From Candidatus Iainarchaeum sp. (GTDB taxonomy: Archaea > Iainarchaeota > Iainarchaeia > Iainarchaeales > 1-14-0-10-31-34), in the NCBI GenBank assembly GCA_040755695.1, contig JBFMAK010000001.1, forward strand, positions 384,637-448,636: a stretch of DNA of 64,000 nt. The letters are read 5' to 3'. Shown here one piece after another: positions 1-64,000 of this stretch. How positions within the stretch are numbered: position 1 is the stretch's first letter; each line of letters starts with the position of its first letter. Under the pieces are notes generated by a model, which ran no database searches, was not told the origin of the DNA, and saw only the letters and a program-made list of their open reading frames with translations. Position numbers and translations under genes: made by a program.

Positions 1-473
1 TTTGTAATTCCGTCTCTCAAACTCAAGCCTAATTTCTTTGCTGTCTCCTGAATGCCTTTCTGCTTTCCCTCGATTTCAAGGTAATAGCCTAAGAAAGGCA
101 GTTTGTCTAACTCAATTCTTGTTTCGCGGAAAACAAATGACTCTCTTATCTTCTCGTATCTGTGCTTTACCTTGAATCCCATTGCTTCAAGCAATGCTTT
201 CATTTCACTGAAATCCGAAACTTTGACTTCAATTTCTTTTCTCACCTTGAATTTCCTGCTGGCATTCCTTGAAGGAATTTTGAGTGTGAGCAGGTTGTAT
301 TCTCTTTTCCTCAGCCTTAAGAGAATTCCCCTTGCTTTTAGTGAATCTTTTTGGTCATCAAAAATAAACCCCTGCTCCAGCCTTTTTCCCACTCTCTTTG
401 CTCTAATCCCTTTCAGTTTCTTTCTCATTTTTGCAGGGCTTCCTACCTTGAATTTTATTTCTGTTTCAAGCAT
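1..473 (-). CDS. CYTH-domain protein (class IV adenylyl cyclase / triphosphate tunnel metalloenzyme-like), 3'-truncated by window edge
   Basis: Minus-strand ORF running off the window start. It begins MLETEIKFKV...GFKVKHRYEKIRESF...ETRIELDKLPFLGYYLEIEG, typical of a CYTH N-terminus with the EIKF motif. The listed + ORF 103..492 is its antisense shadow. Confidence 0.5.
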   Translation of the reverse strand, partial: MLETEIKFKVGSPAKMRKKLKGIRAKRVGKRLEQGFIFDDQKDSLKARGILLRLRKREYNLLTLKIPSRNASRKFKVRKEIEVKVSDFSEMKALLEAMGFKVKHRYEKIRESFVFRETRIELDKLPFLGYYLEIEGKQKGIQETAKKLGLSLRDGIT

Positions 474-536
474 TGCTATCCCAAAAAAATAATTGCAGTC
501 TTTATTTTAAACTGATGTCTTATTTTTGACCGTTCG

Positions 537-624
537 CGCTGGAGGCGGGATTTGAACCCGCGAGACCCACGACGGTCTTCTGGGTCTTAAGCCCAGCGTC
601 TTAAAGCGCTCGACCACTCCAGCA
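537..624 (-). tRNA. tRNA-Leu(TAA), class II with long variable arm, no intron
   Basis: The reverse complement folds as a cloverleaf. Acceptor is GCTGGAG/CTCCAGC. Anticodon stem is CTGGG/CCCAG with loop CTTAAGA. Variable arm is about 17 nt. T-arm is GCGGG-TTCAAAT-CCCGC. Confidence 0.7.
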
Positions 625-815
625 TTACGATAAGTTTAAATAAATTTTATCTTTATAATTTCTTACCACGACGGTCTATTGGGTTTTTAAGCAGGGTGAA
701 TTAATCCGCTCACCCTCTTTTTCTTTATCAGATTTTTTGTTTTGAACTAATTTTAAACTCTTTTGGAAGCATTTTGCCGGTGAAATAAAAAGCTTTTTCT
801 CTTAAAAAATATAAG

Positions 816-1691
816 ATGAAACTCAAGGAAGAGTGCTTTAATCTTTTAGGGCCTGAATTTGTTTTTTCTGGAGTGAATTTCCCTGAAGAGCAGGTTAAAG
901 TAATAATTTACGGTGCCCCACTGGATGCCACAACCTGCGCAAAGCCGGGGGCAAGATATGGACCTAATTCAATCAGGGAGGTTTCAGCAGATTTAGGATC
1001 TTTTGTTTTAAGCAGGAAAATTGACTACTTCGAGAAAACAAAAACACACGACTTGGGAAACATTAGAGTAGAGCATGGCGACGTGCAGGAGACAATTGAA
1101 AGAATAGAGAAAATGAATAAGGCGGTAACTGAAAGAGGGAAAGTGCCTTTCATGCTTGGAGGCGAACACTCAATTTCTTTCGGCGCAGTAAAAGCCTTTG
1201 CTGAAGAAAAGCCTTTGATTGTGGTGTTTGACTCCCATCCTGATTTAATGGAGGACAAGAGGCTTCATCACGGCAGCTGGCTGAGGAAGGCGCTGCAATT
1301 CATCCCGAAAGAGAACGTAATAATACTAGGAATTTTAGGCCCTGCAAAATCAGACTGGCAGTTCATCCAAAAAAATAAAATAAAGTTTTTCACTGCAAGG
1401 GAAGTCAAAAGCAATTTAGAGAAAACAAAAAAGGAATTGGGTTCTTTCACTCAAGGGAAAAAATTTTATTTGAGCCTTGACATTGATGTGCTTGAAGCAG
1501 GGCTTGTTCCTGGAACAGGCTGCCTTGAGCCCGGAGGCCTCTCTTATTTTGAGCTCCTTAAATTGATTGAATCCATTGAAGGAAAAGCTGTTGGAATGGA
1601 TTTAGTGGAAACTGCCCCTGACGCAGAACAGGTAACACAGAGGACAGCAGCAAAACTGTGCTATGAACTATTAGTGCAGGATTTCTTGTGA
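816..1691 (+). CDS. speB: agmatinase / arginase-family ureohydrolase
   Basis: Ureohydrolase Mn-binding motifs are present: GGEHSIS, DSHPD and SLDIDVLEAG...GTG..EPGG. Length 291 aa. Confidence 0.7.
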   Translation: MKLKEECFNLLGPEFVFSGVNFPEEQVKVIIYGAPLDATTCAKPGARYGPNSIREVSADLGSFVLSRKIDYFEKTKTHDLGNIRVEHGDVQETIERIEKMNKAVTERGKVPFMLGGEHSISFGAVKAFAEEKPLIVVFDSHPDLMEDKRLHHGSWLRKALQFIPKENVIILGILGPAKSDWQFIQKNKIKFFTAREVKSNLEKTKKELGSFTQGKKFYLSLDIDVLEAGLVPGTGCLEPGGLSYFELLKLIESIEGKAVGMDLVETAPDAEQVTQRTAAKLCYELLVQDFL

Positions 1692-1765
1692 ATTAATTTC
1701 GTTTTTTGTCGTTGAATTAAATTTTTAATTATTTGTTTTTCTCATCTTTTTAGAGAGTTGGTTGA

Positions 1766-2080
1766 ATGTCTTATTACTTTGAAGTTATTTCTGTTTTAGG
1801 GAAGAGAATTTATACAACTGAATTCTACTGGCAATTGATTTCTAGGTTCAAACACCCGATAATTAAAGATTATGAAGAAGAAGTGAAAGAAACTTTAAGA
1901 AATGCAGACGAAATAAGACAAAGTAAAACTGACAGCTCAGTGCACTTGTATTATAAAAAGTTCGGCAAGTATTTTTTATGTGTACTAATAAAGAATTTAA
2001 ATGATGAAGGATTCATTGTCACAGCTTATCTTTCAAACAATGTTAAAAAAGGAGAAATAATATGGAAAAAGAAATTTTAA
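1766..2080 (+). CDS. DUF4258-like small protein (putative toxin of a two-gene module)
   Basis: 104-aa ORF whose stop overlaps the start of the next small ORF. C-terminus ...GFIVTAYLSN resembles the DUF4258 family. Confidence 0.4.
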   Translation: MSYYFEVISVLGKRIYTTEFYWQLISRFKHPIIKDYEEEVKETLRNADEIRQSKTDSSVHLYYKKFGKYFLCVLIKNLNDEGFIVTAYLSNNVKKGEIIWKKKF

Positions 2081-2277
2081 TGGTACTAGACAGAAAGGGG
2101 AATACCTTGGATGTATGGTTTGGAAAACCAAGAAAAGCAATATGCGATGAAGTAACTGAAGGATTCTTGATTAAAAAAGACATGAAAACAAATGAAGTAA
2201 TCGGCTTTGAGAAAATGAATTTTGTTTTAAAAGGAAAAAAGCCAGAAATAAAACTATTGGTTAAATCAAAAAATTGA
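2062..2277 (+). CDS. DUF2283-like small protein (putative antitoxin partner)
   Basis: 71 aa, MEKEILMVLDRKGNTLDVWFGKP...VIGFE. Start overlaps the upstream gene by 19 nt, which is typical toxin-antitoxin architecture. Confidence 0.4.
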   Translation: MEKEILMVLDRKGNTLDVWFGKPRKAICDEVTEGFLIKKDMKTNEVIGFEKMNFVLKGKKPEIKLLVKSKN

Positions 2278-3636
2278 TTAAAGCCCTTCAACATCAAATC
2301 CTTCGATGCTTGTGCAAGGAGTAATTTCTCCGCGCAAATTCTTTCCTATCAATTCTTTTGCTTCTTCTTTGGGATAATTGCCTAAAAGCCATGCCAGTTT
2401 GATGAAGGCTGTTTCTGGAGTCATATCTTCCCCTGGAAGAACGCCTGCTGCGAGAAGATCCTTTCCATTGCTGTACACACTCATTTGAATTCTCCCGTAA
2501 ATTGTCTGCGATGCCATTACAACAACGCAGCCTTTGTTCACCAGCTTTTTTATTTCTTCAAGGATTTTTGAGTGCAGTTCAGTGCCCTCAGCCTTTGTTC
2601 CGATGGGGGCATGGCCTAATCCTGTTCCCTCAATGACAAGCCCTTTGTAGTTGTGTTTCTCATAGAATTCAAATTCTTCAGGGAACATGTTGGGGTGCAC
2701 TTTAATTAATCCAACCTTTTCTTCCATTGAATCCCTTAATTTTAACTGCCTTCCTTCCTCCTTTTTCGTGAAGTTCTTTTCAATAAATTCAATTTTTCGT
2801 GTATTATAATCAATTGAAGCTATTGGCTTTACGTTAATGGGCTTGAATGCGTCCCTCCTCGAAGAATGCATTTTTCTTGCCTTGCATCCATTCAAAATCA
2901 AACAGCTTTTGTTGTCAGGCTTTTCGTGCATGCAAATGCCTACACCTGCATAATCGCTTTGGGCAATGAATTCTGCTGCGCAAACCAAATTCATTGCTGC
3001 ATCAGAACTTCCACGGTCTGAACTTCTCTGTGCTCCAACAAGAATTATTGGAGCATTCAGGCCTTCAAGAATGAATGAAAGCGCAGCAGAAGTATAATGC
3101 AGGGTGTCAGTACCATGCCCTACTATTACCCCCTTTGCCCCATTCCTTAATTCTTCTTCTATTGCCCTTGCAATCTTCCTGTAATGAATAAAACGAATAT
3201 CTTCAGAGAAAAGATTTGAAATAAATTTTGATTCAATGTTCGCAATTCTTGCCAGTTCAGGCACTTGCTCTAATAATTGCTCTGGCTCAATTGAAGCGCT
3301 TACAGCTCCTGTTCTATAATCAATCCTTGAGGCAATAGTGCCTCCTGTGTGAAGTATTGCAATCTTCGGCAGCATTGCATTGAATTCAACTCTCTTCTCC
3401 TCTTTCTTTTCTTTCACTATCTCAATTCTTGCTTCACCTTTCTTTTCAATCCTTGTAATCCTCTCTGTCTTTATTCCAATGTTATAACCATTCTTTAATT
3501 TCAGCACGAGAATTTGAGGGTTGTTGGATTCCATTATTGTCCCGGAGAACTCTTCGTCCTGGGTGGACACTTCAACTTCATCCAGTTCCGAGACATTGAA
3601 CTTAGAGTACAATTCCTTCAAGTGCATTTCTTTCAC
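2278..3636 (-). CDS. gatD: Glu-tRNA(Gln) amidotransferase subunit D (L-asparaginase-like)
   Basis: Asparaginase-type motif ILHTGGTIAS, later GHGTDT...HYTSAALS. An N-terminal ~90-aa extra domain and 452-aa length are typical of archaeal GatD. Confidence 0.8.
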   Translation of the reverse strand: MKEMHLKELYSKFNVSELDEVEVSTQDEEFSGTIMESNNPQILVLKLKNGYNIGIKTERITRIEKKGEARIEIVKEKKEEKRVEFNAMLPKIAILHTGGTIASRIDYRTGAVSASIEPEQLLEQVPELARIANIESKFISNLFSEDIRFIHYRKIARAIEEELRNGAKGVIVGHGTDTLHYTSAALSFILEGLNAPIILVGAQRSSDRGSSDAAMNLVCAAEFIAQSDYAGVGICMHEKPDNKSCLILNGCKARKMHSSRRDAFKPINVKPIASIDYNTRKIEFIEKNFTKKEEGRQLKLRDSMEEKVGLIKVHPNMFPEEFEFYEKHNYKGLVIEGTGLGHAPIGTKAEGTELHSKILEEIKKLVNKGCVVVMASQTIYGRIQMSVYSNGKDLLAAGVLPGEDMTPETAFIKLAWLLGNYPKEEAKELIGKNLRGEITPCTSIEGFDVEGL

Positions 3637-3669
3637 TATATAAAAAACTTATGCAATTGTATAAAAAAC

Positions 3670-4395
3670 TTATACGCTTGAGAGTTCGAAAGAAATTCTC
3701 TCTTTGTCTTTGCCTTTTGAGTCCTTGCCTAAAATTTTAATGAAACCTATTTCAACAGTATTTTTCACGTGTGTTCCAGCGCAAGGGCATTTATCGTAAT
3801 CTTCAATTTCCACAACCCTGATGTCTTTCACGCTTTCAGGAAGCGAAGCAAAAAGCCTTCTTCTTTTTTCTTCCACCTCCTCTAAAACTTTCTCTCTTGT
3901 GCTCCAGTAAATCCTGATTTCCTTTTCTTGCCTTACTGCTTCATCAAATTTCTGCTTTAATTTTTCAAGCATTTCCTGCGAGAATTTGATTGGATGGAAG
4001 TCCATTCTCGAGACTTTCTCGTGAATCTGGTTGCCTGCAGTAGAAGCACCATAAAGGTCTAATATGATAGCTGAAAGCAAGTGCTGGGCTGAATGCATTC
4101 TCATCATTGAATGCCTTCTCTCCCAATCCAGAAATAATTTAACTTCAGCGCCTTTTTCTGGAAGCAAACCTTCAATGAAGTGCTTTATTCTTCCTGCCTC
4201 TTTTTTTGCTGCTTTCACTCTGGATTTAATTCTTTTGAATTCAATGGACCCTGAATCCGATTCCTGGCCTCCACCTTCTGGGTAGAAGATCGTTGCATCC
4301 AATTCAATCCATTTCTCTCCTGCATTCACTTCAATTACTTTTGCTTTTGCTTCTTTCAAATAAGAGTCTTCAAGGAACAATTGCTTTGTTGCCAT
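3670..4395 (-). CDS. alaX: alanyl-tRNA editing protein AlaX-M
   Basis: Zinc-binding editing-domain motifs HSAQHLL (HxxxH) and CPCAGTHV (CxxxH). Likely start is MATKQ at 4395; the listed ORF is extended upstream. Confidence 0.7.
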   Translation of the reverse strand: MATKQLFLEDSYLKEAKAKVIEVNAGEKWIELDATIFYPEGGGQESDSGSIEFKRIKSRVKAAKKEAGRIKHFIEGLLPEKGAEVKLFLDWERRHSMMRMHSAQHLLSAIILDLYGASTAGNQIHEKVSRMDFHPIKFSQEMLEKLKQKFDEAVRQEKEIRIYWSTREKVLEEVEEKRRRLFASLPESVKDIRVVEIEDYDKCPCAGTHVKNTVEIGFIKILGKDSKGKDKERISFELSSV

Positions 4396-4397
4396 GT

Positions 4398-4664
4398 TTA
4401 CCTTCTTTTCCTTTTTTTTCCTACGAGCCCGCGCGTCTCCCACACTAATAGTTTTCTCAGGATGTATCCAATGCCTAGAACGAAAATAAGGATGAGTGCT
4501 GCCTGCCAGTAATTGCCTGCCCTGAAGAAGTAGTCCCTGAATTCGCCCAAGTAATTGCCGAAAGCCACTGAAGCATATACAACCAGAAAGAATGCCATCA
4601 GAAAGAAAAGCAATTTAATTGCAAAATTCAATTCCTTTAATAGAACGCTGCTCATTTTTCTCAC
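4398..4664 (-). CDS. small hydrophobic membrane protein
   Basis: 88 aa with two hydrophobic helices and a basic C-terminus. Confidence 0.3.
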   Translation of the reverse strand: MRKMSSVLLKELNFAIKLLFFLMAFFLVVYASVAFGNYLGEFRDYFFRAGNYWQAALILIFVLGIGYILRKLLVWETRGLVGKKRKRR

Positions 4665-5005
4665 ACAATTCTTCTAAGCCTTAATTTGCGTTTTTTCGCT
4701 TTTGTGGAACCTTTTATATTTTTTGATCCGAGATGACCTTCCCATAGTGCCATGTCAGCCATATTAAAAGATTTTTTTGTAATTTCCCTTAATATTGTTT
4801 GATTTATTTTTAGTTGTTTTCCTTCGTTTCTGGCTGCACAGAAGTCATGGAAAAGCCACTTAAAAACTTGCTTTATTACCTTTTCTTTTTTTATAAGGCT
4901 TTTTTGAGTAAGTTCGTCGGCGTAACTTGTGATTTCTTTTAGATTAGGCTTTCCTAAACTATTAAGCCATATCTTGAATTCTTTTCTCATTTCTTTCGGG
5001 CTCAT
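4661..5005 (-). CDS. hypothetical protein
   Basis: 114-aa ORF overlapping neighbours by 4 nt at both ends, which suggests an operon arrangement. Confidence 0.3.
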   Translation of the reverse strand: MSPKEMRKEFKIWLNSLGKPNLKEITSYADELTQKSLIKKEKVIKQVFKWLFHDFCAARNEGKQLKINQTILREITKKSFNMADMALWEGHLGSKNIKGSTKAKKRKLRLRRIV

Positions 5006-5031
5006 TTTAATTCCTCTTCATATTTAATAAT

Positions 5032-6894
5032 TTAGAGTTCCTCCCTTATTTCTGTTGTTTGCACGTGCTTCTGTTGTTCGTACATTTTAATTATTTCTTT
5101 TTCTGTTGTGGCTTCCTCGGGCTTCCTGTCAACCCTAATCGAAATCATTCTCGGAAACCTCAAGGCGAAGCCTAATTCTTTTGTCTTGCCTGCAGTGTGA
5201 ACAGGGCTTTTAGTAATCTCGTCTGCTCTCACTTCAATGACATACTTTGGTTCAACCCAGAAGTCTGGCTCCAGTTCAGAATTAACTCTCGCAGGCTTGT
5301 GCGAAGCCTTTATTTTGCTCAGTATTTTCTCTAATTCAATCATTTTTTCTTCTGTCATTCCTGTTCCAATCTTTGCAATGCTCTTGAACTCGTCTTTTTT
5401 GTCATCGTACACTGCAGTGAGCAATGCGCCTAGGCCGAATTGGGTTCTCTTTCCTCTTCCCTTGTAGTATCCAATAATTACTGCGTCCACTGTGTCGCTT
5501 AATTCCCCTTTATAGGAACGCTTTAGTTTAATCCAGGCGAATTTTCTTGCTCCAGCAATGTATTTTGCGTTCAGGTCTTTTGCTATGATGCCTTCAAGGC
5601 CTCTCTGCACGCATTCCTCGAAAAAGGCATTGATTTTTTTTGGGTCGTCTGTTACAATTGATTCTGTAAGCTCTATTGTTTCGCCTTTCTTTATTATTTC
5701 TTCCAACAGCTTTCTTCTTTCTTTGAATGGCTCGTTCATGAAATTCTTTCCGTTAAGCATCATTACATCGAACACGAAAAGTTTTAATGGGAACTCCTTT
5801 GCCTTCTCCCCTATCTCGTATTTTCTTTTCCTTTGGATTGTCACCTGGAACGGAAAGAATTCTCCTGTCTCCTCGTTTACTGCAAGGGCTTCACCTTCTA
5901 TTACTGCGGCCTCTGCCTTCAACTGCTTTTTCACTCCTTCAACTATTTCAGGGAACATTTCTGTCATGTTCTCCTGCTGCCTTGAAAAAATAATTATTTT
6001 GTCTTTGTTTTTGTGCACAGCCAACCTAAATCCATCGTATTTTGCTTCTACAGCACATTTCCCTATTTTCTCCAAGATCTCTTCTGCTGAAGGCAGCCTT
6101 TCTGCTAAGGTCGGCCTTATTGGAATTCCAGGCTCAATTGAAATCTTCTCCAATCCACCTAACCCCTTTTCTTTTAGAATGCGTGCTATTTCGCCTAAAT
6201 CAGAATAAATATTGTATTTCTCTTCTATCCTTTCTCTTAAGGCAACCTTTATTCTCCTGTTCAATTCTTCATTCCATTCCTTTTCCTTTATTTTTTTGTC
6301 TTTCATTTGGGCTTCAATCCTTTTCACTAATTCCTTTTCCTTTTTTCCTTCCTCCACCAAGCTCAAGGCAAAGGAATCCATTATTGTTGGATCGCCAATC
6401 CCAAGCCTTAAATTTTCCAAGGGAATTCGCGCAATGAATTTTGCTTCCAGTGGAAGAGCAGAATTCAATAGTTCTGCCATAAGCTTCAATTTGAGTTCCT
6501 GACTTCCTGGGCCTTCTGCTTTAGCAATTTTCAATAAATTATCAAAAACTTTTTTCACGCTCAATTTCTCTTGAAATAAAGAAGACTGCTTTTTCTTTGC
6601 AACAAGGGCTTCTGCCACAAGGCCCAGATCGCCTTTCTCTTTGAACTGCTTTTCTATTTCATGCCTTGTGTAGCCTGAAGCCTTTGCAAGGGCATCCATC
6701 AACAGTTTTTCTCCTAAACCTGCCTCAACCTTTGCATAATTAGGCCCAAGCTGGCCTTGAGAAAGATAGACAACATTCTTTATGTTCTCCGAGTCAGTTT
6801 TACTGAATAATTCTGCAAGCAGGTCAGTCATCTTCAAGCGCTCTGAAGCCCTTTCAATCTTGTCAAAGTATTCAGCCAGCAATTCAAAATGCAT
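5032..6894 (-). CDS. lig: ATP-dependent DNA ligase
   Basis: Adenylation motif I KYDGFR is present. 620 aa. Domain order matches archaeal/eukaryotic ATP-dependent ligases. Confidence 0.9.
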   Translation of the reverse strand: MHFELLAEYFDKIERASERLKMTDLLAELFSKTDSENIKNVVYLSQGQLGPNYAKVEAGLGEKLLMDALAKASGYTRHEIEKQFKEKGDLGLVAEALVAKKKQSSLFQEKLSVKKVFDNLLKIAKAEGPGSQELKLKLMAELLNSALPLEAKFIARIPLENLRLGIGDPTIMDSFALSLVEEGKKEKELVKRIEAQMKDKKIKEKEWNEELNRRIKVALRERIEEKYNIYSDLGEIARILKEKGLGGLEKISIEPGIPIRPTLAERLPSAEEILEKIGKCAVEAKYDGFRLAVHKNKDKIIIFSRQQENMTEMFPEIVEGVKKQLKAEAAVIEGEALAVNEETGEFFPFQVTIQRKRKYEIGEKAKEFPLKLFVFDVMMLNGKNFMNEPFKERRKLLEEIIKKGETIELTESIVTDDPKKINAFFEECVQRGLEGIIAKDLNAKYIAGARKFAWIKLKRSYKGELSDTVDAVIIGYYKGRGKRTQFGLGALLTAVYDDKKDEFKSIAKIGTGMTEEKMIELEKILSKIKASHKPARVNSELEPDFWVEPKYVIEVRADEITKSPVHTAGKTKELGFALRFPRMISIRVDRKPEEATTEKEIIKMYEQQKHVQTTEIREEL

Positions 6895-6961
6895 AATAAA
6901 ATTACGCTTCTCTGATTTAAAACAGTTAGCTTTAAATTAAAGAAAAACCCTATTCTAATTT

Positions 6962-7684
6962 ATGGCGAAAATAATTCTGGTCGTGAATGTTCATCCATCC
7001 GAAACAGCATTCACAGTGCCTTTGGCTACTTACTTAAAATCAAATCTAAAAAGAAGAGGGCACGAAGTAGAAATTATTGGGGTGCCGCCAAAAAAGACTA
7101 TTTTGTATCAAGTGCAGGAAGCCGCAAAAGCAGGAACTAAAATTCCTTATCATTCCATGTTTGAACCTTCAGATGAATTTATTGTGAAGTTAGCGTCACA
7201 AAATCCTAAGTCATATATTTTTGACATTCATTGTGGCCCTCATTATTATTTAAACAGAAATAACAAAAAAATCAAAAGAGTATCAGCTGGCCTTTTAGAT
7301 CCTAATAGTCCTGGTTATCCTCCTTTAAATAGGGACAAAAAAAATATTGAAATAACCCCTTACAGCTTTTATCCTCCAAATTATTTTTGTGTTGAGGCTA
7401 TCGCCGTATTTAAAGAAGCTCCAGAAAAACTAAAAGCATTATTAAAAAGCATTAAGTGTCAGGGTTTGATATTTAAAGACCCCGAACTTTGGTTTGGAAA
7501 AATTGTAGACTTGAAAACTACCAGAAAAGCAGGCTATTTGTCTGACACAATTGTCAGAAAAGTTGCACACCAAATAGACAGTTTAGTTCAGACAAGAGAA
7601 GGAAGATACAGGAAAATTAATCTGAGATTAAGAAGACTGCGCGATAAAAGAAAAATTAAGCGCCAGAAAAAATTCAGAATTTAA
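6962..7684 (+). CDS. hypothetical protein, possible zinc hydrolase (AstE/AspA/M14-like HxxE...H)
   Basis: Motifs NVHPSE (HxxE) and DIHCGPH. Highly basic C-terminus. Confidence 0.3.
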   Translation: MAKIILVVNVHPSETAFTVPLATYLKSNLKRRGHEVEIIGVPPKKTILYQVQEAAKAGTKIPYHSMFEPSDEFIVKLASQNPKSYIFDIHCGPHYYLNRNNKKIKRVSAGLLDPNSPGYPPLNRDKKNIEITPYSFYPPNYFCVEAIAVFKEAPEKLKALLKSIKCQGLIFKDPELWFGKIVDLKTTRKAGYLSDTIVRKVAHQIDSLVQTREGRYRKINLRLRRLRDKRKIKRQKKFRI

Positions 7685-8899
7685 TTGTCTTTAAGAAGCC
7701 ATTTCCACGCAGGCTTTACTGTTATTTTTTTGTTTTCTATTCTTAATTCATCTTCTTGGTCGTATGCCAGTATTAAGCCCTCCTTTAACTTGAATTTTTC
7801 CATTGCTTCCATTATTCCATTAATCTCTCTTTCTTTGTTGTCTTCATCAACTTTAAAGCACACCTGAATTGCCTTTGTAATTTTTTCTTTTTCTTTTACA
7901 AGGAAATTGCATTCGTTTTTTTCCTTAAAATAAAAAATATCATTATATTTTTTTCTTAATTGAATAAAAACCAAATTTTCAAGCATTCTTCCATTGTCTG
8001 CCGAGAAAGAAGCTGAATTAACAGTGGATAATCCATTGTCTATGGAGTAAACTTTTTTTGCACTGACTAATTGTTTTTTAAGTGAGTAATCAAATCTTGG
8101 AACTGTAAATAAAAGATAGCTGTCTTCAAAATAGGAAATAAATGAGATGGCAGTGTTTACTGAACCTAAGTTAAAGGTCTTTTTTAGGCTGTTGTAAGAA
8201 AATTCTTTGCCGACATTTGTAAGCAGGTATATAGCCATTTCCTTTACTGTTTTTAGGTTCTTTAATTTATATCTTACCATAATGTCTCTTGCAATTATAT
8301 CATTCAATAATTCTTGCAATATTTCAGATTTGTCGTATTTGAGATATTCAGGAAAGCCTCCTTTAATGAGATAACCTTCAAAAGAACTTAAATCAGCTTT
8401 TTTGCCAGTAAACGTCAAGAATTCCTTAAAAGAAAATGGAAAAAGTTCACAACGCAAATGTCTCCCGGTAAGTCTTGTTCCCAATTCTTTGCTAAGAAGA
8501 GATGCATTAGAACCAGTAATGACAACATATTTTTTTTTTATCTAGAATTGCCCTTACAAAAAGCTCCCATTTACCAACATTTTGAATCTCATCAAAAAAA
8601 TAATAATTACTTTTGCCGAATTCTTCCACAAAAACTTCATTAAGTTTTTGAAAATCTCTTACATCAAAATCAACAGTTCTAGGATCCTCAAAATTAAAAT
8701 AATATGACTTCTTTATTTTTTTCATTAACTGCCTTAATAAAGTGCTTTTCCCGCATCTTCTGGCCCCAGACATGACTAACGCAAAGGAGGCCCTTAAATC
8801 TATTTGTTTGAGTTTTTCTCGTTCTATTCCATAATCACTTTTCAAAATCTCGGTATTCTGTGTTTTAACTATGCTTCTTAAGGTTTCTTTCAACATCAT
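7681..8899 (-). pseudogene. AAA ATPase (AAA_14 + DUF4143 family) disrupted by homopolymer frameshift
   Basis: The N-terminal ORF (8507..8899) carries Walker A GARRCGKST and ..DEIQ. The C-terminal ORF (7681..8484) continues the family (GTRLTGR...ELFPFSFKEF). Frames differ at an A10 tract (T run 8530..8539). Removing one A gives ...DKKKYVVITGSNASLLSKELGTRLTG, matching the intact paralog at 53724..55025. Confidence 0.6.
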
Positions 8900-9320
8900 A
8901 ATAATATATGTTCAATATCAGTATATAAATCTTTTCATTACTAATGAAAACTTATGTTCATTTTAAATGAACAACTTTGCCGCACGTAAAAAATTAGCTT
9001 TTTTGCCTTTTACAAACAGTTATGTTATTCCCAACAATTACTTTAAAATGGGTTCGCATTAAATAATTCTATTGATTTAAAATGCAAAGTGAGCTACTTC
9101 CACTGCCAAAAACATGCTAATTCTCTTAATCCAAGCCTTTTCTCTTTTAAAAAAAGAGAAAAGTCTACGGTCTATCCAAAAGAGAAAAATAAATTTGTAA
9201 TTAATAATTCAATTATCAATAAAAACAATTGCAACGAATTAATTCTTACTTCAAAAGCGAAGCAAGTACTACCAAGCAAAGCGCAGGTAGTACACCGGCG
9301 TCAACTGACTGAACGGTTGA

Positions 9321-9502
9321 GGGGTTGTAGTCTAGCCTGGTCAGGACTCTGGCTTTGGGACGGACCCTTTTCTTTTTTAGAAAAAAAGAAAAGTGTTACG
9401 TTATCCCAAAAGAAAAAAGGGGTTAGTTACCCCAAAAAAGAAAGGGATTGTTTTTTGTCCGCAAGAAAGCCAGTAACGGGGGTTCAAATCCTCCCAACCC
9501 CA
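9321..9502 (+). tRNA. tRNA-Pro(TGG) with 108-nt intron at canonical 37/38 position (intron 9360..9467)
   Basis: Acceptor GGGGTTG/CAACCCC+A. D-arm GTCT-AGCCTGGTCA-GGAC. Anticodon stem CTGGC...GCCAG. Loop TT-TGG-G|intron|A. T-arm GGGGG-TTCAAAT-CCTCC. Intron ends are complementary (CGGAC/GTCCG), consistent with a BHB splice motif. Confidence 0.65.
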
Positions 9503-9576
9503 CTCGAACCATTAAATGGTTCAATATTACAGCAATTCAATAATGCACGTAGTGCCAGCTGCCAATAGCAGCTGTA

Positions 9577-9604
9577 GGAGGTATCGGAACCGCAAGGTTC
9601 TGAT
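9577..9604 (+). promoter_or_regulatory. Conserved 28-nt hairpin motif GGAGGTATCGGAACC-GCAA-GGTTCTGAT (copy 1 of 3)
   Basis: Palindrome GGAACC/GGTTCT with a GCAA loop, immediately upstream of tRNA-Ser. Near-identical copies at 17544 and 26338(-). Confidence 0.5.
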
Positions 9605-9606
9605 TT

Positions 9607-9776
9607 GCGGAGGTGGCGGAGTGGTCCAACGCACCAGCTTGGAGCCTGCCCCTTTTTCTTTTTAAAAAAAAGAAAAAGCGGCAAGTTGCCGGAAAAAGAA
9701 AAAGGTTTTGGTGGCCGGATAGCTGGCGAGCGCAAGCTCACGCGAGTTCGAATCTCGTCCTCCGCGTCCGCCCTTT
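9607..9776 (+). tRNA. tRNA-Ser(GGA), class II, with 76-nt intron (9645..9720)
   Basis: Acceptor GCGGAGG/CCTCCGC+G. Anticodon stem CCAGC...GCTGG. Loop TT-GGA-G|intron|A. Long variable arm CGAGCGCAAGCTCAC. T-arm GCGAG-TTCGAAT-CTCGT. The intron contains a palindrome plus mini-repeat copy. Confidence 0.6.
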
Positions 9777-9869
9777 TTCTTTCTTTCCAAAAGAAAGAAA
9801 AAGTGCAGGTTGCCCAAAAAGAAAGAAAGCGGCAAGTTGCCCAAAAGAAAAAAAATAAAGTTGCAGTTG

Positions 9870-10022
9870 GGGGGGGTAGTCTAGCTTGGTTAGGATTTCA
9901 GCTTGGGGTAAGCCCCTTTTCTTTTTTCCAAAAAGAAAAGGCCTTTGGGTTCAAAAGAAAAAACCTAAAAAAGGAAGGCTTCCAATATGCTGACGACCCG
10001 AGTTCGAATCTCGGCCCTCCCA
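9870..10022 (+). tRNA. tRNA-Pro(GGG) with 79-nt intron (9909..9987)
   Basis: Acceptor GGGGGGG/CCCTCCC+A (one G-U pair). D-arm GTCT-AGCTTGGTTA-GGAT. Anticodon stem TCAGC...GCTGA. Loop TT-GGG-G|intron|T. T-arm CCGAG-TTCGAAT-CTCGG. Intron ends pair as AAGCC/GGCTT. Confidence 0.6.
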
Positions 10023-10266
10023 CTCTGCCCCTTTCTTTCTTTTAAAAAAAGAAAGAAAGTGGTAAGTTGCCCCAAAGAAAGAAAAGAAAAGTGCAGGTTG
10101 CCCAAAAGAAAAATGGTGAAAGTTTACAGTCCATCCAAAAGAGAAAAAGCATAGGTTGCAATTTAATTCCAAAAGGAATTAAATGCACATTAAAACCGAA
10201 AGGTTTTAATCGTACCCCAAAGAAAGAAAATACAATTAAATATAAGTTTCAATTAAGGTTTTAATC

Positions 10267-11748
10267 ATGAAAGAAAAAGGCAGTGAAAAGGAAGAGAAGG
10301 TTACTTTCAATATTGACAAGGAAAAGAATTTCTCTGAGTGGTTCACTGAAATAATAAAGAGGGCTGAACTGGCTGACTTAAGGTATAACGTGAAAGGCTT
10401 TATTGTATTCCAGCCTTGGAGTGTTATTTCAATGGAATTAATGTATGCTGAATTGGAAAGGATTCTGAGAATGAAAGGCCATAAGCCTTACTGGTATCCT
10501 GCAGTAATACCTGAAAGCAATTTCAAATTAGAGAAAGAGCACGTTGAAGGATTTGCCCCTCAAGTTTTCTGGGTTACAGAGACAGGCGCAGGAGAAAAAT
10601 TGGAGGAAAGGCTTGCTTTAAGGCCTACTTCAGAAACTGCATTCTACCAAATGTTTGCTTTATGGATTAGGAGTTACAAAGACCTGCCTTTCAAGTCATA
10701 CCAGAGAGCCCAGGTCTTCAGGTACGAGACAAAAGCCACAAGGCCTTTCCTTAGGAGCAGGGAAATTTATTGGATTGAAAGCCATAATGCTTTTGCCTCA
10801 AGAGAGGATTCAATTAAACAAGTGAAAGAAGACATGCAGTCAACAAAGGAATTATTGTATGATTTCCTCTGTGTGCCATTCATTTTCTTTGAGAGGCCTC
10901 AGTGGGACAAGTTTGCAGGGGCAGAATCAACTTATGCTGCTGATTCCTTAATGCCTGACGGAAGGGTAGTGCAATTGCCTTCAACCCATTTGTTGGGGCA
11001 GAACTTCTCCAAGCCATTCAATATTACTTTCAAGGACGAGAAAGGTTCTGATCAGTACGTGTGGAATACGTGCTATGGGCCTGCTGTGAGCAGGATTTTT
11101 GCTGTAATGATGGCAATACACGGAGACAATAACGGCTTGGTTTTTCCTTTTACTGTTTCTCCAGTGCAGGTAATAATAATTCCAATTTTTGATGAAAAGA
11201 ATAAAGAAAAAGTTTTGGCTGAAGCAGAAAAGGGCAGGAAGGAATTGAGTGAATTGGATTTGAGGGCTGAAATAGATGCAGGAGAAGAAAGGCTGGGGGA
11301 CAAGCTTTACTTCTGGGAGATGAAAGGCATTCCCCTGAGAATTGAATTAGGGGAAAAGGAATTAAAGGGGAAGAAGGCCCTCTTGTTCAGGAGAGATACA
11401 AAAAAGAAGGAATTGGTTGCATTGAATGAATTGAAGAAAAAGATTCTGGCTGAAGGAAGGAATTTGAATGAAAGCCTTAGAAAGAAAGCAGAGAAATTCT
11501 TACAGGAATCAATTGTTGAAGCAAAAAGTATTGAAGAAGCAAAGAAACTTGTGCAGAAAGGAAAGATTGCAAGAGTGGAATTCTGCTCTATTGGGTTGGA
11601 TGCAGTTAAATGTGCTGAAGCAATAGAAAAGGAAGCGCAGGCCTCAGTTAGAGGGAAAAGAATTGACTTGGAAGAGAAAACCAAAGGCAATTGCATTGTG
11701 TGCGGCAAAAAGGCTTCTGTTATAGTGTACATTGCAAGGTCTTATTAA
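10267..11748 (+). CDS. proS: prolyl-tRNA synthetase, archaeal/eukaryotic type
   Basis: Class II aaRS motifs are present (FRYETKATRPFLRSREIYWIESH..., GxG motif 3). 493 aa with a C-terminal zinc-binding CxxC...CxxC. Lies directly downstream of two tRNA-Pro genes. Confidence 0.85.
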   Translation: MKEKGSEKEEKVTFNIDKEKNFSEWFTEIIKRAELADLRYNVKGFIVFQPWSVISMELMYAELERILRMKGHKPYWYPAVIPESNFKLEKEHVEGFAPQVFWVTETGAGEKLEERLALRPTSETAFYQMFALWIRSYKDLPFKSYQRAQVFRYETKATRPFLRSREIYWIESHNAFASREDSIKQVKEDMQSTKELLYDFLCVPFIFFERPQWDKFAGAESTYAADSLMPDGRVVQLPSTHLLGQNFSKPFNITFKDEKGSDQYVWNTCYGPAVSRIFAVMMAIHGDNNGLVFPFTVSPVQVIIIPIFDEKNKEKVLAEAEKGRKELSELDLRAEIDAGEERLGDKLYFWEMKGIPLRIELGEKELKGKKALLFRRDTKKKELVALNELKKKILAEGRNLNESLRKKAEKFLQESIVEAKSIEEAKKLVQKGKIARVEFCSIGLDAVKCAEAIEKEAQASVRGKRIDLEEKTKGNCIVCGKKASVIVYIARSY

Positions 11749-11837
11749 GCCAAAAAAGCTTTTTTTGGGATAAAATTAAATAAATCTTTCTCTAATTATG
11801 TTAGGAACCAAATTAATTTATTGTACGGTGCATTTTA

Positions 11838-13151
11838 ATGCCTGAAAAAGACGGCTTGGACCCATTGGTTAGAATGAAGAAGATGAACGCAATGTTCGGA
11901 GGCAAGGCAAAGCTTGCCGAGGTAAGAAAAAAATTAGGCCAGGACTATGAATTGATTGGCCCGAAAAAAACAATCAGGGAGCCAATTTCAGATGAAGAAG
12001 CAAAAAAGAAAATGGAGGAAGAATTAGGCGTAATAAAAGAAGAGGAAAAGAAAGAGCCATGGCAGGAGATAAATGAAATAAAAAAAGAATTAAAAAAACA
12101 GTTAACAGAAAAAGAAGAAAAGAAAGAAGAATTAGAAGAAGAAGTAAAACCAGAGGAATTGGAAGACAAAGGAATTGAATTTGATTTAAGGAAAGAATTA
12201 GAAAGCAAAAAAGCCCCTGCAGAAGAAGAAAAAGAATTAAGAGGCAAATTTGCATTCAAAAAGGAGTTCGCTCCAAAAGAAAAAGAGAAGCCTTTAACCT
12301 CCCAACAGCAGATGATTAAACCTTTTGAAATGGAGGCAAAGCAGAAAAAACCTGAGCCCTGGATTGAACTGGAAAAAGAAAAAAAGCCATTAATTGAAGA
12401 GAAACCGAAAAAGGCGTTCGCACTAGAAAAATTTGAAGTCAGAGAAGAACCAAAAAAAGAAGAGCAAAAAAGGCCTTTTGCAAAGCCCTCGCCTGACTGG
12501 CTGAAAGAGATAGACAAAAAGTTCTCTGAAACAGAAGAGCCAAAAGAATTAGTGTTCAACAGCATAATAACAGAGAAAGCTGAAAGCACGGGCCCCCCAA
12601 AAAAAGAGAAAATAGAAACAGAGGGAATAAGAATTGAGCCAATAAAAACAAAAAAACAGACAGAAGAAGAAAACATGCTCAAAGGATTTGTTTTTGGGGA
12701 AGAAGGGCAAATTCAGCCTGGCGCTGAATCAAGCAAAGAAGAATTGCTTGAAAAGCTTAAGGAAGGCATTGAAACAAAGAAACCTGAAGAAAAAATGCCT
12801 GTGGACAACATAATAAAATTGACAAAAATAATACCGAAAAATGTAGAAGAGGAATTCAGGGAGAAAGAGCCCGAAGAAAAAGAGGGTTCTGACTCATTAG
12901 GAAAACAGCTCGGGAGCATCACCAGCTTCTTTTCCTCAAACATAACCAAATCAATGGGAGGCAAGCCTATCAGCGGAGAAGAACTTGAAGGCCTCACAAA
13001 CGAAGAAAAAAAAGAGATAAAAAAGCTTGTTTCTACTTTGGGCCCTGCAACAAAAAAATACACTAAAGAAGAAATCTACGAATCAATGATCCTTGAAAAC
13101 AAATCAAAAAAGGTTGCAGAAAAAGTTATTTCAATATTATACCAGGAATGA
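11838..13151 (+). CDS. Lys/Glu-rich low-complexity protein (charged, probable coiled coil/disordered)
   Basis: 437 aa dominated by KE repeats. No recognisable enzymatic motif. The antisense ORF 11945..12682 is a shadow. Confidence 0.4.
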   Translation: MPEKDGLDPLVRMKKMNAMFGGKAKLAEVRKKLGQDYELIGPKKTIREPISDEEAKKKMEEELGVIKEEEKKEPWQEINEIKKELKKQLTEKEEKKEELEEEVKPEELEDKGIEFDLRKELESKKAPAEEEKELRGKFAFKKEFAPKEKEKPLTSQQQMIKPFEMEAKQKKPEPWIELEKEKKPLIEEKPKKAFALEKFEVREEPKKEEQKRPFAKPSPDWLKEIDKKFSETEEPKELVFNSIITEKAESTGPPKKEKIETEGIRIEPIKTKKQTEEENMLKGFVFGEEGQIQPGAESSKEELLEKLKEGIETKKPEEKMPVDNIIKLTKIIPKNVEEEFREKEPEEKEGSDSLGKQLGSITSFFSSNITKSMGGKPISGEELEGLTNEEKKEIKKLVSTLGPATKKYTKEEIYESMILENKSKKVAEKVISILYQE

Positions 13152-13161
13152 TTTCAGGCTT

Positions 13162-13635
13162 TCAGCTCACGCTTTGCGTTGTCCTGCCTTTTCTTGGAAG
13201 AAGCAATTCAAACAATGCTATCTTCCTTCCTTTTATTTTTTTTGTTTTTCCCCTGTTCTCAATGAATCCGTGCTTCCTGTAAAGTTTTATTGCATTCCTA
13301 TTAGAGCAGTAAACCGAAAGAAGCGCAATAGAAAAATTTTTTTTCTTAAGAAAATTTATTGAATGCCTCAAGAGTTTTGAGCCTATGCCTTTTCCCCTGA
13401 ATTTTTCTTTTACTGCAAAGCCGTCAATCCCTGCAGTTTCACCCCTTAATTTCAGGAAAATAAATCCTGCCAGAGCCCTGCCCTGCTTTGCAGCAAAAAC
13501 AATTGAATTCCCTTCCTTGAGTTTTTGCGTTATTTTCTCTTTTGGCTCTTTAATGTAATCAAATTCCTTTTTTATCATTGAAGAAATTTCGTTTAAGTAC
13601 TTTTCATTAGGCTTTAAGGTGATTGTAATCCTCAT
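13162..13635 (-). CDS. GNAT family N-acetyltransferase
   Basis: Acetyl-CoA binding motif RGKGIGSKLL. 157 aa. Confidence 0.65.
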   Translation of the reverse strand: MRITITLKPNEKYLNEISSMIKKEFDYIKEPKEKITQKLKEGNSIVFAAKQGRALAGFIFLKLRGETAGIDGFAVKEKFRGKGIGSKLLRHSINFLKKKNFSIALLSVYCSNRNAIKLYRKHGFIENRGKTKKIKGRKIALFELLLPRKGRTTQSVS

Positions 13636-14312
13636 TAAATCTCAGTCTCTTTGATGTAGGATTCAATTTCATTTAATGATACAGCGCAGCCCTTGTACTT
13701 CAAAGCGTAGAGTGATGCCTTAAGGGATTCAATTGAATTGCCTAATTCTTTCTCAAGAAGCCCTAAATCAAAGGCTTCAGCCATCAATTCAACGCTCCTC
13801 ACAATCCTCACTTGACCGCAGAATTCCTTTAATTCCTTGAGCTTTCCCTTATTCATTTTAATTGAAGCATTAAAATTGAGTGAAATGCTTTTCTTCAAAG
13901 AAAGAGGGTATTCAAGCATGGACCTTGCAGTCCTCTCATCTATGACCACAACAGAGGCATTGATTATTTTGTTTAATGCAAGGGCTTCTGCTTCACCGTA
14001 ATGAATGAGCTCAAGAGGCCTTCCGTCATGAAAGAAGCAGTTGTTTGCAATGCCTTCAATCCTTTGAGCGAATTCTCCGATTTTTTCATGCCTGAATACT
14101 TTAATCCAGCCATTCTCTAAGGCCTGCTTTATCCTTATTGCATTCAATTCAAATTTGTCAATCGAGAGAGGAACATTAACTGTCTCTCGTGCTATTGCCT
14201 CGCTGATGTAAAAATTCCCTATTGCTTTTTGTGATAATTCGCCTAACACCTTCATTAAGCAGTTCTCTGAAATTGAAATCAAGGCGCTTGAATCAAAAAC
14301 AAGGTCATTCAT
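13635..14312 (-). CDS. PIN-like domain protein with C-terminal extension
   Basis: N-terminus LVFDSSALISI and later GEAEALALNKIINASVVVIDERTAR resemble PIN-fold acidic residues. 225 aa. Confidence 0.35.
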   Translation of the reverse strand: MNDLVFDSSALISISENCLMKVLGELSQKAIGNFYISEAIARETVNVPLSIDKFELNAIRIKQALENGWIKVFRHEKIGEFAQRIEGIANNCFFHDGRPLELIHYGEAEALALNKIINASVVVIDERTARSMLEYPLSLKKSISLNFNASIKMNKGKLKELKEFCGQVRIVRSVELMAEAFDLGLLEKELGNSIESLKASLYALKYKGCAVSLNEIESYIKETEI

Positions 14313-14868
14313 CCCTGAACAATCCCCCCAGTAATTCTTTTCTTTCTTTTATGCCCAGCTGCTTTTCTTCTGCGTCATGAATTTTTGTTGCGCCGATATA
14401 TGAAAGGAGCTCCTTCTTGCTTGCGCCTGTCAAGTCAGCTGACTGGCTCAAGCTCAAGCCTAAAGCATAAGCCCTTGAAGCCTGCTTCACCTTTGCTTTC
14501 TCGAACACGTTCTGGATGAAGTTGCCGTACTCTTTGTCGACAGCAGAAACCTTTCTTGACAATTCATTCAATTCTTTTTTGAATGAATCAAAATCCTTTC
14601 TCTTCAGGCGCTCTATTGACTCATCCAATGAACCAATTATTTTTGATTTCACGTTCTCCCATTTAACTGAATCAATTATGTGCGGCTTTGAAAGAATTTT
14701 CTGCAGTGAATAAGCAATCAAGGACATTTCAGCCAGAACCTTGTCTGAGTGCAGTGCAGCCAATTCAATCAATTCATTGCTCTCATTCCTTAATCTAACC
14801 AATTCTTTTTTGCAGAAGCTGTCTTTTATTGACTTCATCCTGGAAATAAGGTCTTTAAGCATTTTCAT
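14305..14868 (-). CDS. hypothetical helical protein, translationally coupled to downstream PIN-like gene
   Basis: 187 aa. ATGAATGA overlap with the 13635..14312 gene. Confidence 0.35.
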   Translation of the reverse strand: MKMLKDLISRMKSIKDSFCKKELVRLRNESNELIELAALHSDKVLAEMSLIAYSLQKILSKPHIIDSVKWENVKSKIIGSLDESIERLKRKDFDSFKKELNELSRKVSAVDKEYGNFIQNVFEKAKVKQASRAYALGLSLSQSADLTGASKKELLSYIGATKIHDAEEKQLGIKERKELLGGLFRDE

Positions 14869-14948
14869 AAATTAAAAGCGCGAAAAGATTAAATAATTGT
14901 TATGGCCTAATAGTTTAAGCAAGCCAAATAAGGACTGGGTTGAATTAA

Positions 14949-15581
14949 ATGCCGGCAAAAACAAACTATCCGTTAACCATAATAATAATACTTGTATTTG
15001 CCGTAATTGTATTAGGGGCATTGTATATATTCCTCCCAAAAGAAACTCCAGTAAATAAAGAAAACGAATTCATTCACTCTGATTTAAATGAAGAGCCAGC
15101 ACTTGATATTAGTGACCCGAGAAATTATGACATCAACTACACTCCAGGCCTTCCAAGGATGTCCAAGCCATTGAACTTGATGTACACTGTCAGCAATTGC
15201 CGGGGGGAAATAAAAGACAATACTTTTGTCCAGACAGCTGAAACGCCTCCGCAAGAAGACTGGAATGCCCCAGCAAAAGTTGTAATTAAAGGGACAACAA
15301 TTGACATAAGCCATTACTGGTTTACACTCTGCAGGAATGAAAAGCCCATGGAAGGAAAAGACTTCAATGTCATTGCAGTATTTGAAGACGAAAGATTCTT
15401 TGTGGAAGAAAAAGAGGACTTGGATGTGGTAACACCCCTGTACAATTCAAATGGAGACCCCTGCTTCTGCCCGATAAAAATCCACGTAATCCTGAACGAT
15501 GTAATAAAAGGCACAAGGCTTCTTGATGTAAGGAACCCAGACATGTGGGCAGCCTTCTCCCAGGTAATAGAAGTGAAGTAG
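14949..15581 (+). CDS. hypothetical membrane-anchored/secreted protein
   Basis: N-terminal TM helix LTIIIILVFAVIVLGALYIF. 210 aa. Confidence 0.4.
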   Translation: MPAKTNYPLTIIIILVFAVIVLGALYIFLPKETPVNKENEFIHSDLNEEPALDISDPRNYDINYTPGLPRMSKPLNLMYTVSNCRGEIKDNTFVQTAETPPQEDWNAPAKVVIKGTTIDISHYWFTLCRNEKPMEGKDFNVIAVFEDERFFVEEKEDLDVVTPLYNSNGDPCFCPIKIHVILNDVIKGTRLLDVRNPDMWAAFSQVIEVK

Positions 15582-15589
15582 AAATCAAA

Positions 15590-16168
15590 TTAAAATTTTA
15601 AAAAACCTTTCCTTTTCATTAACAGGTAAGGGAAGCCTTTTTTGTCAATTTTTGAAATATCAATTTCAAGATTTCCAGCAAATTCAAAAAGTTTTTCTCT
15701 TGCTTTTTTCACATTTCCAAAATCTTTTATTGTTTCAATTTCTATAAAATTACCCAATTCCCTGACCTTGTCTAAAGCAATTTCAAATTCATTTTTGTAG
15801 AGGTAAACTTCTCTTTGTTTTTCGACTTTAACCAGTTTTTTTAAATCAAGGGCAGAAAAAATTTTTTTCAATTGATTCGGGTTACTGATTTCGGTTTCAA
15901 ATTCATCACAGTGAGTGCCAGAATCAGAATTTTTAGGGTAATACCAGTGTTTGTAATTTAGAATGGCCTTATTGCCTCTTTTTCTGATGCTCAGCCATTC
16001 AAAAGGATTTTTTGGTTTCACAAAATTTCTGTGGGAAGGAGTGAAATATTCATCTATTTGATGAGACTTTTTCACAAACTTTGCGGTTTTCTTCAATTTA
16101 TTTTTTATTTTAAAGAAAGTGTTTTTATTAATAGGAAATCTAATTTCAATTTCCACATTTTTTGCCAT
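15590..16168 (-). CDS. CYTH-domain protein (class IV adenylyl cyclase/thiamine-triphosphatase-like)
   Basis: Begins MAKNVEIEIRF (ExEIK/R motif). About 190 aa, consistent with CYTH. Paralogous to the truncated gene at 1..473. The listed ORF extends through the tRNA upstream, so the start was trimmed to the ATG at 16168. Confidence 0.5.
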   Translation of the reverse strand: MAKNVEIEIRFPINKNTFFKIKNKLKKTAKFVKKSHQIDEYFTPSHRNFVKPKNPFEWLSIRKRGNKAILNYKHWYYPKNSDSGTHCDEFETEISNPNQLKKIFSALDLKKLVKVEKQREVYLYKNEFEIALDKVRELGNFIEIETIKDFGNVKKAREKLFEFAGNLEIDISKIDKKGFPYLLMKRKGFLKF

Positions 16169-16171
16169 GAA

Positions 16172-16245
16172 TGGGGTTGCAGGGATTTGAACCCTGACAT
16201 CTTGGTCTGGAGCCAAGCGCGCTACCAGGTTAACGCCACAACCCC
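16172..16245 (-). tRNA. tRNA-Trp(CCA)
   Basis: Reverse complement is GGGGTTGTGGCG...CTTGG-CTCCAGA-CCAAG...GGGTTCAAATCCCTGCAACCCCA. 74 nt, no intron. Confidence 0.75.
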
Positions 16246-16273
16246 TTAAAATAAATCTTAAAAGAAATAGATT

Positions 16274-17338
16274 TTAAACCGATTTGAATTTTTTTAGTTT
16301 CTTCACTGGCCTTCTGAGCTCGCAGCAGTCAATGCCTTCCTTCATGGAGGCAAGAACGCCTACAGCCTCCCAGTAATTGTTTACAGGAATGACATTCCTG
16401 AATCCCATTTTCTCTGGCGTTGCCTTCATTACAGTCCTGTTCTCTTTCACTGCAATTAATGGAATCCCAAACTTCTGTGCTGCAAGGGCAGGAACGCCTC
16501 CCATGCAGGAATAAGGCAGCACAATAGCATTCAATTCATCTATTGTAATGTCTTCCTTAATGCATTCATGGCTTTTAATTAAATGAGGGGCATTGCTTAA
16601 TCCTTGAAGCACGCACCCAAGATATGCTGGGCCAATTGCTTCTGCTGCAGCCCTCGGGTCAACTACACCTGAATTCATTTCCTTCTTTATTTCTTTATGA
16701 GAAAGAAGGGGCGCATGAGCGCAGGGAATGCCAAACTCCTTTGAAATTAAATGAGATATAATTGCCTCTGTGCCACCGTAAGGGTTTGCTGACTTGCCTT
16801 TAAAGTAGGCGTTCAAGTCCTTGAAATCTATTTTTATTGCAAGGGAAATTGCAATTGCCTCTGCGCCTTTTTCAATCAAAGACCTGCAGGAATCAATCAA
16901 TGCCTCCTCATTATGGATTTCCCCCAAGAAAGCGCCTTCCCTTGTCTTGACTGCGCGCGCATCAACAACTTCATTTGTTATTTCATAGCCTATTACATTC
17001 ACTCCCTTTACAGTCCTTATTGCATCAATTGAATTCAATGCAAGGTCATAGCTTTCCTTTTCCATTCCTTTATCTAATACTACCCCCACCTTGTTTGAAT
17101 GCACTTTCCTTAATCCTATTTCTCCCCTGAAAAACTTGTCCAGAGAAAATCCTTCAACGTACAATACATTGCCTCGCGCTAAATCCATTGAGACAGCATT
17201 AACCACATTAGGATGGGCAATCAAGTAATCGCACACTGAAGCCATTGCATTTGTTGCAGGGGTTGCGTCACCCACATAGCCTCCAATGCTTGCCTTCACT
17301 CCTGTGGGCACAATGTGCGCTGCAATAAACTTCTCCAT
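16274..17338 (-). CDS. conserved hypothetical protein (DUF-type; N-terminal IVPTGVKASIGGYVGDA motif)
   Basis: 354-aa ORF with good coding character. I do not recognise the family with confidence. Confidence 0.45.
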   Translation of the reverse strand: MEKFIAAHIVPTGVKASIGGYVGDATPATNAMASVCDYLIAHPNVVNAVSMDLARGNVLYVEGFSLDKFFRGEIGLRKVHSNKVGVVLDKGMEKESYDLALNSIDAIRTVKGVNVIGYEITNEVVDARAVKTREGAFLGEIHNEEALIDSCRSLIEKGAEAIAISLAIKIDFKDLNAYFKGKSANPYGGTEAIISHLISKEFGIPCAHAPLLSHKEIKKEMNSGVVDPRAAAEAIGPAYLGCVLQGLSNAPHLIKSHECIKEDITIDELNAIVLPYSCMGGVPALAAQKFGIPLIAVKENRTVMKATPEKMGFRNVIPVNNYWEAVGVLASMKEGIDCCELRRPVKKLKKFKSV

Positions 17339-17343
17339 TCAAT

Positions 17344-17529
17344 TCACTTCCTTATGCTCGCATTAATTATTAGCTTCCTGCCTTTCTTTTCCTCTACAGC
17401 AAACCTTAATGTATCAATTCCTTTGGTCTCAAAATAAGAGTCAAGGAAATCCAGCAGCTCTTGAGGCTTTCCAGAATAATTCAATTGAATCCTCGCATTC
17501 TTTACTGTCATGCCAATAACATACAACAA
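17344..17529 (-). CDS. small hypothetical protein
   Basis: 61 aa, 5 nt upstream of the 16274..17338 gene. Confidence 0.3.
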   Translation of the reverse strand: MLYVIGMTVKNARIQLNYSGKPQELLDFLDSYFETKGIDTLRFAVEEKKGRKLIINASIRK

Positions 17530-17543
17530 AAAATTATTTAAAA

Positions 17544-17570
17544 GGAGGTATCGGAACCACAGGTTCTGAT
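17544..17570 (+). promoter_or_regulatory. Conserved hairpin motif GGAGGTATCGGAACC-ACA-GGTTCTGAT (copy 2 of 3)
   Basis: Lies in the divergent intergenic region between 17344..17529(-) and 17628..18941(+). Confidence 0.5.
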
Positions 17571-17627
17571 TTTTAGGATAGAAAAACAGAAAATATTAAA
17601 TTGAGTAATGGCGTTATTTAATGCAAT

Positions 17628-18941
17628 ATGAAGGTTCTTTCAATAATTTTGTTTCTGTGTTTCATGCTGGGCCTTGCGGGAGCCATCTCCTCCCAGGAGG
17701 CAAAGGATTTCCTTACAAGCGAAAGCCATTTCCTGGAGGAAGGGCAGAGCATTGAAATCCTGCCCAATTTTCCAGTGCAATACAATAAAGAGAAGTTCTG
17801 GGTTGCAGTCATAATTACAGAAGAGAGCCCTAGCGGCTTCCTTGCAGTGAAATACTCTGCAAAAGAGATTTCGCTTAATAAGACAGCAAACACAGAATTA
17901 TTCAAGACAGTCTATGTTTTAAGGTCACTGAAAGACTACAAGGAAAAAAATTCTGCTGTCTGGGTTTTTGCGAGCTCAAACAAGACCTTCTTCCAGACCC
18001 TCAATTCTGTCACCTCAGGCTCAGGTTCAGTTTATTATACTCTGGGAAACATTTCAGACGAATTAAATACTTCTGATGCCAGAACCCTCACAAACGAAAT
18101 GAGTGCAATCCTCTCCGAGATGAGCTCAAGGGCTTTCACCTTAGAAGAAAAAACAGACGAAATAATCAAGGTAGAAAACGATTTTGTTAATTCAACCAAT
18201 ACAAGCCAAACAAATGCATTGAAAGAAAAATATGATGAATTCTTTCCCTTGCTTGAAGAAATAAACAGCTTAAGGCAGGACTACGAAAACAAGACTGTTG
18301 AGTTAAAGACCTTAATCTCCAAATCAGACAAGACGGCAGGAGAAAAACAGCAGTTGATTGCGCTGGCGAGTTCTCCTCAGGAATTCCAGAAACTTGACTC
18401 AATAGCAAAAAATTCTTCTGACTTGTATCAAGGCATCCAGTCCATTTACGCTAAAGCCATTTCAAATGTCTCGACATGGGTTGACAACGTTGACTCAATG
18501 AAGAAAAGGAATGATGCCTACAACCTGCTTTACTCTGATGACCCTGATTTGTACAAGAAAACAAAAAACTATTTCTCCAAGCTTAACGATTTAGTGAAGT
18601 TTATTCTGGATGAAAACAACAAGCCTTACTGGAAAGAATATGAAAAAATTGACTCAATGCAGTCCAACTGGAATAAGGCAGAATTGAACTTCAAGCAGAA
18701 AAAATACGAGAACGTGCAAACTTATGCCTTGAAGGCAAAGAATGACGCAGTAACCATATTCCAGGGAGGCTTTGTGCAGCAGGGAAGCGACATGCAAAAT
18801 CTGATTATTTACATTGCGGTAGGATTAATTGTACTGCTTGTTGCGCTCATGCTCTTCAAGAACAGGAACAAGCTCTTCCCGTCTCCAACGCAAGCGCAAA
18901 AAGAACAGGAAATAATCCCTTACGGCTGGCAGAAAAGCTGA
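17628..18941 (+). CDS. hypothetical secreted protein with N-terminal signal peptide and C-terminal TM anchor
   Basis: N-terminus MKVLSIILFLCFMLGLAGA. C-terminus LIIYIAVGLIVLLVALMLF followed by basic residues. Confidence 0.45.
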   Translation: MKVLSIILFLCFMLGLAGAISSQEAKDFLTSESHFLEEGQSIEILPNFPVQYNKEKFWVAVIITEESPSGFLAVKYSAKEISLNKTANTELFKTVYVLRSLKDYKEKNSAVWVFASSNKTFFQTLNSVTSGSGSVYYTLGNISDELNTSDARTLTNEMSAILSEMSSRAFTLEEKTDEIIKVENDFVNSTNTSQTNALKEKYDEFFPLLEEINSLRQDYENKTVELKTLISKSDKTAGEKQQLIALASSPQEFQKLDSIAKNSSDLYQGIQSIYAKAISNVSTWVDNVDSMKKRNDAYNLLYSDDPDLYKKTKNYFSKLNDLVKFILDENNKPYWKEYEKIDSMQSNWNKAELNFKQKKYENVQTYALKAKNDAVTIFQGGFVQQGSDMQNLIIYIAVGLIVLLVALMLFKNRNKLFPSPTQAQKEQEIIPYGWQKS

Positions 18942-18958
18942 GAATTAGAATCTTTAAT

Positions 18959-20101
18959 TCACGAGTAGATTTCTATTATGTCCCTGTCTTTAAGAACATA
19001 GTCTTTGCTGACCCTCTGGCCTGAGAATTTGCTTGAGCCCCATAATTTCACATACCTTAAATTCTGGGCGAGCTCTTTGTGCAACCTTTTCGCGACAACT
19101 TCAACAGTAGAATTTTTTTCCAGTACCAAAGGGTCCTTGAAGTCTGCTGGCTGCCCAGGCTTTTTTGTGAAAACAATTATTTTGTCTAAAAGCAGGAAAA
19201 TCTTTTCTTTTAATTTGCCTAATTCTTTTTCGTTGAAGAAAAGGAAATCAATTTTTTTTCCCTCCAGGTCAAGCAATTGCAATGGCTTTTCTTTTTCTGC
19301 TTTAGAGATTACTGCAAGAAGCTTCTTGTACACGTTCCTTGAATCCAGAACCTCAGCAACTTTCTTTAAATCAGCCCCTTCCCCTAAGGAAATGCTTGCA
19401 TTGGCATAGCCTGCATCTCTGAGAAATAACTTTAATTGCTCTTTAGGAACTCTAAGGAAGTTTTCTCCTGAAATGCTCAAGCCAAAGAATTCCGAGTGCT
19501 TCACCTCAATCAATGGTCTTTCCCTGTTCACTTTAATGAAGGCTTTGTCCAATTCACTGAGAAGCAAATTCAATTGCTCTAATGCATTCCTTTCTTCTAA
19601 AACAAAGACAATTGCGTCAGCATTCCTTACAGCAGAAAGGATAAGGTTTCCATTGGCTTTTCCTTCAGAAGAGCCTTCAACCAATGCAGGCATTTCAACT
19701 AATTGAACTCTTGCGCCAGAGAAATCCATTACCCCAACCTGAGGCTCTTTTGTGGTGAAAGCATAAGGTGCAATTTCAACCTGAACATTAGTGAGCTTGT
19801 TCAAAAGAAAGCTTTTACCTGAATTCGGGACTCCAAGCAGTGCAACCTGGCCTGCACCCTCTTTTTTTACGTTGAAAGAAATTCCCGATCCTTTCTTTGC
19901 TTTTACGCGCTGCTGCTTTTCAATGTCCTTTTTTGTGAGGGCAATCTTCTTGCTTATTTCAGCCCTTAATTTTTCTCCGCCTTTATGGGAGGGAGCAAAA
20001 GAACGCATCTCCTGTAGTGCAGCTAACTTCTCTAATGGGCTTCTTGCCTCCTCGAATTTCCTTTTGGCTCTCTCGAATTCAACTGAAACATTTGCAGGCA
20101 T
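18959..20101 (-). CDS. GTP-binding protein, DRG/Obg family with C-terminal TGS domain
   Basis: G1 motif GVPNSGKSFLLNKLT. C-terminal TGS-like segment ...VLKDRDIIEIYS. Confidence 0.65.
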   Translation of the reverse strand: MPANVSVEFERAKRKFEEARSPLEKLAALQEMRSFAPSHKGGEKLRAEISKKIALTKKDIEKQQRVKAKKGSGISFNVKKEGAGQVALLGVPNSGKSFLLNKLTNVQVEIAPYAFTTKEPQVGVMDFSGARVQLVEMPALVEGSSEGKANGNLILSAVRNADAIVFVLEERNALEQLNLLLSELDKAFIKVNRERPLIEVKHSEFFGLSISGENFLRVPKEQLKLFLRDAGYANASISLGEGADLKKVAEVLDSRNVYKKLLAVISKAEKEKPLQLLDLEGKKIDFLFFNEKELGKLKEKIFLLLDKIIVFTKKPGQPADFKDPLVLEKNSTVEVVAKRLHKELAQNLRYVKLWGSSKFSGQRVSKDYVLKDRDIIEIYS

Positions 20102-20108
20102 AAGAAAA

Positions 20109-21161
20109 CTAATTAAAGGAAGGAGTTAAAATTTTTCCCTTGCAGTAACGCATTCTGCTACTACAGGAATCAGGCAGGCCTGCATAATAAAACATTGAAG
20201 GCATCAGGTCAAAGGTGTTTGCACTTGTTTCAATTGCCCCAAAATCTTTTCCGTCGTAAATAATTAAGGGGATATCCATTACTTCAGGACTCAAAGAATA
20301 AGGGGGCTCTGCATGATGACCTTTGCATTCAGGGCACTCAAAAGCCATTCCGTGGTCTGCAGTAAAAGCAGCAACCAATCCATTTGAATCAAGGACTGTT
20401 TGGATTAACTGGCCTGAATCCTTGTCCAAAATGGAAATGCATTGAGTGAAGGCAGTTTCATTGAAGTCATGGCCACAGAAATCGTTTCCCTTAATATTGC
20501 TGAACAAAAGAAACTTTCTTCCATTTAATTCTTCCTCAAAAAATTTTATCAGGGCATTATCAACATCAATAATATATTTAGAGTAAAAAGCATATTTTTG
20601 AATTCCGCTTTCGCTCCTGTATTCTCCTGTTTTATTCTCCCATCCCTCAAAGAAATCCTTCAACAGGCTTGTGTCTTCATTGAATGAATTTACTTCAATT
20701 CGGAAATCAAAAAAGCCTGAATCATAGAAAGCAATGTCGAATTCGCTTCTTGCCTGCTTGAAGTCTCCTGCCTCTGAAGCCATGACGCACAGCATTCCGT
20801 GCAGTCTGGCGTAATCGCACAAGCTTGTCATCCCTGCATTGTCAACGCAGTTTTGGGCTTTCCCTGCATTCCCGCAGTCGCCTGCAATGTACATGATAGA
20901 ATGGCTTTCTGTGGTTGAAGGGATTACTGGATGAAAGGATTCTGCAGTCAAAGATTTTTCTGATAATTTTTCCAAGTTTGGTGTAATAGATTTTGTGATT
21001 TTGGATGCTGGGGTTCCGTCCAAGACAAAGACTGCAATGCTTTTCTGCGCTGGAATTCCATTGTAAGAGTTCTGTGAAACTGATGGAATCAAAATCCAGA
21101 GAACAAAAAAAATTAGAACAAAAAAAATCAGTACTGAAACAAAAATTCTGCTTAATTTCAT
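20109..21161 (-). CDS. membrane-anchored alkaline-phosphatase-superfamily metalloenzyme (phosphoglycerate mutase/sulfatase-like)
   Basis: N-terminal TM helix. Motifs VLDGTP and TADHGM are typical of the AlkP-like metalloenzyme fold. Confidence 0.45.
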   Translation of the reverse strand: MKLSRIFVSVLIFFVLIFFVLWILIPSVSQNSYNGIPAQKSIAVFVLDGTPASKITKSITPNLEKLSEKSLTAESFHPVIPSTTESHSIMYIAGDCGNAGKAQNCVDNAGMTSLCDYARLHGMLCVMASEAGDFKQARSEFDIAFYDSGFFDFRIEVNSFNEDTSLLKDFFEGWENKTGEYRSESGIQKYAFYSKYIIDVDNALIKFFEEELNGRKFLLFSNIKGNDFCGHDFNETAFTQCISILDKDSGQLIQTVLDSNGLVAAFTADHGMAFECPECKGHHAEPPYSLSPEVMDIPLIIYDGKDFGAIETSANTFDLMPSMFYYAGLPDSCSSRMRYCKGKILTPSFN

Positions 21162-21167
21162 TCAAAA

Positions 21168-22184
21168 TCATTCTTGCTTGCAGGCGTCAAGGCCTGGGTG
21201 CAACATGCATATTGCAGTTTTAAGGTTTTCATATCCAACCAACACATACTTGCAGTCAATTACAAAGGCTGGAGCATACTCCAGCCAGTAAGATTCTGCT
21301 ACCTTGTTGTCTTCTTCTATAATGCTTAAAGTATTGGCATCATCCAGGCATTGCTCGAAAGCTGCCTGCTGGTCAAAAGTAAGCTGGAGGCCTAAGCCTC
21401 CTTGCACGAAAGTCCACCTGTCATCAAACAAATTCATCTTGTTTGCATCAATATTGCCATTGGCGTCAGAGAAAATTTGCTTGTACAAGTATTGCTGGTA
21501 ATCATTGAATTCTAATTGGCCTTGAAGCCTAACGCACTCTGCTGCAATTTGTGCATACAGGGAGTACTGCCCCATTAAACTGAAGTTCTTGAATTTGTAC
21601 TGCAATTGTGGAGTGAATTTTCTTTTTAATTGGTCTACTGCGTCCAATGACTTCCAGCAGGGATAACAGTAATAGTCTGCGAACTCTTCCACTTTCACTT
21701 TATTTTGGTCTGCACTGCATTTTGCTTCAAAGAACATCAAGTTTTTTGGCTTGCTGTCCAAGTAGCTTTCAGGCACAACGTAAAAACCATTCACTAAAGC
21801 ATAGTTCTGCCTCATTAAAGGGCTTATTGCCGCATAGCTCCTTATTGTTTTTTCTTCTACTAATGCAGAAGGAACCATGAATAAATTGAAGTCTGAAATA
21901 TAATGCTTGTTCTCCTCTTTTGAGAGGTCAATCAATTCTTCTTCAAAGTCAACCTTTTTTACAGTGAAGGACCTTTTAATTGAATTCTCTGTGTCGCAGA
22001 AAGGGCATTCAGAAGCATAAAAGAGAATCAATTTCACTTTAGGCAAAGGCTCAATTACTGGCCCTGTTTGAGAGTTCTCATTCATAAGTGAAATAAGCTT
22101 GAATCCTGCAAAACCTAAAGCAATGCCTAATATGACAATCAGCGCAATTACATATGGAGGGAAACCAAGCTTTTTTTTTGCCAT
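21168..22184 (-). CDS. membrane-anchored thiol-disulfide oxidoreductase with two thioredoxin-like CxxC motifs
   Basis: N-terminal TM helix. CPFC at about residue 60 and CYPC at about residue 175. Confidence 0.45.
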   Translation of the reverse strand: MAKKKLGFPPYVIALIVILGIALGFAGFKLISLMNENSQTGPVIEPLPKVKLILFYASECPFCDTENSIKRSFTVKKVDFEEELIDLSKEENKHYISDFNLFMVPSALVEEKTIRSYAAISPLMRQNYALVNGFYVVPESYLDSKPKNLMFFEAKCSADQNKVKVEEFADYYCYPCWKSLDAVDQLKRKFTPQLQYKFKNFSLMGQYSLYAQIAAECVRLQGQLEFNDYQQYLYKQIFSDANGNIDANKMNLFDDRWTFVQGGLGLQLTFDQQAAFEQCLDDANTLSIIEEDNKVAESYWLEYAPAFVIDCKYVLVGYENLKTAICMLHPGLDACKQE

Positions 22185-22287
22185 TCATGCCACCGTTCAT
22201 TAATTAAGATTTTTGCCTCAAAATGGTTTAAAAACCTTTTCGGTTTTTAAATTTTTAAAAAATAAAATATTTTTTAAATTGATTTAA

Positions 22288-23031
22288 ATGCTTATTGACG
22301 CTCACTGCCATTTATACGAATTTTCTGATGCAGAAAAAATAATAAAGGAAGCTGAATTGAAAGGCGTCAAACTAATTATATCTAATTCAGTTGACTTGAA
22401 TTCAATGAAAAAGAATCTGGAACTCCAGAAAAGCTTTCCTTCAGTGAAAGCATGCCTTGGCCTGCATCCCTCAAACATTCTGGGAATGAAAGAAAAAGAA
22501 ATAGAGGAATCAGTCCAATTCATTGAAGGCCATGCAAGAGAATGCATTGGAATAGGAGAAACAGGCCTTGACTTCAAGCACGCAACAACAAGAGAACAGA
22601 AAGAATTCCAGAAAAAAGTTTTTGGTGAAATGCTTTCAATTGCACAGAAAGAGGGGAAGGCAGTTGAAGTGCATTCAAGGGAAGCACAAAATGAAGCAAT
22701 TGAAATGCTGAAGGAAAGAAAACAGGAGAAAGTCTTGTTGCACTGGCTTTCAGGCGGAAAAGAAGTATTCGAAAAGGCAATTGAATGCAATTACTTCATT
22801 TCTTTTGGCCCCAGCGTGCTCTACTATTCTTCAACCCAAAAGATGGCAGGGCTTACGCCATTAGAATTAATATTGCTTGAAACAGATGCACCAGTAGAAT
22901 TCAATGGAATTAAAGCAGAGCCTTCAGTGGTGAAAAAAGTTGCAGTAAAGATTGCAGAAATAAAAGGGCTTTCCTTTGAAGAGGTTGAAAGGGCAACATA
23001 TTTAAATGCAAGGAAGCTTTTCAATTTATAA
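22288..23031 (+). CDS. tatD: TatD-family metal-dependent deoxyribonuclease/hydrolase
   Basis: MLIDAHCHL N-terminus and a GETGLD-like motif. 247 aa. Confidence 0.8.
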   Translation: MLIDAHCHLYEFSDAEKIIKEAELKGVKLIISNSVDLNSMKKNLELQKSFPSVKACLGLHPSNILGMKEKEIEESVQFIEGHARECIGIGETGLDFKHATTREQKEFQKKVFGEMLSIAQKEGKAVEVHSREAQNEAIEMLKERKQEKVLLHWLSGGKEVFEKAIECNYFISFGPSVLYYSSTQKMAGLTPLELILLETDAPVEFNGIKAEPSVVKKVAVKIAEIKGLSFEEVERATYLNARKLFNL

Positions 23032-23067
23032 ATTTTTTTAAACATAATTTAGTGTGGTGGAAGGAAA

Positions 23068-23601
23068 ATGGTTGCAGTTGAATTAATTGTATTGGTAGTA
23101 GGCCTTGCAGTAGGCAACGGCCTTCTTTTCTTTACTCAGCCAAAAGGCTACAGCTTCAAGGAACTAGAAAAGATAAGAGCTCAAATAAACGAGGACTCAA
23201 TGATGAGAAATGGAATCCAGAAAAGCAGTTTATACTACGATGATGTTTATGCCCTTCAATCCAGCGTCAGGGCAGCAGGCCATAAAATTGAAATGGCGCA
23301 CAGCAGGCTTGGGGAAGTAGAGAAAGCATTAAAGAACTTGAATTACGGAATGATGGAATTAAGCAAGAAAATTGAAGCAAAAGAAAAAGAGCTGAAGATC
23401 CCTTACGAAATAGAAGAGAAAATAAAGAGATTAGACGAATTCAGGAGAGATACAAGAATTGAGATACAGGCATTAAAAGATGCATTGGAAGAAATAAAGC
23501 CTAAAAGCAAAGGACAGCAGGAAAAAAAGAAGAAAGAAAAAAAAGAATTAAGGAAGTTAAACAAAAGAATCCACGAGATAGTCTTCCACAAGGGAAGCTG
23601 A
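23068..23601 (+). CDS. hypothetical coiled-coil protein with N-terminal TM helix
   Basis: 177 aa with a charged heptad-like C-terminus. Confidence 0.35.
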   Translation: MVAVELIVLVVGLAVGNGLLFFTQPKGYSFKELEKIRAQINEDSMMRNGIQKSSLYYDDVYALQSSVRAAGHKIEMAHSRLGEVEKALKNLNYGMMELSKKIEAKEKELKIPYEIEEKIKRLDEFRRDTRIEIQALKDALEEIKPKSKGQQEKKKKEKKELRKLNKRIHEIVFHKGS

Positions 23602-23632
23602 AGTTTTTATTTTTAGGGAAAAAGATAAAAAA

Positions 23633-24094
23633 ATGAAAAAGAAATTATTAGGTTTGGTTACTGTTGCAATTATTTTGTTGTTCTTTTCCTCTAAGTTTTA
23701 TGCACTTCTTGATTCAACTGAATCAGAGTTTATAGAATCATTCAAATGTGGCGATGCAAATGGCGATGGCGTGGTGTCAGTAACAGATATTGTTTGGCTG
23801 GTAAATTTTTTGTTTAAGGGCGGCACTGCCCCAGTGGATATGGATGGAGCAGATGCAAATAATGATGGAAAGGTGTCAGTAACAGATATTGTTTGGCTGG
23901 TAAATTTTTTGTTTAAGGGAGGTCCAACCCCAAACTGTGGTCCTGAGCCCCAGCCTAAAATAATTAGTCCTTCAAATTATGAAATAATTGGTGGTCCTGC
24001 TCTGGTTTCTGTGATAGATGACTCAAATCTTTCTCCTTCAAAAATAAAAAAAATGAAGTTAGAATATTCTTATGATAATGTTAATTGGACTTAA
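23633..24094 (+). CDS. secreted protein with two dockerin type-I repeats
   Basis: Signal peptide followed by GDANGDGVVSVTDIVWLVNFLFKGG and ADANNDGKVSVTDIVWLVNFLFKGG (DxNxDGxxxxxD Ca-binding loops). The two repeats are about 95% identical at DNA level. Confidence 0.55.
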   Translation: MKKKLLGLVTVAIILLFFSSKFYALLDSTESEFIESFKCGDANGDGVVSVTDIVWLVNFLFKGGTAPVDMDGADANNDGKVSVTDIVWLVNFLFKGGPTPNCGPEPQPKIISPSNYEIIGGPALVSVIDDSNLSPSKIKKMKLEYSYDNVNWT

Positions 24095-25087
24095 ATAGCA
24101 GAGTATGGTGCCGCAGGAAGCAGTGCCTGGGATACAATATTTGATACTTCAATTATATCTTCTGGTCCTCTTTATGTTAAGACAACAGAATACTCTTATT
24201 CTGGAACAGTGTCCAATACCGTTCAAGTGACAGTAAACAAACTGCCAGTAGCTCACGCTACAACAATGTACAACCCTTATAATAATGAATGGTTTTTTGA
24301 CGCAGGCACTTCATATGATTCTGACGGCTCAATTACAGGCTATGAATGGGATTTTGGCGACGGCAATACAGGCACTGGGTCAATAGCATCACACAAGTAT
24401 TCTCCGCCCGGATTTTATAATGCGAGTTTGACTGTTACTGATGATTTGGGTTTTAATGGAACTTATTTTTTTGTTCCGGGCTACGATGCTAACTGCGGCT
24501 GCAAGAAAATGACAATAAGAAGCACAGGAGAATTTGACAGAAATGATTACAAGTTAGAAAAAACACTTATAAAGAATAATATTTCGTCAGACTATAATAA
24601 GCTTGGTGGCTTTGATGACATTAATTGGCTTGATTCAAAAAAAATATTTTTTATTGGAACCTTTTTTGAGGTTCAAGCAGAACTAACTGATAATACAACT
24701 GACCCAAAGCTCTGCGATGAACGGCAGAAAACAAAAGCTACACGTCATTACAAAAACAAAGACTTTAACTACGAGTTTTTGGGCGTAAAGTGTGGTTTCC
24801 TTTCACCTAATTGGTGTAATGACGATTACATGGAAAAAAATGACACTTACAAGAAAAAGCATTATCCAAAATTAATTAAATGGATTGACGCCCCAGGCAC
24901 TAGATTAAGGAAGGGCGACATGAATGTTGATGGATATACCCACAAATCAAAATTCTGGGCTGTAGTAGAAGGGTCAGCAGGAAAATGCGAGTGCTTTTTT
25001 GAACAAGAAGCAATTTATAATGTAAACGGAATCAAAATCTCAAATACAATAAAAAATTTCAATGGAACAAATTGTTTTGCAGGCTAA
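24095..25087 (+). CDS. PKD-domain protein; in the same frame as the upstream dockerin gene, separated only by one TAA
   Basis: WDFGDGNTGTGSIASHKYSPPGFYNASLTVTDDLG matches the PKD consensus. The frame is open from 24095. The first canonical start is GTG at 24209. Confidence 0.45.
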   Translation: MAEYGAAGSSAWDTIFDTSIISSGPLYVKTTEYSYSGTVSNTVQVTVNKLPVAHATTMYNPYNNEWFFDAGTSYDSDGSITGYEWDFGDGNTGTGSIASHKYSPPGFYNASLTVTDDLGFNGTYFFVPGYDANCGCKKMTIRSTGEFDRNDYKLEKTLIKNNISSDYNKLGGFDDINWLDSKKIFFIGTFFEVQAELTDNTTDPKLCDERQKTKATRHYKNKDFNYEFLGVKCGFLSPNWCNDDYMEKNDTYKKKHYPKLIKWIDAPGTRLRKGDMNVDGYTHKSKFWAVVEGSAGKCECFFEQEAIYNVNGIKISNTIKNFNGTNCFAG

Positions 25088-25127
25088 AAAAATAATTTAT
25101 TAATTTGATCGAATCACTTTTTTTCTT

Positions 25128-25649
25128 ATGAAGACTTATTCAATGAAAGTGCCGTGCCCTGTCTGTTCTGGAAATGCCTTGATGACTTATTCTTTTCATT
25201 CAGTCCCCCATTACGGTAAAACCCTGTTCTCTAATCTGCACTGCAGGAAATGCAACTTCAATTTGAATGACGTGCAAAGCGCTCAAGCAAGAAAGCCTGC
25301 GAAATATGAAATAAAGATTGATTCAAAAAAAGATTTAAGGACAAAAATTGTGAGGTCAAGCTCTTCCCTTCTTAAAATAAAAGAATTGGGCATTGAAGTA
25401 AAGCCAGGGCCTTACAGCGAAGGCTATATCACCAACATTGAAGGCGTCCTTGAAAGAGTGCAGGAAGCCTTATCCTCCCTTGCAGGCCTTGAAGGCCAGA
25501 AAACCCAGAAACAAAAAGTAAACAAAATGCTCGAAAAAATAAGCAAAGCCAAAAACGCAGAAATAAAATTCACAGTAGAATTAATTGACCTTCAGGGCAA
25601 CGGAGCCATACCCGGAAAAAAAGCAGTAAAAAAAGAATTAAAGAAATAA
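25128..25649 (+). CDS. ZPR1-type zinc-finger protein
   Basis: CPVCSGN...(17 aa)...CRKCNF arrangement. Length and downstream hydrophobic pattern fit archaeal ZPR1-like proteins. Confidence 0.5.
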   Translation: MKTYSMKVPCPVCSGNALMTYSFHSVPHYGKTLFSNLHCRKCNFNLNDVQSAQARKPAKYEIKIDSKKDLRTKIVRSSSSLLKIKELGIEVKPGPYSEGYITNIEGVLERVQEALSSLAGLEGQKTQKQKVNKMLEKISKAKNAEIKFTVELIDLQGNGAIPGKKAVKKELKK

Positions 25650-25650
25650 T

Positions 25651-26337
25651 TTATTTCTCTTTCACGTTCCAGCTCTTCCTGTGCTCTCTGTCTTTGGATT
25701 CTTCTCGGGCCAGCTTTGCAATAACGCTTGCAGCGCCTATTACTGGCTCTAAGTCGTCGCCTTTCACTATGAATTCAACGTGCTTTAATGTCCCATTCAG
25801 TCTGCTGCCGTCAGCCTTAACCTTTGCCTTTACCCCTAATTCATCAAAGAGCAGTACAAGATTGTTTATTATTCTGACTTCAATTTCATTCAAGTTCAGT
25901 CCATTATTCCTTAACTGGTCTATGAGCCGGGAATTCAAAGAAACAGTTGCTACTGCAAGGGCGTTCCCTGAAACAATTTCAGCTTTCTCTTTTAGGTTGC
26001 CTGTCTTCTTGCTGTCCCTCAACTCTCTTAACTTATTGCTGTCGCCCAAAACAAAGCTTACAACAAAAGAGCCAAAGCTTTCCCCTCTTCCAGCCTCATC
26101 AATGCCTAAAACCAGTTCTTCTTCCAAACCCATCCTCTGCAAGATTTCCTCAGTGACCTTCTTGCAGTCATTGCCCTGTACTACAAGCTTTCCTGAAGAG
26201 TACAAGGTTACAGTGCAATTGCCTGCCTTGCACCTCAATTCCTCGAAGGCATTCTTTGTCTCCACCTGAGGGAATTCCCTGAGGATTTCAATCAATTGCC
26301 TTTTCTGCTTTGAACCAAAGTTAAGAACCTTCTCCAT
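25651..26337 (-). CDS. rnhB: ribonuclease HII-family protein with ~75-aa N-terminal extension
   Basis: GIDEAGRG catalytic motif, DSK, and GDD...VIGAASVIAK C-terminal motif. Confidence 0.55.
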   Translation of the reverse strand: MEKVLNFGSKQKRQLIEILREFPQVETKNAFEELRCKAGNCTVTLYSSGKLVVQGNDCKKVTEEILQRMGLEEELVLGIDEAGRGESFGSFVVSFVLGDSNKLRELRDSKKTGNLKEKAEIVSGNALAVATVSLNSRLIDQLRNNGLNLNEIEVRIINNLVLLFDELGVKAKVKADGSRLNGTLKHVEFIVKGDDLEPVIGAASVIAKLAREESKDREHRKSWNVKEK

Positions 26338-26364
26338 ATCAGAACCTGCGGTTCCGATACCTCC
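26338..26364 (-). promoter_or_regulatory. Conserved hairpin motif GGAGGTATCGGAACC-GCA-GGTTCTGAT (copy 3 of 3), abutting the rnhB start codon
   Basis: The minus-strand sequence reads ...GGGAGGTATCGGAACCGCAGGTTCTGAT-ATG. A degenerate partial copy (GGAGGCTCGGAACCATACTTCC) lies about 17 nt further upstream at 26381..26403. Confidence 0.5.
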
Positions 26365-26480
26365 CTTAATTTTATTTTATGGGAAGTATGGTTCCGAGCC
26401 TCCTTTTTCCATTTTAATAGCATATTTATTATTAAAGAAAATGGTTATATATTGTACTGAAAAAAAAATTAATTCTTTAG

Positions 26481-26663
26481 GTGGAGGAAAAAATTTTTAT
26501 GACGAACTGCAAGATATGCTCTGTAACCTTTAAAGACAATCCTGACAAGATAGTGCTCTGCGAAAACTACAAGGGGGCAGTCCATTTAGGCTGCTGCTGC
26601 GACAGGTGCAGCTGGGACCGCAAGCCCTGCTACCATGCATTAGGGGTCTACAAGAAAGAATAA
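26481..26663 (+). CDS. small Cys-rich hypothetical protein (possible zinc ribbon)
   Basis: 60 aa with 8 Cys (CKIC...C...CCCDRC). Weak support. Confidence 0.2.
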   Translation: MEEKIFMTNCKICSVTFKDNPDKIVLCENYKGAVHLGCCCDRCSWDRKPCYHALGVYKKE

Positions 26664-26690
26664 AAGCAATCAAAGGGAAACCAGGAAACT

Positions 26691-26834
26691 ATGGAGCAAA
26701 AAGCGCAAGGCGCATTAGAATACCTGCTTTTATTAGGCTCTGCAGTGCTCATAGCAGCAGTTGTTGTAGTAGTATTAACGCAATTGACTGACTTAACAAA
26801 AGGCAAGGCACAAAACCCCTCCCAAACGCACTAA
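26691..26834 (+). CDS. short archaeal pilin-like protein with class III (type IV pilin-like) signal peptide
   Basis: MEQKAQG|ALEYLLLLGSAVLIAAVVVVL is a classic DUF361/class-III signal (KxQG then A/EY hydrophobic). 47 aa. Not in the ORF track because it is under 60 aa. Confidence 0.45.
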   Translation: MEQKAQGALEYLLLLGSAVLIAAVVVVVLTQLTDLTKGKAQNPSQTH

Positions 26835-26855
26835 ACCCTTAATTTAATTCTTGAT

Positions 26856-28274
26856 TCACATGAACAGAGGAATTGCATTCAGTATAATTAAAATTAATAC
26901 TATGAATATAAAGAATTTTTCAATGATTTTCTCCCTCTCGGCTTCTTTAATTGAGGCAGGCATATAAGAAGAATAAATGATTTTTGCAATCTTTCCTCCA
27001 TCAAAGGGCTCAACAGGCAGGAAATTAACTATTGCAACCAGAAGGCTTACAATGACAAGCCAGTAAAAGAATTCAGAGAAGAACTGCAATAAAGTAGAAT
27101 AAACAGTAAAACTTAATGGTTCAGTGAAAGCAGGATTGGGAATTTCCTCTGAAGTAAAGCCGAACTTCCCCATCTTGTTTTTAGTCAAGGTTTTCTCTAT
27201 TGTTTCTCCCTTTTCTGTTTCAAGCACAAAAGTGTAAGACTTGTTATTGTCAAGCAATGCCTTAGTCAGATCATTCATGGCGAGAATTTTTTTTCCGTTA
27301 ACTTCTTTAATTGTCATTTCCTTTTCTAATACTCCATAGGCAGGCGAAGGATAAAGATCACCACAAAAGCCTGTGTTCTTGTCAACGCCTGAAATTTTCA
27401 CTCCAAGAACAGCCTGGTCGTGAATGCCTTCAGCCCAGCCTGAAAAAGGGGCAAAGAAAACAAGAGCAATAATTGAACCTATCAACAGGAAAACAGGGAT
27501 TGAAGCAAGGTTTGCAAGAGGCCCTGCAGCAAAGATTTTGAGGGCGCTCTTCTTGTATGCTTTTTTTAATTGAATTTCATCAGGCTCAACAAAAGCGCCT
27601 ATTGGAAGGAAGCCCAAAAGCAAGAGCCCGGAAGAATTAATTTTAATCTTCTCTTTTCTTGCAGTGATTCCGTGAAAGCCTTCATGCACTACAAGAATAA
27701 TGAACAGTACAAGCCAGACATGAATTGGAACTTTAATTGGGACATTAGGAATGTCCACGCCAGGAATGAGAGGGGCAACACCAGGGCAGGCCTGCACCTT
27801 CCAGAAAAAGGTTTTAACAATAATTTCTGCTGAACTGAAAATCAAGGTGATTAAAACAAATCCTGCAAATCCTGCAAGGCCGAAAACAAGGCTGAACAAG
27901 TTAAGGAAACCAAAGATCTGGGAGAAAGGCTTCATGAAAGGGCTTGAAGTGAAAGCCCAGCCCAAGAGCAACTCAAAGAAAACGTAAAGGGCAAGAGTAG
28001 AAAAAAGGAATAAGAGAAGCCTTCTTGCAGTGCTCTCGCCTTTGCCGTGAAGGTAATCAACTGCAATTGCCCCAAAGCCTAACACAAGCCCTAATTCTGA
28101 CAGGAAATTGATTGTCCTTTCATGCCTTGAGAATTTGTCAAAGTACTTGTTTGCCTTTTTTGTTTTTATGAGAGAGGCAAAGTAATAGGTTTGAGCGCCC
28201 AGGAACCTCTTGAAAAGATAGGTTACAATAACTGAAACCAGAATAAAAATTATGAGAACATAAAACCAGTCCAT
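26856..28274 (-). CDS. site-2 protease (M50 family zinc metalloprotease) with PDZ domain
   Basis: HExxH motif VVHEGFHGI. Second motif NFLPVEPFDGGKI (LDG-like). Multiple TM helices. Confidence 0.7.
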   Translation of the reverse strand: MDWFYVLIIFILVSVIVTYLFKRFLGAQTYYFASLIKTKKANKYFDKFSRHERTINFLSELGLVLGFGAIAVDYLHGKGESTARRLLLFLFSTLALYVFFELLLGWAFTSSPFMKPFSQIFGFLNLFSLVFGLAGFAGFVLITLIFSSAEIIVKTFFWKVQACPGVAPLIPGVDIPNVPIKVPIHVWLVLFIILVVHEGFHGITARKEKIKINSSGLLLLGFLPIGAFVEPDEIQLKKAYKKSALKIFAAGPLANLASIPVFLLIGSIIALVFFAPFSGWAEGIHDQAVLGVKISGVDKNTGFCGDLYPSPAYGVLEKEMTIKEVNGKKILAMNDLTKALLDNNKSYTFVLETEKGETIEKTLTKNKMGKFGFTSEEIPNPAFTEPLSFTVYSTLLQFFSEFFYWLVIVSLLVAIVNFLPVEPFDGGKIAKIIYSSYMPASIKEAEREKIIEKFFIFIVLILIILNAIPLFM

Positions 28275-28276
28275 TT

Positions 28277-28684
28277 TTATTCCTCTTTCAATTTCTCCTT
28301 TAATTTTATGCCAAAAAAGCTTTCAATTTTTCTTGTTAATTTGTCTCCGGGCTTGAATTCATTCCTTTCAACCCTGTGGATTACAGACTCCTTCTCGAAG
28401 AGCTTCTGCGCGAACTCCTTTACTGTAAGGCCTTTCTTTTCTCTGGCCTTCCTGACTGCAGAGCCGTAATTGTCAATTAAAAATTCATCTGTTTTGAATA
28501 AGTCCCTTTCGCTCCTTTCATTAAATTGCCTCAAAGAAGGCTTTTCAATCTTTGCTTTTGGCAAGGAGGGAACCTCAATTTTTGTTCCGTATTTAGAGCA
28601 GGCCTCACATACATCAAAAATTGTTCCGTCAATATTTACCGAAACCCTTTTTCCCGCCTCTTTCCCGCAGATCTCGCAATTCAT
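28277..28684 (-). CDS. archaeal MBF1-like transcription factor (N-terminal zinc ribbon + Xre-type HTH)
   Basis: CEICGK...CEACSKYG zinc ribbon. C-terminal segment GLTVKEFAQKLFEKESVIHRVE is HTH_3-like. Confidence 0.6.
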   Translation of the reverse strand: MNCEICGKEAGKRVSVNIDGTIFDVCEACSKYGTKIEVPSLPKAKIEKPSLRQFNERSERDLFKTDEFLIDNYGSAVRKAREKKGLTVKEFAQKLFEKESVIHRVERNEFKPGDKLTRKIESFFGIKLKEKLKEE

Positions 28685-28733
28685 ATAACCGCCCTAATTA
28701 CTAAATTGAAAAAAGAAAAGTAATTTATAGTTA

Positions 28734-29196
28734 ATGCAAAGAACAGTTTTTATGAGATTATACCTTGACTCTAATGTGCTGATTTCTTATCTGCGAAGCG
28801 AAATAGACAAAGCATTTAATGTGAGGTTTCAGTCAAGTGAAAAATTTTTTGCTGCATGCGGCCTGCTTAAAACTGAGTTAGTTATTTCACAACTTTTTCT
28901 GGTTGAAATAAAGAAAAAAGTGTTTTCAGAGGAAAAAGGTATTAAACAATTATTTGAAGATTTTGGAATAAAAACAACTATAATAAATAATGTTGAAAAA
29001 GATAAAGTTCTAAAAATAATGAAAGAAACCGAAATACATTTTGCGGATGCAACACATATCGCAAATGCGGTAGAGTACAACTGTGAGTATATTAGTACAA
29101 CTGTGAGTATATTATAACATGGAACAAGAAAGACTTTGAAAAAGCAGGAAAAATAATTCCTTGCAAAAACCCGGAAGAGTTTATACAAGGCTTCTA
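28734..29196 (+). pseudogene. vapC: PIN-domain toxin (VapC-like) truncated by a 20-nt tandem duplication
   Basis: N-terminal LYLDSNVLISYL and HFADATHIANA motifs. The unit gtacaactgtgagtatatta occurs twice in tandem (29075..29094 and 29095..29114). The current ORF stops at 29117 as ...EYISTTVSIL. Removing one copy restores ...EYIITWNKKDFEKAGKIIPCKNPEEFIQGF with the stop at 29196. Confidence 0.6.
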
Positions 29197-29477
29197 GCTA
29201 ATTCATCCTTTTCTTTTGCAGTAAGTTCTTTGATTTTCAAACCTTTGAGATTATGCTTTTCTACAAATTTTCTGAGTATTGCTCTATTCTTTTTTATTTC
29301 TTCTTCAAAATCGAGTTTGCTTAAGACACCCTTTAAAGGCCTGACTTCCAAATGGTCCTTAAATGCAAGCAAAGCAACTTTTTGGCCGCTGTGAAAGCCT
29401 TCACTAGCCCTTAATTCGCTTGGGATTACTATTTGCCCTTTCAAAGTAATTGTTGATGTTCTAATTCCATTCAACAT
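29181..29477 (-). CDS. AbrB/SpoVT-family (swapped-hairpin) DNA-binding protein, antitoxin-like
   Basis: TITLKGQIVIPSELR motif. 98 aa. Confidence 0.45.
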   Translation of the reverse strand: MLNGIRTSTITLKGQIVIPSELRASEGFHSGQKVALLAFKDHLEVRPLKGVLSKLDFEEEIKKNRAILRKFVEKHNLKGLKIKELTAKEKDELARSLV

Positions 29478-29797
29478 AACAAAACCTTAGTATTACAAGT
29501 AATACAAGTAAGAAAACATATTTAAATATAATTATGCTGAAAGCAATAGAAATTATAGGGAATTAGGAGGAAAGAATGTTGGACATTCTTTCCCCAATTC
29601 TAAGAGAGTTGGTTGAACTTAGAATAGAATCGGGATAGGCTCACCTTAAACTAAGTTCAATGCTTATATAATTGTTGCTTAAGAAATATATAAATATATC
29701 GCGATTTTTAAGGCTTCTGACGATTTTCTTCGCTGTTGGTTCTACATAATTAGGTTTTGTTTTTATTGTTTTTCAAAGTAATTTTTTATTGATTTGG

Positions 29798-30823
29798 ATG
29801 GGCACTGCAATAGGCGACCTCTTGGAGAAAAAGGAAATCGAATTAGAAGAGCTTTCAGGCAAGAAATTGGGCATAGACTCATTCAATATTATTTACCAGT
29901 TTCTTTCCACTATACGCTCGCAGGAAGGCGAACCATTAATGGACTCGCAGGGCAGGATTACCTCGCACCTCACAGGCTTATTCTACAGGACAGCCAATTT
30001 GCTGCAGAAGGAAATAAAGCCTGTCTTTGTATTTGATGGAGAGCCCCACGAGCTCAAGGCAAGCACAAGAGAGGAAAGAAAGAAAGTGAAAGATGAAGCC
30101 AAAAAAAAATTAGAGCAAGCAAAAAAGGAAGGCAGAAAAGAAGACATAAAGAAGTACGCACAGCAGACCTCAGTCCTCTCAGAGGAAATGATTGGAGAAG
30201 CAAAAAAGCTGATAAAAGCATTAGGCCTTCCAACCATTGACGCTCCAATGGACGGAGAAGCACAGGTTGCAGTAATGGTGGAGAAAGGAGAATGCTTTGG
30301 CTGTGTCTCCCAGGATTATGACGCCCTGCTTTATGGGGCTCCATTGCTCTTGCGCAATATTACAGTAACAGGGAGAAGAAAGCTTCCAGGAAAAAACATT
30401 TACATTGATGTACTCCCAGAAAAAATTTATTTGAAAGAAACACTGGAGAAGCTGGGCATTGACAGAAGGAAATTAATATGGATTGGAATCCTTGTTGGAA
30501 CAGACTTCAACGAAAAGTTCCCTAAGATTGGACCGAAAACTGCCTTGGGGTTAGTGAAGAAGTTTGATTCATTTGAAGAAATAATAAAAGAATCAAAGCA
30601 CGAGCCGGAATTCGATTACAGGGAGATGGAAGAAATTTTCCTGAAGCCTGCTTATTCCCCTGATTTCAGGATTGAATTCAGGCAGCCTGACAGGCAGAAG
30701 ATAATTGAACTCCTTGTAGAAGAACACAACTTCAGCAGGGAGAGAGTGGAAAACACAATAAACAAGATTTCAGAAAAAATAGAACAGGAAGGAGAACAGT
30801 CTTCGCTCAAGAAATGGTTTTAA
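29798..30823 (+). CDS. fen: flap endonuclease 1
   Basis: MGTAIGDLL...GIDSFNIIYQF N-terminal XPG-N. Later GEAQVA...GTDFN (XPG-I). Start trimmed to the second ATG. Confidence 0.85.
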   Translation: MGTAIGDLLEKKEIELEELSGKKLGIDSFNIIYQFLSTIRSQEGEPLMDSQGRITSHLTGLFYRTANLLQKEIKPVFVFDGEPHELKASTREERKKVKDEAKKKLEQAKKEGRKEDIKKYAQQTSVLSEEMIGEAKKLIKALGLPTIDAPMDGEAQVAVMVEKGECFGCVSQDYDALLYGAPLLLRNITVTGRRKLPGKNIYIDVLPEKIYLKETLEKLGIDRRKLIWIGILVGTDFNEKFPKIGPKTALGLVKKFDSFEEIIKESKHEPEFDYREMEEIFLKPAYSPDFRIEFRQPDRQKIIELLVEEHNFSRERVENTINKISEKIEQEGEQSSLKKWF

Positions 30824-30838
30824 TAAGGGGGGAATTAA

Positions 30839-32188
30839 ATGGCAGAAAATAAAAGAAAAAAAGTAATAATAATGGGCGCAGCAGGAAGGGACTTCCATGA
30901 CTTCAACATGCACTTCAAGGACAACAAAGAATTTGAAGTAAAAGCATTCACCCAGAACGCAAAGCAGAACTTAGGCGTCCTCTCAAAAAAACCTCACAGG
31001 TATTACCCGAAAGAACTTGCCGGAAAGCTCTACAAGAAAGGCATTCCAATTTATTCAGAGAAAATACTGCCAGAACTAATAAAAAAATTTGATATAGAAG
31101 AAGTTGTATTCTCTTATTCCGACAACAGCCACGAGCATGTAATGCATAAAGCCTCCCAGGCTCTTGCAGCAGGAGCAAATTTTGTCTTATTAGGAGCAAA
31201 AGCAATAATGATTAAATCAAAGAAACCAGTAATTGCAGTGTGCGCTGTAAGGACAGGCTGCGGTAAAAGCCAGACCTCAAGAAGGATTTGCGAGATACTC
31301 AAAAAATTGGGGAAGAAGACAGTTGCAATAAGAGAGCCAATGCCTTATGGAGACCTGAGAAAGCAGGTGAGCATCCGCTTTGCGTCCTATAAAGACTTGG
31401 AGGAGAATAATTGTACTATAGAGGAAAGAGAGGAATACGAGCCTTACATTGAAGAAGGATTTGTGATTTATGCTGGAGTGGATTACAAAAAAATTTTGCG
31501 TTCAGCAGAAAAAGAGGCTCAGGTAATAGTGTGGGACGGAGGCAATAACGAGCTTTCATTCTATAAACCGGATTTGCTGGTTGTAGTAACAGACCCTTTT
31601 CGTTTAGGCCATGAAACATTATATCACCCAGGAGAAACAAACCTGTTAATGGCAGATGTTGTTTTAATAAACAAGGTTAATTCTGCCCCGGCAAATTCAG
31701 TGAAAAAGCTTGAAGAGAATATTTCCAGGGCAAACCCTAAAGCAAAAATTTTAAAGGCAAGCTCAGTAATTTCCTTGAACCAAAAAATTGAATTGAAGGG
31801 AAAAAAGGTTTTATGCGTTGAGGATGGCCCTACTGTCACGCACGGGGGCATGGGCTTTGGGGCAGCATTCACTTTTGCTGAAAACCATAAAGCCAAAATA
31901 GTTGACCCAAAGCCTTATGCTGTGGGCAGCATTAAAAATGTTTTTTCTGAGTTCGCTCAATTGGAGAAAGTTCTCCCTGCAATGGGCTACAGCAAAGGGC
32001 AATTAAAAGAATTAGAAAAAACAATTAATGCAGTGCCCTGCGATTTAGTGCTTGCAGGCACCCCAATAGACCTGGCGAAAATTGTAAAGACAAACAAGAG
32101 GGTCATCCGAGTGAAATACGCCCTAGGAAAAGAGGTTGACTTAGAATTAAAAAAATTAATCCAGGAAACATTAAAGAAGAAAAAATAA
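30839..32188 (+). CDS. COG2403-type P-loop protein (cyclic 2,3-diphosphoglycerate synthetase-like)
   Basis: N-terminus VIIMGAAGRDFHDFN and internal CAVRTGCGKSQTSRR P-loop. 449 aa. Assignment from memory of the family, moderate-low. Confidence 0.4.
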   Translation: MAENKRKKVIIMGAAGRDFHDFNMHFKDNKEFEVKAFTQNAKQNLGVLSKKPHRYYPKELAGKLYKKGIPIYSEKILPELIKKFDIEEVVFSYSDNSHEHVMHKASQALAAGANFVLLGAKAIMIKSKKPVIAVCAVRTGCGKSQTSRRICEILKKLGKKTVAIREPMPYGDLRKQVSIRFASYKDLEENNCTIEEREEYEPYIEEGFVIYAGVDYKKILRSAEKEAQVIVWDGGNNELSFYKPDLLVVVTDPFRLGHETLYHPGETNLLMADVVLINKVNSAPANSVKKLEENISRANPKAKILKASSVISLNQKIELKGKKVLCVEDGPTVTHGGMGFGAAFTFAENHKAKIVDPKPYAVGSIKNVFSEFAQLEKVLPAMGYSKGQLKELEKTINAVPCDLVLAGTPIDLAKIVKTNKRVIRVKYALGKEVDLELKKLIQETLKKKK

Positions 32189-32319
32189 AATTAAAAGAAA
32201 ACCTTTATAAAGAGGAAAGGCGTTAATTATAATTGGTTTTTGGGATAAAAAAACCAAAACATATTTAAACAATTAATTATACATTAATAGGTAAGGGAGA
32301 AAAAAAGGAGCAAGATACA

Positions 32320-33171
32320 ATGGCTTACGCAGAAGAAGCAGGAGCAGAAGCAATGCCTCCTGAATACTACAGCGGGGGAGGCGGAGTCACCTCAAAAATA
32401 AAAAATAACCTTGAAGGCATTGTGCCGCTAATTCTGATAATAATAATTGTTGCATTTATAGGAGACGCTTTAGGCTTCTGGGAGATCCCATTCATAAGCT
32501 CGCAGAAGCCAGTAAGCATGCTGATTATAGGAGCGCCATCTTACGATACTCAAGTTACATTAAACAACATCAAAAACATTGTAAGATACCAGCAGAGAGA
32601 CCCAGCGCAATTCACAGTAAACCCTGAAGAGGTATTAGCCCAATACGATATAGTAATGCTAGACCAGCACACCCAGGCAAACAAAGAAATATCAATACAA
32701 TTAGGGGACGCAATAAAAAAGTATGTCAACAAGGGCGGAAAATTCATTCTAGTAATGGACTCAGGCATAAGAGAGAAAGGAGCATACGAGGTAATAGGCT
32801 GGGGGGCCACAATAGGAGACATAGTGCCAGTGGCATGCACTCCCACAGGAGAAACAAATGAACCATCATGCACCCAGCTCATAAGAGTATTAGGCGTCCT
32901 TAAAAGAGACAAGTTCGACCACCCTATAATGAAATACATAGAGCAAGCTCCACCTCAAGGAGAAGGCCAGGTATTGTTTGAGACATTCCCAGTGGAAATA
33001 ACAGGAGACCAACTGGCTTACATTGAAAGAACAGGGGTCAGCGGAGACTGGTATCCGGGAATAGTGGAAAAAAAGTTATACATAGGGAAAAGCATTTACT
33101 TTAATTACGATCCAGGAAAGACTCCAGGAATATTCGAGAGGACAATAAAATACCTTGTAGGCAAAAGCTAA
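32320..33171 (+). CDS. hypothetical membrane-anchored protein
   Basis: TM helix IVPLILIIIIVAFIG after an acidic N-terminus. Confidence 0.35.
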   Translation: MAYAEEAGAEAMPPEYYSGGGGVTSKIKNNLEGIVPLILIIIIVAFIGDALGFWEIPFISSQKPVSMLIIGAPSYDTQVTLNNIKNIVRYQQRDPAQFTVNPEEVLAQYDIVMLDQHTQANKEISIQLGDAIKKYVNKGGKFILVMDSGIREKGAYEVIGWGATIGDIVPVACTPTGETNEPSCTQLIRVLGVLKRDKFDHPIMKYIEQAPPQGEGQVLFETFPVEITGDQLAYIERTGVSGDWYPGIVEKKLYIGKSIYFNYDPGKTPGIFERTIKYLVGKS

Positions 33172-33238
33172 AGCAAAAAGAACAGAAATGCTCAACAATT
33201 AAAATCAAAATTACAATCAATTGGAGGTGTAATTTAAG

Positions 33239-33520
33239 ATGGCAACAAACGCAGACGAAAACACAATCTTCATAGGAAAAAAAGGAACAATGGCATATGT
33301 TCTTGCAGTGGTAACACAAATAAACAACGGAGCAAAAGAAATTCTCATAAAAGCAAGGGGAAAAGCAATAAGCAGGGCAGTGGACGTAGCAGAAATAGTC
33401 AAAAACAAGTTTGTGACAGACCTCAAGATTGCAAGAATAGGCATTTCCACAGAAGAGATACACTCAGAGGAAGGCAACCCACTCAAGGTGTCAGCCATAG
33501 AAATATCCATGAAAAAATGA
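33239..33520 (+). CDS. albA: DNA/RNA-binding protein Alba
   Basis: NTIFIGKKGTMAYVLAVVTQ...ILIKARGKAISRAVDVAEIV matches Alba throughout. Confidence 0.8.
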   Translation: MATNADENTIFIGKKGTMAYVLAVVTQINNGAKEILIKARGKAISRAVDVAEIVKNKFVTDLKIARIGISTEEIHSEEGNPLKVSAIEISMKK

Positions 33521-33532
33521 GTTATATAGAAG

Positions 33533-33566
33533 AGAACCCTTTCGGGTTCTTGCCTTTAATTTTTTA
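33533..33566 (+). terminator. hairpin (GAACCC-TTTC-GGGTTC) followed by T-rich tract downstream of albA
   Basis: A perfect 6-bp stem, then ttgcctttaatttttt. Confidence 0.4.
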
Positions 33567-33642
33567 AACTAATTCTGGCTTTGGGCCTTCATAGCCCGAA
33601 AACGATAGGTTTTTAAATATCATGATACTATCATGATACAGC

Positions 33643-34146
33643 ATGAATGCTCATGATGAATTCATTGAGTTATTAAAAAGCAAGGAGCTTATTGAGAAGG
33701 TAAGCCCTAAATTCAATGAACTCACCCTTGACATTCAGCAAGTGTTTGAGCACAGCAAAAACCCTTTGCTTTTTGGGGCACTGCTCTTCAAGTTGGCTGA
33801 AGAGAGAGACAAGACAAACAAGCTCTTAGAGCAACTGAACGACAAGTACGACAAAATAATGTTTGAATTAAAAACCAAGACTTTGGGTGAATCTGTTGAT
33901 CAAACTCCTCGAATAGAGCAAAAATTAGCAGTAGGGGCAAATAAAATTGTTTTACTGCCTGAACAGGACCAGAAAATTTTAAGGTTGATAGAAGAAAAAG
34001 GGCCTTCAAGCGCTGAAGCAGTCCAGTCAATGCTTTCCTATAAAGGAAAGAATGCTGCGTGCCAGCGCCTAAATAAATTGTCCAGAGAAGGATTGCTCAG
34101 GAAAATACAGTCAGGAAAAAAAGTCCTGTTTTTCGTGCAGAAGTAA
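33643..34146 (+). CDS. hypothetical protein with C-terminal winged-helix-like segment
   Basis: ...ACQRLNKLSREGLLRKIQSGKKVLFFVQK. Confidence 0.35.
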   Translation: MNAHDEFIELLKSKELIEKVSPKFNELTLDIQQVFEHSKNPLLFGALLFKLAEERDKTNKLLEQLNDKYDKIMFELKTKTLGESVDQTPRIEQKLAVGANKIVLLPEQDQKILRLIEEKGPSSAEAVQSMLSYKGKNAACQRLNKLSREGLLRKIQSGKKVLFFVQK

Positions 34147-34437
34147 TGCTTTCAAAATTACAGCCTTGCAGGAAATAAAGCCTCCTTACACAACGGGCCG
34201 CCATTAAGCTTGCTTTTTTTTTCCCCCACCAAATCCAATGCTTGGTGGCCGGCCTATAATTTTTATTGACGGCAAAAAATTGCCTCCTTTGCCTCAATAC
34301 CCAAAACGCAGAATTCGTTCAAGAGCGCTTTGGTTTGCAAAAACCAAGGCCTGCTCTTCTAATTTTTTGTTTTTTGTCTTTTACCCATTGTCTGAAAAGC
34401 AAAATATTTAAAAAGTGGTATGTAAATTATAATAATT

Positions 34438-35820
34438 ATGCTACCACAATTTGTAAATAGAGAAGAAGAATTAAAATTTCTAGAAAGGCTTCATAAGAAA
34501 AGAGGCTTCAAACTATTTGTCCTTTATGGGAGAAGAAGAATTGGAAAAACGGACTTATTAAAACATTTTTTGGAGAACAAAAAAGGGGTTTATATTCTTG
34601 CCACAGAAGAAAATTTGACGGAGAATATAAAAGAATTCAAAAACAAATTTTACGAGTTGACAGGCAAGGATTATTTTCTGAAAATTGAAGAAAAAAGCTT
34701 CTATGATTTGTTCAAGTATTTAGCAGAGGAAATTAAAAACAAGAAGGCTGTTATAGTTATAGACGAATTCCCTTATATGCTAAATTTAAATAAAGGCTTG
34801 CTTTCGACATTTCAGAAAATCACAGATGAATTATTCAGAAACAGCGAGATAATGTTAGTCTTGTGCGGTTCTTCTTTATCGATAATGGAAAATGATGTTT
34901 TGGGTTACAGGAGCCCTCTTTATGGGAGGGATATTAATTACTGGAAGCTTCTGCCTTTTGATTTCAGGGTAGTTTATGATTTAGTTGGCAGAATAGAAAA
35001 GGCCATGAAGGTTTATTTCGTTTTTGGAAATGTTCCATATTACCTTAAGTTCTACAACAAAAAAGAAGATTTGTTTGGGAACATAAAAAATAATTTTTTG
35101 GTAAAGGGATTAAATTTGTATGATGAGCCTTTAGTCCTGCTAAGACAAGAGTTTAAGGAGTCTAGGACATACAGGCTGATTTTGAAATACATCTCTTTAG
35201 GATATAAGACTATAGGCAAGTTATGTTCTGTTACAGGAATGGATAAAAGCAATATTATGAAATATCTTTCGACCCTTGAAGAAACAAATATTATAAAGCA
35301 CATTCTACCTTTCGGCATGAAGAGAAAAGGCTATTATGAGATTATTGATCCTTTCTTTAGGTTTTGGTTTAAGTTTGTTTATCCAAATAAAGACAAGCTT
35401 GAAATAGGGAATATTAAAGACGTTGAAGAACCCATAAAGAAAGAGATAAATTCTATTTTTGGGATATCTTTTGAATACTTAATTGAAGATTTAATCAATC
35501 ATAAATTTTTTGTAGAGTTTTCTGTGTTTTCAAAGGTTTATAAATGGTGGCATAAAGACATAGAAATTGACATTATTGCTCTAAATGAGCAAAGCAAAGA
35601 AATAATTTTTGTGGAATGCAAATGGCAGGAAAAAGTTAATGCGGAAAAGATTGTAAAAGAATTGGCTGAAAAGTCAATGCATGTTAACTGGCATAACAAT
35701 GAAAGAAAGGAATGCTATGCAGTATTTGCAAAAAGCTTCAGTAAAAAAATCAGAAATCATGAAAACAAAAAAGTTTATTGCTTTGGCTTAAAGGACATTG
35801 AAAGGATTCTCAAGAGATAG
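34438..35820 (+). CDS. archaeal ATPase family protein (PF01637-like AAA + DUF234)
   Basis: FVNREEELKFLE...LYGRRRIGKTDLLKHF (Walker A). DExx box VIVIDEFPYM. Confidence 0.55.
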   Translation: MLPQFVNREEELKFLERLHKKRGFKLFVLYGRRRIGKTDLLKHFLENKKGVYILATEENLTENIKEFKNKFYELTGKDYFLKIEEKSFYDLFKYLAEEIKNKKAVIVIDEFPYMLNLNKGLLSTFQKITDELFRNSEIMLVLCGSSLSIMENDVLGYRSPLYGRDINYWKLLPFDFRVVYDLVGRIEKAMKVYFVFGNVPYYLKFYNKKEDLFGNIKNNFLVKGLNLYDEPLVLLRQEFKESRTYRLILKYISLGYKTIGKLCSVTGMDKSNIMKYLSTLEETNIIKHILPFGMKRKGYYEIIDPFFRFWFKFVYPNKDKLEIGNIKDVEEPIKKEINSIFGISFEYLIEDLINHKFFVEFSVFSKVYKWWHKDIEIDIIALNEQSKEIIFVECKWQEKVNAEKIVKELAEKSMHVNWHNNERKECYAVFAKSFSKKIRNHENKKVYCFGLKDIERILKR

Positions 35821-35842
35821 GAAAGCCGCCTTTCTAATTCTT

Positions 35843-36280
35843 TTAATTTTTCGGGTATAAAACTAATAGATATGCGCTTGAACCCAGAACATTGTTGAAC
35901 CAAGCAAACATTAAATCGTCTTCTTTAATTTTATGATGCTTTCCGTCTTTCGGGTCATTATACCAGAACCTTCCTTTCTCGTGTTTTTTCAGGAATTTTA
36001 TTATGTCAAACTTTGCAGGCTTCCTGATTTCTGCTTTTCCTTTTGCTAGTTTTTTATTGTAAGAATAACATTCTACTCTGAATCCTAAACTTCGAGCAAA
36101 ATCAGCCAGCTTTATTGTTCTAATGCCATAACTCTTGATGCCCCCAATTTTTCTAATGATTTCACTTGAAGAAACATCCTTGCCAAAATACTGGAGAACC
36201 ATCCTTAAAGCAGTAACCCCACAAGTCAATTTATCCTGTTTTAATAAAGGAACAGAAAGCTTTCTCATAAAATTTCTCAT
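35843..36280 (-). CDS. hypothetical protein, possible papain-like/C39-like peptidase domain
   Basis: LKQDKLTCGVTALRMVLQYFG resembles the Q...CG...L catalytic segment of C39 peptidases, with a later His. Weak. Confidence 0.3.
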   Translation of the reverse strand: MRNFMRKLSVPLLKQDKLTCGVTALRMVLQYFGKDVSSSEIIRKIGGIKSYGIRTIKLADFARSLGFRVECYSYNKKLAKGKAEIRKPAKFDIIKFLKKHEKGRFWYNDPKDGKHHKIKEDDLMFAWFNNVLGSSAYLLVLYPKN

Positions 36281-36288
36281 CTTACAAT

Positions 36289-36984
36289 TTAAACTGGTTT
36301 ATAACCCAAAATCTTTTTTGCTTTGGAGAGGTCTGCATCTTTTGATGCATCTAAAATTGTGAATGATTCGTACCATAATTTTTTGTTTGTTGTTATTGAT
36401 GCTTCAATGGCTTGCAGTACATTTTCTATTTTTACTTGAATTCCCAGAAATGGCTTGTATTCTCCCCTCTTCCTTGTAGGGCCAATCCTTAGAATTATTA
36501 CCTCAAATTTTTTCATCATACCGTAATTTGCAAGAATCTGTTCCGCAATAACCTTGCTCGTTGAATAAGCAATATCACAGTCCCTGCAATTCAAGTCTTC
36601 GGCTTTAACGTGCTGGGTTACAATTGGGTTTGATTCCTTTATTGGCTTCACGAAAGGGATTCCTTTTTCTATGCCATAATAAGTCGTTGAACTCGTAAAA
36701 ATTAAGCGTTTTATTTTATTTTCCAATGCAGCTTGGGCAACATTAAATGTTCCTTGGCAGTTCACCTGAAAATAATCAGAAAAGGTTTTATCTTCAAATG
36801 GACCCCTTATTGCCGCAAGATGTACAACAATATCACAGCCTTTCATTACCTCATTTAATTCATTATGATTTAAAATGTCTTTTCCTTCAGCCAAATCATA
36901 TTTTACGATTTCATGCTTTCCAGACAAATGATTGACTAATTCGCTTCCAATGAAGCCAGAACTTCCAGTTATAAGGATTTTCAT
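36289..36984 (-). CDS. NAD-dependent epimerase/dehydratase (extended SDR)
   Basis: ILITGSSGFIGSEL Rossmann motif and YSTSK (YxxxK). Confidence 0.65.
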   Translation of the reverse strand: MKILITGSSGFIGSELVNHLSGKHEIVKYDLAEGKDILNHNELNEVMKGCDIVVHLAAIRGPFEDKTFSDYFQVNCQGTFNVAQAALENKIKRLIFTSSTTYYGIEKGIPFVKPIKESNPIVTQHVKAEDLNCRDCDIAYSTSKVIAEQILANYGMMKKFEVIILRIGPTRKRGEYKPFLGIQVKIENVLQAIEASITTNKKLWYESFTILDASKDADLSKAKKILGYKPV

Positions 36985-37037
36985 AGCATCATTTTAATTT
37001 TTTAACAAAACCATTTTTAATTTCTTTCTCGCATTTT

Positions 37038-38348
37038 GTGTGTGGATTTAAAATGGCTATTGAGATAAGCGAGAGAAGCGCAGTAATCGGAAGGAATTTA
37101 GGAGACATAGAGAAGTACGGAGAGAAAGGAACAGCATACATTGGAAAGGTTGTAATGAGTTCAGGCGAAAGGCCTGTTTTAGGAAGAAAAGTTTTGATGG
37201 ATCTTGCAAGGCCTCATGTGATTTTGATTTGCGGAAAACGCGGTTCGGGAAAATCGTTCAGCATGGCTGTAGTGGTAGAAGAGTTCGCCCGCCAGCCAGA
37301 ACACATAAAAAAGAGAATTTCATGCATTGTGATTGATACTGTGGGAATATTCTGGACTTTAAAGATTGCTAACAGGGAGGACAAAGGCGAATTGTTCAAT
37401 TGGAATTTGGAGCCGCAAGGAACTGAATGCAGGGTTTTAGTTCCTGAGGGAAGGATTTCTTTCTATAAAGAGAAAGGCATTCCTGTTGACGGAAGCTTCA
37501 AGTTAAAGGCCTCAGAATTAGAGGAAGAGGAATGGCTTGCATTATTCAATTTGACGTGGAAGGAAGAGGAAGGAATTCTGCTTTCCCGCGCAGTGAATTT
37601 AATGAAGGAAAAGAAAGGTTCAATGTACGACCTCAAGGATTTAATTGAATTGATTGAAAAGGACACTGAGGCAGAAAAGAAGACAAGGCAGGCAGTAATT
37701 GGAAGAATCAAAGTAGCAAAATCCTGGGGCCTCTTTGATAAGGAAGGCTCAAAAATAAAGGAATTGGCTGAACCCGGAAAAGTAACAGTAATTGATGTGA
37801 GCTCTTACAGGCAGGCTATTGGCTCAGAGGGGGTGAAAGACATTATTGTTGCATTGCTTGCAAAAAAATTGTTTGAGGAGAGAATGCTTTACAGGAAAGA
37901 AGAGGAAGTGAAACTCATAAAAGGAATGAAGAGGGAGTCAGCAATGCCTATTGTGTGGCTCATGATAGATGAAGCCCACATGTTCATGCCCAAAGACGAG
38001 GGCAGCATTGCATTGAAGGCACTGCTTGAATGGGTGAGGGTTGGAAGGCAGCCAGGCCTTTCTCTTTTGCTTGCAACACAAAGGCCTAACAAACTTCACC
38101 CTGACTGCATAAGCCAGTGCGATTTGTTTTTAAGCCATAGATTGACTTCTCAGCCTGACATTGAGGCTGTAAGCCAGCTCAGGCCTTCCTACATGCATCA
38201 GGCCTTCGATAGGTACTTTGAGGAAATGCCGAGGAGCACAGGCTTTGCGTTAATTTTGGATGACAATACAGAGAACCTGTGGATGATTAAAATGAGGCCA
38301 AGGATGTCTTGGGACGGGGGAGTGACAGCAACTGCCTTCACTGAATAA
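37038..38348 (+). CDS. HerA/DUF87-family P-loop ATPase (COG0433-like)
   Basis: Walker A ICGKRGSGKS. Walker B WLMIDEAHMF. Also LLLATQRP. Confidence 0.55.
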   Translation: MCGFKMAIEISERSAVIGRNLGDIEKYGEKGTAYIGKVVMSSGERPVLGRKVLMDLARPHVILICGKRGSGKSFSMAVVVEEFARQPEHIKKRISCIVIDTVGIFWTLKIANREDKGELFNWNLEPQGTECRVLVPEGRISFYKEKGIPVDGSFKLKASELEEEEWLALFNLTWKEEEGILLSRAVNLMKEKKGSMYDLKDLIELIEKDTEAEKKTRQAVIGRIKVAKSWGLFDKEGSKIKELAEPGKVTVIDVSSYRQAIGSEGVKDIIVALLAKKLFEERMLYRKEEEVKLIKGMKRESAMPIVWLMIDEAHMFMPKDEGSIALKALLEWVRVGRQPGLSLLLATQRPNKLHPDCISQCDLFLSHRLTSQPDIEAVSQLRPSYMHQAFDRYFEEMPRSTGFALILDDNTENLWMIKMRPRMSWDGGVTATAFTE

Positions 38349-38353
38349 AAAAA

Positions 38354-38638
38354 TTATTTTTTTACAGAATATTTTCCCATTATATATTTTGCTCCAAATT
38401 CACTTACAGAAGCTACTTTTAATGATTTTCCATGGTCTTCAATAAAACCTTTATTTTTTAAGTATTTTAAAATTTTTTTGAATTCAATCTTTTTGTTGTA
38501 TTGTTTCTGCAGCTCTTCAAACCTTATCTTATTTTTAATCAAGTAAATGTTTTTGTAAGAATTCTTTATTATTGATTTGCTGTACATTTCAACTAGAACT
38601 CTGTCTTCAATAGGAATTATCTTATCTTTATTCAACAT
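38354..38638 (-). CDS. small hypothetical protein
   Basis: 94-aa ORF. Confidence 0.3.
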   Translation of the reverse strand: MLNKDKIIPIEDRVLVEMYSKSIIKNSYKNIYLIKNKIRFEELQKQYNKKIEFKKILKYLKNKGFIEDHGKSLKVASVSEFGAKYIMGKYSVKK

Positions 38639-38787
38639 TAGAAACCAACTCTCTTCAAAAAGAACAAGATTAACAAAAATTAATTAAATCTTTTTAACAG
38701 GCAATAAACGAATAAAAAATTAAATAATATTTAATTATACAGCAATTAATATATGTTTATATATCTTTTGCTGTATATTTTCTTTTT

Positions 38788-39264
38788 ATGCGGAGAAGAC
38801 CTATTACAATTGTCTCTTCAATCACTAAATGCCTGGAGGATAATACAGGAGTTGCTTTGCCTCCAACCAAGATTGCACAGCTTAGCGGATTGAATTATCA
38901 GGCATGCAATGCCTATCTGGGCTTAATTAAAAAGATTCAGGAAATGCCAAGAATGGAATCAATAAAAACACACAAAGGGGAAATGTTCAAAATAGAAATG
39001 ACTGCCCTCCCTCTAAAAGAGCAGAAAGCAATATTGAAAGAAGAATTCAATATGAACTATTCAAAAACAGACGAAATATACATTGCATTGCTGGAAGAAA
39101 ATGCGTTTAGCCCCAAAACAGCTGTTAAAGCAAAAATGAACCCAATAATAAAGAAGGGATTAAAATTCAAGCACTTGAAGCAAACAAAAGACAAAAAAGT
39201 TTACTTGACTAAAACAGGAAGGATAATTGCAAAGGGAGCAAAGGAATTGTTTTCTGAAAATTAA
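38788..39264 (+). CDS. hypothetical protein
   Basis: 158-aa ORF. Confidence 0.3.
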   Translation: MRRRPITIVSSITKCLEDNTGVALPPTKIAQLSGLNYQACNAYLGLIKKIQEMPRMESIKTHKGEMFKIEMTALPLKEQKAILKEEFNMNYSKTDEIYIALLEENAFSPKTAVKAKMNPIIKKGLKFKHLKQTKDKKVYLTKTGRIIAKGAKELFSEN

Positions 39265-39287
39265 TTTTCTGGAATCTTTTTTGAAGC

Positions 39288-40007
39288 TTATTCTTCGCTG
39301 TAGTTGCCGTCCATTTGTTTTGCCAGCCTGTCTAGGCGCCTGATGACTGCATTGTCTGCTTCAATCTGCAGTTCCTTCTCCGAGCGCATTGTGATTTTCA
39401 GGACCTCACTTTCAAGCCTGAAATTCCTCTGGTTTGTCTTTGAATCCAGGTAATTAAAAAGCTGCCTGACCTTTGCCTGGGGAACCAAAATGCTTTGAGC
39501 GCTCTTGTCCAAGCCAACCTCTCTTGCAATGTCCTCCAATTTTATTACTCCAACGAATTCAGGCTTAAATGAAATGGAATTAATTGAAAATAAAGGTAGG
39601 GCAGCTTCAATGAAGTCAATTGAATGGTCTAAATTCTTGAATAAATAATTCCTTGAGTTCCTGAAGTTCTCAATGAAGAGGTTTGCCCTCAAGGCTTTCT
39701 CGTCATTAGCCTTCATTGAATCCATTATCTTTGAATAACTGGATTCAAGCTTCTTGTAGAGAGAAAGAATTTTCCTTTCATTTATTTCTTTTATTAGAAC
39801 CTTGCTTAAGGCAGGATTGTCTTCTGCTGATTTCTCCAGTGAAAGCATTTTCTCGTACAAGGAAGAAAGATTCCTGTTCAATTCCTCTGCTGCCCCAAAA
39901 GCATTCAAAACCCTGTGCAGTTCGAGCTCTAACTGCTTTACCTCATTAATTGCCTTTGTTTTATTCTCTTCAGCCATTATGCCCCACCAATAAAAAGAGG
40001 AGAGCAA
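39288..40007 (-). CDS. hypothetical coiled-coil protein
   Basis: 239 aa. Confidence 0.35.
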   Translation of the reverse strand: MLSSFYWWGIMAEENKTKAINEVKQLELELHRVLNAFGAAEELNRNLSSLYEKMLSLEKSAEDNPALSKVLIKEINERKILSLYKKLESSYSKIMDSMKANDEKALRANLFIENFRNSRNYLFKNLDHSIDFIEAALPLFSINSISFKPEFVGVIKLEDIAREVGLDKSAQSILVPQAKVRQLFNYLDSKTNQRNFRLESEVLKITMRSEKELQIEADNAVIRRLDRLAKQMDGNYSEE

Positions 40008-40032
40008 AAAAATTTAATCCTTCGCTTTTTTT

Positions 40033-42357
40033 TCAGTTTTGGGCCCAGTGAATGTAAATCTTGTTGTCAGCAGAGTAAACCTTATCCAGCCCATAGAATT
40101 CTATTGCCTTCTCTGAAGGCTTGTTGTCCAGAATCTTCTCGTAAATTATGTCAGAATAATTTATCACAAAATCAATCTTGTATTTCTTCAGCACATTGTA
40201 ATCAGAATTCTTGAGGAAATAATAGGCGTCAGCGAGCTTTCCTTCATCTGCGTACTCCACCCATAAATCAGCTAAAACCTTTCTCTGCGAAAAGAATGTA
40301 ACAGAATGCCCAAGCCAGGGGTCTGAAAGAATCCGTGCGTCAGTGGAAGAATTCTCTTTCAAGTAATTGAATGCGCCCAATTCCCTTGAAGATAAAACAA
40401 AATTTGGAATTAAAAGCAGAGAAAGGAATGCGCCGATCAGCATTACTGTAAGGAAAATTCTCCGGTCGAAAATTTTATCTTTTTCTATTACTGCAATTAA
40501 AAAGAAGGCAATTACCACGGCAACAGGCACATCAAATCGCGAGGTAAGAAGGGCCTGCAGAATGAAGCCAACAATAATTCCCAAAAACAATTTGCTCTTA
40601 TAAGAAAAAATGAATTCAGGCTTCCTGTAAAAGGCTATTGCCCCAGAAATAAAAAACACTGCAAAGAAAAAGAGAAGTATTCCGTGAGAGGACAAAACAA
40701 CATTGATTGGATAATTAATCATATAACCCCAGTCCGAAGGCCTTATCTCCACAGGCAGGCCGAAGGCCAGAAGATTCTCAAAGAAGAGCAGGAACACAAT
40801 AATAAAGCCAATAACAAAGGCTTGAATGAGGGGCTTCCACTCGATTTTCCTTGCAAGGAAAACGTAAAGGAAGAAGAAAATTAAAAGCAGAGGGAACTGA
40901 ATGAAAGAGGCAAAGCCCAGGAAGAATCCTGAAAGAAGGAAACTGCGCTTTTTGACCAAACAGGCGAGAGCCACGAAAAGCATTGCCAATGCAATCATGT
41001 GCCTTGGGGTTATGACAGCAAAAGAAAAAATAATTGAACTAGACCAAATCAAAAAGAGTGCAATTGACGCAAGCTTTCTATCAAATTTCAGTGCACTGCA
41101 CAGATAGAAAACAGAAAAAACAAAGAAAATGTTCGAGAGGGCAATAATCAAGGCAAACAAGGGCTGCCCCTGCAGTCCAGTGAGCCAGGACATTCCAGCG
41201 TTTGCCAGGAAATAGCCTGGAATAAAAGCAAAGCCCCTTCCAAGATAACTCAATTCATCAATCTTTGGGATTGAAAAATTTTCTGCTATTGCAGCTGACT
41301 CTCTTTCATAGTAATTGTTATAAAAAGTGAAATGGCTTGGAGTGAAGAAATGGAACATCAAAGAGAAAAAAACCAGGAAGAGGATTGCAAAAACCTCAAC
41401 CAGGTTTAATGAGAAGAATCTCATTTTCCTGCCAAAAGAAAAATTCTTCCTGAAAAAGAATGCAATCAATAAAAGTTCAATTAAAAACAAGACAACAAAA
41501 GAGGTCAGGTTCAGGAAGCCTATTGCATTCAGCGCAAAACCATTGAAGATGAGCAAGATGAGAAAAAAAGCAATTGAAAGAGAAATTTTTTCTGCAAAAT
41601 GAGTCTTGGAGAAAACAAAAAAAGAGAAGACAAACAAAGCAAGCACAATTATAAGCACGCCTGCAACCAAATTCATTGAGGGCTTTGGCTGGAATTCAAT
41701 AGATTTTTCTGCTGTAATGCCATCATAAGAAATTTTAACTGAATTGAGGCCTTCGAAGAGAGCAATTTTCTCCTTAAACTCATTTTTTCCTTCAGGAGGA
41801 ATGAACTGGTGGTCTAAAATCCCATTAACAAAAATCTTTACAGGCATTGCCTGCGTTGAATACTGAGTTAAAGAGAATTCAATTGAATCCTCATTCAAGG
41901 AAATGATTTTTATTTCAGGCGCAAGGCTTCCTGGCAATTCCTTCTTTTCAAGGTGGAAAAAGAGTTTTTCCTGGCCTGCATTGATTTCAATTAGGTTCAT
42001 CCCCTCGTTCAATTCGCCTGAACTGAAGCAGTACTGCATTGATTCTTTTTCCTTGTACAATTCTATTTTGTCTTTTACCATTGTTTTGCTGCCATTAAAG
42101 GCATTCACTTCGATTGTTTTCTTGTTCGGGAAAAACAATGGGTTGAATTCCAAGGCAAAGCAGGCCTGTGAATCTGGAGAGACAATTTTGGTGTAAGAAT
42201 CCAGTGAAACTGACAGCGAAGCTTCCTGGACTGCAAGGGTGTGCCAGTGCTGGGAGGCAATTACTGCCATGAGAAAAAACAGGAAAAGCAGCACAAAGAA
42301 TTTCAGCTCACTGGGCATTCTCATAATAGAAATTGCATTCGAGCAGTTTAAAAGCAA
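40033..42357 (-). CDS. large polytopic membrane protein with extracytoplasmic N-terminal domain (possible GT-C-type glycosyltransferase-like)
   Basis: 774 aa. Signal/TM helix, then a ~200-aa soluble domain, then more than 12 TM helices and a C-terminal soluble domain. No WWDYG motif, so not AglB. The true start is probably at the internal MRMPSEL (about 42324). Confidence 0.45.
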   Translation of the reverse strand: MLLNCSNAISIMRMPSELKFFVLLFLFFLMAVIASQHWHTLAVQEASLSVSLDSYTKIVSPDSQACFALEFNPLFFPNKKTIEVNAFNGSKTMVKDKIELYKEKESMQYCFSSGELNEGMNLIEINAGQEKLFFHLEKKELPGSLAPEIKIISLNEDSIEFSLTQYSTQAMPVKIFVNGILDHQFIPPEGKNEFKEKIALFEGLNSVKISYDGITAEKSIEFQPKPSMNLVAGVLIIVLALFVFSFFVFSKTHFAEKISLSIAFFLILLIFNGFALNAIGFLNLTSFVVLFLIELLLIAFFFRKNFSFGRKMRFFSLNLVEVFAILFLVFFSLMFHFFTPSHFTFYNNYYERESAAIAENFSIPKIDELSYLGRGFAFIPGYFLANAGMSWLTGLQGQPLFALIIALSNIFFVFSVFYLCSALKFDRKLASIALFLIWSSSIIFSFAVITPRHMIALAMLFVALACLVKKRSFLLSGFFLGFASFIQFPLLLIFFFLYVFLARKIEWKPLIQAFVIGFIIVFLLFFENLLAFGLPVEIRPSDWGYMINYPINVVLSSHGILLFFFAVFFISGAIAFYRKPEFIFSYKSKLFLGIIVGFILQALLTSRFDVPVAVVIAFFLIAVIEKDKIFDRRIFLTVMLIGAFLSLLLIPNFVLSSRELGAFNYLKENSSTDARILSDPWLGHSVTFFSQRKVLADLWVEYADEGKLADAYYFLKNSDYNVLKKYKIDFVINYSDIIYEKILDNKPSEKAIEFYGLDKVYSADNKIYIHWAQN

Positions 42358-42377
42358 TACTGGCAGGAAATTATTTA

Positions 42378-43874
42378 ATGGAAACCAAAATAAAAAATTT
42401 GCTGCTGTTAAGCCCGGCTTTCATTGCCCTTCTCCTTATTTCTTTTTCTTTCAGTCCAATCCTTAATCTCGTGTACGGCATTATAAGGGACTTGTACGGG
42501 GGCATTTCCTTGGGCAAAACAATTTTAATATTCCTCTTTTTTATGGTAAACCCAATTATTAGCATTGCATTCATAAAGTCAGGATTGAGCAGGAAAATTC
42601 AAAGAAAAGACAAGATTTTCTTGTGCGTTTTCATCTTGATTGCAGTCATAGGCTTCTGGGCAGGCCTCCAAATGTTCAATGACTTCTCAGTCCAATTCAA
42701 GTCAAAAGGCCCTTTCGCCACAATACTGCCTAATCCAGTTGTAAACTGGGAGGCCTCAAGGCTTACCCACAACCATTTCCCTAAAATTTCAATTTACTAC
42801 CTTGAAAATATTACAGGAATAAATTTAGGCAATAAATTTGATGACGGAAAACCATGGTATGAGCTCTTCCCGAACGCAGATGCCTGGGCAGCATTTTTTT
42901 CTGCAGTGCTTGCACTGCTCTTAATTTTTGGAACCCTGCACTTGAATTCCAGGGCGCATAAAATCAAGGCCTTTGATTACCTTTTGTTTCTGGCTGCAGA
43001 AATAGGATTCATAATTCACATAATAGACGGGGGCATTGCCTCAGGGCTTGATACAATTACAGCCTTCTTTTTCCTGCTCTACATTTCAAGGACTGCAATC
43101 AAATTCAAGGACAAGAGAATTGAATTCATTTTCCCCCTTCTTTCACTCTCCTTCCTTATTTACCCCGCAATTCTTTTCGGTTTTGAGCTGGAGGCTAACG
43201 TAATTGCAACCCCAGTAATTTTAAGCCTGGGCCTCCTTTACTATTTCTTTAAGTCCATCAAGGCAGGCATACTGGAATTCAAGTGGTTTAATGCACTGCT
43301 TTTCCTGCTTTTACTGCTGTCCTTGTATTTAACCCAAATAAATGTAATAAACTTCGGTTACGGCAGGAGCGTATCAGACCTTTCCAAGGAACAGCTGCCT
43401 TCAAGCGCTGCAGAAGGAGGAGGCCTTTATGTTTACGGCCTTCCAAGGGAAATGACATTGCAGGAATTTAATTCAGCAATAAAAAATTACGGTGAAATAA
43501 TTGAATCAGACAAGGTTGGCTGGGTTGCTTATGCAAGAATAAAGCCTTTCAGGCCTTTCAGGACAGGAGAACTGCAAGATTACTTCAACAAAAAATTCCC
43601 TTCGGAAACCTACCTGTACGTTGAAGAAAACATTCCCTTAAACCAGGTTAATTCTTTTACGATTTACTGGTTTGAAGACGTTAATTCACAAAAATTTTTA
43701 GGCAACCAGTTCCTGGGCATAAGCGTTGAAAGCATTAAAGACAACCTTAAAGACAAGACAACAGACATAATAATAAAAGCAAAAACAGACCAGACATGGC
43801 AGATGCTCTCCATCCTCACAGAAATAAGAGAGAAAGGCTTTAACGGCAAAATCCTCCTAGCAAAAAAATCTTAG
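42378..43874 (+). CDS. polytopic membrane protein, hypothetical
   Basis: Multiple TM helices. Start trimmed to METKIK to avoid overlap with the divergent gene. Confidence 0.4.
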   Translation: METKIKNLLLLSPAFIALLLISFSFSPILNLVYGIIRDLYGGISLGKTILIFLFFMVNPIISIAFIKSGLSRKIQRKDKIFLCVFILIAVIGFWAGLQMFNDFSVQFKSKGPFATILPNPVVNWEASRLTHNHFPKISIYYLENITGINLGNKFDDGKPWYELFPNADAWAAFFSAVLALLLIFGTLHLNSRAHKIKAFDYLLFLAAEIGFIIHIIDGGIASGLDTITAFFFLLYISRTAIKFKDKRIEFIFPLLSLSFLIYPAILFGFELEANVIATPVILSLGLLYYFFKSIKAGILEFKWFNALLFLLLLLSLYLTQINVINFGYGRSVSDLSKEQLPSSAAEGGGLYVYGLPREMTLQEFNSAIKNYGEIIESDKVGWVAYARIKPFRPFRTGELQDYFNKKFPSETYLYVEENIPLNQVNSFTIYWFEDVNSQKFLGNQFLGISVESIKDNLKDKTTDIIIKAKTDQTWQMLSILTEIREKGFNGKILLAKKS

Positions 43875-43885
43875 AAAAAAATAGT

Positions 43886-43957
43886 TGGGCCCGGCGAGAA
43901 TCGAACTCGCTGCCTACACCGTGTGAAGGTGTCGTCATACCAATAGACCACGGGCCC
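43886..43957 (-). tRNA. tRNA-Val(CAC)
   Basis: Reverse complement is GGGCCCGTGGTCTATTGGTATGACGACACC-TTCACAC-GGTGTAGGCAGCGAGTTCGATTCTCGCCGGGCCCA. 72 nt. Confidence 0.7.
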
Positions 43958-43996
43958 CTTCAAGGTAAAATAATTTAAATAAGAAAAATTATTATT

Positions 43997-44584
43997 ATGT
44001 TAAGATTGAATCAAAGGATTGAAATGCACAAAACAAAATATTACACAATAAAACCCAAAAATTTTTTCAGAGAAGCAGAAAAAAGAATCTTGAGATTAGA
44101 AAAAAGGTATACCTCAAGATCAAGACCGCTTGACATTGAAAAAGCTTGGATGAACCCAAAGATTGGGCAAAGAATTTACGCACATTTTGAGAGAAGATTT
44201 TTTGCTGGAGTGCCAGAAAGGAAACTTTTGATTGGATTGCTGGGCAATTATGCTTCAGCACGAATAGAAAACAAGAGAAAAATAATAAAAAACTGCATAA
44301 TAAAACTGTCCGAAACAAAAAGAATTCCTTTAGGAAAGGCAGCAGGGGAATTAATAAGATTATTTAACTTAATTGAAAAAAAACGCCACGAATATGATTC
44401 CTTTCACAAAAACTTAGAGGTAAAAGGAACAAAACCATTAATTGAACCTTCGCTTGGAGATTCTTACGCTCACTGGTCTTTCGGGTTATTTGCAAGAAAC
44501 GGATTAATTTTAATAGAACTTAAAAAAGAATTGGCTAGAATAAAATTCAACGAAGAATTCAGTCGTCGCCGATCATCTTCTTGA
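43997..44584 (+). CDS. hypothetical basic protein
   Basis: 195 aa, adjacent to tRNA-Val. No recombinase motifs seen. Confidence 0.3.
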   Translation: MLRLNQRIEMHKTKYYTIKPKNFFREAEKRILRLEKRYTSRSRPLDIEKAWMNPKIGQRIYAHFERRFFAGVPERKLLIGLLGNYASARIENKRKIIKNCIIKLSETKRIPLGKAAGELIRLFNLIEKKRHEYDSFHKNLEVKGTKPLIEPSLGDSYAHWSFGLFARNGLILIELKKELARIKFNEEFSRRRSSS

Positions 44585-44940
44585 AGTCAGGCAGCCTTGC
44601 TGTTATTACAACTTCCCCTGAGGCTATGCCTGAAAGCAGGGTGCCATTGATTGTCTCATTGCCTCCGCCGAAGAGGAGCACGTGAAAGTCGCCAGTGAAT
44701 TCCTCTTCTTTTCTCACAAACTTTCCTGAAGCGCCATTCAATGAATACTCTCTCTCAATGTGCTTGCCCCTGTACTCTGAGCCAAGAAAATAGTTTATCT
44801 CAAAGTCTTTTATTTTCCCCTGAGCTCCAATTAATAGGGCGTAATTCACCTTGTTCTCCCCCAAGGCCTTTCCTGAGGCCTGAGACTATTTCCTCTCCGT
44901 CCTCGAAAATTAATTTCAGTTGATTGATTTTCTCCCTCAT
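44559..44940 (-). pseudogene. small hypothetical protein split by a frameshift at a G5 homopolymer
   Basis: ATG at 44940 opens MREKINQLKLIFEDGEEIVSGLRKGLG. The C-terminal part (ENKVNYALLIGAQGK...) continues in another frame after ggccttggggg (C run 44858..44862 on plus). Confidence 0.3.
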
Positions 44941-45007
44941 CGTTTATTGCCCCCCTTAAATTAATAATAAAAGCAAAACAAAAATAAATATTGCGAAAAA
45001 AGCTCTA

Positions 45008-46243
45008 TCAAAGCATGGACAAGATTAGTGAAACAGAGGCAATTATCAGGCCGCCTGAAATGATCCAACACATTATATTCATTTTTGTTCCGTTAACATA
45101 AGGTCCCATCAATTTCTTGTTGTTGATGAGATAGAGCATTAAAATCAATACAATTGGAAGCAGGATTCCGTTCAATACCTGAGACCAGTACATTATTGAA
45201 ATCAAGGGAATGTTTGGAATTAATATCAACCCAGCTCCAACCAAAATCATTGCAGTGAACAAGGAATAGAATTGTGGGGCCTCCCTGATTTTCTTGTTCA
45301 CCCCTGACTCAAAGCCGAAGCCCTCGCAAACATAATAAGCTGTGGCCAAAGGAAGGATTGCAGCAGCAAAAACTGAGGCAGCAAGAAGGCCTAAAGCAAA
45401 CAGGGAAGAAGCATAATTGCCTGCAAGAGGCCCTAAAGCCTTTGCTGCATTCTCTGCTGAATCAATCCTTATTCCATGAGGATGCAGTACAGTTGCAGTC
45501 GTCACAATAATGAAAAGCATTATAATGACAGTAACAATTGAACCCAAAATTACGTCCATTCTAGAGAAATGCAATTCCTCTGGCTTAATGCCTTTCTCTG
45601 CGATTGAGGCCTGAAGATAGAACTGCATCCAAGGCGCAATAGTTGCCCCAATCAATCCTACAATAATCATCAAATAAGAGGAATCAATTTGAATTGATGG
45701 GTTTACTACAGCCTTTCCAACTTCAAGCCAGTCAGGCTGAATCATCAGCCCTGCAATAATATAAGCAAAATAGAATAATACAGCAAAAAGAAATGCCTTC
45801 TCAACATTCTTGTATGTTCCCCTTACAATCAAAAGCCAGACAAATAATGCCCCCAAAGGAACCGCAATAAATTTTGTTATTCCAAACAATTCCGAGGCAG
45901 CAGCAATCCCAGCGAATTCAGCTACAGTATTAGTAAGATTAGTGAAAAACAATGCTGCCATAACAAAAAAAGTTATTCTTAAGCCGAAGTTCTCCCTTAT
46001 CAAATCAGCAAGGCCTTTCCCTGTGACAATGCCCATCCTTGCATTCATTTCCTGGACCACAACAAGAATTACCGCAATAGGAATCATTGTCCACAACAAG
46101 GAGTAACCGAAATGCGCTCCGGCAATGCTGTAAGTCGCAATGCCCCCAGCATCATTGTCCACAGCGCTTGTAATAATTCCAGGGCCCAAAACACCAAAAA
46201 AAATCAGCAATTGAATTTTAAACTTCCTAATTTTTTCAAGCAA
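45008..46243 (-). CDS. mntH: NRAMP-family divalent metal (Mn2+/Fe2+) transporter
   Basis: GPGIITSAVDNDAGGIATYS (DPGN-type motif) and 11-12 TM helices. 411 aa. Confidence 0.8.
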   Translation of the reverse strand: MLEKIRKFKIQLLIFFGVLGPGIITSAVDNDAGGIATYSIAGAHFGYSLLWTMIPIAVILVVVQEMNARMGIVTGKGLADLIRENFGLRITFFVMAALFFTNLTNTVAEFAGIAAASELFGITKFIAVPLGALFVWLLIVRGTYKNVEKAFLFAVLFYFAYIIAGLMIQPDWLEVGKAVVNPSIQIDSSYLMIIVGLIGATIAPWMQFYLQASIAEKGIKPEELHFSRMDVILGSIVTVIIMLFIIVTTATVLHPHGIRIDSAENAAKALGPLAGNYASSLFALGLLAASVFAAAILPLATAYYVCEGFGFESGVNKKIREAPQFYSLFTAMILVGAGLILIPNIPLISIMYWSQVLNGILLPIVLILMLYLINNKKLMGPYVNGTKMNIMCWIISGGLIIASVSLILSML

Positions 46244-47537
46244 TCTGCTCTCCCCCTCTCTTTGCCTGCTTAATCCTTCTCCTAATCTTTTGCTTCCTAA
46301 ACTTGTGCGGAATCATTTTATTGAATACGTCATCTATTGTAATTACCCCGGCAAGTTTTCCTTCAGCATCAGTTACAGGCAGGGAAAGCAGCCTGTACTT
46401 GCTGAAAATCTTTGCAACTTCTTCAAATTTTGAATTAGTGTGAACGCTGATAATTTTGTCGTTCATCAATTCAAATGCCTTCCTTGAAGGCTTTGCAATG
46501 ACAAGATTCCTTAAAGGCAGAACGCCAAGCAATTTCTCCCTTTCATCCACAACATAAATATGGGAGAACTCCTGGGGCTCACGGACAGTCCTCCTGACGT
46601 GGTCTAACACCTCTTTTACACTAAAATTCTTGGGCACAACAACAAAATTGAAGGTCATAATTTTTCCTGCAGACTTTCTGGGCATTTCAAGCATTTTCCT
46701 TATTTCCCTTTGTGAGCCCTCATCAAGCATGCCGAGAATTTCATTCCCTTTCTCCCTTGAAACAAAGCCGAAGAACTGGACTATTTCATCAGCCTCCATT
46801 TCCTGCACAATCTTTGCAATATTATGAGGCTTCATTTCATGGACAACAGATTTCAACACCTCAGGCTTTGACTCTGCAAGAGTGTCTGCTGCAATGCTTT
46901 CATCCAGAGAATTAAAAACCAAAGCCCTTTCCCTGTGGGACAGTTCAGTAAGAAAATCAGCGATGTCTGCAGGATGGCTCTTTGAAATCTTCGCCCTAGA
47001 AATATTCAATTGAAGGTTCTGTGAAGGAGTAACATTCAAAGGCTGGACATTGCCCCAAGGCAGAATTTTTTCACTCATCCTGTAAGTTAAAGGCAAAAAC
47101 AGTTTCTCCAAACCAAGGCGCCTCAAGATCGCCCTGTTGCCTATGTCAACGCTTGAAACGCAAAGCTTCCCCCCGACCTTGGAAAGGATTACATCATTCA
47201 CCCTCACAACCTTTAAGCCGTCAACATCAATTAATTGCTTGTCCAAAAGAATCTCAGAAACCAGAAGGTCTGAGTCATTCAGAGCCTCAAAGTCTATTTC
47301 ATTCAATGGCTTGTTCAAATAAATGCAGTACTCTATTGATTCAATGAATCTCCAGTTAACCTTCATTTTTTTGCCGTTTGTCTTTACAGCAAGCGCAATC
47401 ACCTCAGCCAATTCCTGCCCGTCAGCAATAACCAGGTCATTTAATACTCCAAGCTTTTTTTCATTGCAGTCAAAAACAGTCTTTCCCTGCAGGTGACTGA
47501 AATAAATCGCTTTAGGCATTCCCATCACAAAAAACAA
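46236..47537 (-). CDS. soluble MgtE-N domain + CBS-pair protein with N-terminal PRC-barrel-like domain (no transmembrane MgtE domain)
   Basis: MgtE_N-like acidic helical region (ADIADFLTELSHRERALVFNSLD...) and two CBS motifs. Ends in a basic tail with no TM segment. Overlaps the mntH start by 8 nt. Confidence 0.55.
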   Translation of the reverse strand: MFFVMGMPKAIYFSHLQGKTVFDCNEKKLGVLNDLVIADGQELAEVIALAVKTNGKKMKVNWRFIESIEYCIYLNKPLNEIDFEALNDSDLLVSEILLDKQLIDVDGLKVVRVNDVILSKVGGKLCVSSVDIGNRAILRRLGLEKLFLPLTYRMSEKILPWGNVQPLNVTPSQNLQLNISRAKISKSHPADIADFLTELSHRERALVFNSLDESIAADTLAESKPEVLKSVVHEMKPHNIAKIVQEMEADEIVQFFGFVSREKGNEILGMLDEGSQREIRKMLEMPRKSAGKIMTFNFVVVPKNFSVKEVLDHVRRTVREPQEFSHIYVVDEREKLLGVLPLRNLVIAKPSRKAFELMNDKIISVHTNSKFEEVAKIFSKYRLLSLPVTDAEGKLAGVITIDDVFNKMIPHKFRKQKIRRRIKQAKRGGEQIA

Positions 47538-47581
47538 AAAACTTGAACCAAAAAAATAAGGTGGAAGAATTATTTAATGCT

Positions 47582-47652
47582 TTCCCTCTGCCCCTTTCTC
47601 TTTTTAAAAAAAAGAGAAAGTGGTAAGTTGCCCCAAAGAGAAAAAGAAAGGT
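47582..47652 (+). repeat. Solo copy of the palindrome + mini-repeat element seen in the tRNA cluster
   Basis: ctctgcccctttctctttttaaaaaaaagagaaagtggtaagttgccccaaagagaaaaagaaagg is nearly identical to 10016..10088, including the CTCTGCCCC tRNA-trailer-like left end. Confidence 0.65.
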
Positions 47653-47690
47653 TTAAATTTAAAGCAAAACACATATATCATAAATTAAAA

Positions 47691-48257
47691 ATGGATAAAA
47701 GGTTTTCTTATAAACATAGAAAAAAAGGAAATGTTGTAAGGCCCATAATCCCGATTAAAGTTGCCGGAAAGGGATTTAGGCCGGAATGGCTTATAGGGCA
47801 AGGGAGAATTGATTTAGGGAGGAGAAAATGGAAAAACCAAAGAATTAGGCTTGGACTTAAGAGAAGGAGCTTCGACCCCAAAGAAAGAATTATTATAAGT
47901 AGGGGTAGAAGAATAACCACGACAAGAAGGCTCCTCGGGCACATGGAAAGAATCGAAAGAATTCAGGCTGAAATAGCAGAAGCAAACAGAAAACATTTTT
48001 TTGAAAAGTTTGACCTCACAGTGGATGACTTGAAAACGAGAAAAAATAAAATTCCTAATTTTTCATTAAATGATGCAATTGAGGAATCAAAAAAATGCAT
48101 AGGGCTTTCAGAGAAAGCCTTAATAGTTGCAAAAGCAAAAAACGACAAAATATTAAAGAGGGACGCCAAAATCAGGTTAAGGCAAGCAAAGAAAGCCCTC
48201 AAGCATGCCATGAAAATATTAAATCAGAGAAAAGGGCAGGCAAAGAAAGCGGGCTGA
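47691..48257 (+). CDS. highly basic protein, possibly ribosomal protein L13e-like
   Basis: MDKRFSYKHRKKGNVVRPIIPIKVAGKGFRPEW..RRKWKN... Weak resemblance to eL13 (RPIVR...GRGFSLEEL). K/R-rich throughout. Confidence 0.3.
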   Translation: MDKRFSYKHRKKGNVVRPIIPIKVAGKGFRPEWLIGQGRIDLGRRKWKNQRIRLGLKRRSFDPKERIIISRGRRITTTRRLLGHMERIERIQAEIAEANRKHFFEKFDLTVDDLKTRKNKIPNFSLNDAIEESKKCIGLSEKALIVAKAKNDKILKRDAKIRLRQAKKALKHAMKILNQRKGQAKKAG

Positions 48258-48363
48258 TTTTCGTATACATTCATGCCCATCAAAAAGGTTTATAAACATT
48301 TATATCCATCAATAAATATACTGTTTTTATTTTAAACAAAAAAATTAATTGAGATAAAATTAA

Positions 48364-48369
48364 GGAGGT
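48364..48369 (+). promoter_or_regulatory. Shine-Dalgarno GGAGGT 7 nt upstream of the thermosome start
   Basis: taaGGAGGTataaattATG. Confidence 0.5.
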
Positions 48370-48376
48370 ATAAATT

Positions 48377-50035
48377 ATGGCTCAGGCAGACCAGATGGCG
48401 CAACAGCCGGTAATCTTCTTAACAGAAGGAACAAAGAGGACAAGAGGCAGGGACGCGCAAAGAATAAACATTCTAATTGCAAAGGCAGTAGCCAATGCAG
48501 TTAAATCCACTTTAGGCCCAAAAGGAATGGACAAAATGATTGTGGACGAATTAGGTGATGTCACAATCTCCAATGACGGGGCAACTATATTGGATGAAAT
48601 GAGCATCGACCATCCAGTAGGAAAAATGCTTGTTGAGGTAGCAAAAACACAAGACAACGAAGTAGGAGACGGAACAACTACTGTGGTGGTAATAGCAGGA
48701 GGCTTACTGCAGAAGGCAGAAAGAATGCTTGATGATGACATCCACCCAAGCATTATAATTAATGGATACAGGATGGCAGCAAAGAAAGCAAAAGAATTAT
48801 TCGAACAAGTTGCTGACCCTGTAACGTTCAAAGACTTTAAGACTTTGAAGGATATTGCAATGACTTCAATGACAGGCAAGGCAGCAGAAGCCTGCGCTGA
48901 ATTGGCTGATTTAGTCATAGATGCAATAAAGACTGTTGCAACAGAAGAGAACGGCAAGACAGTTATAGACAGGGACTCAATAAAACTAGAGAAAAAAGAA
49001 GGCGGAAGCTTGGCTGAATCACAATTAATTAAAGGACTAGTAATAGATAAGGAGGTTGTCTCTGAATCAATGCCACAAAAAACAGAGAACGCAAAAATTG
49101 CATTAATTGACGCAGCATTAGAAATAAAAGAAACAGAGACAGAGGCAAAAATTCAGATTACCTCCCCAGACCAATTGCAGGCATTCCTAGACCAAGAGGA
49201 AGGAATGCTGAAAGGAATGGTAGAAAAAATAAAGAAGTCAGGCGCAAATGTTGTGTTATGCCAGAAAGGAATAGATGACTTGGCACAGCATTTCCTTGCA
49301 AAAGAAGGCATTCTTGCAGCAAGAAGAGTGAAGAAATCTGACATGGACTTATTGGCTAAAGCAACAGGCGGAAAGGTTATCTCAAGAATTGACGACATAA
49401 GCAAAGCAGACCTAGGCTTTGCTGAAAGGGTTGTAAGCAAAAAGATTGCAACAGAAGACATGCTCTTCATTGAAGGATGCAAGAACCCCAAAGCAGTCAC
49501 AATATTCATCAGGGGAGGCTCAGAGCATGTAATAGACGAAGCAGAAAGGGCAGTAAATGACGCATTAGGATCAGTAATTGCCTCAATAAAGAACGGAAAA
49601 GTTGTTTCAGGAGGAGGCTCTTCAGACATTGACGTTGCAATAAAGCTCAGAGAATACAGCAAGACAATTGGAGGCAGAGAGCAGTTGGCAATAGAAGCAT
49701 TCGCTGACACTTTAGAGATAATCCCAAGAACTTTAGCTGAAACAGCAGGAATGGACCCAATTGATACATTAGTGAGTTTGAGGGCAGCCCACGCAAAAAA
49801 GGACGGCAAATACATTGGAGTTAACGTCTACAAGGCGCAGTTGACCAACATGAAGGAAGGCAAAGTAATAGAGCCTTTGAGCGTGAAAACACAGGCAATA
49901 ACCTCAGCCTCAGAGGTAACAGAAATGATCCTGAGAATAGACGACATAATTGCAGGCCAAAGCAAAGGCCCTTCAATGCCACCAGGCGGAGGAATGCCGC
50001 CAGGCATGGGCGGAATGGGCGGAGAAGAATACTAA
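48377..50035 (+). CDS. thsA: thermosome subunit (group II chaperonin)
   Basis: [14 protein letters not shown] and VVSGGG motifs. C-terminal [13 protein letters not shown] tail. 552 aa. Confidence 0.9.
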
Positions 50036-50065
50036 AATTCTTCTCTTCTTTTTTTATTTTTTTTA

Positions 50066-51178
50066 TTAGACCCTGCACGTCTTGCATTTCTTTCTTACTC
50101 TTTTTCTGGCGATTTGCATTGCAATGTCTCTGGGTTTCTTTCCCTCTTTCTTTGAGTGCTTTAGGATGATGGAGACATTCTTTTTTATCTTTTTTTCAAC
50201 CATTCTGAACATTTTATGTTCATTTCCGTCAACGAATTCAGCGTAAGAGCTTATTACGCCCCCGGCATTAGCAATAATGTCAGGCACTACAAGCACATTC
50301 CTTTCATGCAATACCTGTTCTGTTTCAGGTGCAATAGGAATGTTTGAGCCTTCAACAATCAGTTTGACTTTTACAGCATCCACATTATTGAAGTTTATTA
50401 CATTAGGCACTGCAGCAGTAATTATGACGTCAACAGGCAGCTCAAATAATTCGTAATTGTACAGTTTTTTTGTTGTTGGGCCGGAATAATGCACTACAGA
50501 GCATTTCTCTTTTACTGCATTCATTAATCCTTCAAATGAAAGCCCTTGAGGGTTATAAACGCAACCTTCAATGTCTGACACTGCAACAATTCTTGCCCCA
50601 TGCTCTGAAAGAAATTTTGCAGTAAAAGAGCCTACATTACCGAATCCTTCGACTGCAATCCTTGCATTCCTTAAATTCAATCCAATGGATTTTGCTGCAA
50701 CTACTGTTGCATGAAAGACTCCAAATCCTGTACTTCCCAATTCGTGCGGCAGCCCTCCAAGCTTTCTTGATTTTCCTGTTGCTGCCTTCATTGAACCAAT
50801 TGTTTTTGCAATTAAGTCCATTTCTTTTTCGCCAGTATTCATGTCAGGTGCAGGAACATATTTTTGGGGAACAAATTCCCTTATTGCTTGGGCAAAAGCC
50901 TTGGTGAATTCGCTTTTTTTTTCGCAGGACATTTTCCTCGGGTCTGCCTTTATCCCGGCTTTTGCTCCGCCAAAAGGAAGGTCTGCCAAAGCGCACTTCC
51001 AGGTCATTGTCCTTGCGAGCTTAAATACTTCCTCCAAGGAAACATCTGGCGTCATCCTTATCCCGCCTTTTCCTGGCCCCAAGGCAGTATTGTCTATTAC
51101 AATGAAGCCGTGCATTCCGAGTTTTGGGTGGTATACTTCAATGACCTTTTCAGGGCCGAATTCATCAAACTCAATCAT
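50066..51178 (-). CDS. gdhA: Glu/Leu/Phe/Val amino-acid dehydrogenase family protein (glutamate dehydrogenase-like)
   Basis: LPFGGAKAGIKADP substrate motif and GFGNVG Rossmann motif. At 370 aa it is shorter than typical GDH, so Leu/Val DH cannot be excluded. Confidence 0.65.
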   Translation of the reverse strand: MIEFDEFGPEKVIEVYHPKLGMHGFIVIDNTALGPGKGGIRMTPDVSLEEVFKLARTMTWKCALADLPFGGAKAGIKADPRKMSCEKKSEFTKAFAQAIREFVPQKYVPAPDMNTGEKEMDLIAKTIGSMKAATGKSRKLGGLPHELGSTGFGVFHATVVAAKSIGLNLRNARIAVEGFGNVGSFTAKFLSEHGARIVAVSDIEGCVYNPQGLSFEGLMNAVKEKCSVVHYSGPTTKKLYNYELFELPVDVIITAAVPNVINFNNVDAVKVKLIVEGSNIPIAPETEQVLHERNVLVVPDIIANAGGVISSYAEFVDGNEHKMFRMVEKKIKKNVSIILKHSKKEGKKPRDIAMQIARKRVRKKCKTCRV

Positions 51179-51184
51179 TTTTTT

Positions 51185-52096
51185 TTACCTCTTTGAGAGA
51201 AAATCAAAAGCGCTTAAGGCTGCCTTGCAGCCTTCTGCTGCAGCAATAATTATTTGTTTTCTTCTGACACTGGTTACATCGCCTGCAGCGAAGATTCCTT
51301 CAATATTAGTCCTTCCCTCTGAGTCCACAATTATTTCCTTGAATTCGTTCTTCTTCAATTCAGTTCCTTGAACTTCAATGTCAGAATTTGGCTCTGATCC
51401 TATTTCAATGAATGCCCCTTGAACTGCAATCCTTTTCTCTGAGTTTTTTATTTTGACCTTTATTCCTTCAAGGAAATCTTTGCCTAAAAATTCTGTTGTC
51501 TTGGCTTCATACAGTATTTCAACATTTTTTTCTTTCCTTAATTTTTCAATTAATACCTGTTCTCCCTGCAATTCCTTGTTTATTGTTATAATAAAGATTT
51601 TTTTTGCAATGTTAAGCAATTGCATTGTTGCATGCAAGGCTCCATTGCCGCCCCCAATTACTGCAACAGCCTTGCCTGAAAACAAGGGGGCATCACAGGT
51701 AGCACAATAAGTGACACCTTTGTGAATGAATTTTTCTTCTCCAGGAACATTCAATTTTCTCGGAGTCCTACCTGAAGCAATTATTATAATCTTTCCTTCA
51801 TGGGAGCCTGAATTGGTTGAAATTACAAAGTTTTTTTGCTTTCTTTCAATTTTGCTTGCTGTTTCGCCCAGCTTTATTTCCACTCCCCTGTTATGTACTT
51901 GGTCGAAGAATTTCTGCAGTAACTCAATTCCAAATACTGCCTCATAGCCCAAATAGTTTTCAATCATGTAGCTTTTGCCCATCTGTCCTCCCATCTCTGA
52001 AGCCAGAATCAATGTCTTCAAGTTCTGCCTTGAAGAATAAAGGCCTGCGTTAAGGCCTGCAGGCCCAGAACCAATAATTATAATGTCATAAATCAT
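51185..52096 (-). CDS. trxB: thioredoxin-disulfide reductase
   Basis: FAD motif IIIIGSGPAGLNAG. Redox-active CATCDA. NADPH motif GGGNGA. Start trimmed to MIYDII. Confidence 0.8.
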   Translation of the reverse strand: MIYDIIIIGSGPAGLNAGLYSSRQNLKTLILASEMGGQMGKSYMIENYLGYEAVFGIELLQKFFDQVHNRGVEIKLGETASKIERKQKNFVISTNSGSHEGKIIIIASGRTPRKLNVPGEEKFIHKGVTYCATCDAPLFSGKAVAVIGGGNGALHATMQLLNIAKKIFIITINKELQGEQVLIEKLRKEKNVEILYEAKTTEFLGKDFLEGIKVKIKNSEKRIAVQGAFIEIGSEPNSDIEVQGTELKKNEFKEIIVDSEGRTNIEGIFAAGDVTSVRRKQIIIAAAEGCKAALSAFDFLSKR

Positions 52097-52256
52097 AAAA
52101 TTCACTTTAATTAAGCCAAAAAATGCTTTTCCTAAAGGCAAATACCTATTAATTTACGTAATGTTTTTAAACACTTTTAAAGCCAATTAATATAACAAAA
52201 ATGATTAATTATACATAATTTCGTTTTATTTTTGTCAATTGAAGAGGAGGAATAAA

Positions 52257-52991
52257 ATGGACAACATCAAACTTCTTTCAATAACATTGATAGTAGCAAG
52301 CCTAATTCTAGCAGGAACAATGCTTTACGTTGGAAACAACCTGAACACAAAGCTCACAGGACTTGCAGCACTTTCAGCCCAGCCTCAAAACACAGACCAA
52401 ACACAGCCACAACAGCAACAGCCTACACAAGTGCAGCCAACCCAGCCAACGCAAAACAATAACGGGAAAATCACATTAAAGAACTCCAACCCGCCAACAA
52501 CAGGCCAGGCAAACGCTAAAGTCACAATAATTGAGTTCTCTGATTTTCAGTGCCCTTACTGCGCAAGATTCGTGACAGACACTTATCCTCAAATCAAACA
52601 GCAGTACATTGACACAGGGAAGGCGAAGTTAATATTCATGCAGTTTCCTTTGAGCTTCCACCAGTATGCCCAAAAGGCAGCAGAGGCAGCATACTGCGCT
52701 TTCGAGCAAGGAAAATTCTGGGAATACCATGACAAATTGTTTGCAAACCAGTCAAATCTTGATGTTACCTCGCTGAAGAAATATGCTACAGACCTAAAGC
52801 TTGACACAGCAAAATTCAATTCATGCCTTGACACCTCAAAGTATGCCAGCCAAGTGCAGTCAGACCTAACAGAAGGAACTTCTTTAGGGGTGAATGGAAC
52901 GCCCGCCTTCTTCGTGAACGGCAAGCTCATAAGCGGGGCACAGCCTTTCTCAGTCTTCCAGCAGGCAATAGACGCAGCACTAGCAAGCTGA
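52257..52991 (+). CDS. DsbA-like thiol:disulfide oxidoreductase, membrane-anchored with Gln/Pro-rich linker
   Basis: TM helix, QPTQ-rich linker, FSDFQCPYCARF (CPYC active site). GGAGG lies 8 nt upstream of the ATG at 52257. Confidence 0.6.
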   Translation: MDNIKLLSITLIVASLILAGTMLYVGNNLNTKLTGLAALSAQPQNTDQTQPQQQQPTQVQPTQPTQNNNGKITLKNSNPPTTGQANAKVTIIEFSDFQCPYCARFVTDTYPQIKQQYIDTGKAKLIFMQFPLSFHQYAQKAAEAAYCAFEQGKFWEYHDKLFANQSNLDVTSLKKYATDLKLDTAKFNSCLDTSKYASQVQSDLTEGTSLGVNGTPAFFVNGKLISGAQPFSVFQQAIDAALAS

Positions 52992-53106
52992 ATTTTTCCT
53001 TCTAATTCTTTTTTTTCTTTTATTTTTTGATTTTTCCTCTATTTTTCCAACCAAAAAATTAATAATACAATGCACTGCATTAAATTTGTTTTGAAGGTGC
53101 AATCAA

Positions 53107-53613
53107 ATGAAAGAAGAATTGAATGAATTCAAGTACAAGCTGAATAAAGCCAAAGGCCTGCCTGAAGTGTTTGATTTAGTGAAGGAAAGCGTTGAAAAAT
53201 TCCTTGGAAAAAGCAGGACAGGCTTAATGTTAGGATTGAGTGAAATGCCTGCAGACAGATTCCAGCTTCTAGGGGGCTTTTTTGTTTCAGGCACAAACCT
53301 TATTGTATTAAACAAGGCTCCATTGAATAAAATAAAGGAATCAAAGCCTGAATTATTCAACCCTTACTGCTATCACCTTTTGCTTCACGAGTACTTGCAT
53401 TCATTAGGCTTTGAGGGCGAGGAAATAGTTAGAAGGCTGTGCTATGAGATTTCAAGCAAAAGCTTTGGCGAAGGCCATTTAGCAACCCAGCTCTCAAAAG
53501 ACTGGAGCAAATTCTTCCCCAACCTAATTTACACTCACAACATCAGAGCAAACGCAGGCGAAATCGAATTAGTGGAAGGATTCGACGCAAACAGCATAAA
53601 TTATGTCACTTGA
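53107..53613 (+). CDS. hypothetical protein
   Basis: 168 aa. HEYLHSLGF could be a degenerate HExxH, very weak. Confidence 0.3.
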   Translation: MKEELNEFKYKLNKAKGLPEVFDLVKESVEKFLGKSRTGLMLGLSEMPADRFQLLGGFFVSGTNLIVLNKAPLNKIKESKPELFNPYCYHLLLHEYLHSLGFEGEEIVRRLCYEISSKSFGEGHLATQLSKDWSKFFPNLIYTHNIRANAGEIELVEGFDANSINYVT

Positions 53614-53723
53614 ATTTTCTCGATTTATGTTCTCTTTTGAATTCCTTGGCTTTAACTGAACAGAACATTTTGTCAATAAGCTCTTTACTGTTTTTGTTTT
53701 TAATTGAATCCATAAAATTGCCC

Positions 53724-55025
53724 TTACAATAAAAGCCATTTCCACAAAGGCGTAAATTTAATTTTTTTTCCTTTTATTTTTTCTTCTGCTTCATAGTCTT
53801 TGGTTATGCACAGAAGATTATTGCATTTCAATTCTTTACTTGCTTTAATTAAAGTTCTAATTTCTCTTTTTTTAACGTCGGTATCTCCAAGATCGTAACA
53901 AACCTGAATTAACTGTTTAATTTTTATATTTTCTTTAACCACAAAATCTATTTCTTCATGCAGGTCGTTTTTCCAATAATAAATTTCCAACAACGGGTTT
54001 TTGGCTTTCTTTCTCATAAGTTCAATTGCAACCTGATTTTCATAAAGCCTCCCGTAATCTTTTGAAAACCTTAAAGAAATATTTGTTATGAAAGAATTAT
54101 CTGCAAAATAAACTTTTTTGGGATACCTCATTTGTTCTTTAATTTTATAAGAAAATATGGGAAGAAAAAAACAGAAATAGCTTTCTTCAGCATATTTTGT
54201 ATAATTAATTATTGTTCCCTTCCCTGCTTTTCTTCCTTGTGAACGCAGTACGTTTACTGTTTTGTTTATTGAAAACTCTTTCGTGTTAAGCAAAAACCTC
54301 AAAAAATCGTGAAGGAGGTAAGGTTTCTTAATCCCGTGCCTTTCTGCTATGTCCCTACTTATAATGGTTTTAAAATATTCTTGAACTAATTTTTTCTTAT
54401 TCAAAGTTGATTCTTCTAAAATAACTTCGGGAAATCCACCGCCTTCTAGGTATTCTGCCAATAAATTTTTTAAGATGCTTAATTTTCTTTCATTGTACTC
54501 AAAATTTTTCTCAAATTCTGTTCCTTTGAATCTAATGAATTCTTGAAAGCTGGCGGGGTGTATTTCATAGGTAAGCGCCCTTCCCCTCAGTTCTGTCGGA
54601 ATTTCCCAGCTTGATAATTTTGAGCTTGAACCAGAAACAAAAAAAGCAATATTCCTGTAAGTGTCATATACTCTTCTCAGCCACCTGCCCCACTCAGGCA
54701 TTATTTGTATTTCATCTAAAAAAAGAAAATATTTTTTGTTGCCATTGCCATAAAGCTTAATTAAAGTTGGAATCAAATCTGTGAGATTTTCTTTTATTTT
54801 CTCTATTCTTTCATCTTCAAAATTAATATAGAATATTCTTTCTTTCGAAATTTCTTTTGAAAGCTGCTTTATTAACTGGAACATTATGTAAGTTTTGCCT
54901 GCCCGCCTAATTCCCGTAAAGGTTATTATTTTCCTTATTTTCTTTGGCAGTATTTTTAGGTCTATGTTCCTTTCTTTTAATTTGGGTACCCAAATATCTT
55001 GCCACTCTTTAAATAAAAACTCCAT
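53724..55025 (-). CDS. AAA ATPase (AAA_14 + DUF4143 family), intact paralog
   Basis: Walker A GIRRAGKTY. FLDEIQ. ...SGSSSKLSS.EIPTELRGR... 433 aa. Confidence 0.6.
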   Translation of the reverse strand: MEFLFKEWQDIWVPKLKERNIDLKILPKKIRKIITFTGIRRAGKTYIMFQLIKQLSKEISKERIFYINFEDERIEKIKENLTDLIPTLIKLYGNGNKKYFLFLDEIQIMPEWGRWLRRVYDTYRNIAFFVSGSSSKLSSWEIPTELRGRALTYEIHPASFQEFIRFKGTEFEKNFEYNERKLSILKNLLAEYLEGGGFPEVILEESTLNKKKLVQEYFKTIISRDIAERHGIKKPYLLHDFLRFLLNTKEFSINKTVNVLRSQGRKAGKGTIINYTKYAEESYFCFFLPIFSYKIKEQMRYPKKVYFADNSFITNISLRFSKDYGRLYENQVAIELMRKKAKNPLLEIYYWKNDLHEEIDFVVKENIKIKQLIQVCYDLGDTDVKKREIRTLIKASKELKCNNLLCITKDYEAEEKIKGKKIKFTPLWKWLLL

Positions 55026-55209
55026 ATAATACTATTAACTGACCGTATTTATATGCTTTTCGGTCAGTTTATGGTTAAAGTCATCAAACAAAGTATTATG
55101 AAAATTGTTCTATTTTAATAGAACATTTTACACCAAAATGTTTCGTTTAAGTAGAACATTTTTTTTACCCAAGCAAAGTTTTTTATATTAGAAAACACTA
55201 TACTTAGAC

Positions 55210-55503
55210 ATGGGAATAAAATTAATAATATTTGTGTTGGTAGTGCTTGTGGTAATAACATTAGGTATATTCATCTATTATAATGATATAACTGCTGGTT
55301 TGTTTATAACAAAATTATGTGGTGAGAAAGGCTATTCAACAGTTGACAAATGTACTGATAAAGATGGCAAAGTTTATTATGAATTTTGGAATACTTATAA
55401 CCAAACTGCAAAACATCAATATTATGGCCCACAAGGAAATCTTGTTTTAGATTGCAGCAAAGATGTTAGTATGTATAAAAAAACTGATCCTGAAGTTGTA
55501 TAA
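55210..55503 (+). CDS. small membrane-anchored protein
   Basis: N-terminal TM helix, 97 aa, several Cys. Confidence 0.3.
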   Translation: MGIKLIIFVLVVLVVITLGIFIYYNDITAGLFITKLCGEKGYSTVDKCTDKDGKVYYEFWNTYNQTAKHQYYGPQGNLVLDCSKDVSMYKKTDPEVV

Positions 55504-55580
55504 TAAATGCAACAAGTTTAGATTAGATGCAGAATTAAATTGTGACATTAATCCATTATGTGTAAATTTTAACAAGTAAT

Positions 55581-57971
55581 TTAAGAAAATTCCACTCTGA
55601 ATTCTTTTCCTTTCCTTATTTCTTTGGCGTTGCAGACTGCTTTGATGTCTTCCAGCGCAGGCTTTAATTCTTCAAGGAGTTTTTCCTCCACTGAAAGGAT
55701 TACTTCTGCCTTCATTGACTTCTGGTTTCTGGCTTTCTCCTGCCTTACCTTTCCTATGAGTTCAACTGCTTTCTCTCCTAAAGAAAAATTTTTTTCATCC
55801 AAAAATTCTTTTCTGAATTCAGGGAAAGAAGATAAGTGAATGCTTTTTTTGCCCTCTTTTTTCGCGTAATACATTTGGTAGATTTCCTCTGAAATGAAAG
55901 GCATGAAAGGCGCAAAGCATTTCAGGACTGAAAGAAGGGCTTCATTCAAGGCATACTGCGCTGAAATCTTTCCTTCCTTCCCTTTTTTCCCTGAATTGTA
56001 AAGCCTGTCCTTTATTATTTCAAGGTAATAGTCGCAAAAGGAATGCCAGAAGAAGTTCTCAAGGATTGCCTTTGCTTTGCCGTATTCATAGGCATCAAAG
56101 TGTTCTGTGATTTCTTTCACAACCAAATTGAGGTTATGTATAAGCCATGCATCTATTGCCTCAAGCTTTTTTGGCTTTTCTCCCTTGTAATCTGAAAGAT
56201 TCTGCAAGGAGAATTTTGAGGCATTCCATAGTTTTGTCACAAACTTTTGGCCTGTTGCAACATCCTTTTCCATGAATGGAGCGTCCTGGCCTAAATTGAT
56301 GGATGAAGCCCAGAACCTTAATGCGTCAGCAGAATATTTTTCAATTATCTCTGTTGGTGTAATGGCATTGCCTTTGCTTTTGCTCATCTTTTTTCCTTTT
56401 GGGTCTAGGCACCAGCCCGAAATCATTATGTCTTTCCAAGGCACTTTTCCTGTGTGCAATAAGCTTTTCACTATTGTATTGAACGCCCAGAAGGTAATGA
56501 TGTCGTGTGCCTGAGGCCTTAAGGTATTAGGAAACAGTTTCTTGAACTTCTTCTCGTCTCTCTGCCATTCCGAAATAATTAATGGAGTAAGGGAGGATGT
56601 AGCCCATGTGTCCAGGACATCTTTTTCTGGTTCGAATTTTGTGCCATTGCATTTAGGGCAGGGCTTTTTAGGCTTATCAATAAGAGGGTCTACTGGAAGG
56701 CTTTTTTTGTCTGCCAGAATTATTTCATTGCATTTCTTGCAGTACCATACTGGGAAGGGCACTCCATAGTATCTCTGCCTTGAAATGCACCAGTCCCACT
56801 GCAGGCCTTTAATCCAGTTGTCATACCTGTGCTTCATGTGCTCTGGAAACCATCTTATTTTCTTTCCTGCTTCAAGGAATTCCTGCTTCAAATCCAAGTA
56901 TTTTATGAACCACTGCTTTGACACAAGGAATTCTATTTCTGTTCCGCACCTGTCGTGGACATTAACTGTGTGGCTTATGCTTTTCTGTTCTTTTAGCAGG
57001 CCTTCTTTTTTTAATTCCTGGAGTATTGCTTCTCTTGCTTCGTTTAATTTCTTTCCTGCAAATCTTCCTGCTTTTTCGTTCAGTTTTCCGTCAGGGTTAA
57101 TTACAATTTTTAATGGGAGGCCGTACGCCTTCCACCATTCAATGTCCACTGTGTCCCCGAAAGTGCAGCACATAACAATCCCTGAGCCTTTCTTCGGGTC
57201 TACCCTTTGGTCTGCAATAATTGGAACTAAGTAATTGAATAATGGCACCAAAGCTTTTTTTCCAATAAGTTTCTTTGTTTTCGGCTCATCAGGGTGCACT
57301 AATACTGCAACGCATGCTGAAAGAAGTTCAGGCCTTGTGGTTGAAATAATTATTTTTTCTTTTGTTCCTTCAATTCCAAACAAAACATCATTGAATTTAG
57401 AGCTTAATTCCTTGTCCTCCAATTCCACTTGGGATATTGCTGTCCTGCACTCAGGGCACCATAAGGTTACTGCCTCCTTCCTGTATTCTCTTCCTTTCTC
57501 GTACAATTCAATGAATGAATGCTGGCTCAGCCTCTGCACTTCAGGGCTTATTGTGGAATAGAACTGGCTCCAGTCGCATGAAATCCCAATTGAATTCCAC
57601 GTCTTCCTGAATTCTTTTTCTGCTTTTGCTGTTTCCTCCAAGCATAATTTCACGAAATCTTTTCTGGGCATTTCTGTTGCCTTTATCTTCCTTTCCCTTT
57701 CAACGAATTTTTCTGTTGGAAGGCCGTTATCATCAAATCCGAACGGATAGAATACATTGAAGCCTTTCATTCTCTTGTATCTTGCAATGAATTCGGCTTG
57801 CGCGTAAGAGAAGGCATGGCCTACATGAATCAATCCTGATACAGTAGGAGGGGGGGTGTCAATTACATATAATGGCTTTTCTGAATTCAAGTCAAACTTG
57901 AAGATTTGCTCTTTCTCCCAGTATTGAGCCCACTTCTTTTCTGATTCCTTGGGATTATAATTCGCTTGCAT
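55581..57971 (-). CDS. valS: class I aminoacyl-tRNA synthetase, most likely valyl-tRNA synthetase
   Basis: PPPTVSGLIHVGHA (tri-proline HIGH region typical of ValRS) and KMSKSKGN. GFDDNGLPTE. About 796 aa. LeuRS is not fully excluded. Confidence 0.6.
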   Translation of the reverse strand: MQANYNPKESEKKWAQYWEKEQIFKFDLNSEKPLYVIDTPPPTVSGLIHVGHAFSYAQAEFIARYKRMKGFNVFYPFGFDDNGLPTEKFVERERKIKATEMPRKDFVKLCLEETAKAEKEFRKTWNSIGISCDWSQFYSTISPEVQRLSQHSFIELYEKGREYRKEAVTLWCPECRTAISQVELEDKELSSKFNDVLFGIEGTKEKIIISTTRPELLSACVAVLVHPDEPKTKKLIGKKALVPLFNYLVPIIADQRVDPKKGSGIVMCCTFGDTVDIEWWKAYGLPLKIVINPDGKLNEKAGRFAGKKLNEAREAILQELKKEGLLKEQKSISHTVNVHDRCGTEIEFLVSKQWFIKYLDLKQEFLEAGKKIRWFPEHMKHRYDNWIKGLQWDWCISRQRYYGVPFPVWYCKKCNEIILADKKSLPVDPLIDKPKKPCPKCNGTKFEPEKDVLDTWATSSLTPLIISEWQRDEKKFKKLFPNTLRPQAHDIITFWAFNTIVKSLLHTGKVPWKDIMISGWCLDPKGKKMSKSKGNAITPTEIIEKYSADALRFWASSINLGQDAPFMEKDVATGQKFVTKLWNASKFSLQNLSDYKGEKPKKLEAIDAWLIHNLNLVVKEITEHFDAYEYGKAKAILENFFWHSFCDYYLEIIKDRLYNSGKKGKEGKISAQYALNEALLSVLKCFAPFMPFISEEIYQMYYAKKEGKKSIHLSSFPEFRKEFLDEKNFSLGEKAVELIGKVRQEKARNQKSMKAEVILSVEEKLLEELKPALEDIKAVCNAKEIRKGKEFRVEFS

Positions 57972-58107
57972 GCCCATAAGCATTTTTTTCCTTTAATTAA
58001 TTAACTGATTAATTAATCTTCCTTGAGAAGCTTTTTTTTATTATGCTTTTTTCCTGCCTTTTTACAGCAGGTATTAAAATAAATTTGAGTTAATTTCTTT
58101 TATAGTT

Positions 58108-59873
58108 ATGAAAAAGAAATTTTTTATTGCATTGATTTTATTGTGCTTTCTCTTCTCTTCTGCCCTTGTTTCAGCCAAATCCTATTACCTTCCCAAGACT
58201 GAAGTGTACATGAAGATTAATCCTGATGCATTGATTAACGTTGAAGAAAAGATTAGCTTTAATTTTTTGGGTGACTTCTCTTTCGCTTACAGGGACATAC
58301 CAAAAGGGCAGGGCAGTTGAGCAATATCCAGGTGCTTGAAGGCTCTCAGCCACTAAAATTTGAGTTAATTGACTTTGGCAGCAACACAAGAATTAAATGG
58401 TATTACACTGCTTCAGACGAGCAAAAGATTTTCACTTTAAAATACAATTTAAGCAAGGCTGTTACAGCTTACTCTGATGTAGCTGAATTGAACTGGAAGG
58501 TGTGGGGCGATAACTGGGCTGTCCCATTGAATGAATTGTACGGCTGGATTGAGCTTCCTTCCGATGTAAATAATCCAAAGGATGTTTACACCTGGGGGCA
58601 TCCTGCAGTGAACGGGAGGATTGGCTTGATTGAAGGAAACAAGATCCTGTTCCAGACATTCAATGTTCCTGCAAACCAGTGGGTTGAAATCAGGGTTGCA
58701 TTTCCCGTTTCCCTGCTTTCCTCCACAGAGAACGCAATTGCCCGCAATAGAGCCGGACTGCAGGGGATAATTGAAGAGGAGAAGAATTATCAGGCTGCTT
58801 CAAAATTAAATTTGATTCCTAAAGACTTTGAATTGCTTTTAGTGCTTTTCTTGTCGATTCAAATGGCCTTTTTCGGTTTTGTCTGGCATTACTTCGGCAG
58901 GGAACCAAAAATTGAATATGAAGCATATTATGAAAGGGAAGTGCCTTACGATTACAGCCCTGCAGTAGTAAGCGTTTTAATGCACCCATTAACAAAGACG
59001 CCTCAATTGAACCAGATAGTTGGGGAGATATTAAATTTATGCTTGAAAGGGAAATTAAGGCTTGAACAAATAAAAAAGTCAGGTTTCCTTGATAAGGGAG
59101 AATACAAAATTCATATAATTAATTCTTCAGCAGAAAACCTGCCTGAAAGCGAAAGGCTTCTCCTCAATTTGATTTTAGATGCAGCAAAAGGAAGATTTGA
59201 AGGATTAATCCTAAAAAAATTCAAGGAAGACAAAACGCCAAAGGAATTGCTTTTATCAGAGCTTGAAAGCTATTTAAGGAACAAGCCTTCCAGAGCCCAA
59301 TCTTTTGCAGAAGACTGGAAGAAAAGCGTAAAAGAAGAAGCTGAAAAACTTGGTTTCTTTTCAAAAAAGAACGGAATAATTCATTACATTGCTGGCTCAA
59401 TAATTATATTAATAATTTCCTTTATTGTTTCTCCTGTAATAACAATTGCAGTATTAATTGGTGCAGTGCTTCTCCAGTTAATTTTTCCTGAATCTCTCCC
59501 CAACAGGACAAAAGAAGGTGCATTGCATTACGCTAAATGGATGAACTTGAAGAAGTTCTTGGAGGACTTCAGCAAACTCAAAGAAATGCCTCCGACTGCG
59601 CTGCCTTTATGGGAGAAGTATTTGGTTTACTCAATTCCTTTAGGGGTGGCAAAAAAGGTGCAGGACGCAATGGATTACGTGTTCAAGGATTACAGAGGCG
59701 CATATAATTCCTCAATCTTTGTTGGTTCATATACGGCCTTCTCTGTCTCAGGCTTTGGCTCTGCTGTTTCAGGCTTCTCTTCTGCTTTTGCTTCTGCTGC
59801 AACCGCTGGGAGCGGAGGCTTTGGCGGCGGAGGCGGCGGAGGAGGGGGAGGCGGCGGAGGCGGAGCAGGCTGA
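58108..59873 (+). pseudogene. DUF2207-family membrane protein split by a -1 frameshift near 58300..58320
   Basis: The 58108..58320 ORF has a signal peptide plus the start of the N-domain (...YRDIPKGQGS*). The 58317..59873 ORF (TTG start artefact) continues in the -1 frame with the typical C-terminal TM helices and GGFGGGGGGGGGGGGGG tail. The junction lies in the direct repeat gggcagggcag. Confidence 0.5.
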
Positions 59874-59923
59874 AGCTTAAAATACTTTACTGCACTTTAA
59901 AATTATTGTCAAGGTGAAAGATT

Positions 59924-60193
59924 GTGAGAAAACTTGCTTTTGGTGGAGGGCACAGAGAAGGGAAAAGAGGCGGAGTGAAAAGAAGAAGGCCAAGGCGTTC
60001 AAGCAATGGTTTTTATATTCCTGAATTGCCACACCAATCAGTCCAAATTGGAAAATATAAATATGGAATTACTCATATCGGAAGACGACTTACAGTAATG
60101 CGCTATTATAAAGGCGGAAAAGAAACAGTTCATGATAAAGAGCTTATCAAAAAAGTGTTAATTGCTCTAAAAATATTAAAGAAAAGAAAATGA
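59924..60193 (+). CDS. small basic protein, paralog 1 of a tandem family
   Basis: GTG start preceded by AAGGTGAAAG. FGGGHREGKRGG N-terminus and KKVLIALKILKKRK C-terminus. Confidence 0.4.
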   Translation: MRKLAFGGGHREGKRGGVKRRRPRRSSNGFYIPELPHQSVQIGKYKYGITHIGRRLTVMRYYKGGKETVHDKELIKKVLIALKILKKRK

Positions 60194-60205
60194 ATTAATT
60201 TTTAG

Positions 60206-60508
60206 GTGAAAAAAATGCATAGGGGTATTTCGTTTGGAGGAACCCGTCACACAATAACAAGAAGAGGCAAGCGAACAGTAGCATTTAAGAGAGGGGAATT
60301 TTCTATTTCGCCTTCAAAGTCTATATCAAATACTATTACATTAGCCGATAAAAAATATTATGTTTTAGATTTTAAGGGACGGCCGCCAATAGTAATGTGC
60401 CGTAATGGAGTAAAAAAAGAAAAGGTAAATGACCCTAAACTCAAAAAGAAAATAATTCATTTATTAAAAGAAAAAAGACTAAAGAGAAGACTAAGCAAAA
60501 ATAGGTGA
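60206..60508 (+). CDS. small basic protein, paralog 2
   Basis: AGGTGAAAAAA-ATG. FGGTRHTITRRGKR N-terminus. ...VMCRNGVKKEKVNDPKLKKKIIHLLKEKRLKRR parallels paralog 1. Confidence 0.4.
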   Translation: MKKMHRGISFGGTRHTITRRGKRTVAFKRGEFSISPSKSISNTITLADKKYYVLDFKGRPPIVMCRNGVKKEKVNDPKLKKKIIHLLKEKRLKRRLSKNR

Positions 60509-60711
60509 AAAAAATGTGTGCCACTCATAAAGGAAAGACGGTGTCCTTAAGAGGAAAGCACGGGATAAAAGGAAGAAATAATAAAATTGCAAGGCTTCCC
60601 TTAGGTTTAAGAGGAAAAGGTACGCTCCCAAAAAATGTTTTTGCTATATGCGAACTAAAATGCTGGAGGAGCGGCTTGGGCAAGGGGCAGCACAGAAACA
60701 TAATGTACTGA
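60505..60711 (+). CDS. small basic protein, paralog 3 (shorter)
   Basis: AGGTGAAAAAA-ATG again. Starts MKKM like paralog 2. Rich in K/R/G. Confidence 0.35.
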   Translation: MKKMCATHKGKTVSLRGKHGIKGRNNKIARLPLGLRGKGTLPKNVFAICELKCWRSGLGKGQHRNIMY

Positions 60712-60819
60712 AACAAAGAAAAAAAGAGGGCGGAAACCTTAAGAAGCCCAATCCTGATTAAAATGTTCAAAGAAGCAGAACAAAAAAGAAAAGAAGAAAA
60801 GAAAGAGAGGAGAAAATAA

Positions 60820-63681
60820 TTATTTCTTTAACTCAAAAAAGAATTCTTTTTCCAGTATTTTGTTCATTGCGCCTTTTCCTTGGGTGATTTTTGTGTTGGT
60901 TTCTGCTTCGATTTCTTTCTTGTGCTTTTTAATGAATTTCTTGTCATTGCAGTTAAACTTCATTTCAATTAATTCGTTTGGATTGAATTTCAGCTCTTTT
61001 CTCTTGTCTTGGATTCTTCTAACAAGTTCAGCTAGCTCCCATTCTTCTTTGAGCTCTTTATCTGCTTCAAGGTTTAAATGCAATGAAATTTTTTCGTTGA
61101 ATTCCTTGCTCGCATAATTTCCTTTTGGTTTCTGTTTTGAAATAACTGCTTTCTTTACATTCACTGAGCTTGCAAGAATGCCTAATGTTTCTTTTAATGC
61201 TTCTTCCTTTGATTCTATAATCAATTCCTTTAAAGGCCACCTAAGCCTTAGCTTCTGCTCTTCCCTCATTGCAAGAACGCTTTGGGCCAATTCTTTTGTT
61301 AATTCAAATTCTTTTTCTAATTCTTTGTTGATTAATTCTTCTTTTACTTCAGGGAATTCAAATAAATGAATGGATTCAGGCAATCCCTTTTCTTTCAGGT
61401 TCTGGTACAAGTATTCTGTAATGTGGGGGGTAATTGGCGCCAAGACTTTAAGGAAGTTCACCATGACATAATTCATTGTGTTGCTGACTGCCTTCTCTTT
61501 TGCTCTGTCCCTTATCAGTTTGATGTAAGTCCTGCTGAAGTCTTCAACCAAAAACTCGTTAATTAATGCTGCTGCCTTGGTGTAATAATACTTGTTGAAT
61601 GCTTCTATTGCTTCTCTTGCAGTTGAATTGAATTTTGATACAATCCATTTGTCTTCTGTCCTCAATTCCTTTAATTCAATTTTATTTGAATTCAGGGCAT
61701 CAGTTTTCAAGTAAAGTTTAATGAAATTAAAGGAATTCCATAATGTGTTGAAGAACCTGTTGATGTCGTTGAATGAATTCCAGTCAAAGGCAATGTCTTC
61801 GCCTTTTGAAACAGAACAAAAGTAGAACCTCATGTAGTCCCTGTTATACTTTTCAATTACTTCTTTTGGCTGGATGGTATTGCCTGTGCTCTTGCTCATC
61901 TTCTTTTTCTCTAATCCTAAAACCATTCCGTGAACCGCAATTGCCTTGAATGGAACTTTATCAAAGCATATTGTGGAGGTAATTATCTGTGAATTCCACC
62001 ATCCCCTCACCTGCTCTGTTGCCTCAATGTTCAAGTCAGCAGGCCAAAATCTTTCAAACAAGTCTTTTCTTTTAGGGTAATTTAATGCGCCCCAGCTTGA
62101 GACGCCTGCATCAAACCAGACATCCATTACTTCAGGCACCCTCTTCATTTTGCCTTTCCTGCACTTAGGGCAATCAAACACAATTTCATCTATTTCAGGC
62201 TTATGCAAATCCAAGCCCTTCTTTAATTTTGCATATCTTCCAAGCTCTTCCACTGAACCAAAAACAATTCTTTCACTGCATTTATCGCAGACCCAGATAG
62301 GCAATGGAGTGCCCCAATATCTTGCCCTGCTTATAGGCCAGTCCCCTATTCCTTCAAGCCAGTTCTTCATCCTGTCCTTCATCCAGAAAGGAACCCAATT
62401 CACTTTCTCGTTCAATTCAATAAGCCTTGCCTGAATTCCTGAAATCCTGAAAAACCATTGAGGCACAGAAATCATAAGCAATGGGGTCTTGCATCTCCAG
62501 CACAAAGGATAATCGTGGGTGAAAGGATGCCTGAAAACAAGGGCATTCATTTTCTCTAAGTCCTCAATTATCTCTTTGTCTACAATCCTTGCCTTCTTTC
62601 CTGCATACTTTCCTGTTTCCTCTGTAAGCTCTCCATTCAATCTCACTGGCGATATTGCAGGAAGCCCTTTTTCTTTTCCCACTTCAAAGTCTTCCCTTCC
62701 ATGGCCTGGAGCGCAGTGCACTAAGCCAGTGCCTGACTCTAAGTCAACATATCTCTCTGAAAGCACAATCCTGTAAGCATTCTTTAATTTCCCTAACTTC
62801 AAATTCTTTTCCAATGGATTGAAATACTCCATTCCCTCAAGCTCTTTTCCTTTGAATTCTTTTATCACCCTGTAACCGTAGCCTATTGTTTCCATTATTT
62901 TGGGCATTAATTCTTTTGCTAGAACCCATTTCTCTCCATTGCTTAATTCAACCTCACTGTACTCGAATTCAGGGTGAACCATTATTCCTGTATTCCCTGG
63001 GAGCGTCCAAGGAGTAGTAGTCCAAATAATGAAAAACAAATTCTTTTCTTTTCTTGCAGGAAACTTCACGTAAATGCTTTCATCTGAAAGTTTGGTGTAC
63101 TCAATTTCATTATAGCTTACTGCTGTCTCGCAGCGAGGGCATACATGAACAGAATACTTATCCAAGTAAAGAAGACCTTTCTCTTCTGCTTTCTTGAAAG
63201 TCCACCATATTGCCTCAATGTAATCATTTGAAAGCGTAATGTAAGGCTGCTTCCAGTCCATCCATACCCCCAAGTCTTCAAACTCCCTGTTCTGCGCGTC
63301 AATAAACCTTGTGGCGTAATCCCTGCATTTTTCAATGAACTTCTTTATTCCATAAACTTCAATGTCTTTCTTGTTTTTTACTCCAATCTCTTTTTCCACC
63401 TGGAATTCAATTGGAGTTCCGTGCGTGTCATAGCCTGGCCTGTCAAAGACATTAAAGCCCTGCATCCTCTTTACCCTGATTGAAACATCCTTTAAAATTT
63501 TGTTCAATGCAGTTCCCATGTGGATGTGTCCAGTAGCATAAGGGGGCCCGTCCATGAAATAATAATTCTTGGAGGAAGAAGCATTCTTCGCCCTAACCTT
63601 TTCAGGCACTCTCTGCTTCTTCCAGAGCTCTTTTACTTCCTCTTCTTTCTTCAAAGAATAAGGCTCAATCATTCCGCTCAT
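60820..63681 (-). CDS. ileS: isoleucyl-tRNA synthetase
   Basis: PPYATGHIHMGTALNKILKD and GYDTHGTPIE match the IleRS HIGH region. KMSKSTGN. Zn-binding CPRCE...CDKC/CPKC. 953 aa. Confidence 0.8.
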   Translation of the reverse strand: MSGMIEPYSLKKEEEVKELWKKQRVPEKVRAKNASSSKNYYFMDGPPYATGHIHMGTALNKILKDVSIRVKRMQGFNVFDRPGYDTHGTPIEFQVEKEIGVKNKKDIEVYGIKKFIEKCRDYATRFIDAQNREFEDLGVWMDWKQPYITLSNDYIEAIWWTFKKAEEKGLLYLDKYSVHVCPRCETAVSYNEIEYTKLSDESIYVKFPARKEKNLFFIIWTTTPWTLPGNTGIMVHPEFEYSEVELSNGEKWVLAKELMPKIMETIGYGYRVIKEFKGKELEGMEYFNPLEKNLKLGKLKNAYRIVLSERYVDLESGTGLVHCAPGHGREDFEVGKEKGLPAISPVRLNGELTEETGKYAGKKARIVDKEIIEDLEKMNALVFRHPFTHDYPLCWRCKTPLLMISVPQWFFRISGIQARLIELNEKVNWVPFWMKDRMKNWLEGIGDWPISRARYWGTPLPIWVCDKCSERIVFGSVEELGRYAKLKKGLDLHKPEIDEIVFDCPKCRKGKMKRVPEVMDVWFDAGVSSWGALNYPKRKDLFERFWPADLNIEATEQVRGWWNSQIITSTICFDKVPFKAIAVHGMVLGLEKKKMSKSTGNTIQPKEVIEKYNRDYMRFYFCSVSKGEDIAFDWNSFNDINRFFNTLWNSFNFIKLYLKTDALNSNKIELKELRTEDKWIVSKFNSTAREAIEAFNKYYYTKAAALINEFLVEDFSRTYIKLIRDRAKEKAVSNTMNYVMVNFLKVLAPITPHITEYLYQNLKEKGLPESIHLFEFPEVKEELINKELEKEFELTKELAQSVLAMREEQKLRLRWPLKELIIESKEEALKETLGILASSVNVKKAVISKQKPKGNYASKEFNEKISLHLNLEADKELKEEWELAELVRRIQDKRKELKFNPNELIEMKFNCNDKKFIKKHKKEIEAETNTKITQGKGAMNKILEKEFFFELKK

Positions 63682-63693
63682 TTTGCCCGCACT

Positions 63694-63987
63694 TCACTTA
63701 ATGTATTTTTTTGAGTAATTTTCAGTGAAAATCTTTGCTGTATTGTCATCGAACACTTTTATTACCTCATAGCTTCCTTTTGTTTCACTTGAATTTGTAA
63801 CGAAATCCTTTACTTTTATTACGCCTGCAATATTCCAGTCCCTGTCAGCCAAAAGCATTGGAACGTCTATTGGGTAAATTCTGCTCCCGCTCTTCTGAAA
63901 CCTTAATGTCTTTCCTGCAACAAAATCCTTCCTGTCCAATTCATCCTTTAACTTCAACACGAAATTGAATTCAACCATTGCACCCAT
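63694..63987 (-). CDS. hypothetical small protein
   Basis: 97 aa, 12 nt upstream of ileS, so probably co-transcribed. Confidence 0.3.
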   Translation of the reverse strand: MGAMVEFNFVLKLKDELDRKDFVAGKTLRFQKSGSRIYPIDVPMLLADRDWNIAGVIKVKDFVTNSSETKGSYEVIKVFDDNTAKIFTENYSKKYIK

Positions 63988-64000
63988 TCAAATTACCTCC

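Follow-up and report, generated by a model that had tools for sequence, protein, structure and literature searches.

Three intron-containing tRNA genes upstream of the prolyl-tRNA synthetase gene

The window analysed here is a 64-kb stretch (64,000 nucleotides) from the genome of a Diapherotrites (DPANN) archaeon. Positions 9128-10135 of the window hold three archaeal tRNA genes, each interrupted by an intron (Table 1), and this cluster sits just upstream of the prolyl-tRNA synthetase (ProRS) gene. The encoded ProRS protein matches that of an NCBI "Candidatus Diapherotrites archaeon" MAG with 100% identity. The repeats which fill the same stretch are the bodies of these introns and the spacers between the tRNAs. 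In an earlier note the repeats had been described as a non-CRISPR array. This array is not free-standing, and the description has to be replaced by that of three tRNA genes with canonical bulge-helix-bulge (BHB) introns. The repeat units themselves were found where they had been reported, with at least 12 units of the "GC box + A-run" type packed between 9164 and 10230.

After splicing in silico the three genes give clean cloverleafs of 74 nt for Pro(tgg), 84 nt for Ser(gga) and 74 nt for Pro(ggg). There is one intron per gene, always at the canonical position 37/38, both in the three genes of the window and in the tRNA-Leu(UAG) gene of a related genome (L014). All four introns are bounded by a 3-4-3 BHB in which the central helix is fully paired, the bulges have 3 nt and the inner helix comprises 5-6 bp (hBHBh'). 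The CTGCCCC stretch, previously described as C-rich and tRNA-trailer-like, is in fact the 5' arm of the intron inner helix. Splicing, that is a cut by the endonuclease followed by ligation to a mature tRNA and a circular intron, is predicted for all three genes. No gene for a splicing endonuclease or an RNA ligase was noticed among the scanned ORFs, which cover most of the window, and these genes are presumably located elsewhere in the genome.

Two of the three genes, those for tRNA-Pro(UGG) and tRNA-Pro(GGG), are overlooked by default tRNA finders, so that the genome would be scored as having neither of them in this window. For tRNA-Pro(UGG), no call was returned by ARAGORN in its default mode and none by Rfam at the gathering threshold. 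A TTTAAA box at about -28 is present in front of the three intron-less tRNAs of the window and absent from all three intron-containing ones.

Table 1. Positions in the window of the tRNA genes, of the module copies and of the genes next to them
Feature	Position	Strand	Parts	Context and evidence
Module A	9134-9189	+	hairpin 9137-9163; GC unit TCTACGGTCTATCC 9164-9177; mirrored A-run 9178-9189	upstream of tRNA cluster; TATA-like TAAATTT immediately downstream
tRNA-Pro(UGG)	9321-9502	+	exon 1 9321-9359; intron 9360-9467 (108 nt, position 37/38); exon 2 9468-9502; BHB: central helix UUUG/CAAG, bulges GGA/AAA, inner helix CGGAC/GUCCG	ARAGORN with introns allowed
Module B	9365-9447	+	hairpin 9367-9393; unit 9394-9407; mirrored A-run 9408-9419; unit GGGGTTAGTTACCCC 9419-9433; A-run 9434-9447	in tRNA-Pro(UGG) intron
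tRNA-Ser(GGA)	9607-9766	+	exon 1 9607-9644; intron 9645-9720 (76 nt, 37/38); exon 2 9721-9766; BHB: central helix UUGG/CCGG, bulges AGC/AUA, inner helix CUGCC/GGUGG	Rfam tRNA 43.5 bits with 79-nt insert; ARAGORN with introns allowed
Module C	9646-9705	+	CTGCCCC 9646-9652; hairpin 9652-9678; GC unit CGGCAAGTTGCCGG 9679-9692; mirrored A-run 9692-9703	nearly entire tRNA-Ser intron
Module D	9768-9855	+	hairpin 9773-9803; unit TGCAGGTTGCCC 9804-9815; mirrored A-run 9816-9829; unit CGGCAAGTTGCCC 9830-9842; A-run 9843-9855	spacer between tRNA-Ser and tRNA-Pro(GGG); starts 2 nt past tRNA-Ser 3' end
tRNA-Pro(GGG)	9870-10022	+	exon 1 9870-9908; intron 9909-9987 (79 nt, 37/38); exon 2 9988-10022; BHB: central helix UUGG/CCAA, bulges GGU/UAU, inner helix AAGCC/GGCUU	ARAGORN with introns allowed
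Module E	9912-9978	+	hairpin 9915-9941; unit 9942-9952; A-run 9953-9963 (mirror pattern 4,6); A-run 9967-9978	diverged copy in tRNA-Pro(GGG) intron
Array F	10023-10230	+	CTCTGCCCC 10023-10031; hairpin 10031-10059; GC units 10060-10073, 10092-10103, 10123-10136, 10150-10170; A-runs 10074-10091, 10104-10113, 10137-10149, 10219-10230; then TTAAATATAA	from first base past tRNA-Pro(GGG) to ProRS promoter
ProRS gene	ATG at 10267
MgtE-like gene	46236-47537	-		divergent neighbour of module G
Solo module G	47586-47651	+	CTCTGCCCC 47586-47594; hairpin 47594-47620; unit TGGTAAGTTGCCCC 47621-47634; mirrored A-run 47635-47651	adjoins TATA-like TTTAAATTTAAAG; nhmmer E = 1.4e-17
188-aa basic ORFan	47691-48257	+		divergent neighbour of module G; protein search matched only itself

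Architecture of the module and its mirror rule

The repeated module is about 60 nt long and consists of six parts in a fixed order: P (CTGCCC[C]), a Y-run of 11-14 T with 1-2 C, a loop of 3 nt, an R-run which is the exact reverse complement of the Y-run, the mini-palindrome P'P (GYGGYAAG-TTGCCC, with the GC unit in the form GYGGYAAGTTGCCC), and a second R-run which is the mirror image of the first. The Y-run and the first R-run create perfect hairpins that can be written C(Y)11-13 / 3-nt loop / (R)11-13G, six of them in or beside the tRNA cluster and a seventh in the solo copy. The AT palindromes noticed earlier are thus real: perfect hairpins with arms of at least 12 bp (12-14 bp) occur seven times in the window and in none of 30 dinucleotide-matched simulations. 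Three of these six hairpins lie inside tRNA introns just past the 5' splice site, and two lie behind a tRNA 3' end. The GC units are enriched as well. GYRGKTGCCCMAAAGA has five matches (0.5 expected) and CCCMAAAGARAR seven (0.55 expected), with no shuffle as high in either case, while GGCAAGTTGCC occurs exactly twice (9680 and 9831) and GGYAAGTTGCC four times. The modules share 73-92% pairwise identity, and each of the seven window copies is matched by a profile derived from the modules, with E = 1e-11 to 1e-17.

The positions of C and G within the runs differ from copy to copy (seven patterns), and despite this the hairpins of all ten modules considered, with those of the relatives included, are perfectly Watson-Crick paired. 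In each of the ten, moreover, reading the second A-run in parallel with the T-run gives complementary bases at 11-13 of 11-13 positions, and when the seven distinct patterns are re-paired, the fraction doing equally well is 1/5040. An independent scanner detected the mirrored third domain, with at most one mismatch and a constant gap of 11-13 nt, in nine of ten long hairpins. The reversed copy in the tRNA-Trp intron of another relative (L002) follows the mirror rule too (5,4 / 5,4).

As far as sequence can tell, a second A-run mirroring the first is the rule of an intrastrand triplex, and the third domain of the module follows the A.A-T / G.G-C (or T.A-T / C.G-C) register of the intrastrand triplex motif. 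We infer that the mirror rule reflects a putative intrastrand triple helix. Secondary-structure programs predict the hairpin only; the z-scores of folding, as RNA or as DNA, range from -3.6 to -4.5. Loop 1 has 3 nt and loop 2 has 11-13 nt, and the latter is above the limit of the published finder ITxF, which requires 1-6 nt for both loops (PMC4666352). The purine-motif triplex has been reported not to form in RNA (PMC4666352), hence in the orientation of the window introns the mirror rule cannot act via the intron RNA. A search of the literature returned nothing relevant on triple helices in archaeal tRNA introns.

Alternative Watson-Crick pairing of the T-run with the second A-run was also considered and rejected, as it needs a direct copy and the mirror permits only 9-11 bp in a shifted register. 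Nonetheless, in the two symmetric single-module introns (Ser and Leu) the distal pairing is the predicted minimum-energy fold. The fourth base of the GC unit is T in five units, which keeps a G-U pair on the transcribed strand only and points to RNA pairing rather than to a DNA dyad.

Copies in relatives and turnover of the module

Only about a dozen copies of the module are known. Besides the window copies, the profile recovers those in two related genomes (L013 and L014), one at positions 6363-6421 of a third (L015) and one in the L002 tRNA-Trp intron. Its matches extend to the introns of tRNA-Pro(UGG), tRNA-Ser(GGA), tRNA-Pro(GGG) (weakly), tRNA-Leu(UAG) in L014 and tRNA-Trp in L002, the last of which contains two copies in opposite orientations. 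In Ser(GGA) of the window and in Leu(UAG) of L014, the intron body is essentially a single module. The expectation that copies always abut tRNA 3' ends does not hold: three of the window copies and the L014 copy, which begins there too, are placed at the 5' end of an intron, the L015 copy follows a protein gene and the solo copy stands between divergent genes. In the close family, all ten copies share the direction of neighbouring transcription.

The solo composite noted near 47.6 kb upstream of a basic-protein gene is real and shares 86% identity with the copy that follows tRNA-Pro(GGG). It is no product of assembly chimerism, because the orthologous locus of the related metagenomic genome L013 carries the same element between flanks conserved on both sides; one unit is present there in the window and three in L013. 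The L015 copy lies 1 nt past the stop codon of a GT2 (glycosyltransferase) gene, and the orthologous spacers of L001, L016 and L002 are empty. Judged from these sequences, it is a clear insertion polymorphism. The same copy is 88-90% identical to the copies of the window and of L013, whereas the ProRS genes are only 69% identical. Turnover is visible in the introns as well: the orthologue of tRNA-Pro(GGG) is intron-less in six relatives and has an intron of about 21 nt in a seventh, and tRNA-Trp is intron-less in the window and intron-bearing in relatives. Comparison of filled and empty sites revealed no target-site duplication, and there were no exact terminal inverted repeats. Scanning of GTDB representative genomes with GYGGYAAGTTGCCCMAAAGA gave 10 singletons in unrelated bacteria, approximately the number due to chance, and no archaeon; the scanned viral contigs contained no match to the module.

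Several known classes of repeats were rejected. The units are not CRISPR, as had been stated before: they are heterogeneous, are interrupted by tRNA exons and have no unique spacers, the sole Rfam CRISPR match scores 20.9 against a threshold of 36 bits, and no cas domains were detected in the scanned ORFs of the window. Rfam at E ≤ 1 gave only tRNAs and chance microRNA-like matches on the hairpins, and a C/D-box or other known intron RNA was rejected on these grounds. A replication origin with ORB-like boxes is contradicted by units which are all direct and lie inside tRNA genes, and no orc1/cdc6 gene is found among the scanned ORFs. LAGLIDADG-like ORFs are located beside tRNA-Pro in L015 and L017, though the neighbouring 240-aa ORF of the window is unrelated, and a link to homing endonucleases was not retained; the scanned ORFs, covering most of the window, include no transposase, integrase or homing endonuclease. 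The earlier idea of an undescribed, MITE-like or tRNA-associated mini-element was borne out in part. The element is dispersed, tRNA-associated and present in relatives, and no description of it was found in the literature searched, but the hallmarks of a MITE were not found: the ends, which would have to be inverted, are mirror-related, and the scanned ORFs contain no transposase domain, such as would be expected with a REP/BIME element.

Origin and possible role of the module

It seems reasonably likely, on the strength of these copies and their distribution, that the module is a dispersed, structure-constrained and probably mobile mini-element which builds or colonises BHB introns. We infer that it is mobile rather than merely conserved and that it seeds or remodels introns. 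According to the proposed mechanism, the module would be copied or inserted where extra sequence is harmless, i.e. in tRNA introns, in spacers behind tRNA and protein genes and in promoter-distal intergenic DNA; within a tRNA gene it would be tolerated because it is spliced out. The P end of the module would pair with GG(U)GG past the last A-run to form the inner helix of the BHB, and four intron bases would pair with tRNA positions 32-35, after which the archaeal splicing endonuclease could remove the entire module and the ligase rejoin the exons. A triplex could adopt the purine motif in DNA on the strand in which the T-run comes first, with the opposite strand suited to the pyrimidine U.A-U motif, and the triple helix may be the selected target or may make the element prone to recombination. 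Against mobility it can be said that strong selection on some function could equally give high conservation, and that the uniform orientation of copies with transcription need not be expected of a neutral mobile element. A further point against the reading is that T-runs of 4-6 within tRNA genes could in principle terminate archaeal transcription. A far-reaching version, which at present has to be considered rather unlikely, would be a self-contained, putatively triplex-forming mobile mini-element that creates new BHB introns. The CTGCC end and a downstream GG(U)GG would then supply the inner helix, copies landing in an anticodon loop, or recombining into one, would be spliceable after minor adjustment, and a triplex or H-DNA formed by the non-template strand in highly transcribed tRNA genes would drive the spreading recombination.

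Other readings of the same repeats give the module a role in transcription or in RNA. The module could be a terminator-promoter cassette, in which the T-run ends upstream transcription and the A-run serves as a BRE before a TATA box and restarts it. In the extreme, the three genes would be "cis-split" tRNAs whose halves are made separately and joined via the CUGCC/GGUGG helix and pairing of the U-run with the A-run, as in the split tRNAs of Nanoarchaeum equitans. The T-run does start 0-9 nt past two tRNA 3' ends and 1 nt past a protein stop codon, four non-intronic arrays end directly at a TATA-like box (the one given for module A in Table 1, TTAAATATAA before ProRS in array F, and TTTAAATTTAAAG in module G and in L013), and the three tRNAs here are without the box of the intron-less ones. 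The single-module introns of Ser and Leu are moreover symmetric in run pattern, so that full pairing between the U-run and the last A-run is possible. Nevertheless this reading is unlikely, given that the intronic copies have no TATA box past the last A-run, the solo copy has a divergent gene start on either side and nothing to terminate, the mirrored third domain is unneeded and a simple terminator scan is not enriched (3 against 2.0 expected). Long T-runs are also common in the tRNA introns of all sampled relatives, including the essential-looking Trp and Pro(UGG) genes in each locus, and consequently they are not efficient terminators there. Archaeal tRNA introns are circularised and some of them carry C/D-box guide RNAs. 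A functional intron RNA, stable after excision and circularisation, could act as a guide or decoy, or a triple helix might protect the circle or the precursor. The G-U-preserving changes of the GC unit favour the transcribed strand, and the reversed copies in the tRNA-Trp introns of relatives, with the order U-run/U-run/A-run, can form U.A-U triples in RNA (PMC4666352). Such a role is quite doubtful all the same, as there is no Rfam match and no C/D or H/ACA box, the module is also found in untranscribed-looking DNA upstream of promoters, and the window introns have the purine-motif orientation discussed above.

A protein could be the reader of the repeats instead. The GC unit is an 11-bp dyad, the spacing of centres is about 21 and 26-31 bp, several arrays adjoin promoters, and every dyad centre is flanked by runs whose G/C positions are arranged symmetrically around it, which amounts to the mirror rule; the minor groove is blind to A-T versus T-A. 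These would be phased sites for a dimeric DNA-binding regulator or chromatin protein controlling tRNA-Pro/ProRS and a few promoters, with the GGCAAGTTGCC dyad read in the major groove and the symmetric A/T-versus-G/C flank pattern via the minor groove. The probability of such a system appears very low: a promoter-operator role does not explain a module which builds introns in four different tRNAs and three genomes, with both orientations in one intron, the changes from GGCA to GGUA retain pairing only as G-U on one strand, perfect hairpins of 12-14 bp far exceed typical operator half-sites, and no candidate regulator is adjacent. The least favoured explanation, and a highly improbable one, is neutral low complexity, the outcome of polymerase slippage and local duplications in a genome rich in A/T and in lysine codons, with neither selected structure nor mobility. 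Runs of at least 10 nt are indeed very common in the window (226 purine and 208 pyrimidine), and unit number differs between orthologous loci as slippage predicts. Slippage and duplication, however, yield direct or inverted copies and never mirror copies, whereas the mirror rule is obeyed by all ten modules with their seven distinct patterns. The long perfect hairpins missing from the simulations, and the high identity of modules between genomes whose ProRS genes have diverged, speak in the same direction.

The origin of archaeal BHB intron gain is a long-standing question, and the repeats give a hint of how archaeal tRNA introns arise and spread. With the module as intron body in several tRNAs, free intergenic copies and a filled/empty site, the proposal that introns come from small mobile or recombining elements becomes directly testable in one lineage. 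If the reading as an intron-creating mobile element is true, the module would be the first visible donor of archaeal tRNA intron gain, seen both inside and outside tRNA genes. Synthetic intramolecular triplexes are designed by the same strict hairpin-plus-mirror rule, a pattern which copying cannot produce, and a natural, covarying archaeal example inside highly transcribed genes would be useful for studying whether structures of this kind arise in vivo and are of any consequence there. On the practical side, DPANN completeness estimates and claims of "missing tRNAs" are vulnerable to intron-containing tRNA genes overlooked in this way.

Among the nearest known systems are the introns of Thermoproteales, where similar introns common to different tRNAs have been described as "large-scale intron transposition" (Fujishima et al. 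2010, as presented in PMC4033280). Homologous introns are likewise shared here across tRNA species (Ser-GGA, Leu-UAG, Pro-UGG, Pro-GGG and Trp), and the canonical 37/38 position, the 3-4-3 BHB and gain and loss between relatives are features in common with those families and with archaeal BHB tRNA introns generally. Unlike the Thermoproteales families, the introns belong to a DPANN (Diapherotrites) host, occupy the canonical position only and are long (75-108 nt), their structured module is also found outside tRNA genes (in trailers, past a protein gene and between divergent genes), and one site is polymorphic, filled versus empty. The split tRNAs of N. equitans, also from a DPANN-type host, resemble the present genes in the complementary GC-rich stretches on either side of the splice sites, which make a helix beside the BHB; here, in contrast, the halves are adjacent and colinear, at a distance of 76-108 nt, with no recognisable promoter or TATA box between them.

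Outside tRNA genes, the module can be compared with the dispersed intrastrand-triplex repeats of bacteria, PIT, BoxC and TMECO (Hoyne et al. 2000; Holder et al. 2015, PMC4666352). Like these, it carries on a single strand three domains of homopurine or homopyrimidine sequence, arranged as in class II (a pyrimidine domain, then a purine and a reverse-Hoogsteen one) and as in class IV when the other strand is read, and it is short, dispersed, highly conserved, mostly intergenic, tied to local rearrangement and without an associated transposase. It differs from them in being A/T-rich and not G/C-rich, in stems of 11-13 nt instead of 9, in a third domain which is a strict mirror distinguishable from a direct repeat, and in its archaeal host and its location in tRNA introns; the second loop, which in TMECO has 3 nt, folds here into a GC mini-hairpin of its own. 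With REP/BIME and MITEs the module shares small size, palindromic structure, repetition, a mostly extragenic position often at gene 3' ends, variable copy number and tandem clusters, but it lacks exact terminal inverted repeats, target-site duplication and a nearby RAYT or other transposase, and a mirrored third domain is foreign to both. Its two A-runs are a homopurine mirror repeat as in H-DNA, with the difference that 12-14 nt of structured spacer separate the halves and an inverted copy of the run comes before them, so that a cruciform, H-DNA and an intrastrand triplex are all conceivable structures for this DNA.

Intron-bearing tRNA genes among the repeats

Reading of the region 8700-10600 confirmed the repeats which the earlier note had placed at 9128-10135, but not a free-standing array, as three intron-bearing tRNA genes stand between them, their halves interspersed among the repeats (for example GGGGTTGTAGTCTAGCCTGGTCAGGAC and GGGGGTTCAAATCCTCCCAACCCCA). 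Default ARAGORN reported just three tRNAs, all intron-less and elsewhere in the window (TTTAAA box at about -28, plain T-run trailers, no module). Rfam at its gathering threshold added one tRNA, at 9607-9766 with an insert of 79 nt, and intron-permitting ARAGORN gave three genes, 9321-9503, 9606-9769 and 9869-10023. With splice sites set by the bulge-helix-bulge (BHB) rule, the anticodon stem is unbroken in all three, four intron bases pair with positions 32-35 (UUUG/CAAG in Pro(UGG), UUGG/CCGG in Ser(GGA), UUGG/CCAA in Pro(GGG)) and the splice sites fall inside two 3-nt bulges followed by an inner helix of 5 bp. Products spliced in silico were identified as Pro(tgg), Ser(gga) and Pro(ggg). 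Two ORFs overlapping the three genes, 9089-9568 and 9605-10045, were rejected as spurious. All three intron-bearing tRNAs were missed by default ARAGORN and both tRNA-Pro genes by Rfam at the gathering threshold; Pro(UGG) and Pro(GGG) tRNAs would probably be scored absent by automated annotation of the MAG.

The repeats share a module that opens with P (CTGCCC or CTGCCCC, less distinct in some copies). Next come a Y-run of 11-14 T plus 1-2 C and, across a loop of 3 nt, its exact reverse complement, R1; a GC unit of 12-14 nt (GYGGYAAG + TTGCCC) then leads on to another A-run, R2. Perfect hairpins whose arms reach at least 12 bp occur seven times in the window, six of them in the cluster and the seventh at 47594-47620, and zero times in 30 dinucleotide-matched simulations; unit motifs are about tenfold more frequent than expected, and the module folds 3.6-4.5 SD better than shuffles, as RNA or DNA. 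The 5' half of the GC unit is predicted to pair with P, lengthening the hairpin to about 20 bp, or alternatively with its own 3' half as a mini-hairpin, GGYA-AGU-UGCC. Y is U in five GC units, the G-U pair being retained on the module strand only. Extra repeats of GC unit and A-run number two in D, at least four in F and three in L013, a metagenomic locus. Copies B, C and E begin 1-8 nt downstream of the 5' splice site, and the inner helix thereby takes its 5' arm from P or from the local counterpart of P. The earlier note asked whether copies always abut tRNA 3' ends; among the seven this is true of D and F alone, B, C and E being intronic and G lying between protein genes.

Module copies, tRNA genes and copies of the second element (window positions unless a locus is named)
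Feature	Position	Y-run / R2 pattern	Site or intron
Module A	9134-9189	4,1,4 / 4,1,4	upstream of tRNA cluster
Module B	9365-9447	4,6 / 4,6	inside tRNA intron
Module C	9646-9705	5,5 / 5,5	inside tRNA intron
Module D	9768-9855	5,3,3 / 5,3,3	starts 2 nt past tRNA-Ser 3' end
Module E	9912-9978	4,6 / 4,6	inside tRNA intron
Module F	10023-10230	3,3,4 / 3,3,4	starts 0 nt past tRNA-Pro(GGG) 3' end
Module G	47586-47651	3,1,5 / 3,1,5	alone, between starts of MgtE-like gene (-) and 188-aa basic ORFan (+)
Module L013		3,3,4 / 3,3,4	
Module L014		3,4,3 / 3,4,3	
Module L015	L015:6363-6421	3,3,4 / 3,3,4	1 nt past GT2 glycosyltransferase stop codon
tRNA-Pro(UGG)	9321-9502		intron 9360-9467, 108 nt (BHB rule)
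tRNA-Ser(GGA)	9607-9766		intron 9645-9720, 76 nt (BHB rule)
tRNA-Pro(GGG)	9870-10022		intron 9909-9987, 79 nt (BHB rule)
Second element	9575-9601 (-)		ends 5 nt before tRNA-Ser
Second element	17544-17569 (-)		
Second element	26339-26364 (+)		abuts start codon of RNase HII-like gene 25651-26337
Second element, degenerate	~26385-26410		
Second element	L015:5515-5540 (+)		immediately past tRNA-Trp

Several further features surround the cluster. Just upstream, an AAA_14 + DUF4143 ATPase gene (7681-8899, minus strand) is apparently split into ORFs 7681-8484 and 8507-8899 and is probably a pseudogene; intact paralogs lie at 53724-55025 and 34438-35820, the latter of ATPase_2/DUF234 architecture. The entire three-tRNA cluster is flanked by a 30-nt direct repeat, AAAGTYTACRGTCYATCCAAAAGAGAAAAA (9160-9189 vs 10119-10148, 27/30 identical), which may have been left by duplication or recombination, or may represent an att-like pair. 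The GC-rich sequences ahead of tRNA-Pro(UGG) (9255-9320) and between tRNA-Pro and tRNA-Ser (9503-9575) are small hairpins (GTACTACC...GGTAGTAC; GAACCATT-AA-ATGGTTC; CAGCTGC-caata-GCAGCTG) with no match in Rfam, and like hairpins (GTACG...CGTACTG, CAGCT...AGCTG) fill tRNA trailers and introns of the related loci L016, L018 and L019. The unit YRTARGTTGCAATTTAATTCC is common to the array upstream of the ProRS gene (10150-10184) and that of L013 (196-217); the hairpin at 10150-10184, ATTTAATTCC-AAAA-GGAATTAAAT, matches CRISPR-DR25 below threshold, at 20.9 vs 36 bits, a match judged to be due to chance. A second dispersed element, TCAGAACCTGCGGTTCCGATACCTCC, consists of a hairpin, GAACC/GGTTC, and then CGATACCTCC; three copies were observed at up to 3 mismatches vs 0.05 expected. 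It resembles the 16S rRNA 3' end (GAACCUGCGGUU...GAU.ACCUCC), its opposite strand reading as GGAGGT (Shine-Dalgarno-like) plus the hairpin. Of all loci fetched, L015 alone has both this element and the full A/T module in common with the window genome.

Copies in related genomes

The gene adjoining the cluster, 10267-11748, encodes ProRS, 100% identical to an NCBI 'Candidatus Diapherotrites archaeon' MAG protein (next best match 69%); the window genome was not found among GTDB representatives. Scanning metagenomes with AAAGYGGYAAGTTGCCCMAAAGA yielded two matches, both in JGI Ga0315289. The first, L013, is orthologous to the 47.6-kb locus, with both flanks conserved, 80% identity overall, and a hairpin with three units vs one in the window; the assembly chimerism considered for the solo copy is thereby ruled out, the copy is genuine and unit number is variable. 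The second, L014, is a tRNA-Leu(UAG) gene; its intron (75 nt, position 37/38) is a single module between the BHB nucleotides. The 188-aa protein downstream of G (47691-48257, plus strand) is without a Pfam match and found only itself among 5.8 billion proteins; its L013 ortholog (~280-572) shares the N-terminal ~80 residues, is much shorter and has no ATG at the corresponding position.

Long-intron tRNAs are also present in eight loci fetched around more distant ProRS genes (64-66% protein identity). The tRNA-Trp intron of L002 starts with CTGCC-TTTTTGGAAAAA-AAA-GGCAAGTTGCC-AAAAAC and ends with a second module, reversed; the reversed form, GGCAACTTGCC-T6-7...A5-6-GGCAG, also lies in tRNA-Trp introns of L001, L015 and L019. 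The tRNA-Pro trailer of L019 includes GGCAAGTTGCC-AAAAC, the tRNA-Pro(UGG) intron of L020 starts with CCTGCC-TTTTT-AG-AAAAG, and relatives' introns and trailers in general are mini-hairpins spaced by A-runs. The search for copies in relatives that the earlier note proposed succeeded (L013, L014, L015, the L002 tRNA-Trp intron), and about a dozen are known in total. Intron content varies: tRNA-Trp is intron-less in the window and intron-bearing in relatives, and the tRNA-Pro(GGG) intron is absent in six relatives and ~21 nt long in L018.

A module profile matched L015:6363-6421 (E = 1e-11), which reads ACTGCCC-TTTCTTTCTTTT-CC-AAAAAGAAAGAAAG-TGTAAGTTAGCC-AAAGAAAGAAAAGG. Orthologous GT2/GT4 spacers in L001, L016 and L002 are 35-72 nt long and without module, protein ends being conserved on both sides, and the L015 copy is an insertion polymorphism. 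Its identity is 88% to array F and 90% to L013, against 69% between the ProRS genes of the L015 and window genomes; comparison of filled and empty spacers revealed no target-site duplication.

tRNA-Pro genes lie near ProRS throughout the family (window 9321-11748; L001, L002, L015-L020). Pro(GGG) precedes ProRS by 0.6-1.4 kb in six relatives and by 6.5 kb in L020; in L002 it follows ProRS by ~4 kb, on the opposite strand. Pro(UGG) follows ProRS by ~3.6-9 kb in six relatives (five times on the opposite strand) and precedes it in L017 and L002. In L002 it does so directly, as the only tRNA separating the DNA ligase gene from ProRS, and in the window both tRNA-Pro genes lie just upstream of ProRS. 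ORFs with weak LAGLIDADG_3 matches adjoin tRNA-Pro genes in L015 (7645-8676) and L017 (8740-9432), and the window's 240-aa ORF 6962-7684 showed no relation to them.

The mirror rule and rival readings

R2 is not a copy of R1 but its mirror. When the T's before each C of the Y-run and the A's before each G of R2 are counted from the CCC prefix (see the table), the two match at all positions (11-13 of 11-13) and the R1 pattern is reversed, in 10/10 modules; among 5040 re-pairings of the seven distinct patterns, the true pairing alone is perfect throughout. An independent scanner, seeking a Y-R hairpin and then the mirror of its purine arm within 25 nt, found it in 9/10 long hairpins, the gap being constant at 11-13 nt and mismatches numbering 1 at most; the exception, E, is mismatched at its two terminal G's only. 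The reversed module of the L002 tRNA-Trp intron follows the rule (TTTTTCTTTT...TTTTCTTTTT-ttct-AAAAAGAAAA), and the orthologous hairpins of G and L013 differ (3,1,5 vs 3,3,4), each fitting its own downstream A-run. To our knowledge, polymerase copies are direct or inverted, never mirror, hence the rule speaks for selection on structure or on a symmetric DNA reader.

Slippage or low-complexity sequence could produce neither mirror copies nor conservation across genomes and is highly improbable. An array of protein-binding sites would account for the dyad and its symmetric flanks; residence in introns of several tRNAs and genomes in both orientations is left unaccounted for, as are the G-U changes, and this reading is very unlikely. 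It is also unlikely that a terminator-promoter cassette or cis-split tRNA is involved: the T-run does directly follow gene ends and a TATA-like box ends four arrays, but intronic copies have no TATA box, T-runs are frequent in apparently essential introns of all relatives, solo copy G lies between divergent gene starts, and the mirror rule is unexplained. A functional RNA borne by the intron is quite unlikely, being without known family or box, and the window orientation is the one unable to form a triplex as RNA.

Judged from sequence, the mirror rule is the exact register of a putative intramolecular triplex. The module strand would have the class II register (pyrimidine, purine, reverse-Hoogsteen; A.A-T and G.G-C triples) and the opposite strand class IV (Hoogsteen, pyrimidine, purine; T.A-T and C+.G-C triples), and the GC mini-hairpin would be the turn at the stem base. 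It is suggested that a DNA triplex may be the thing conserved, or may promote recombination.

Proposed working and known systems

The tRNA genes, their BHB geometry, the common module, its non-tRNA copies, their turnover and the covariation are established. The module would be a small element copied into harmless sites. Within tRNA genes it would be harmless because the end of P and a downstream GG(U)GG would form the BHB inner helix, so that the splicing endonuclease would remove it; the excised intron may then form a circle, as it does in other archaea. Pro(UGG) and Trp introns have long been present in the family, an argument for insertion into existing introns; Ser and Leu introns each amount to little more than one module, an argument for introns created by the module. 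The T-run comes first along neighbouring transcription in 10/10 close-family copies, which points to a transcription-linked or replication-linked process. The putative triplex might form on the non-template strand of heavily transcribed tRNA genes, or alternatively the module might adopt a cruciform or H-DNA in supercoiled DNA. No mobilising enzyme was found among the window ORFs scanned, which cover most of the window.

Dispersed bacterial repeats of the intrastrand-triplex kind (PIT, BoxC, TMECO) are associated with unstable genomes, and no transposase is known for them (PMC4666352). According to the same paper, RNA forms pyrimidine-motif triplexes but not purine-motif ones; its triplex finder limits loops to 1-6 nt, so the modules would escape it. 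BHB introns, shared intron families and intrastrand-triplex repeats are each already known; new is their combination in a DPANN lineage, where one triplex-patterned module occurs both as tRNA introns and as free, polymorphic intergenic copies.

Follow-up and report, generated by a model that had tools for sequence, protein, structure and literature searches.

Archaeal bulge-helix-bulge (BHB) introns, which canonically interrupt tRNA genes between positions 37 and 38, are excised by the splicing endonuclease EndA, after which RtcB ligates the exons. The tRNA-Trp introns of Haloferax and other Euryarchaeota are about 100 nt long and carry a box C/D small RNA. A U.A-U RNA triple helix lies next to a tRNA-like structure in MALAT1/ENE. 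The tRNA introns of archaea and eukaryotes have been described as 'less than 100 nt', and in the Thermoproteales similar transposed introns occur in many non-homologous tRNAs of one lineage, a distribution that points to intron spread and gain (PMC4033280). Intrastrand triplex motifs are known from the bacterial BoxC/PIT/TM_ECO repeats (Hoyne and Maher 2000; Holder et al. 2015, PMC4666352). In the class II motif a pyrimidine stem, a loop, a purine stem, a second loop and a purine reverse-Hoogsteen stem follow one another on one strand, and such purine-motif triplexes form in DNA and not in RNA (PMC4666352). TM_ECO, with the consensus CCCTCNCCC-N3-6-GGGNGAGGG-N3-GGGNGAGGG, is G/C-rich and nearly invariant, has 3-nt second loops and shows neither strand bias nor a link to particular genes (PMC4666352). 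Our literature search found no description of intrastrand triplex motifs in archaea, in tRNA introns or at gene ends; nor were triplex motifs in archaeal tRNA genes, or long or repeat-bearing tRNA introns in Diapherotrites, found described.

The window considered here, the whole 64-kb stretch of DNA that was analysed, belongs to a MAG of Candidatus Diapherotrites, a DPANN archaeon, and contains three clustered tRNA genes on the + strand, as the first-pass annotation had proposed. ARAGORN in intron mode calls them at 9321-9503, 9606-9769 and 9869-10023; default ARAGORN calls none of the three, and Rfam matches tRNA-Ser alone (160-nt match, 9607-9766, 43.5 bits). Once the introns are deleted at 37/38, ARAGORN folds each into a correctly typed cloverleaf, namely Pro(TGG) of 74 nt, Ser(GGA) of 84 nt and Pro(GGG) of 74 nt. 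The exons lie at 9321..9359 (positions 1-37) and 9468..9502 for tRNA-Pro(TGG), at 9607..9644 and 9721..9766 for tRNA-Ser(GGA), whose second exon includes a long variable arm, and at 9870..9908 and 9988..10022 for tRNA-Pro(GGG). No further gene for Pro(TGG), Ser(GGA) or Pro(GGG) was found within the 64-kb window. The three therefore have the appearance of functional archaeal tRNA genes, although splicing itself is unobserved in the absence of expression data. The cluster has a direct repeat on both sides, and its position is rearranged relative to relatives. Since both proline tRNAs escape default ARAGORN and Rfam, the locus presents a problem of the 'missing tRNA' type, which has been reported for DPANN genomes (PMC5829648).

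The introns occupy 9360..9467 (108 nt, Pro(TGG)), 9645..9720 (76 nt, Ser(GGA)) and 9909..9987 (79 nt, Pro(GGG)) on the + strand, in exact agreement with the lengths first given. Their complementary ends had been taken as a sign of BHB motifs, and all three genes pass a strict test of hBHBh' geometry (5/4/5) that demands a 5-bp anticodon stem, a 4-bp central helix, two 3-nt bulges and a 5-bp outer helix. The outer and central helices are CGGAC/GTCCG and TTTG/CAAG in Pro(TGG), CTGCC/GGTGG (with two G.U pairs) and TTGG/CCGG in Ser(GGA), and AAGCC/GGCTT and TTGG/CCAA in Pro(GGG); the GCC/GGC pairing noticed originally in tRNA-Ser is thus part of a longer helix. These introns resemble canonical EndA-cut introns in position, geometry and exon structure, but they are longer and consist of shared rather than unique sequence. 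Their length arises because each contains one copy of a repeat element of about 55-60 nt. The description of the introns as unusually long holds against the general archaeal norm and fails within the lineage, where long introns are the rule: ARAGORN calls introns of 113 and 119 nt in tRNA-Trp of relatives and of up to approximately 165 nt on related contigs, and tRNA-Pro(TGG) introns of relatives measure about 36-88 nt. Conversely, the tRNA-Pro(GGG) orthologues of three relatives are intron-less, and tRNA-Trp of the window genome lacks the intron present in its relatives. Short antisense copies of the element are present in the tRNA-Trp introns of relatives. The window introns share their length, canonical site and a second structured element with the box C/D tRNA-Trp introns. 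However, neither a C box (RUGAUGA/TGATGA) nor a D box (CUGA) is present in any of the three, the element has no Rfam match, and a box C/D small RNA inside the introns was therefore rejected.

The element consists, in order, of (CTG)CCC, a pyrimidine tract (Y), a short loop, a purine tract (R) that is the reverse complement of Y, a linker with the consensus GTGYAAGTTGCCC, and a third tract, again of purines (T3). All seven copies in the window, like 67 distinct copies that were parsed, have tracts of 10-18 nt. A profile HMM finds seven full copies in the 64-kb window, all on the + strand (E 1e-11 to 1e-15), and no comparable match elsewhere within it; a repeat of seven such copies is far beyond chance. 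A 15-mer search allowing 3 mismatches, by comparison, gave 13 matches against 9 expected and did not rise above chance. The AT-rich perfect palindromes noted earlier are perfect hairpins of 12-14 bp with 3-nt loops, and the mini-repeat of about 30 nt corresponds to a linker-plus-purine-tract unit of 22-33 nt that recurs in introns and spacers.

Three copies lie within the introns. That of Pro(TGG) spans 9365-9422 and is followed by a linker-and-tract unit reaching to about 9447; that of Ser(GGA) comprises Y 9649-9663, R 9664-9678, linker 9679-9690 and T3 9691-9705; and that of Pro(GGG) comprises Y 9913-9929, R 9930-9941, a divergent linker at 9942-9952 and T3 9953-9963. Upstream of the cluster by approximately 130 nt, a copy with divergent prefix and linker is located at 9133..9192 (Y 9136-9148, R 9149-9163, linker 9164-9177, T3 9178-9189), and its 3' unit (9164-9190) recurs at 10119-10148, so that the repeat brackets the tRNA cluster. 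The tRNA-Ser 3' trailer contains a copy at 9770..9859 that starts 4 nt past the 3' end (Y 9771-9788, R 9789-9803, linker 9804-9815, T3 9816-9829) and continues into one extra linker-and-tract unit (9830-9855). A further copy, at 10025..10148, starts 2 nt past the 3' end of tRNA-Pro(GGG) (Y 10028-10043, R 10044-10059, linker 10060-10073, T3 10074-10091) and leads into more linker-and-tract units, forming an array that reaches the proS promoter region. The seventh copy, at 47588..47651 on the same strand, lies in a divergent intergenic region directly before the BRE/TATA-like sequence AAAGGTTTAAAT. It is close to the 10025 copy in sequence, with C/G positions moved coordinately in all three tracts.

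That coordination extends to the element as a whole, and it is a feature that the first-pass annotation, which correctly saw palindromes and mini-repeat in the introns, had overlooked. T3 is the parallel complement of Y and hence the mirror of R. The parallel complement is exact at zero offset in 53/67 distinct copies, as compared with 5.2 exact fits on average, and never more than 15, in 2000 trials in which partners were permuted. Among the 35 asymmetric tract patterns, 27 follow the parallel relation exactly and none is a direct repeat (p = 1.5e-8). Positions of the minority base coincide in 86/95 cases, and in only 10/171 when T3 is reversed. Within the window all seven copies obey the relation between Y and T3, six as parsed and the Ser-intron copy after two leading Gs are omitted, the latter fit being our own reading of the parsed sequences. 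T3 matches Y as a parallel complement at 14/14 positions in the 9770 copy and 12/12 in the 10025 copy, against 8/14 and 8/12 for a direct repeat. Watson-Crick folding leaves T3 unpaired, and a switch in which T3 would serve as an alternative Watson-Crick partner of Y was rejected, as none of the 35 asymmetric patterns fits it.

The three tracts thus co-vary as a triple-stranded structure would need, although triplex formation itself is unobserved. The element meets both published requirements for class II, namely the order of the parts with stems of at least 8 nt (PMC4666352) and a mirror relation allowing A.A-T and G.G-C triplets in register. By sequence, the sense strand carries the class II (pyrimidine, purine, reverse-Hoogsteen purine) intrastrand triplex motif, and the opposite strand carries the class IV pyrimidine motif. 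A low-complexity coincidence or an assembly artefact, with the tRNAs as pseudogenes, might be suspected from the A/G and C/T runs that make up the tracts and from the failure of default tRNA finders to call the genes. Such an origin is effectively refuted by the perfect cloverleaves and BHB motifs, by recurrence of the element's architecture on some 70 independent contigs drawn from many samples, and by the covariation statistics, which exclude chance.

The archaeal element has the same one-strand class II layout as BoxC/PIT/TM_ECO, and both are short, dispersed, multi-copy and non-coding. It differs from TM_ECO in being A/T-rich, with variable, co-varying tracts and a conserved second loop of 12-14 nt, and in its strictly sense orientation, its abutment to gene ends and its occupation of tRNA introns. 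By its predicted structure, it belongs to the same class as TM_ECO/BoxC/PIT and is not a member of that sequence family. The antisense order (U-rich tract, stem-loop, U-rich tract, loop, A-rich tract) also reproduces the U.A-U topology of MALAT1/ENE, and both are physically linked with tRNA processing sites. However, in the element this order lies on the strand opposite the tRNAs and genes, a strand that would not ordinarily be transcribed, and the resemblance is one of topology only.

A pattern scan of metagenomes gave 75 loci, with about 73 further copies, on about 70 contigs of related archaea from many samples. The element is common to a clade of Diapherotrites-like archaea; it is kept across genomes whose proteins are just 50-72% identical to those of the window. 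The pattern gave no matches in shuffled versions of the window. Because the linker, the prefix and the two ends of the stem were set in advance in this pattern, their conservation is partly by construction; T3, position and orientation were left free. A linker-anchored pattern scan of a genome contig collection returned only six unrelated bacterial matches. On viral contigs a looser pattern gave 40 loci, none of which fits the element profile and which are therefore regarded as noise; a viral link was rejected, none having been found.

The genomic context was established for 89 copies in a census of 606 kb containing 71 tRNA genes. Twenty-six copies lie within tRNA introns, all in the sense orientation and beginning at the 5' splice site, in genes labelled Ser, Tyr, Glu, Cys, Asn, Gly, Pro and Phe (ARAGORN labels, which are approximate), and another 16 begin 0-6 nt past a tRNA 3' end, again in sense. 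RNase P RNA and 5S rRNA are each followed by a single sense copy at a distance of 0-1 nt from the 3' end, and one copy lies within a 23S rRNA insertion. Among the 44 remaining copies, 14 begin just past the stop codon (0-2 nt) of an ORF of 60 codons or more in the same orientation, compared with 4% of random positions. One copy was called antisense, and that call is doubtful. The element is therefore a gene-end module, sense-oriented at RNA 3' ends, stop codons and 5' splice sites. The idea of a small element colonising tRNA introns and flanks is borne out and was, if anything, understated, given its presence in many tRNAs on about 70 related contigs; tRNA sites are indeed occupied, but the element is not tRNA-specific, and its strict orientation had gone unnoticed.

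The 26 intronic copies constitute homologous intron sequence in non-homologous tRNA species, a likeness to the Thermoproteales-type introns. Unlike the latter, which occupy many non-canonical sites, the introns of the window and those passing the BHB test all lie at 37/38, with no non-canonical positions or several introns per gene; they belong to a DPANN lineage, and their shared sequence, of triplex-type architecture, is also common at gene ends beyond the tRNA genes themselves. A further difference from canonical BHB introns is that the 5' end of the repeat supplies the outer helix. In the Ser intron the 5' strand of this helix, paired with GGTGG, is the element's own 5' end CTGCC (9646-9650). 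Under the strict test just five metagenomic introns were recovered, and in each of them a CTGCC or TGCCC end of the element likewise forms an outer-helix strand; a relaxed test yielded 23, some of implausible length, and was used solely for the identity of the outer-helix strand.

Many copies in many unrelated contexts are also what would be expected of a mobile repeat of REP or MITE type that is non-autonomous, purely selfish and without a host role, its hairpin and triplex being recognised by an unknown transposase or recombinase or by a single-stranded DNA intermediate, and its copies surviving just at harmless sites past gene ends and in spliced introns. Presence and absence at orthologous sites (the tRNA-Pro(GGG) and tRNA-Trp introns), arrays of partial units resembling decayed older copies, and the bracketing of the rearranged tRNA cluster by a direct repeat are all compatible with this, as is the situation in bacteria, where repeats with intrastrand triplex motifs are associated with genome instability without any function having been demonstrated for them (PMC4666352). 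The element shares with REP/BIME a short palindromic multi-copy form, a location just downstream of genes and frequent arrays, but no RAYT-like transposase has been identified, the third mirror tract is unmatched in REPs, and the archaeal copies lie within 0-2 nt of gene ends and are present in introns. Without a systematic search, neither a target-site duplication nor a terminal inverted repeat nor an associated transposase gene was noticed, and inspection by eye showed no target duplication at the site where the tRNA-Pro(GGG) intron was presumably gained. Moreover, random insertion followed by purifying selection predicts neither a strict sense orientation downstream of genes nor the placement of copies within 0-2 nt of stop codons and RNA 3' ends. 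Three-way compensation has been kept in 37 tract patterns in genomes with 50-72% protein identity, which implies long-term selection on individual copies. A purely selfish origin is therefore considered rather unlikely, but it remains a serious contender.

Strict sense orientation, together with sites in processed segments (introns, 3' trailers and 3' UTRs), raises the speculation that the element acts as RNA. It could be co-transcribed in sense and freed by RNase Z on its 5' side or by EndA as a circular intron, giving a stable small RNA, or a hairpin that shields the upstream 3' end or the 5' end of the downstream mRNA in the manner of bacterial REP hairpins. Known cleavage sites (5' splice site and RNase Z site) fall at the 5' boundary of the element, and archaeal introns are known to circularise (PMC3326292). 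Nevertheless, in sense RNA the order Y, R, R is the purine motif, and RNA is reported not to adopt it (PMC4666352), so that an RNA model leaves the covariation of T3, the strongest signal, unexplained. In addition, no Rfam family was matched, and the mismatches in the Y:R stem (T:G 9, C:A 5, C:T 2) show no excess of the G.U-compatible type on the sense strand; at 9 G.U against 5 C.A, they do not identify the selected strand or molecule. Action as RNA is thus possible, but doubtful.

Downstream of the cluster, proS (10267..11748, + strand; NCBIfam proS_fam_I, 486 bits against a cut-off of 437) encodes a prolyl-tRNA synthetase 100% identical to 'MAG: Candidatus Diapherotrites archaeon proline--tRNA ligase'. 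It starts 244 nt past tRNA-Pro(GGG), and element units occupy the gap. The grouping of tRNA-Pro with its synthetase gene, pointed out in the first-pass annotation, recurs in two relatives (L002 and L059), in which tRNA-Pro(TGG) lies upstream of proS, and is absent from two others (L001 and L003). Analogous units exist for tRNA-His, element and hisS at two loci and for tRNA-Ile, element and ileS at one; the grouping is partly supported, and a regulatory link has not been shown. Repeated units of tRNA, element and cognate synthetase point to a simple way in which very small genomes might couple the expression of tRNA and synthetase. If the element acted as RNA, it would form the 5' leader of the synthetase mRNA in such units.

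True split tRNAs, as in Nanoarchaeum equitans, have long complementary leaders. It could be asked whether the A-rich tracts are promoter or UP-like elements, so that the repeat is a terminator-plus-promoter cassette or the tRNA halves are transcribed separately as split tRNAs. Copies 47588 and 10025 finish directly before BRE/TATA-like sequences, and several others lie 17-50 nt ahead of a start codon. However, the visible TATA-like boxes sit past the element and not inside it, intronic copies are followed by 10-30 nt without such a box before exon 2, and the mirror covariation is unaccounted for. The outer BHB helices, at 5 bp, are also far shorter than true split tRNA leaders. A promoter role was rejected on the position of the visible TATA-like box, and separately transcribed halves on the short helices and the lack of an internal promoter; this whole reading appears very improbable.

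On balance, a sense-oriented, triplex-type gene-end repeat that acts as a boundary or attenuator and has been carried into tRNA introns is the best explanation overall, one that we favour with little more than even confidence; its function as a boundary element or attenuator, as opposed to a selfish repeat, is inferred. The T-rich Y arm directly past the gene end may act as an archaeal oligo-T pause or termination signal. The expected sense T-run past the gene end is present, in that Y starts about 6 nt after it and contains T-runs of 3-7. As transcription unwinds the DNA, the sense, non-template strand could fold into a hairpin and a purine-motif triplex or, alternatively, a U-rich RNA tract could be laid onto the T3 duplex. 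The result would be a leaky boundary or attenuator between a highly transcribed RNA gene and the next gene, possibly exemplified by tRNA-His and hisS, tRNA-Ile and ileS, and tRNA-Pro and proS. Ordinary gene ends in the window also have C/T-rich T-runs, and they lack the element, so that it was rejected as the generic terminator of the genome. A sense T-run that terminated transcription within the introns of essential, apparently single-copy tRNA genes would be harmful, suggesting that termination is weak or conditional, or that this part of the mechanism is wrong. At three loci (L076, L096 and L120) the next start codon lies merely 17-30 nt from the element, a spacing that suggests read-through rather than termination. 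Together, the intronic copies and this spacing argue against complete termination. When the bacterial counterpart PIT/TM_ECO was tested, it showed neither promoter nor terminator activity (PMC4666352).

With regard to history, copies of the element may have entered the spliced intron as the sole site within a gene where added sequence is harmless, after which the constant 5' end, (C)TGCC, could have been recruited as part of the outer BHB helix. From introns the element may then have spread among non-homologous tRNAs, and the tRNA-Pro(GGG) intron was possibly gained in the lineage of the window genome. More speculatively, and with only tentative support, the element may be a functional nucleic-acid triple helix, a transcription-coupled switch made of a DNA triplex or an RNA-on-DNA triplex, which in Diapherotrites-like archaea would delimit tRNA, rRNA, RNase P RNA and protein genes at their 3' boundaries and would have been carried into tRNA introns. 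If so, it would set the level at which transcription proceeds into the next gene, also where a tRNA is followed by the gene for its own aminoacyl-tRNA synthetase, and the three-way covariation would be the first evolutionary proof of an intrastrand triplex under selection in cells.

For annotation, a model of the repeat element would recover tRNA genes hidden by introns of this kind. For intron evolution, one repeat family is found both outside genes and as the canonical intron body of many tRNA species, and the use of a repeat end as part of the splice motif offers a concrete route to intron gain and growth. For triplex biology, the formation and relevance of intrastrand triplexes in vivo have been open questions since the PIT/BoxC work. 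In these archaea, dozens of natural variants hold a Hoogsteen-type register through coordinated changes in three tracts, with a clear polarity and position relative to genes, and the question of whether such triplexes occur in vivo may therefore now be testable.

The window derives from a DPANN archaeon, and its prolyl-tRNA synthetase (ProRS), encoded by proS at 10267-11748 on the plus strand, is 100% identical to the NCBI protein 'MAG: Candidatus Diapherotrites archaeon proline--tRNA ligase'. Upstream of proS, ARAGORN in intron mode recovers three plus-strand tRNA genes, at 9321-9503, 9606-9769 and 9869-10023. Default ARAGORN reports no tRNA in 9300-10030 and misses all three, and Rfam detects a single tRNA in the cluster (a 160-nt match, 9607-9766), missing both tRNA-Pro genes and matching no family besides tRNA in the region. 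Intron mode labels the first gene Ser(tga), because its heuristic sets introns a few bases off; once the introns are removed at the canonical position, 37/38, ARAGORN reads the spliced sequences as Pro(TGG), Ser(GGA) and Pro(GGG). The intron lengths agree with those of the first-pass annotation (108, 76 and 79 nt, respectively), and the bulge-helix-bulge (BHB) splice motif that it proposed at the intron ends is upheld, with a full pass in 3/3 genes under a fixed geometry of 5-bp anticodon stem, 4-bp central helix, two 3-nt bulges and 5-bp outer helix. The G+C content is 34-41% in these introns versus 58-67% in the exons, and no box C/D motif was found in the three introns. The ORF listing for 9321-10023 includes spurious entries of 81-159 aa. 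As tRNA genes, the three are new members of a kind already known.

Three contigs encoding a ProRS 65-66% identical to that of the window (L001, L002 and L003) keep the gene order 3' of proS. Comparison of orthologous tRNA-Pro loci, a check suggested earlier, places a 37/38 intron of about 36-88 nt in tRNA-Pro(TGG) of all three relatives and none in their tRNA-Pro(GGG); since the latter intron is absent from all three, it represents either a gain in the window lineage or a loss in that of the relatives. The window tRNA-Trp(CCA) (16172-16245, minus strand) has no intron, and in two relatives ARAGORN calls tRNA-Trp introns of 113 and 119 nt (L001 2299-2483; L003 1304-1514) with several T-run/A-run hairpins of the same kind as in the window introns. 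In the window, three ORFs (6962-8899) separate the DNA ligase gene from the tRNA cluster, at a place where L002 has nothing: one of 240 aa on the plus strand, and two adjacent ones on the minus strand (7681-8484 and 8507-8899) that resemble one gene broken in two. This segment may be inserted or decaying.

Each window intron contains a perfect 12-14-bp hairpin with a pyrimidine arm (Y), a 3-nt loop and a purine arm (R), followed 3' by a short linker that contains G+C and then by another purine tract (T3). A profile built from these copies of the element places seven full copies on the plus strand of the 64-kb window and none on the minus strand. Three of them are intronic, one per tRNA gene; of the other four, one starts in the 3' trailer, 4 nt past the tRNA-Ser 3' end, one starts 2 nt past tRNA-Pro(GGG), one lies some 130 nt 5' of the cluster and one is at 47588 in a distant divergent intergenic region. 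Two copies are prolonged by extra linker-plus-tract units, giving short arrays that fill spacers. Plain T-runs, and not the element, mark the ordinary gene ends of the window; the element was therefore rejected as a generic terminator of this genome. A direct repeat of 27-30 nt, at 9164-9190 and 10119-10148 (TCTACGGTCTATCCAAAAGAGAAAAAT and TTTACAGTCCATCCAAAAGAGAAAAAG), flanks the whole three-tRNA cluster, and the relatives' tRNA-Pro(GGG) lies elsewhere, beside glycosyltransferase genes; for these reasons the cluster looks to have been assembled by rearrangement, possibly with element copies as the recombining sites.

A second conserved motif, GGAGGTATCGGAACC-nnn-GGTTCTGAT, combines a Shine-Dalgarno-like GGAGGT with a hairpin of variable loop bases. 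It abuts the tRNA-Ser 5' end (9578-9604, plus strand), recurs at about 17555-17585 (plus strand) some 45 nt upstream of the plus-strand ORF at 17628, and, with a degenerate second copy beside it, sits against the start of ORF 25651-26337 on the minus strand (motif at 26338-26365, same strand); in L003 it lies in reverse orientation just 3' of tRNA-Trp (about 1515-1541). Perfect palindromes occur elsewhere in the window, with an adjacent pair, TTTAAAAACC-TTTTC-GGTTTTTAAA and TTTAAAAAATA-AAA-TATTTTTTAAA, at 22227-22278 within the divergent region 22185-22287, and an intergenic one, TATCATGATA-C-TATCATGATA, at 33618-33638 just upstream of the plus-strand ORF at 33643.

A scan of JGI metagenomes for four anchors only (the constant prefix, the first Y-arm bases, the last R-arm bases and the linker), a pattern with no matches in shuffles of the window, returned 75 loci. 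The full architecture of CTGCCC, Y, loop, R, GTG(C/T)AAGTTGCCC and T3 is present in about 73 of 78 matches, and 13 of the loci encode proteins 50-72% identical to window ORFs, a distance equal to that of the Diapherotrites relatives. Neither viral contigs nor a collection of species-representative genomes yielded anything but noise when scanned.

The minority bases, C in Y and G in the two purine tracts, occupy different positions from copy to copy. In every copy, R is the reverse complement of Y. T3, which the scan pattern left unconstrained, complements Y in parallel: when both are followed 5' to 3' from the shared GCCC prefix, A in T3 stands where Y has T, and G where Y has C, so T3 is a mirror image of R and not a copy of it. 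With no offset allowed, Y and T3 match exactly in 53 of 67 distinct copies, against a mean of 5.2 and a maximum of 15 exact matches when the two were taken from different copies (2000 trials). There are 37 distinct tract patterns, of which 35 are mirror-asymmetric; 27 of these are exact parallel complements, and a direct repeat of R occurs in none (sign test p = 1.5e-8). The minority bases fall at matching positions in 86/95 cases, versus 10/171 with T3 reversed. The mirror rule holds in 7/7 window copies, six of them as parsed; the Ser-intron copy fits, on inspection, only after two leading Gs are set aside. In the closely related copies at 10025 and 47588, one C/G position has moved coordinately across all three tracts. 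T3 is unpaired in ordinary secondary-structure prediction, and we know of no copying mechanism that yields mirror sequences. Hoogsteen-type pairing in a triple helix is the only known constraint that demands them (for background, PMC4666352, PMC11667243, PMC12214015). It is possible that the element instead acts at the RNA level, as a stable or protective RNA, but this would leave the T3 covariation unexplained. Judged from sequence, covariation support for a variant of the intrastrand triplex repeats is unusually clear, and triplex formation itself has not been observed.

Genomic context was surveyed by profile search, which gave 89 element copies in 606 kb containing only 71 ARAGORN-called tRNA genes. 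The sense orientation is found in the 26 copies within tRNA introns and in the 16 that begin 0-6 nt past a tRNA 3' end, in keeping with the earlier suggestion of a small element in tRNA introns and flanks; one antisense intron call is doubtful. Of the remaining 44, 14 begin past the stop codon of an ORF that shares their orientation and has 60 codons or more (4% for random positions), at a distance of 0-2 nt in 13 and 13 nt in one; one begins 0 nt past an archaeal gene for RNase P RNA (L088 769-1160, minus strand), and one 1 nt past a 5S rRNA gene (L108 8935-9107, plus strand). In L003, one typical copy directly follows a glycosyltransferase gene. By inspection, the protein genes preceding the element look unrelated in function. 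The outer BHB helix takes its 5' strand from the element's own CTGCC/TGCCC end in the five strict-pass metagenomic introns and in the window Ser intron. Together, these contexts and the outer-helix role identify the element as a sense-strand module at the ends of all gene types, and also directly 3' of tRNA exon 1. Another of the 44, with a degenerate third tract, is present in L090 (1-1589), where it lies within a roughly 186-nt insertion, possibly an rRNA intron, in a 23S rRNA gene. The tRNA-Trp introns of the relatives end 3' in a short antisense copy, T5-GGCAACTTGCC-T6-CG-A5-GGCAGG, which as RNA would have pyrimidine-motif (U.A-U) order. The first-pass finding is real, and its interpretation essentially right.

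The grouping of tRNA-Pro with proS, also remarked upon at first pass, recurs in part. tRNA-Pro(TGG) adjoins proS in the window (9321-10267), in L002, where it lies directly 5' (5777-6001), and in the relative L059, and does not in L001 or L003. Further, independent pairings occur, in which tRNA-His precedes hisS at two loci and tRNA-Ile(TAT) precedes ileS at one (L096 about 3700-3860, L120, L076), as confirmed by NCBIfam equivalog models. An element copy separates tRNA and synthetase gene in all these loci except L002. Only 17-30 nt lie between element and start codon in the His and Ile pairs, so co-transcription of tRNA and synthetase is likely in the hisS and ileS units. Three different cognate pairs are very unlikely to have become neighbours by chance, so the grouping probably has some meaning in this lineage, with the mechanism not shown.

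The genes and splice motifs, the family with its positions and polarity, and the Watson-Crick and mirror covariation are established here; the function of the element is inferred. Right after a gene end, the T-rich Y tract would be an oligo-T signal of the type that makes archaeal RNA polymerase pause or terminate. The triplex would most probably form in DNA, purine-motif triplexes being a DNA property, and on the sense strand, which is non-template and therefore freed by transcription. Alternatively, a U-rich RNA copy of Y could lay onto the T3 duplex, which would also account for the Y-T3 match reaching the loop-side CC/GG. Under both versions of the triplex the outcome would be a polar boundary, which must be leaky because the element lies inside introns of tRNAs that look essential and so close to the hisS and ileS start codons. 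Introns may be the sole intragenic site at which its insertion is harmless, and after entry its 5' end would have been taken into the splice motif. The foremost rival reading is that the repeat is purely selfish, with a structure that serves to propagate the repeat itself; the boundary, selfish-repeat and RNA-role readings overlap, and are not separable on present sequence evidence.

The sense strand of the element has the order of the class II intrastrand triplex motif (pyrimidine stem, loop, purine stem, loop, mirror purine stem), its complementary strand matches the class IV pyrimidine motif, and the layout is that of the bacterial BoxC/PIT/TM_ECO repeat (PMC4666352). Purine-motif triplexes form in DNA and not in RNA, whereas pyrimidine-motif ones are possible in RNA; TM_ECO is without strand bias, showed neither promoter nor terminator activity, and has no known function apart from an association with genome instability (PMC4666352). 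In contrast to the bacterial repeat, the archaeal element is A/T-rich and strictly oriented, has variable, co-varying tracts and a long, conserved second loop, and is bound to gene ends and tRNA introns. That one intron sequence is spread over many tRNA species is reminiscent of the tRNA intron transposition described in the Thermoproteales (PMC4033280, citing Fujishima 2010), but introns with the element lie at the canonical site. A literature search found no paper on this element, on long Diapherotrites introns or on triplex motifs in archaeal tRNA genes. The element is thus put forward, its function being inferred, as a new archaeal variant of the bacterial intrastrand triplex repeats, gene-end-linked and intron-resident. 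Under standard annotation settings, genomes of the Diapherotrites lineage will seem to lack tRNAs.

Follow-up and report, generated by a model that had tools for sequence, protein, structure and literature searches.

The stretch of Candidatus Iainarchaeum DNA analysed here, 64,000 nucleotides long and called the window below, contains three exact copies of the sequence GGAGGTATCGGAACC-N3/4-GGTTCTGAT, and these raise the question of whether a short hairpin found beside three genes serves those genes or is a sequence of another kind. A preliminary description of the window had given the coordinates and strands of the copies correctly, and had rightly placed them on the 5′ side of a tRNA-Ser gene, in a divergent region and at the ATG of rnhB (Table 1).

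Table 1. Copies of the repeat and associated features in the window
Feature	Position	Strand	Details and basis
Element copy 1	9577..9604	+	28 nt, loop GCAA; GGAGGT tail plus 9-bp hairpin
Element copy 2	17544..17570	+	27 nt, loop ACA
Element copy 3	26338..26364	-	27 nt, loop GCA
tRNA-Ser(GGA), 68-nt intron	9607..9766	+	Rfam tRNA 43.5 bits; aragorn -i gives 9606-9769
RNase HII gene (rnhB)	25651..26337	-	PF01351 on homologues; P0001 100% identical, Diapherotrites MAG
Right-hand target duplicate ATGGAGAAGG	26328..26337	-	First 10 nt of the rnhB coding sequence; window versus L121
Left-hand target duplicate ATGGAAAAAGG	26402..26412	-	Orphaned start-codon remnant upstream of the insertion; window versus L121
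Decayed older element copy GGAGGCTCGGAACCATACTTCCCAT	26379..26403	-	About 6 changes from consensus
AT-rich linker AAAATAAAATTAAG between old and new copies	26365..26378	-	Sequence

No match to the full motif pattern occurred in 100 dinucleotide shuffles of the window, and the core GGAACC-N2-8-GGTTC was observed four times where 0.10 were expected, which bears out the earlier view of a real, non-random hairpin. Its stem had been given as GGAACC/GGTTC(T); that stem is real, but the true helix is longer, with ATCGGAACC paired with GGTTCTGAT over 9 bp including one G.U. The motif strand folds with energies of −10.1 to −12.2 kcal/mol (z = −2.7 to −3.9), and the opposite strand folds more weakly (−6.6 and −7.8 kcal/mol) because the G.U turns into an A×C mismatch. 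In the predicted fold the GGAGGT tail is single-stranded and lies 5′ of the hairpin, contrary to the proposal that GGAGG is sequestered by it. The loop is indeed free, and varies also among some 124 exact-core copies found elsewhere. The covariation that had been claimed is not there, a constant stem with a variable loop being something else, and neither the three copies nor the ~124 others contain a compensatory change. All three copies lie outside any larger duplicated segment, and a search of the window allowing up to six edits found none beyond them. The window itself belongs to a Diapherotrites (Iainarchaeota) MAG with a 581-kb contig.

A genome-wide pattern search, which had been suggested together with the motif, showed a dispersed repeat family, here called E. 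One genome per species of bacteria and archaea was scanned with the 20-base pattern GGAGGTATCGGAACC-N3-5-GGTTC, for which we estimate about 3 chance matches in 596 Gb, and at least 120 loci were matched. At least 114 of the matches listed are genuine loci carrying ...GGTTCTGAT, nearly all on DPANN MAG contigs, from Iainarchaeota/Diapherotrites, Woese-, Aenigmat-, Alti-, Nano-, Micr-, Parv- and Undinarchaeota, with a few contigs under other labels; six of the 120 listed are coincidences without the following TGAT, five of these within the same high-GC gene. Copy number is very roughly 5–30 per genome, with several copies per MAG. What the preliminary description did not foresee is that the family is dispersed, insertion-polymorphic and common to DPANN archaea.

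In the search the next four bases were left unspecified; of about 125 copies, 116 have TGAT there. Free variation is confined to the loop (GTA 39, GCA 25, TAA 12, GAA 9, and others), with an arm spacing of 3–5 nt. Across 880 kb of loci plus the window we counted 124 exact cores against two full-length near-variants and three single-mismatch half-copies, with exact-half truncated copies tallied separately, an apparent invariance that is inflated by the use of exact-match patterns to sample the collections. When a metagenome scan was anchored on the hairpin alone, about 49 of 123 matches belonged to the family. The GGAGGTA tail is exact in 36 of these, and a few have GGAAGTA or lack an A (GGAGG-T); the tail is therefore strongly, not absolutely, conserved. 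The stem sequence is invariant across phyla, so the sequence itself is conserved and not the fold alone; in occasional variants both arms are lengthened in step (GGAAACC/GGTTTC in L023, GGAACCCC/GGGGTTC in L021, GGAAAAAC/GTTTTTC in L153).

Viral contigs scanned for the motif gave no matches. Rfam held no family for it when the whole window was searched at gathering scores, and at E ≤ 10 the motif alone gave only a chance match to JPX_2 (E = 8). Literature searches with the motif strings, in both strands and alphabets, returned unrelated primers only, and full-text searches by motif and topic found no description of the repeat. E looks like an apparently undescribed repeat of DPANN archaea.

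Copies of E are strongly polar with respect to their neighbours, the TGAT end facing a gene or mature RNA and the GGAGG end facing variable sequence. In the sense orientation the TGAT end lies, overall, 0–5 nt from tRNA 5′ ends and start codons. At no fewer than 14 loci sense E ends 0–2 nt ahead of tRNA +1 (L027, L038, both copies of L042, L056, L085, L098, L153, L169, L171, L178, L190, L192, L229, L234 and copy 1 of the window), and for ten copies, all in sense, a start codon follows TGAT after 0–1 nt; divergent genes never come nearer than 13 nt. The bias towards gene 5′ ends that had been raised at the outset is borne out. AAG is preferred just upstream of E, and TATA-like boxes are present upstream of several copies, from which transcription would be predicted to begin within E.

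Antisense copies sit at the other end of stable RNAs. The tRNA discriminator precedes ATCA by 0–4 nt at ten or more loci (at least L001, L008, L019, L049, L062, L083, L106, L155, L168 and L243), and antisense E begins 2 nt past the 3′ end of a 16S rRNA (L015) and 4 nt past that of a 5S rRNA (L189). Read in this orientation, E is a hairpin followed by GAUACCUCC-3′, a mimic of the 16S rRNA 3′ end whose similarity is loose only.

Within tRNA introns, the start of antisense E lies 0–6 nt past the canonical 5′ splice site. This holds for tRNA-Thr, Glu, Arg, Gly and Leu and for two genes with a mis-called anticodon. In the pre-tRNA-Glu of L063 the outer helix of a canonical bulge-helix-bulge motif is made by the ATCA/TGAT ends of E. 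Sense E ends exactly at nucleotide 38 of tRNA-Ile(GAU) at five loci, in introns of 43–181 nt for which no canonical bulge-helix-bulge motif was found. The orthologous introns of L066 and L120 share E at 27/27 positions, while their flanks are 71% identical. Copies also occur in frame in real genes, namely in that of a BolA-glutaredoxin fusion, where E falls in the linker, in that of FtsY, where it falls in the N-terminal region, and in those of a nucleotidyltransferase and a HerA-like ATPase. With a 3-nt loop, the 27 nt of E make nine codons, which are translated in three frames as GGIGTxGSD, EVSEPxVLI and, in antisense, SEPxVPIPP.

Copy 1 is one instance of a recurrent placement. It ends 2 nt (TT) ahead of the intron-containing tRNA-Ser(GGA), and the same junction of E, TT and tRNA-Ser is found at L169, with the same rare GCAA loop, and at L153 and L085, so that four loci carry a tRNA-Ser leader with an identical TT spacer. 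The arrangement is common to three tRNA-Ser isoacceptor genes on three contigs, whose similarity starts exactly at GGAGG, the sequence further upstream being unrelated. Copy 1 is a leader hairpin common to the tRNA-Ser genes of this lineage. A search through ProRS for the tRNA cluster in a sister genome gave no close orthologue, and in the more distant relatives L122 and L123 ProRS has no tRNA cluster next to it.

The history of copy 3, whose TGAT end abuts the ATG of rnhB, can be read against a sister genome. Locus L121 is syntenic with the window over ~13.9–36.3 kb and encodes an RNase HII 89% identical to that of the window, and its rnhB site is empty, reading ...AATAAATATGCTGGTTGAA-ATGGAAAAGG-TCCTTAAC. 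In the window the order is ...ATTAAA, ATGGAAAAAGG, the decayed copy, AAAATAAAATTAAG, the perfect copy, ATGGAGAAGG and TTCTTAAC, and the comparison with L121 defines a flanking duplication, ATGGARAAGG. It follows from the two orders that the insertion duplicated about 10 nt including the start codon. On this evidence copy 3 is a recent insertion, with the intact rnhB restored immediately behind its TGAT. A look-up of the window RNase HII by its exact sequence gave no record. The degenerate partial copy previously placed at 26381–26403 is real; it spans 26379–26403 on the minus strand and reads GGAGGCTCGGAACCATACTTCC(CAT). The AT-rich linker between the two copies may now serve rnhB as a TATA box.

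Copy 2 lies between a 61-aa minus-strand ORF, whose TATA-like box it adjoins, and a divergent ORF starting at 17628, the ATG of which is 57 nt away; it is the only window copy followed by TTTTT. Its orthologous site in L121 is occupied but rearranged, in the order GGAGGTAT / GAGAATATTTAAAG / GGAGGTATCGGAACC / TCTTGTAGG / GGGGTATCGGAACCGCAGGTTCTGAT, that is, two 3′-truncated copies, one of them after a re-copied flank, and then a full copy. Copy 2 is an old intergenic copy.

A second filled and empty pair comes from Aenigmatarchaeota, where the gene start that E precedes in L025 is empty in L104; with rnhB of the window and L121 this makes two clean pairs only. Direct repeats flanking E with a score of at least 12 were found for 21 of 123 copies against two in shuffled controls. 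Flanking duplications of 12–85 nt are present in about 16% of copies, and in about 84% a detectable duplication is absent. Overall the length of the duplications varies between about 10 and 85 nt; on the left the repeat adjoins GGAGG directly, and on the right it starts 0–9 nt after TGAT. What is duplicated also varies, being 42 nt from the 3′ end of a histone gene, stop codon included, at L002, a promoter region at L009 and ~85 nt from the T-loop of tRNA-Cys onward at L077. At L014 and L053 T-loop-to-trailer segments are repeated as (E-X)n arrays, in which the segments between the copies of E are near-identical copies of the tRNA 3′ end, and L097 is a pure head-to-tail array of E with a 31-nt period. 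Where copies stand in tandem, at the rnhB site of the window and at L023 and L055, the perfect one is beside the right-hand repeat and a decayed or variant one lies upstream, and near-exact partial copies precede a perfect copy at L018, L040 and L049. There are also head-to-head partial doublets, such as CGATACCTC-ATAAG-GGAGGTATCG, which resemble snap-back, partial inverted copies.

We consider E to be a non-autonomous copy-and-paste insertion sequence, forming a family of short interspersed palindromic repeats of DPANN archaea, and put the probability of this reading at roughly 55%. A near-identical sequence that is dispersed, occurs in both orientations and in frame within ORFs, and is polymorphic for insertion indicates a mobile repeat; truncated and decayed neighbouring copies and very variable duplications point the same way, and away from a regulator of the three window genes. 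New copies come from a perfect donor elsewhere in the genome; their TGAT end comes to lie against a gene end or the end of a stable RNA, often with a target duplication of 10–85 nt, and the older copies just upstream are decayed or truncated. Several observations stand against mobility. The copy number is low for a selfish repeat, and no gene for a mobilising enzyme was found near the copies. The tRNA-Ser leader and the tRNA-Ile intron, at four and five loci respectively, look maintained rather than random, and the identity of E kept in the diverged introns of L066 and L120 could mean function and not re-insertion.

The last two observations lead to the strongest rival, that E is a functional cis-acting RNA boundary element, recognised by a conserved DPANN factor for end processing, or, in a variant, the source from which a small RNA is released. 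It is always the base of the hairpin that faces a mature RNA end, the sequence is letter-perfect across phyla with the loop alone free, several loci keep it in the tRNA-Ser leader or at the intron 3′ end of tRNA-Ile(GAU), it is unchanged in the otherwise diverged introns of L066 and L120, and it contributes the outer helix of the bulge-helix-bulge of L063. We nevertheless hold this explanation to be unlikely. Since E is found in either orientation, two different RNAs would have to share one role; copies in ORFs must be translated; only a minority of tRNA genes carry E; the rnhB copy is missing in the close relative L121; truncated and decayed copies accumulate beside perfect ones; and flanking target duplications are marks of insertion, not of function.

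If E is a mobile repeat, how it moves can be proposed with less confidence than that it does so. Variable duplications, filler, copies complete at the 5′ end but truncated at the 3′ end, inverted partial copies and arrays point to template switching by a polymerase rather than to a transposase of fixed stagger. A polymerase would switch template into E and then back, and short homology, such as CTGAT, the T-loop GAATC or GGAGG-like boxes, would guide its return; this would leave an exact junction at TGAT and an illegitimate one at GGAGG. The enzyme might be a replicative or repair polymerase, or else a reverse transcriptase that jumps from an abundant RNA end onto the 3′ end of an E transcript. 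At the TGAT junction there are 0–5 nt of filler, and the T-loop junction TGAT-GTGG-GAATC recurs in at least four different tRNAs. A DNA copy-choice version would fit this junction, as well as the CTGAT in tRNA-Ile and the GGTTGAA before the rnhB ATG in L121; the return junctions of L002 and L004 are not explained by microhomology. The reverse-transcriptase version would best explain junctions that coincide with RNA 5′ and 3′ ends. Neither version alone explains the identity of E across phyla, which implies a conserved, sequence-specific partner. The T-loop junction was also considered as a signature of reverse-transcription error (GTGGGAATC versus GTTCGAATC), and this was rejected; the same change occurs in at least four loci, so it looks templated.

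A related possibility, which we regard as distinctly doubtful, is that E is the DNA trace of a 27–31-nt RNA that serves as a favoured landing site when a polymerase or reverse transcriptase jumps between templates. An enzyme reaching the end of a tRNA, 5S or 16S rRNA or highly expressed mRNA would jump onto E RNA, and the chimeric cDNA would recombine into the cognate gene; the GGAGG boundary may then be set by cleavage of an antisense RNA that mimics the 16S rRNA 3′ end. That junctions lie at RNA ends, that duplications vary in length and that some arrays resemble concatemers hints at an RNA intermediate. Were this so, E would be the smallest retro-mobile sequence known and a natural 'tag' of RNA 5′ and 3′ ends in DPANN genomes.

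No mobilising enzyme emerged from the neighbourhood of E. Clustering of 1399 ORFs from 120 loci yielded no gene family that recurrently adjoins E, the ORF families at distance 0 shared by five loci (L007, L048, L076, L093, L117) being rejected as high-GC coding coincidences without TGAT. For the 149 nearest ORFs (at most 281 nt away), the 25 commonest Pfam families comprise neither a Y1 transposase nor a reverse transcriptase; just two tyrosine recombinases are present. Ten large ORFs of the window are housekeeping genes with no RVT. No informative empty site was found for the in-frame copies when the host proteins were compared with all loci by tblastn.

These results bear on a further explanation, which we judge improbable, that E is an archaeal counterpart of REP/REPIN, a single-stranded DNA hairpin with a 5′ tag and an HUH/Y1 transposase (of RAYT or IS200/IS605 TnpA type) present once per genome. 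E is indeed a dispersed imperfect palindrome in the 20–40-nt range of REPs, with 27–28 nt, a 9-bp stem and one G.T mismatch that tells the strands apart; a short tag (GGAG.GT) stands directly 5′ of the palindrome, and the head-to-head doublets described above look REPIN-like. REP/REPIN sequences with their RAYTs share with E that they are dispersed, non-autonomous and sometimes arranged as inverted doublets. Y1 transposition (IS200/IS605) makes no target duplications, and the long, variable ones of E, with 0–5 nt of filler at TGAT, are unlike it. REPs occur inside bacterial ORFs too, and are defined by a GTAG or CGTC tetranucleotide at one end (PMC3733652), whereas the tag of E is GGAGGT with variants GGAAGT and GGAGG-T. 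Exact abutment to RNA gene ends is likewise not a REP property. E differs further in being archaeal (DPANN), in having the same sequence across phyla at low copy number, in lying against tRNA, rRNA and start-codon boundaries and within tRNA introns. A RAYT gene, which in REP systems is typically flanked by the repeats, was not found nearby, and the survey above gave no recurrent neighbour and no Y1_Tnp in the 25 commonest Pfam families.

Other palindromic elements resemble E in some respects. Rickettsia palindromic elements (RPE) are similarly tolerated in frame in protein genes and in RNA genes, in the reduced genomes of host-dependent microbes, but they measure about 100–150 bp, are confined to Rickettsia and diverge between copies, whereas E is 27 nt long, near-invariant and polar to gene ends. 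The GC-rich palindromic clusters of yeast and fungal mitochondria are very short, mobile, hairpin-forming elements. Like E they encode no enzyme, insert into intergenic and coding sequence and are flanked by short duplications; they differ in being organellar, in sequence, in their fixed short duplications and in having no association with RNA gene ends.

Transposed bulge-helix-bulge introns were reportedly described in Thermoproteales tRNA genes by Fujishima and colleagues in 2010. There, as with E, the same short sequence is found in the introns of different tRNA genes at canonical and non-canonical positions, a recurrence which implies intron gain by a mobile sequence; E differs in occurring also in leaders, trailers, rRNA flanks, ORFs and gene starts, in both orientations and across phyla. 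That E is itself a mobile bulge-helix-bulge mini-intron, cut from any transcript by the archaeal splicing endonuclease, is very improbable: tRNA introns often contain it, at the canonical site and apparently in the T-loop as well, and in L063 it supplies the outer helix of the only canonical motif seen, but E alone is an uninterrupted 9-bp hairpin without the two 3-nt bulges, a 4-bp helix apart, that mark such introns, the tRNA-Ile introns with sense E yield no canonical motif, most copies, including all three of the window, lie outside an exon-intron context, and ORF copies keep the frame as if translated rather than spliced.

We give equally little credence to E as a duplex-DNA site for a dimeric regulator or as an unusual core promoter at −27 to −1 of leaderless tRNAs and mRNAs, the former akin to the transcription-factor site that had been proposed: E is palindromic, sense copies end 0–2 nt before tRNA +1 or the A of ATG in promoter-like fashion, and AAG is preferred upstream, yet the arm spacing ranges from 3 to 5 nt, E lacks a TATA-like sequence, copy 2 is remote from the nearest start codon, and neither the in-frame ORF copies, the intron copies in both orientations nor the antisense copies at RNA 3′ ends fit, since antisense copies there and in introns would fire into the gene. 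The suggestion of a box-D small-RNA end also fell, CUGA alone being present with no C box (RUGAUGA), so that E is not a C/D sRNA. Known classes of repeat were set aside as well. MITEs are 70–300 bp long with terminal inverted repeats and a fixed duplication, and E has 27 nt with duplications of ~10–85 nt or none. A CRISPR repeat, with its unique spacers of about 30–40 nt, does not match solitary window copies 8–9 kb apart, the spacerless array of L097, or the near-identical segments of L014 and L053. As for intrinsic terminators, a T run follows only copy 2 in the window, and the downstream profile of 122 copies has none beyond +5 and +6.

E is unusual in three ways, namely its invariance across DPANN phyla, its strict polarity to the ends of RNA genes and coding sequences, and its long, variable duplications. 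DPANN archaea, whose genomes are very small, are known almost solely from metagenomes; the full-text searches found no description of E, which would make it an as yet undescribed force in shaping these genomes. It accounts for several tRNA genes that escape standard finders through long introns and partial 3′-end duplicates, and for some odd 9-residue protein inserts of the three translated types given above. It may be used as a sequence marker for DPANN contigs in binning, its polarity gives a sequence-only handle on transcript boundaries, and it makes testable which enzyme joins a hairpin to stable RNA ends or to their genes.

Some copies may occasionally have been co-opted as a leader made of GGAGG plus hairpin. 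The rnhB leader now consists of GGAGG, hairpin and AUG without a spacer, with an AT-rich box just upstream. GGAGGT matches the ...ACCUCC end of DPANN 16S rRNA (L015) and lies 22 nt upstream of the AUG in linear sequence, compared with the 5–10 nt of a Shine-Dalgarno site; folding of the hairpin would bring GGAGG near the AUG, and the two may form a bridged ribosome-binding site. Hairpin-bridged ('split') Shine-Dalgarno sites are known, for example in phage T4 gene 38. The same order of GGAGG, hairpin and AUG within 0–1 nt is found in copy 3 and about ten other loci, where a bridged Shine-Dalgarno would possibly be a secondary use of some copies rather than the nature of the family.

Units containing the element, the 27-28-nt repeat with a GGAGGT tail and a hairpin, were found after complete tRNA genes in loci from other genomes and metagenomes (L014, L053, L068, L084 and L135), with one to three units at each. 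The unit consists of the element, GTGG and a duplicate of the tRNA segment that runs from T-loop (GAATC...) to trailer inclusive. Its junction, GTGGGAATC in place of GTTCGAATC, is identical in four or more different tRNAs and contigs. A further locus, L097, holds a head-to-tail tandem array of a 31-nt unit, GGAGGTATCGGAACCGTAGGTTCTGATTGAG, which contains an assembly gap and adjoins a tRNA-Gln gene; this array may represent a donor locus or an inserted concatemer, or have arisen as an assembly effect.

At gene starts in Aenigmatarchaeota (L025, L033, L074, L078) the element ends in TAAT, not TGAT (GGTTCTAATTATG). In L074 and L078 it follows ATAATATCCGAACCTTCTGAAAG, which also precedes several TGAT-ending gene-start copies (L032, L080, L104, L114). 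ATAATATCCGAACCTTCTGAAAG looks like a decayed copy of the element whose 5' end has become TATA-like, and together with the gene-start element it may form a portable promoter-plus-leader cassette.

The antisense form of the element, a hairpin followed by GAUACCUCC-3', is loosely similar to the 3' end of 16S rRNA, where helix 45 is followed by GAUCACCUCC. The antisense copy in L015 is located 2 nt past the true 3' end of the 16S rRNA; it pairs with a sense copy, degenerate in sequence, that lies downstream. The 20-base search pattern also matched inside one conserved protein-coding gene in high-GC bacterial and Thermoplasmata contigs (L007, L048, L076, L093, L117); these matches, which lack the following TGAT, are due to chance in coding sequence and do not belong to the family.

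Coordinates of features in the window and in other loci
Feature	Location	Canonical-position intron	Remark
tRNA gene 1	window 9321-9503	108 nt	aragorn -i label Ser(tga)
GAACC-ATTAAAT-GGTTC, then AATATTAC	window 9513-9540		immediately 3' of tRNA gene 1
tRNA gene 2	window 9606-9769	68 nt	only one of the three found by Rfam
tRNA gene 3	window 9869-10023	79 nt	
Polypyrimidine/polypurine hairpins	window 9128-10240		
Prolyl-tRNA synthetase gene	window 10267-11748		just downstream of the three tRNA genes
Element-tRNA units	L014 6796-6990		
Element-tRNA units	L053 7555-7690		
31-nt tandem array	L097 4980-5250		
Antisense element	L015 1431-1500		

Default ARAGORN detected none of these three intron-containing tRNA genes, and Rfam missed the first and third. 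Despite its label, the first looks by sequence like tRNA-Pro(TGG). The sequence immediately 3' of it is weakly similar to the element and may represent an antisense copy, since decayed, placed at a tRNA 3' end.

The introns of all three genes and the surrounding spacers are filled by a second repeat family, polypyrimidine/polypurine hairpins of the form CCCTTTTCTTTTT-loop-AAAAAGAAAAGGG, each followed by GYRRGTTGCCC-like boxes. Hairpins of the same kind fill the tRNA-Ser introns of two other loci, L169 and L153.
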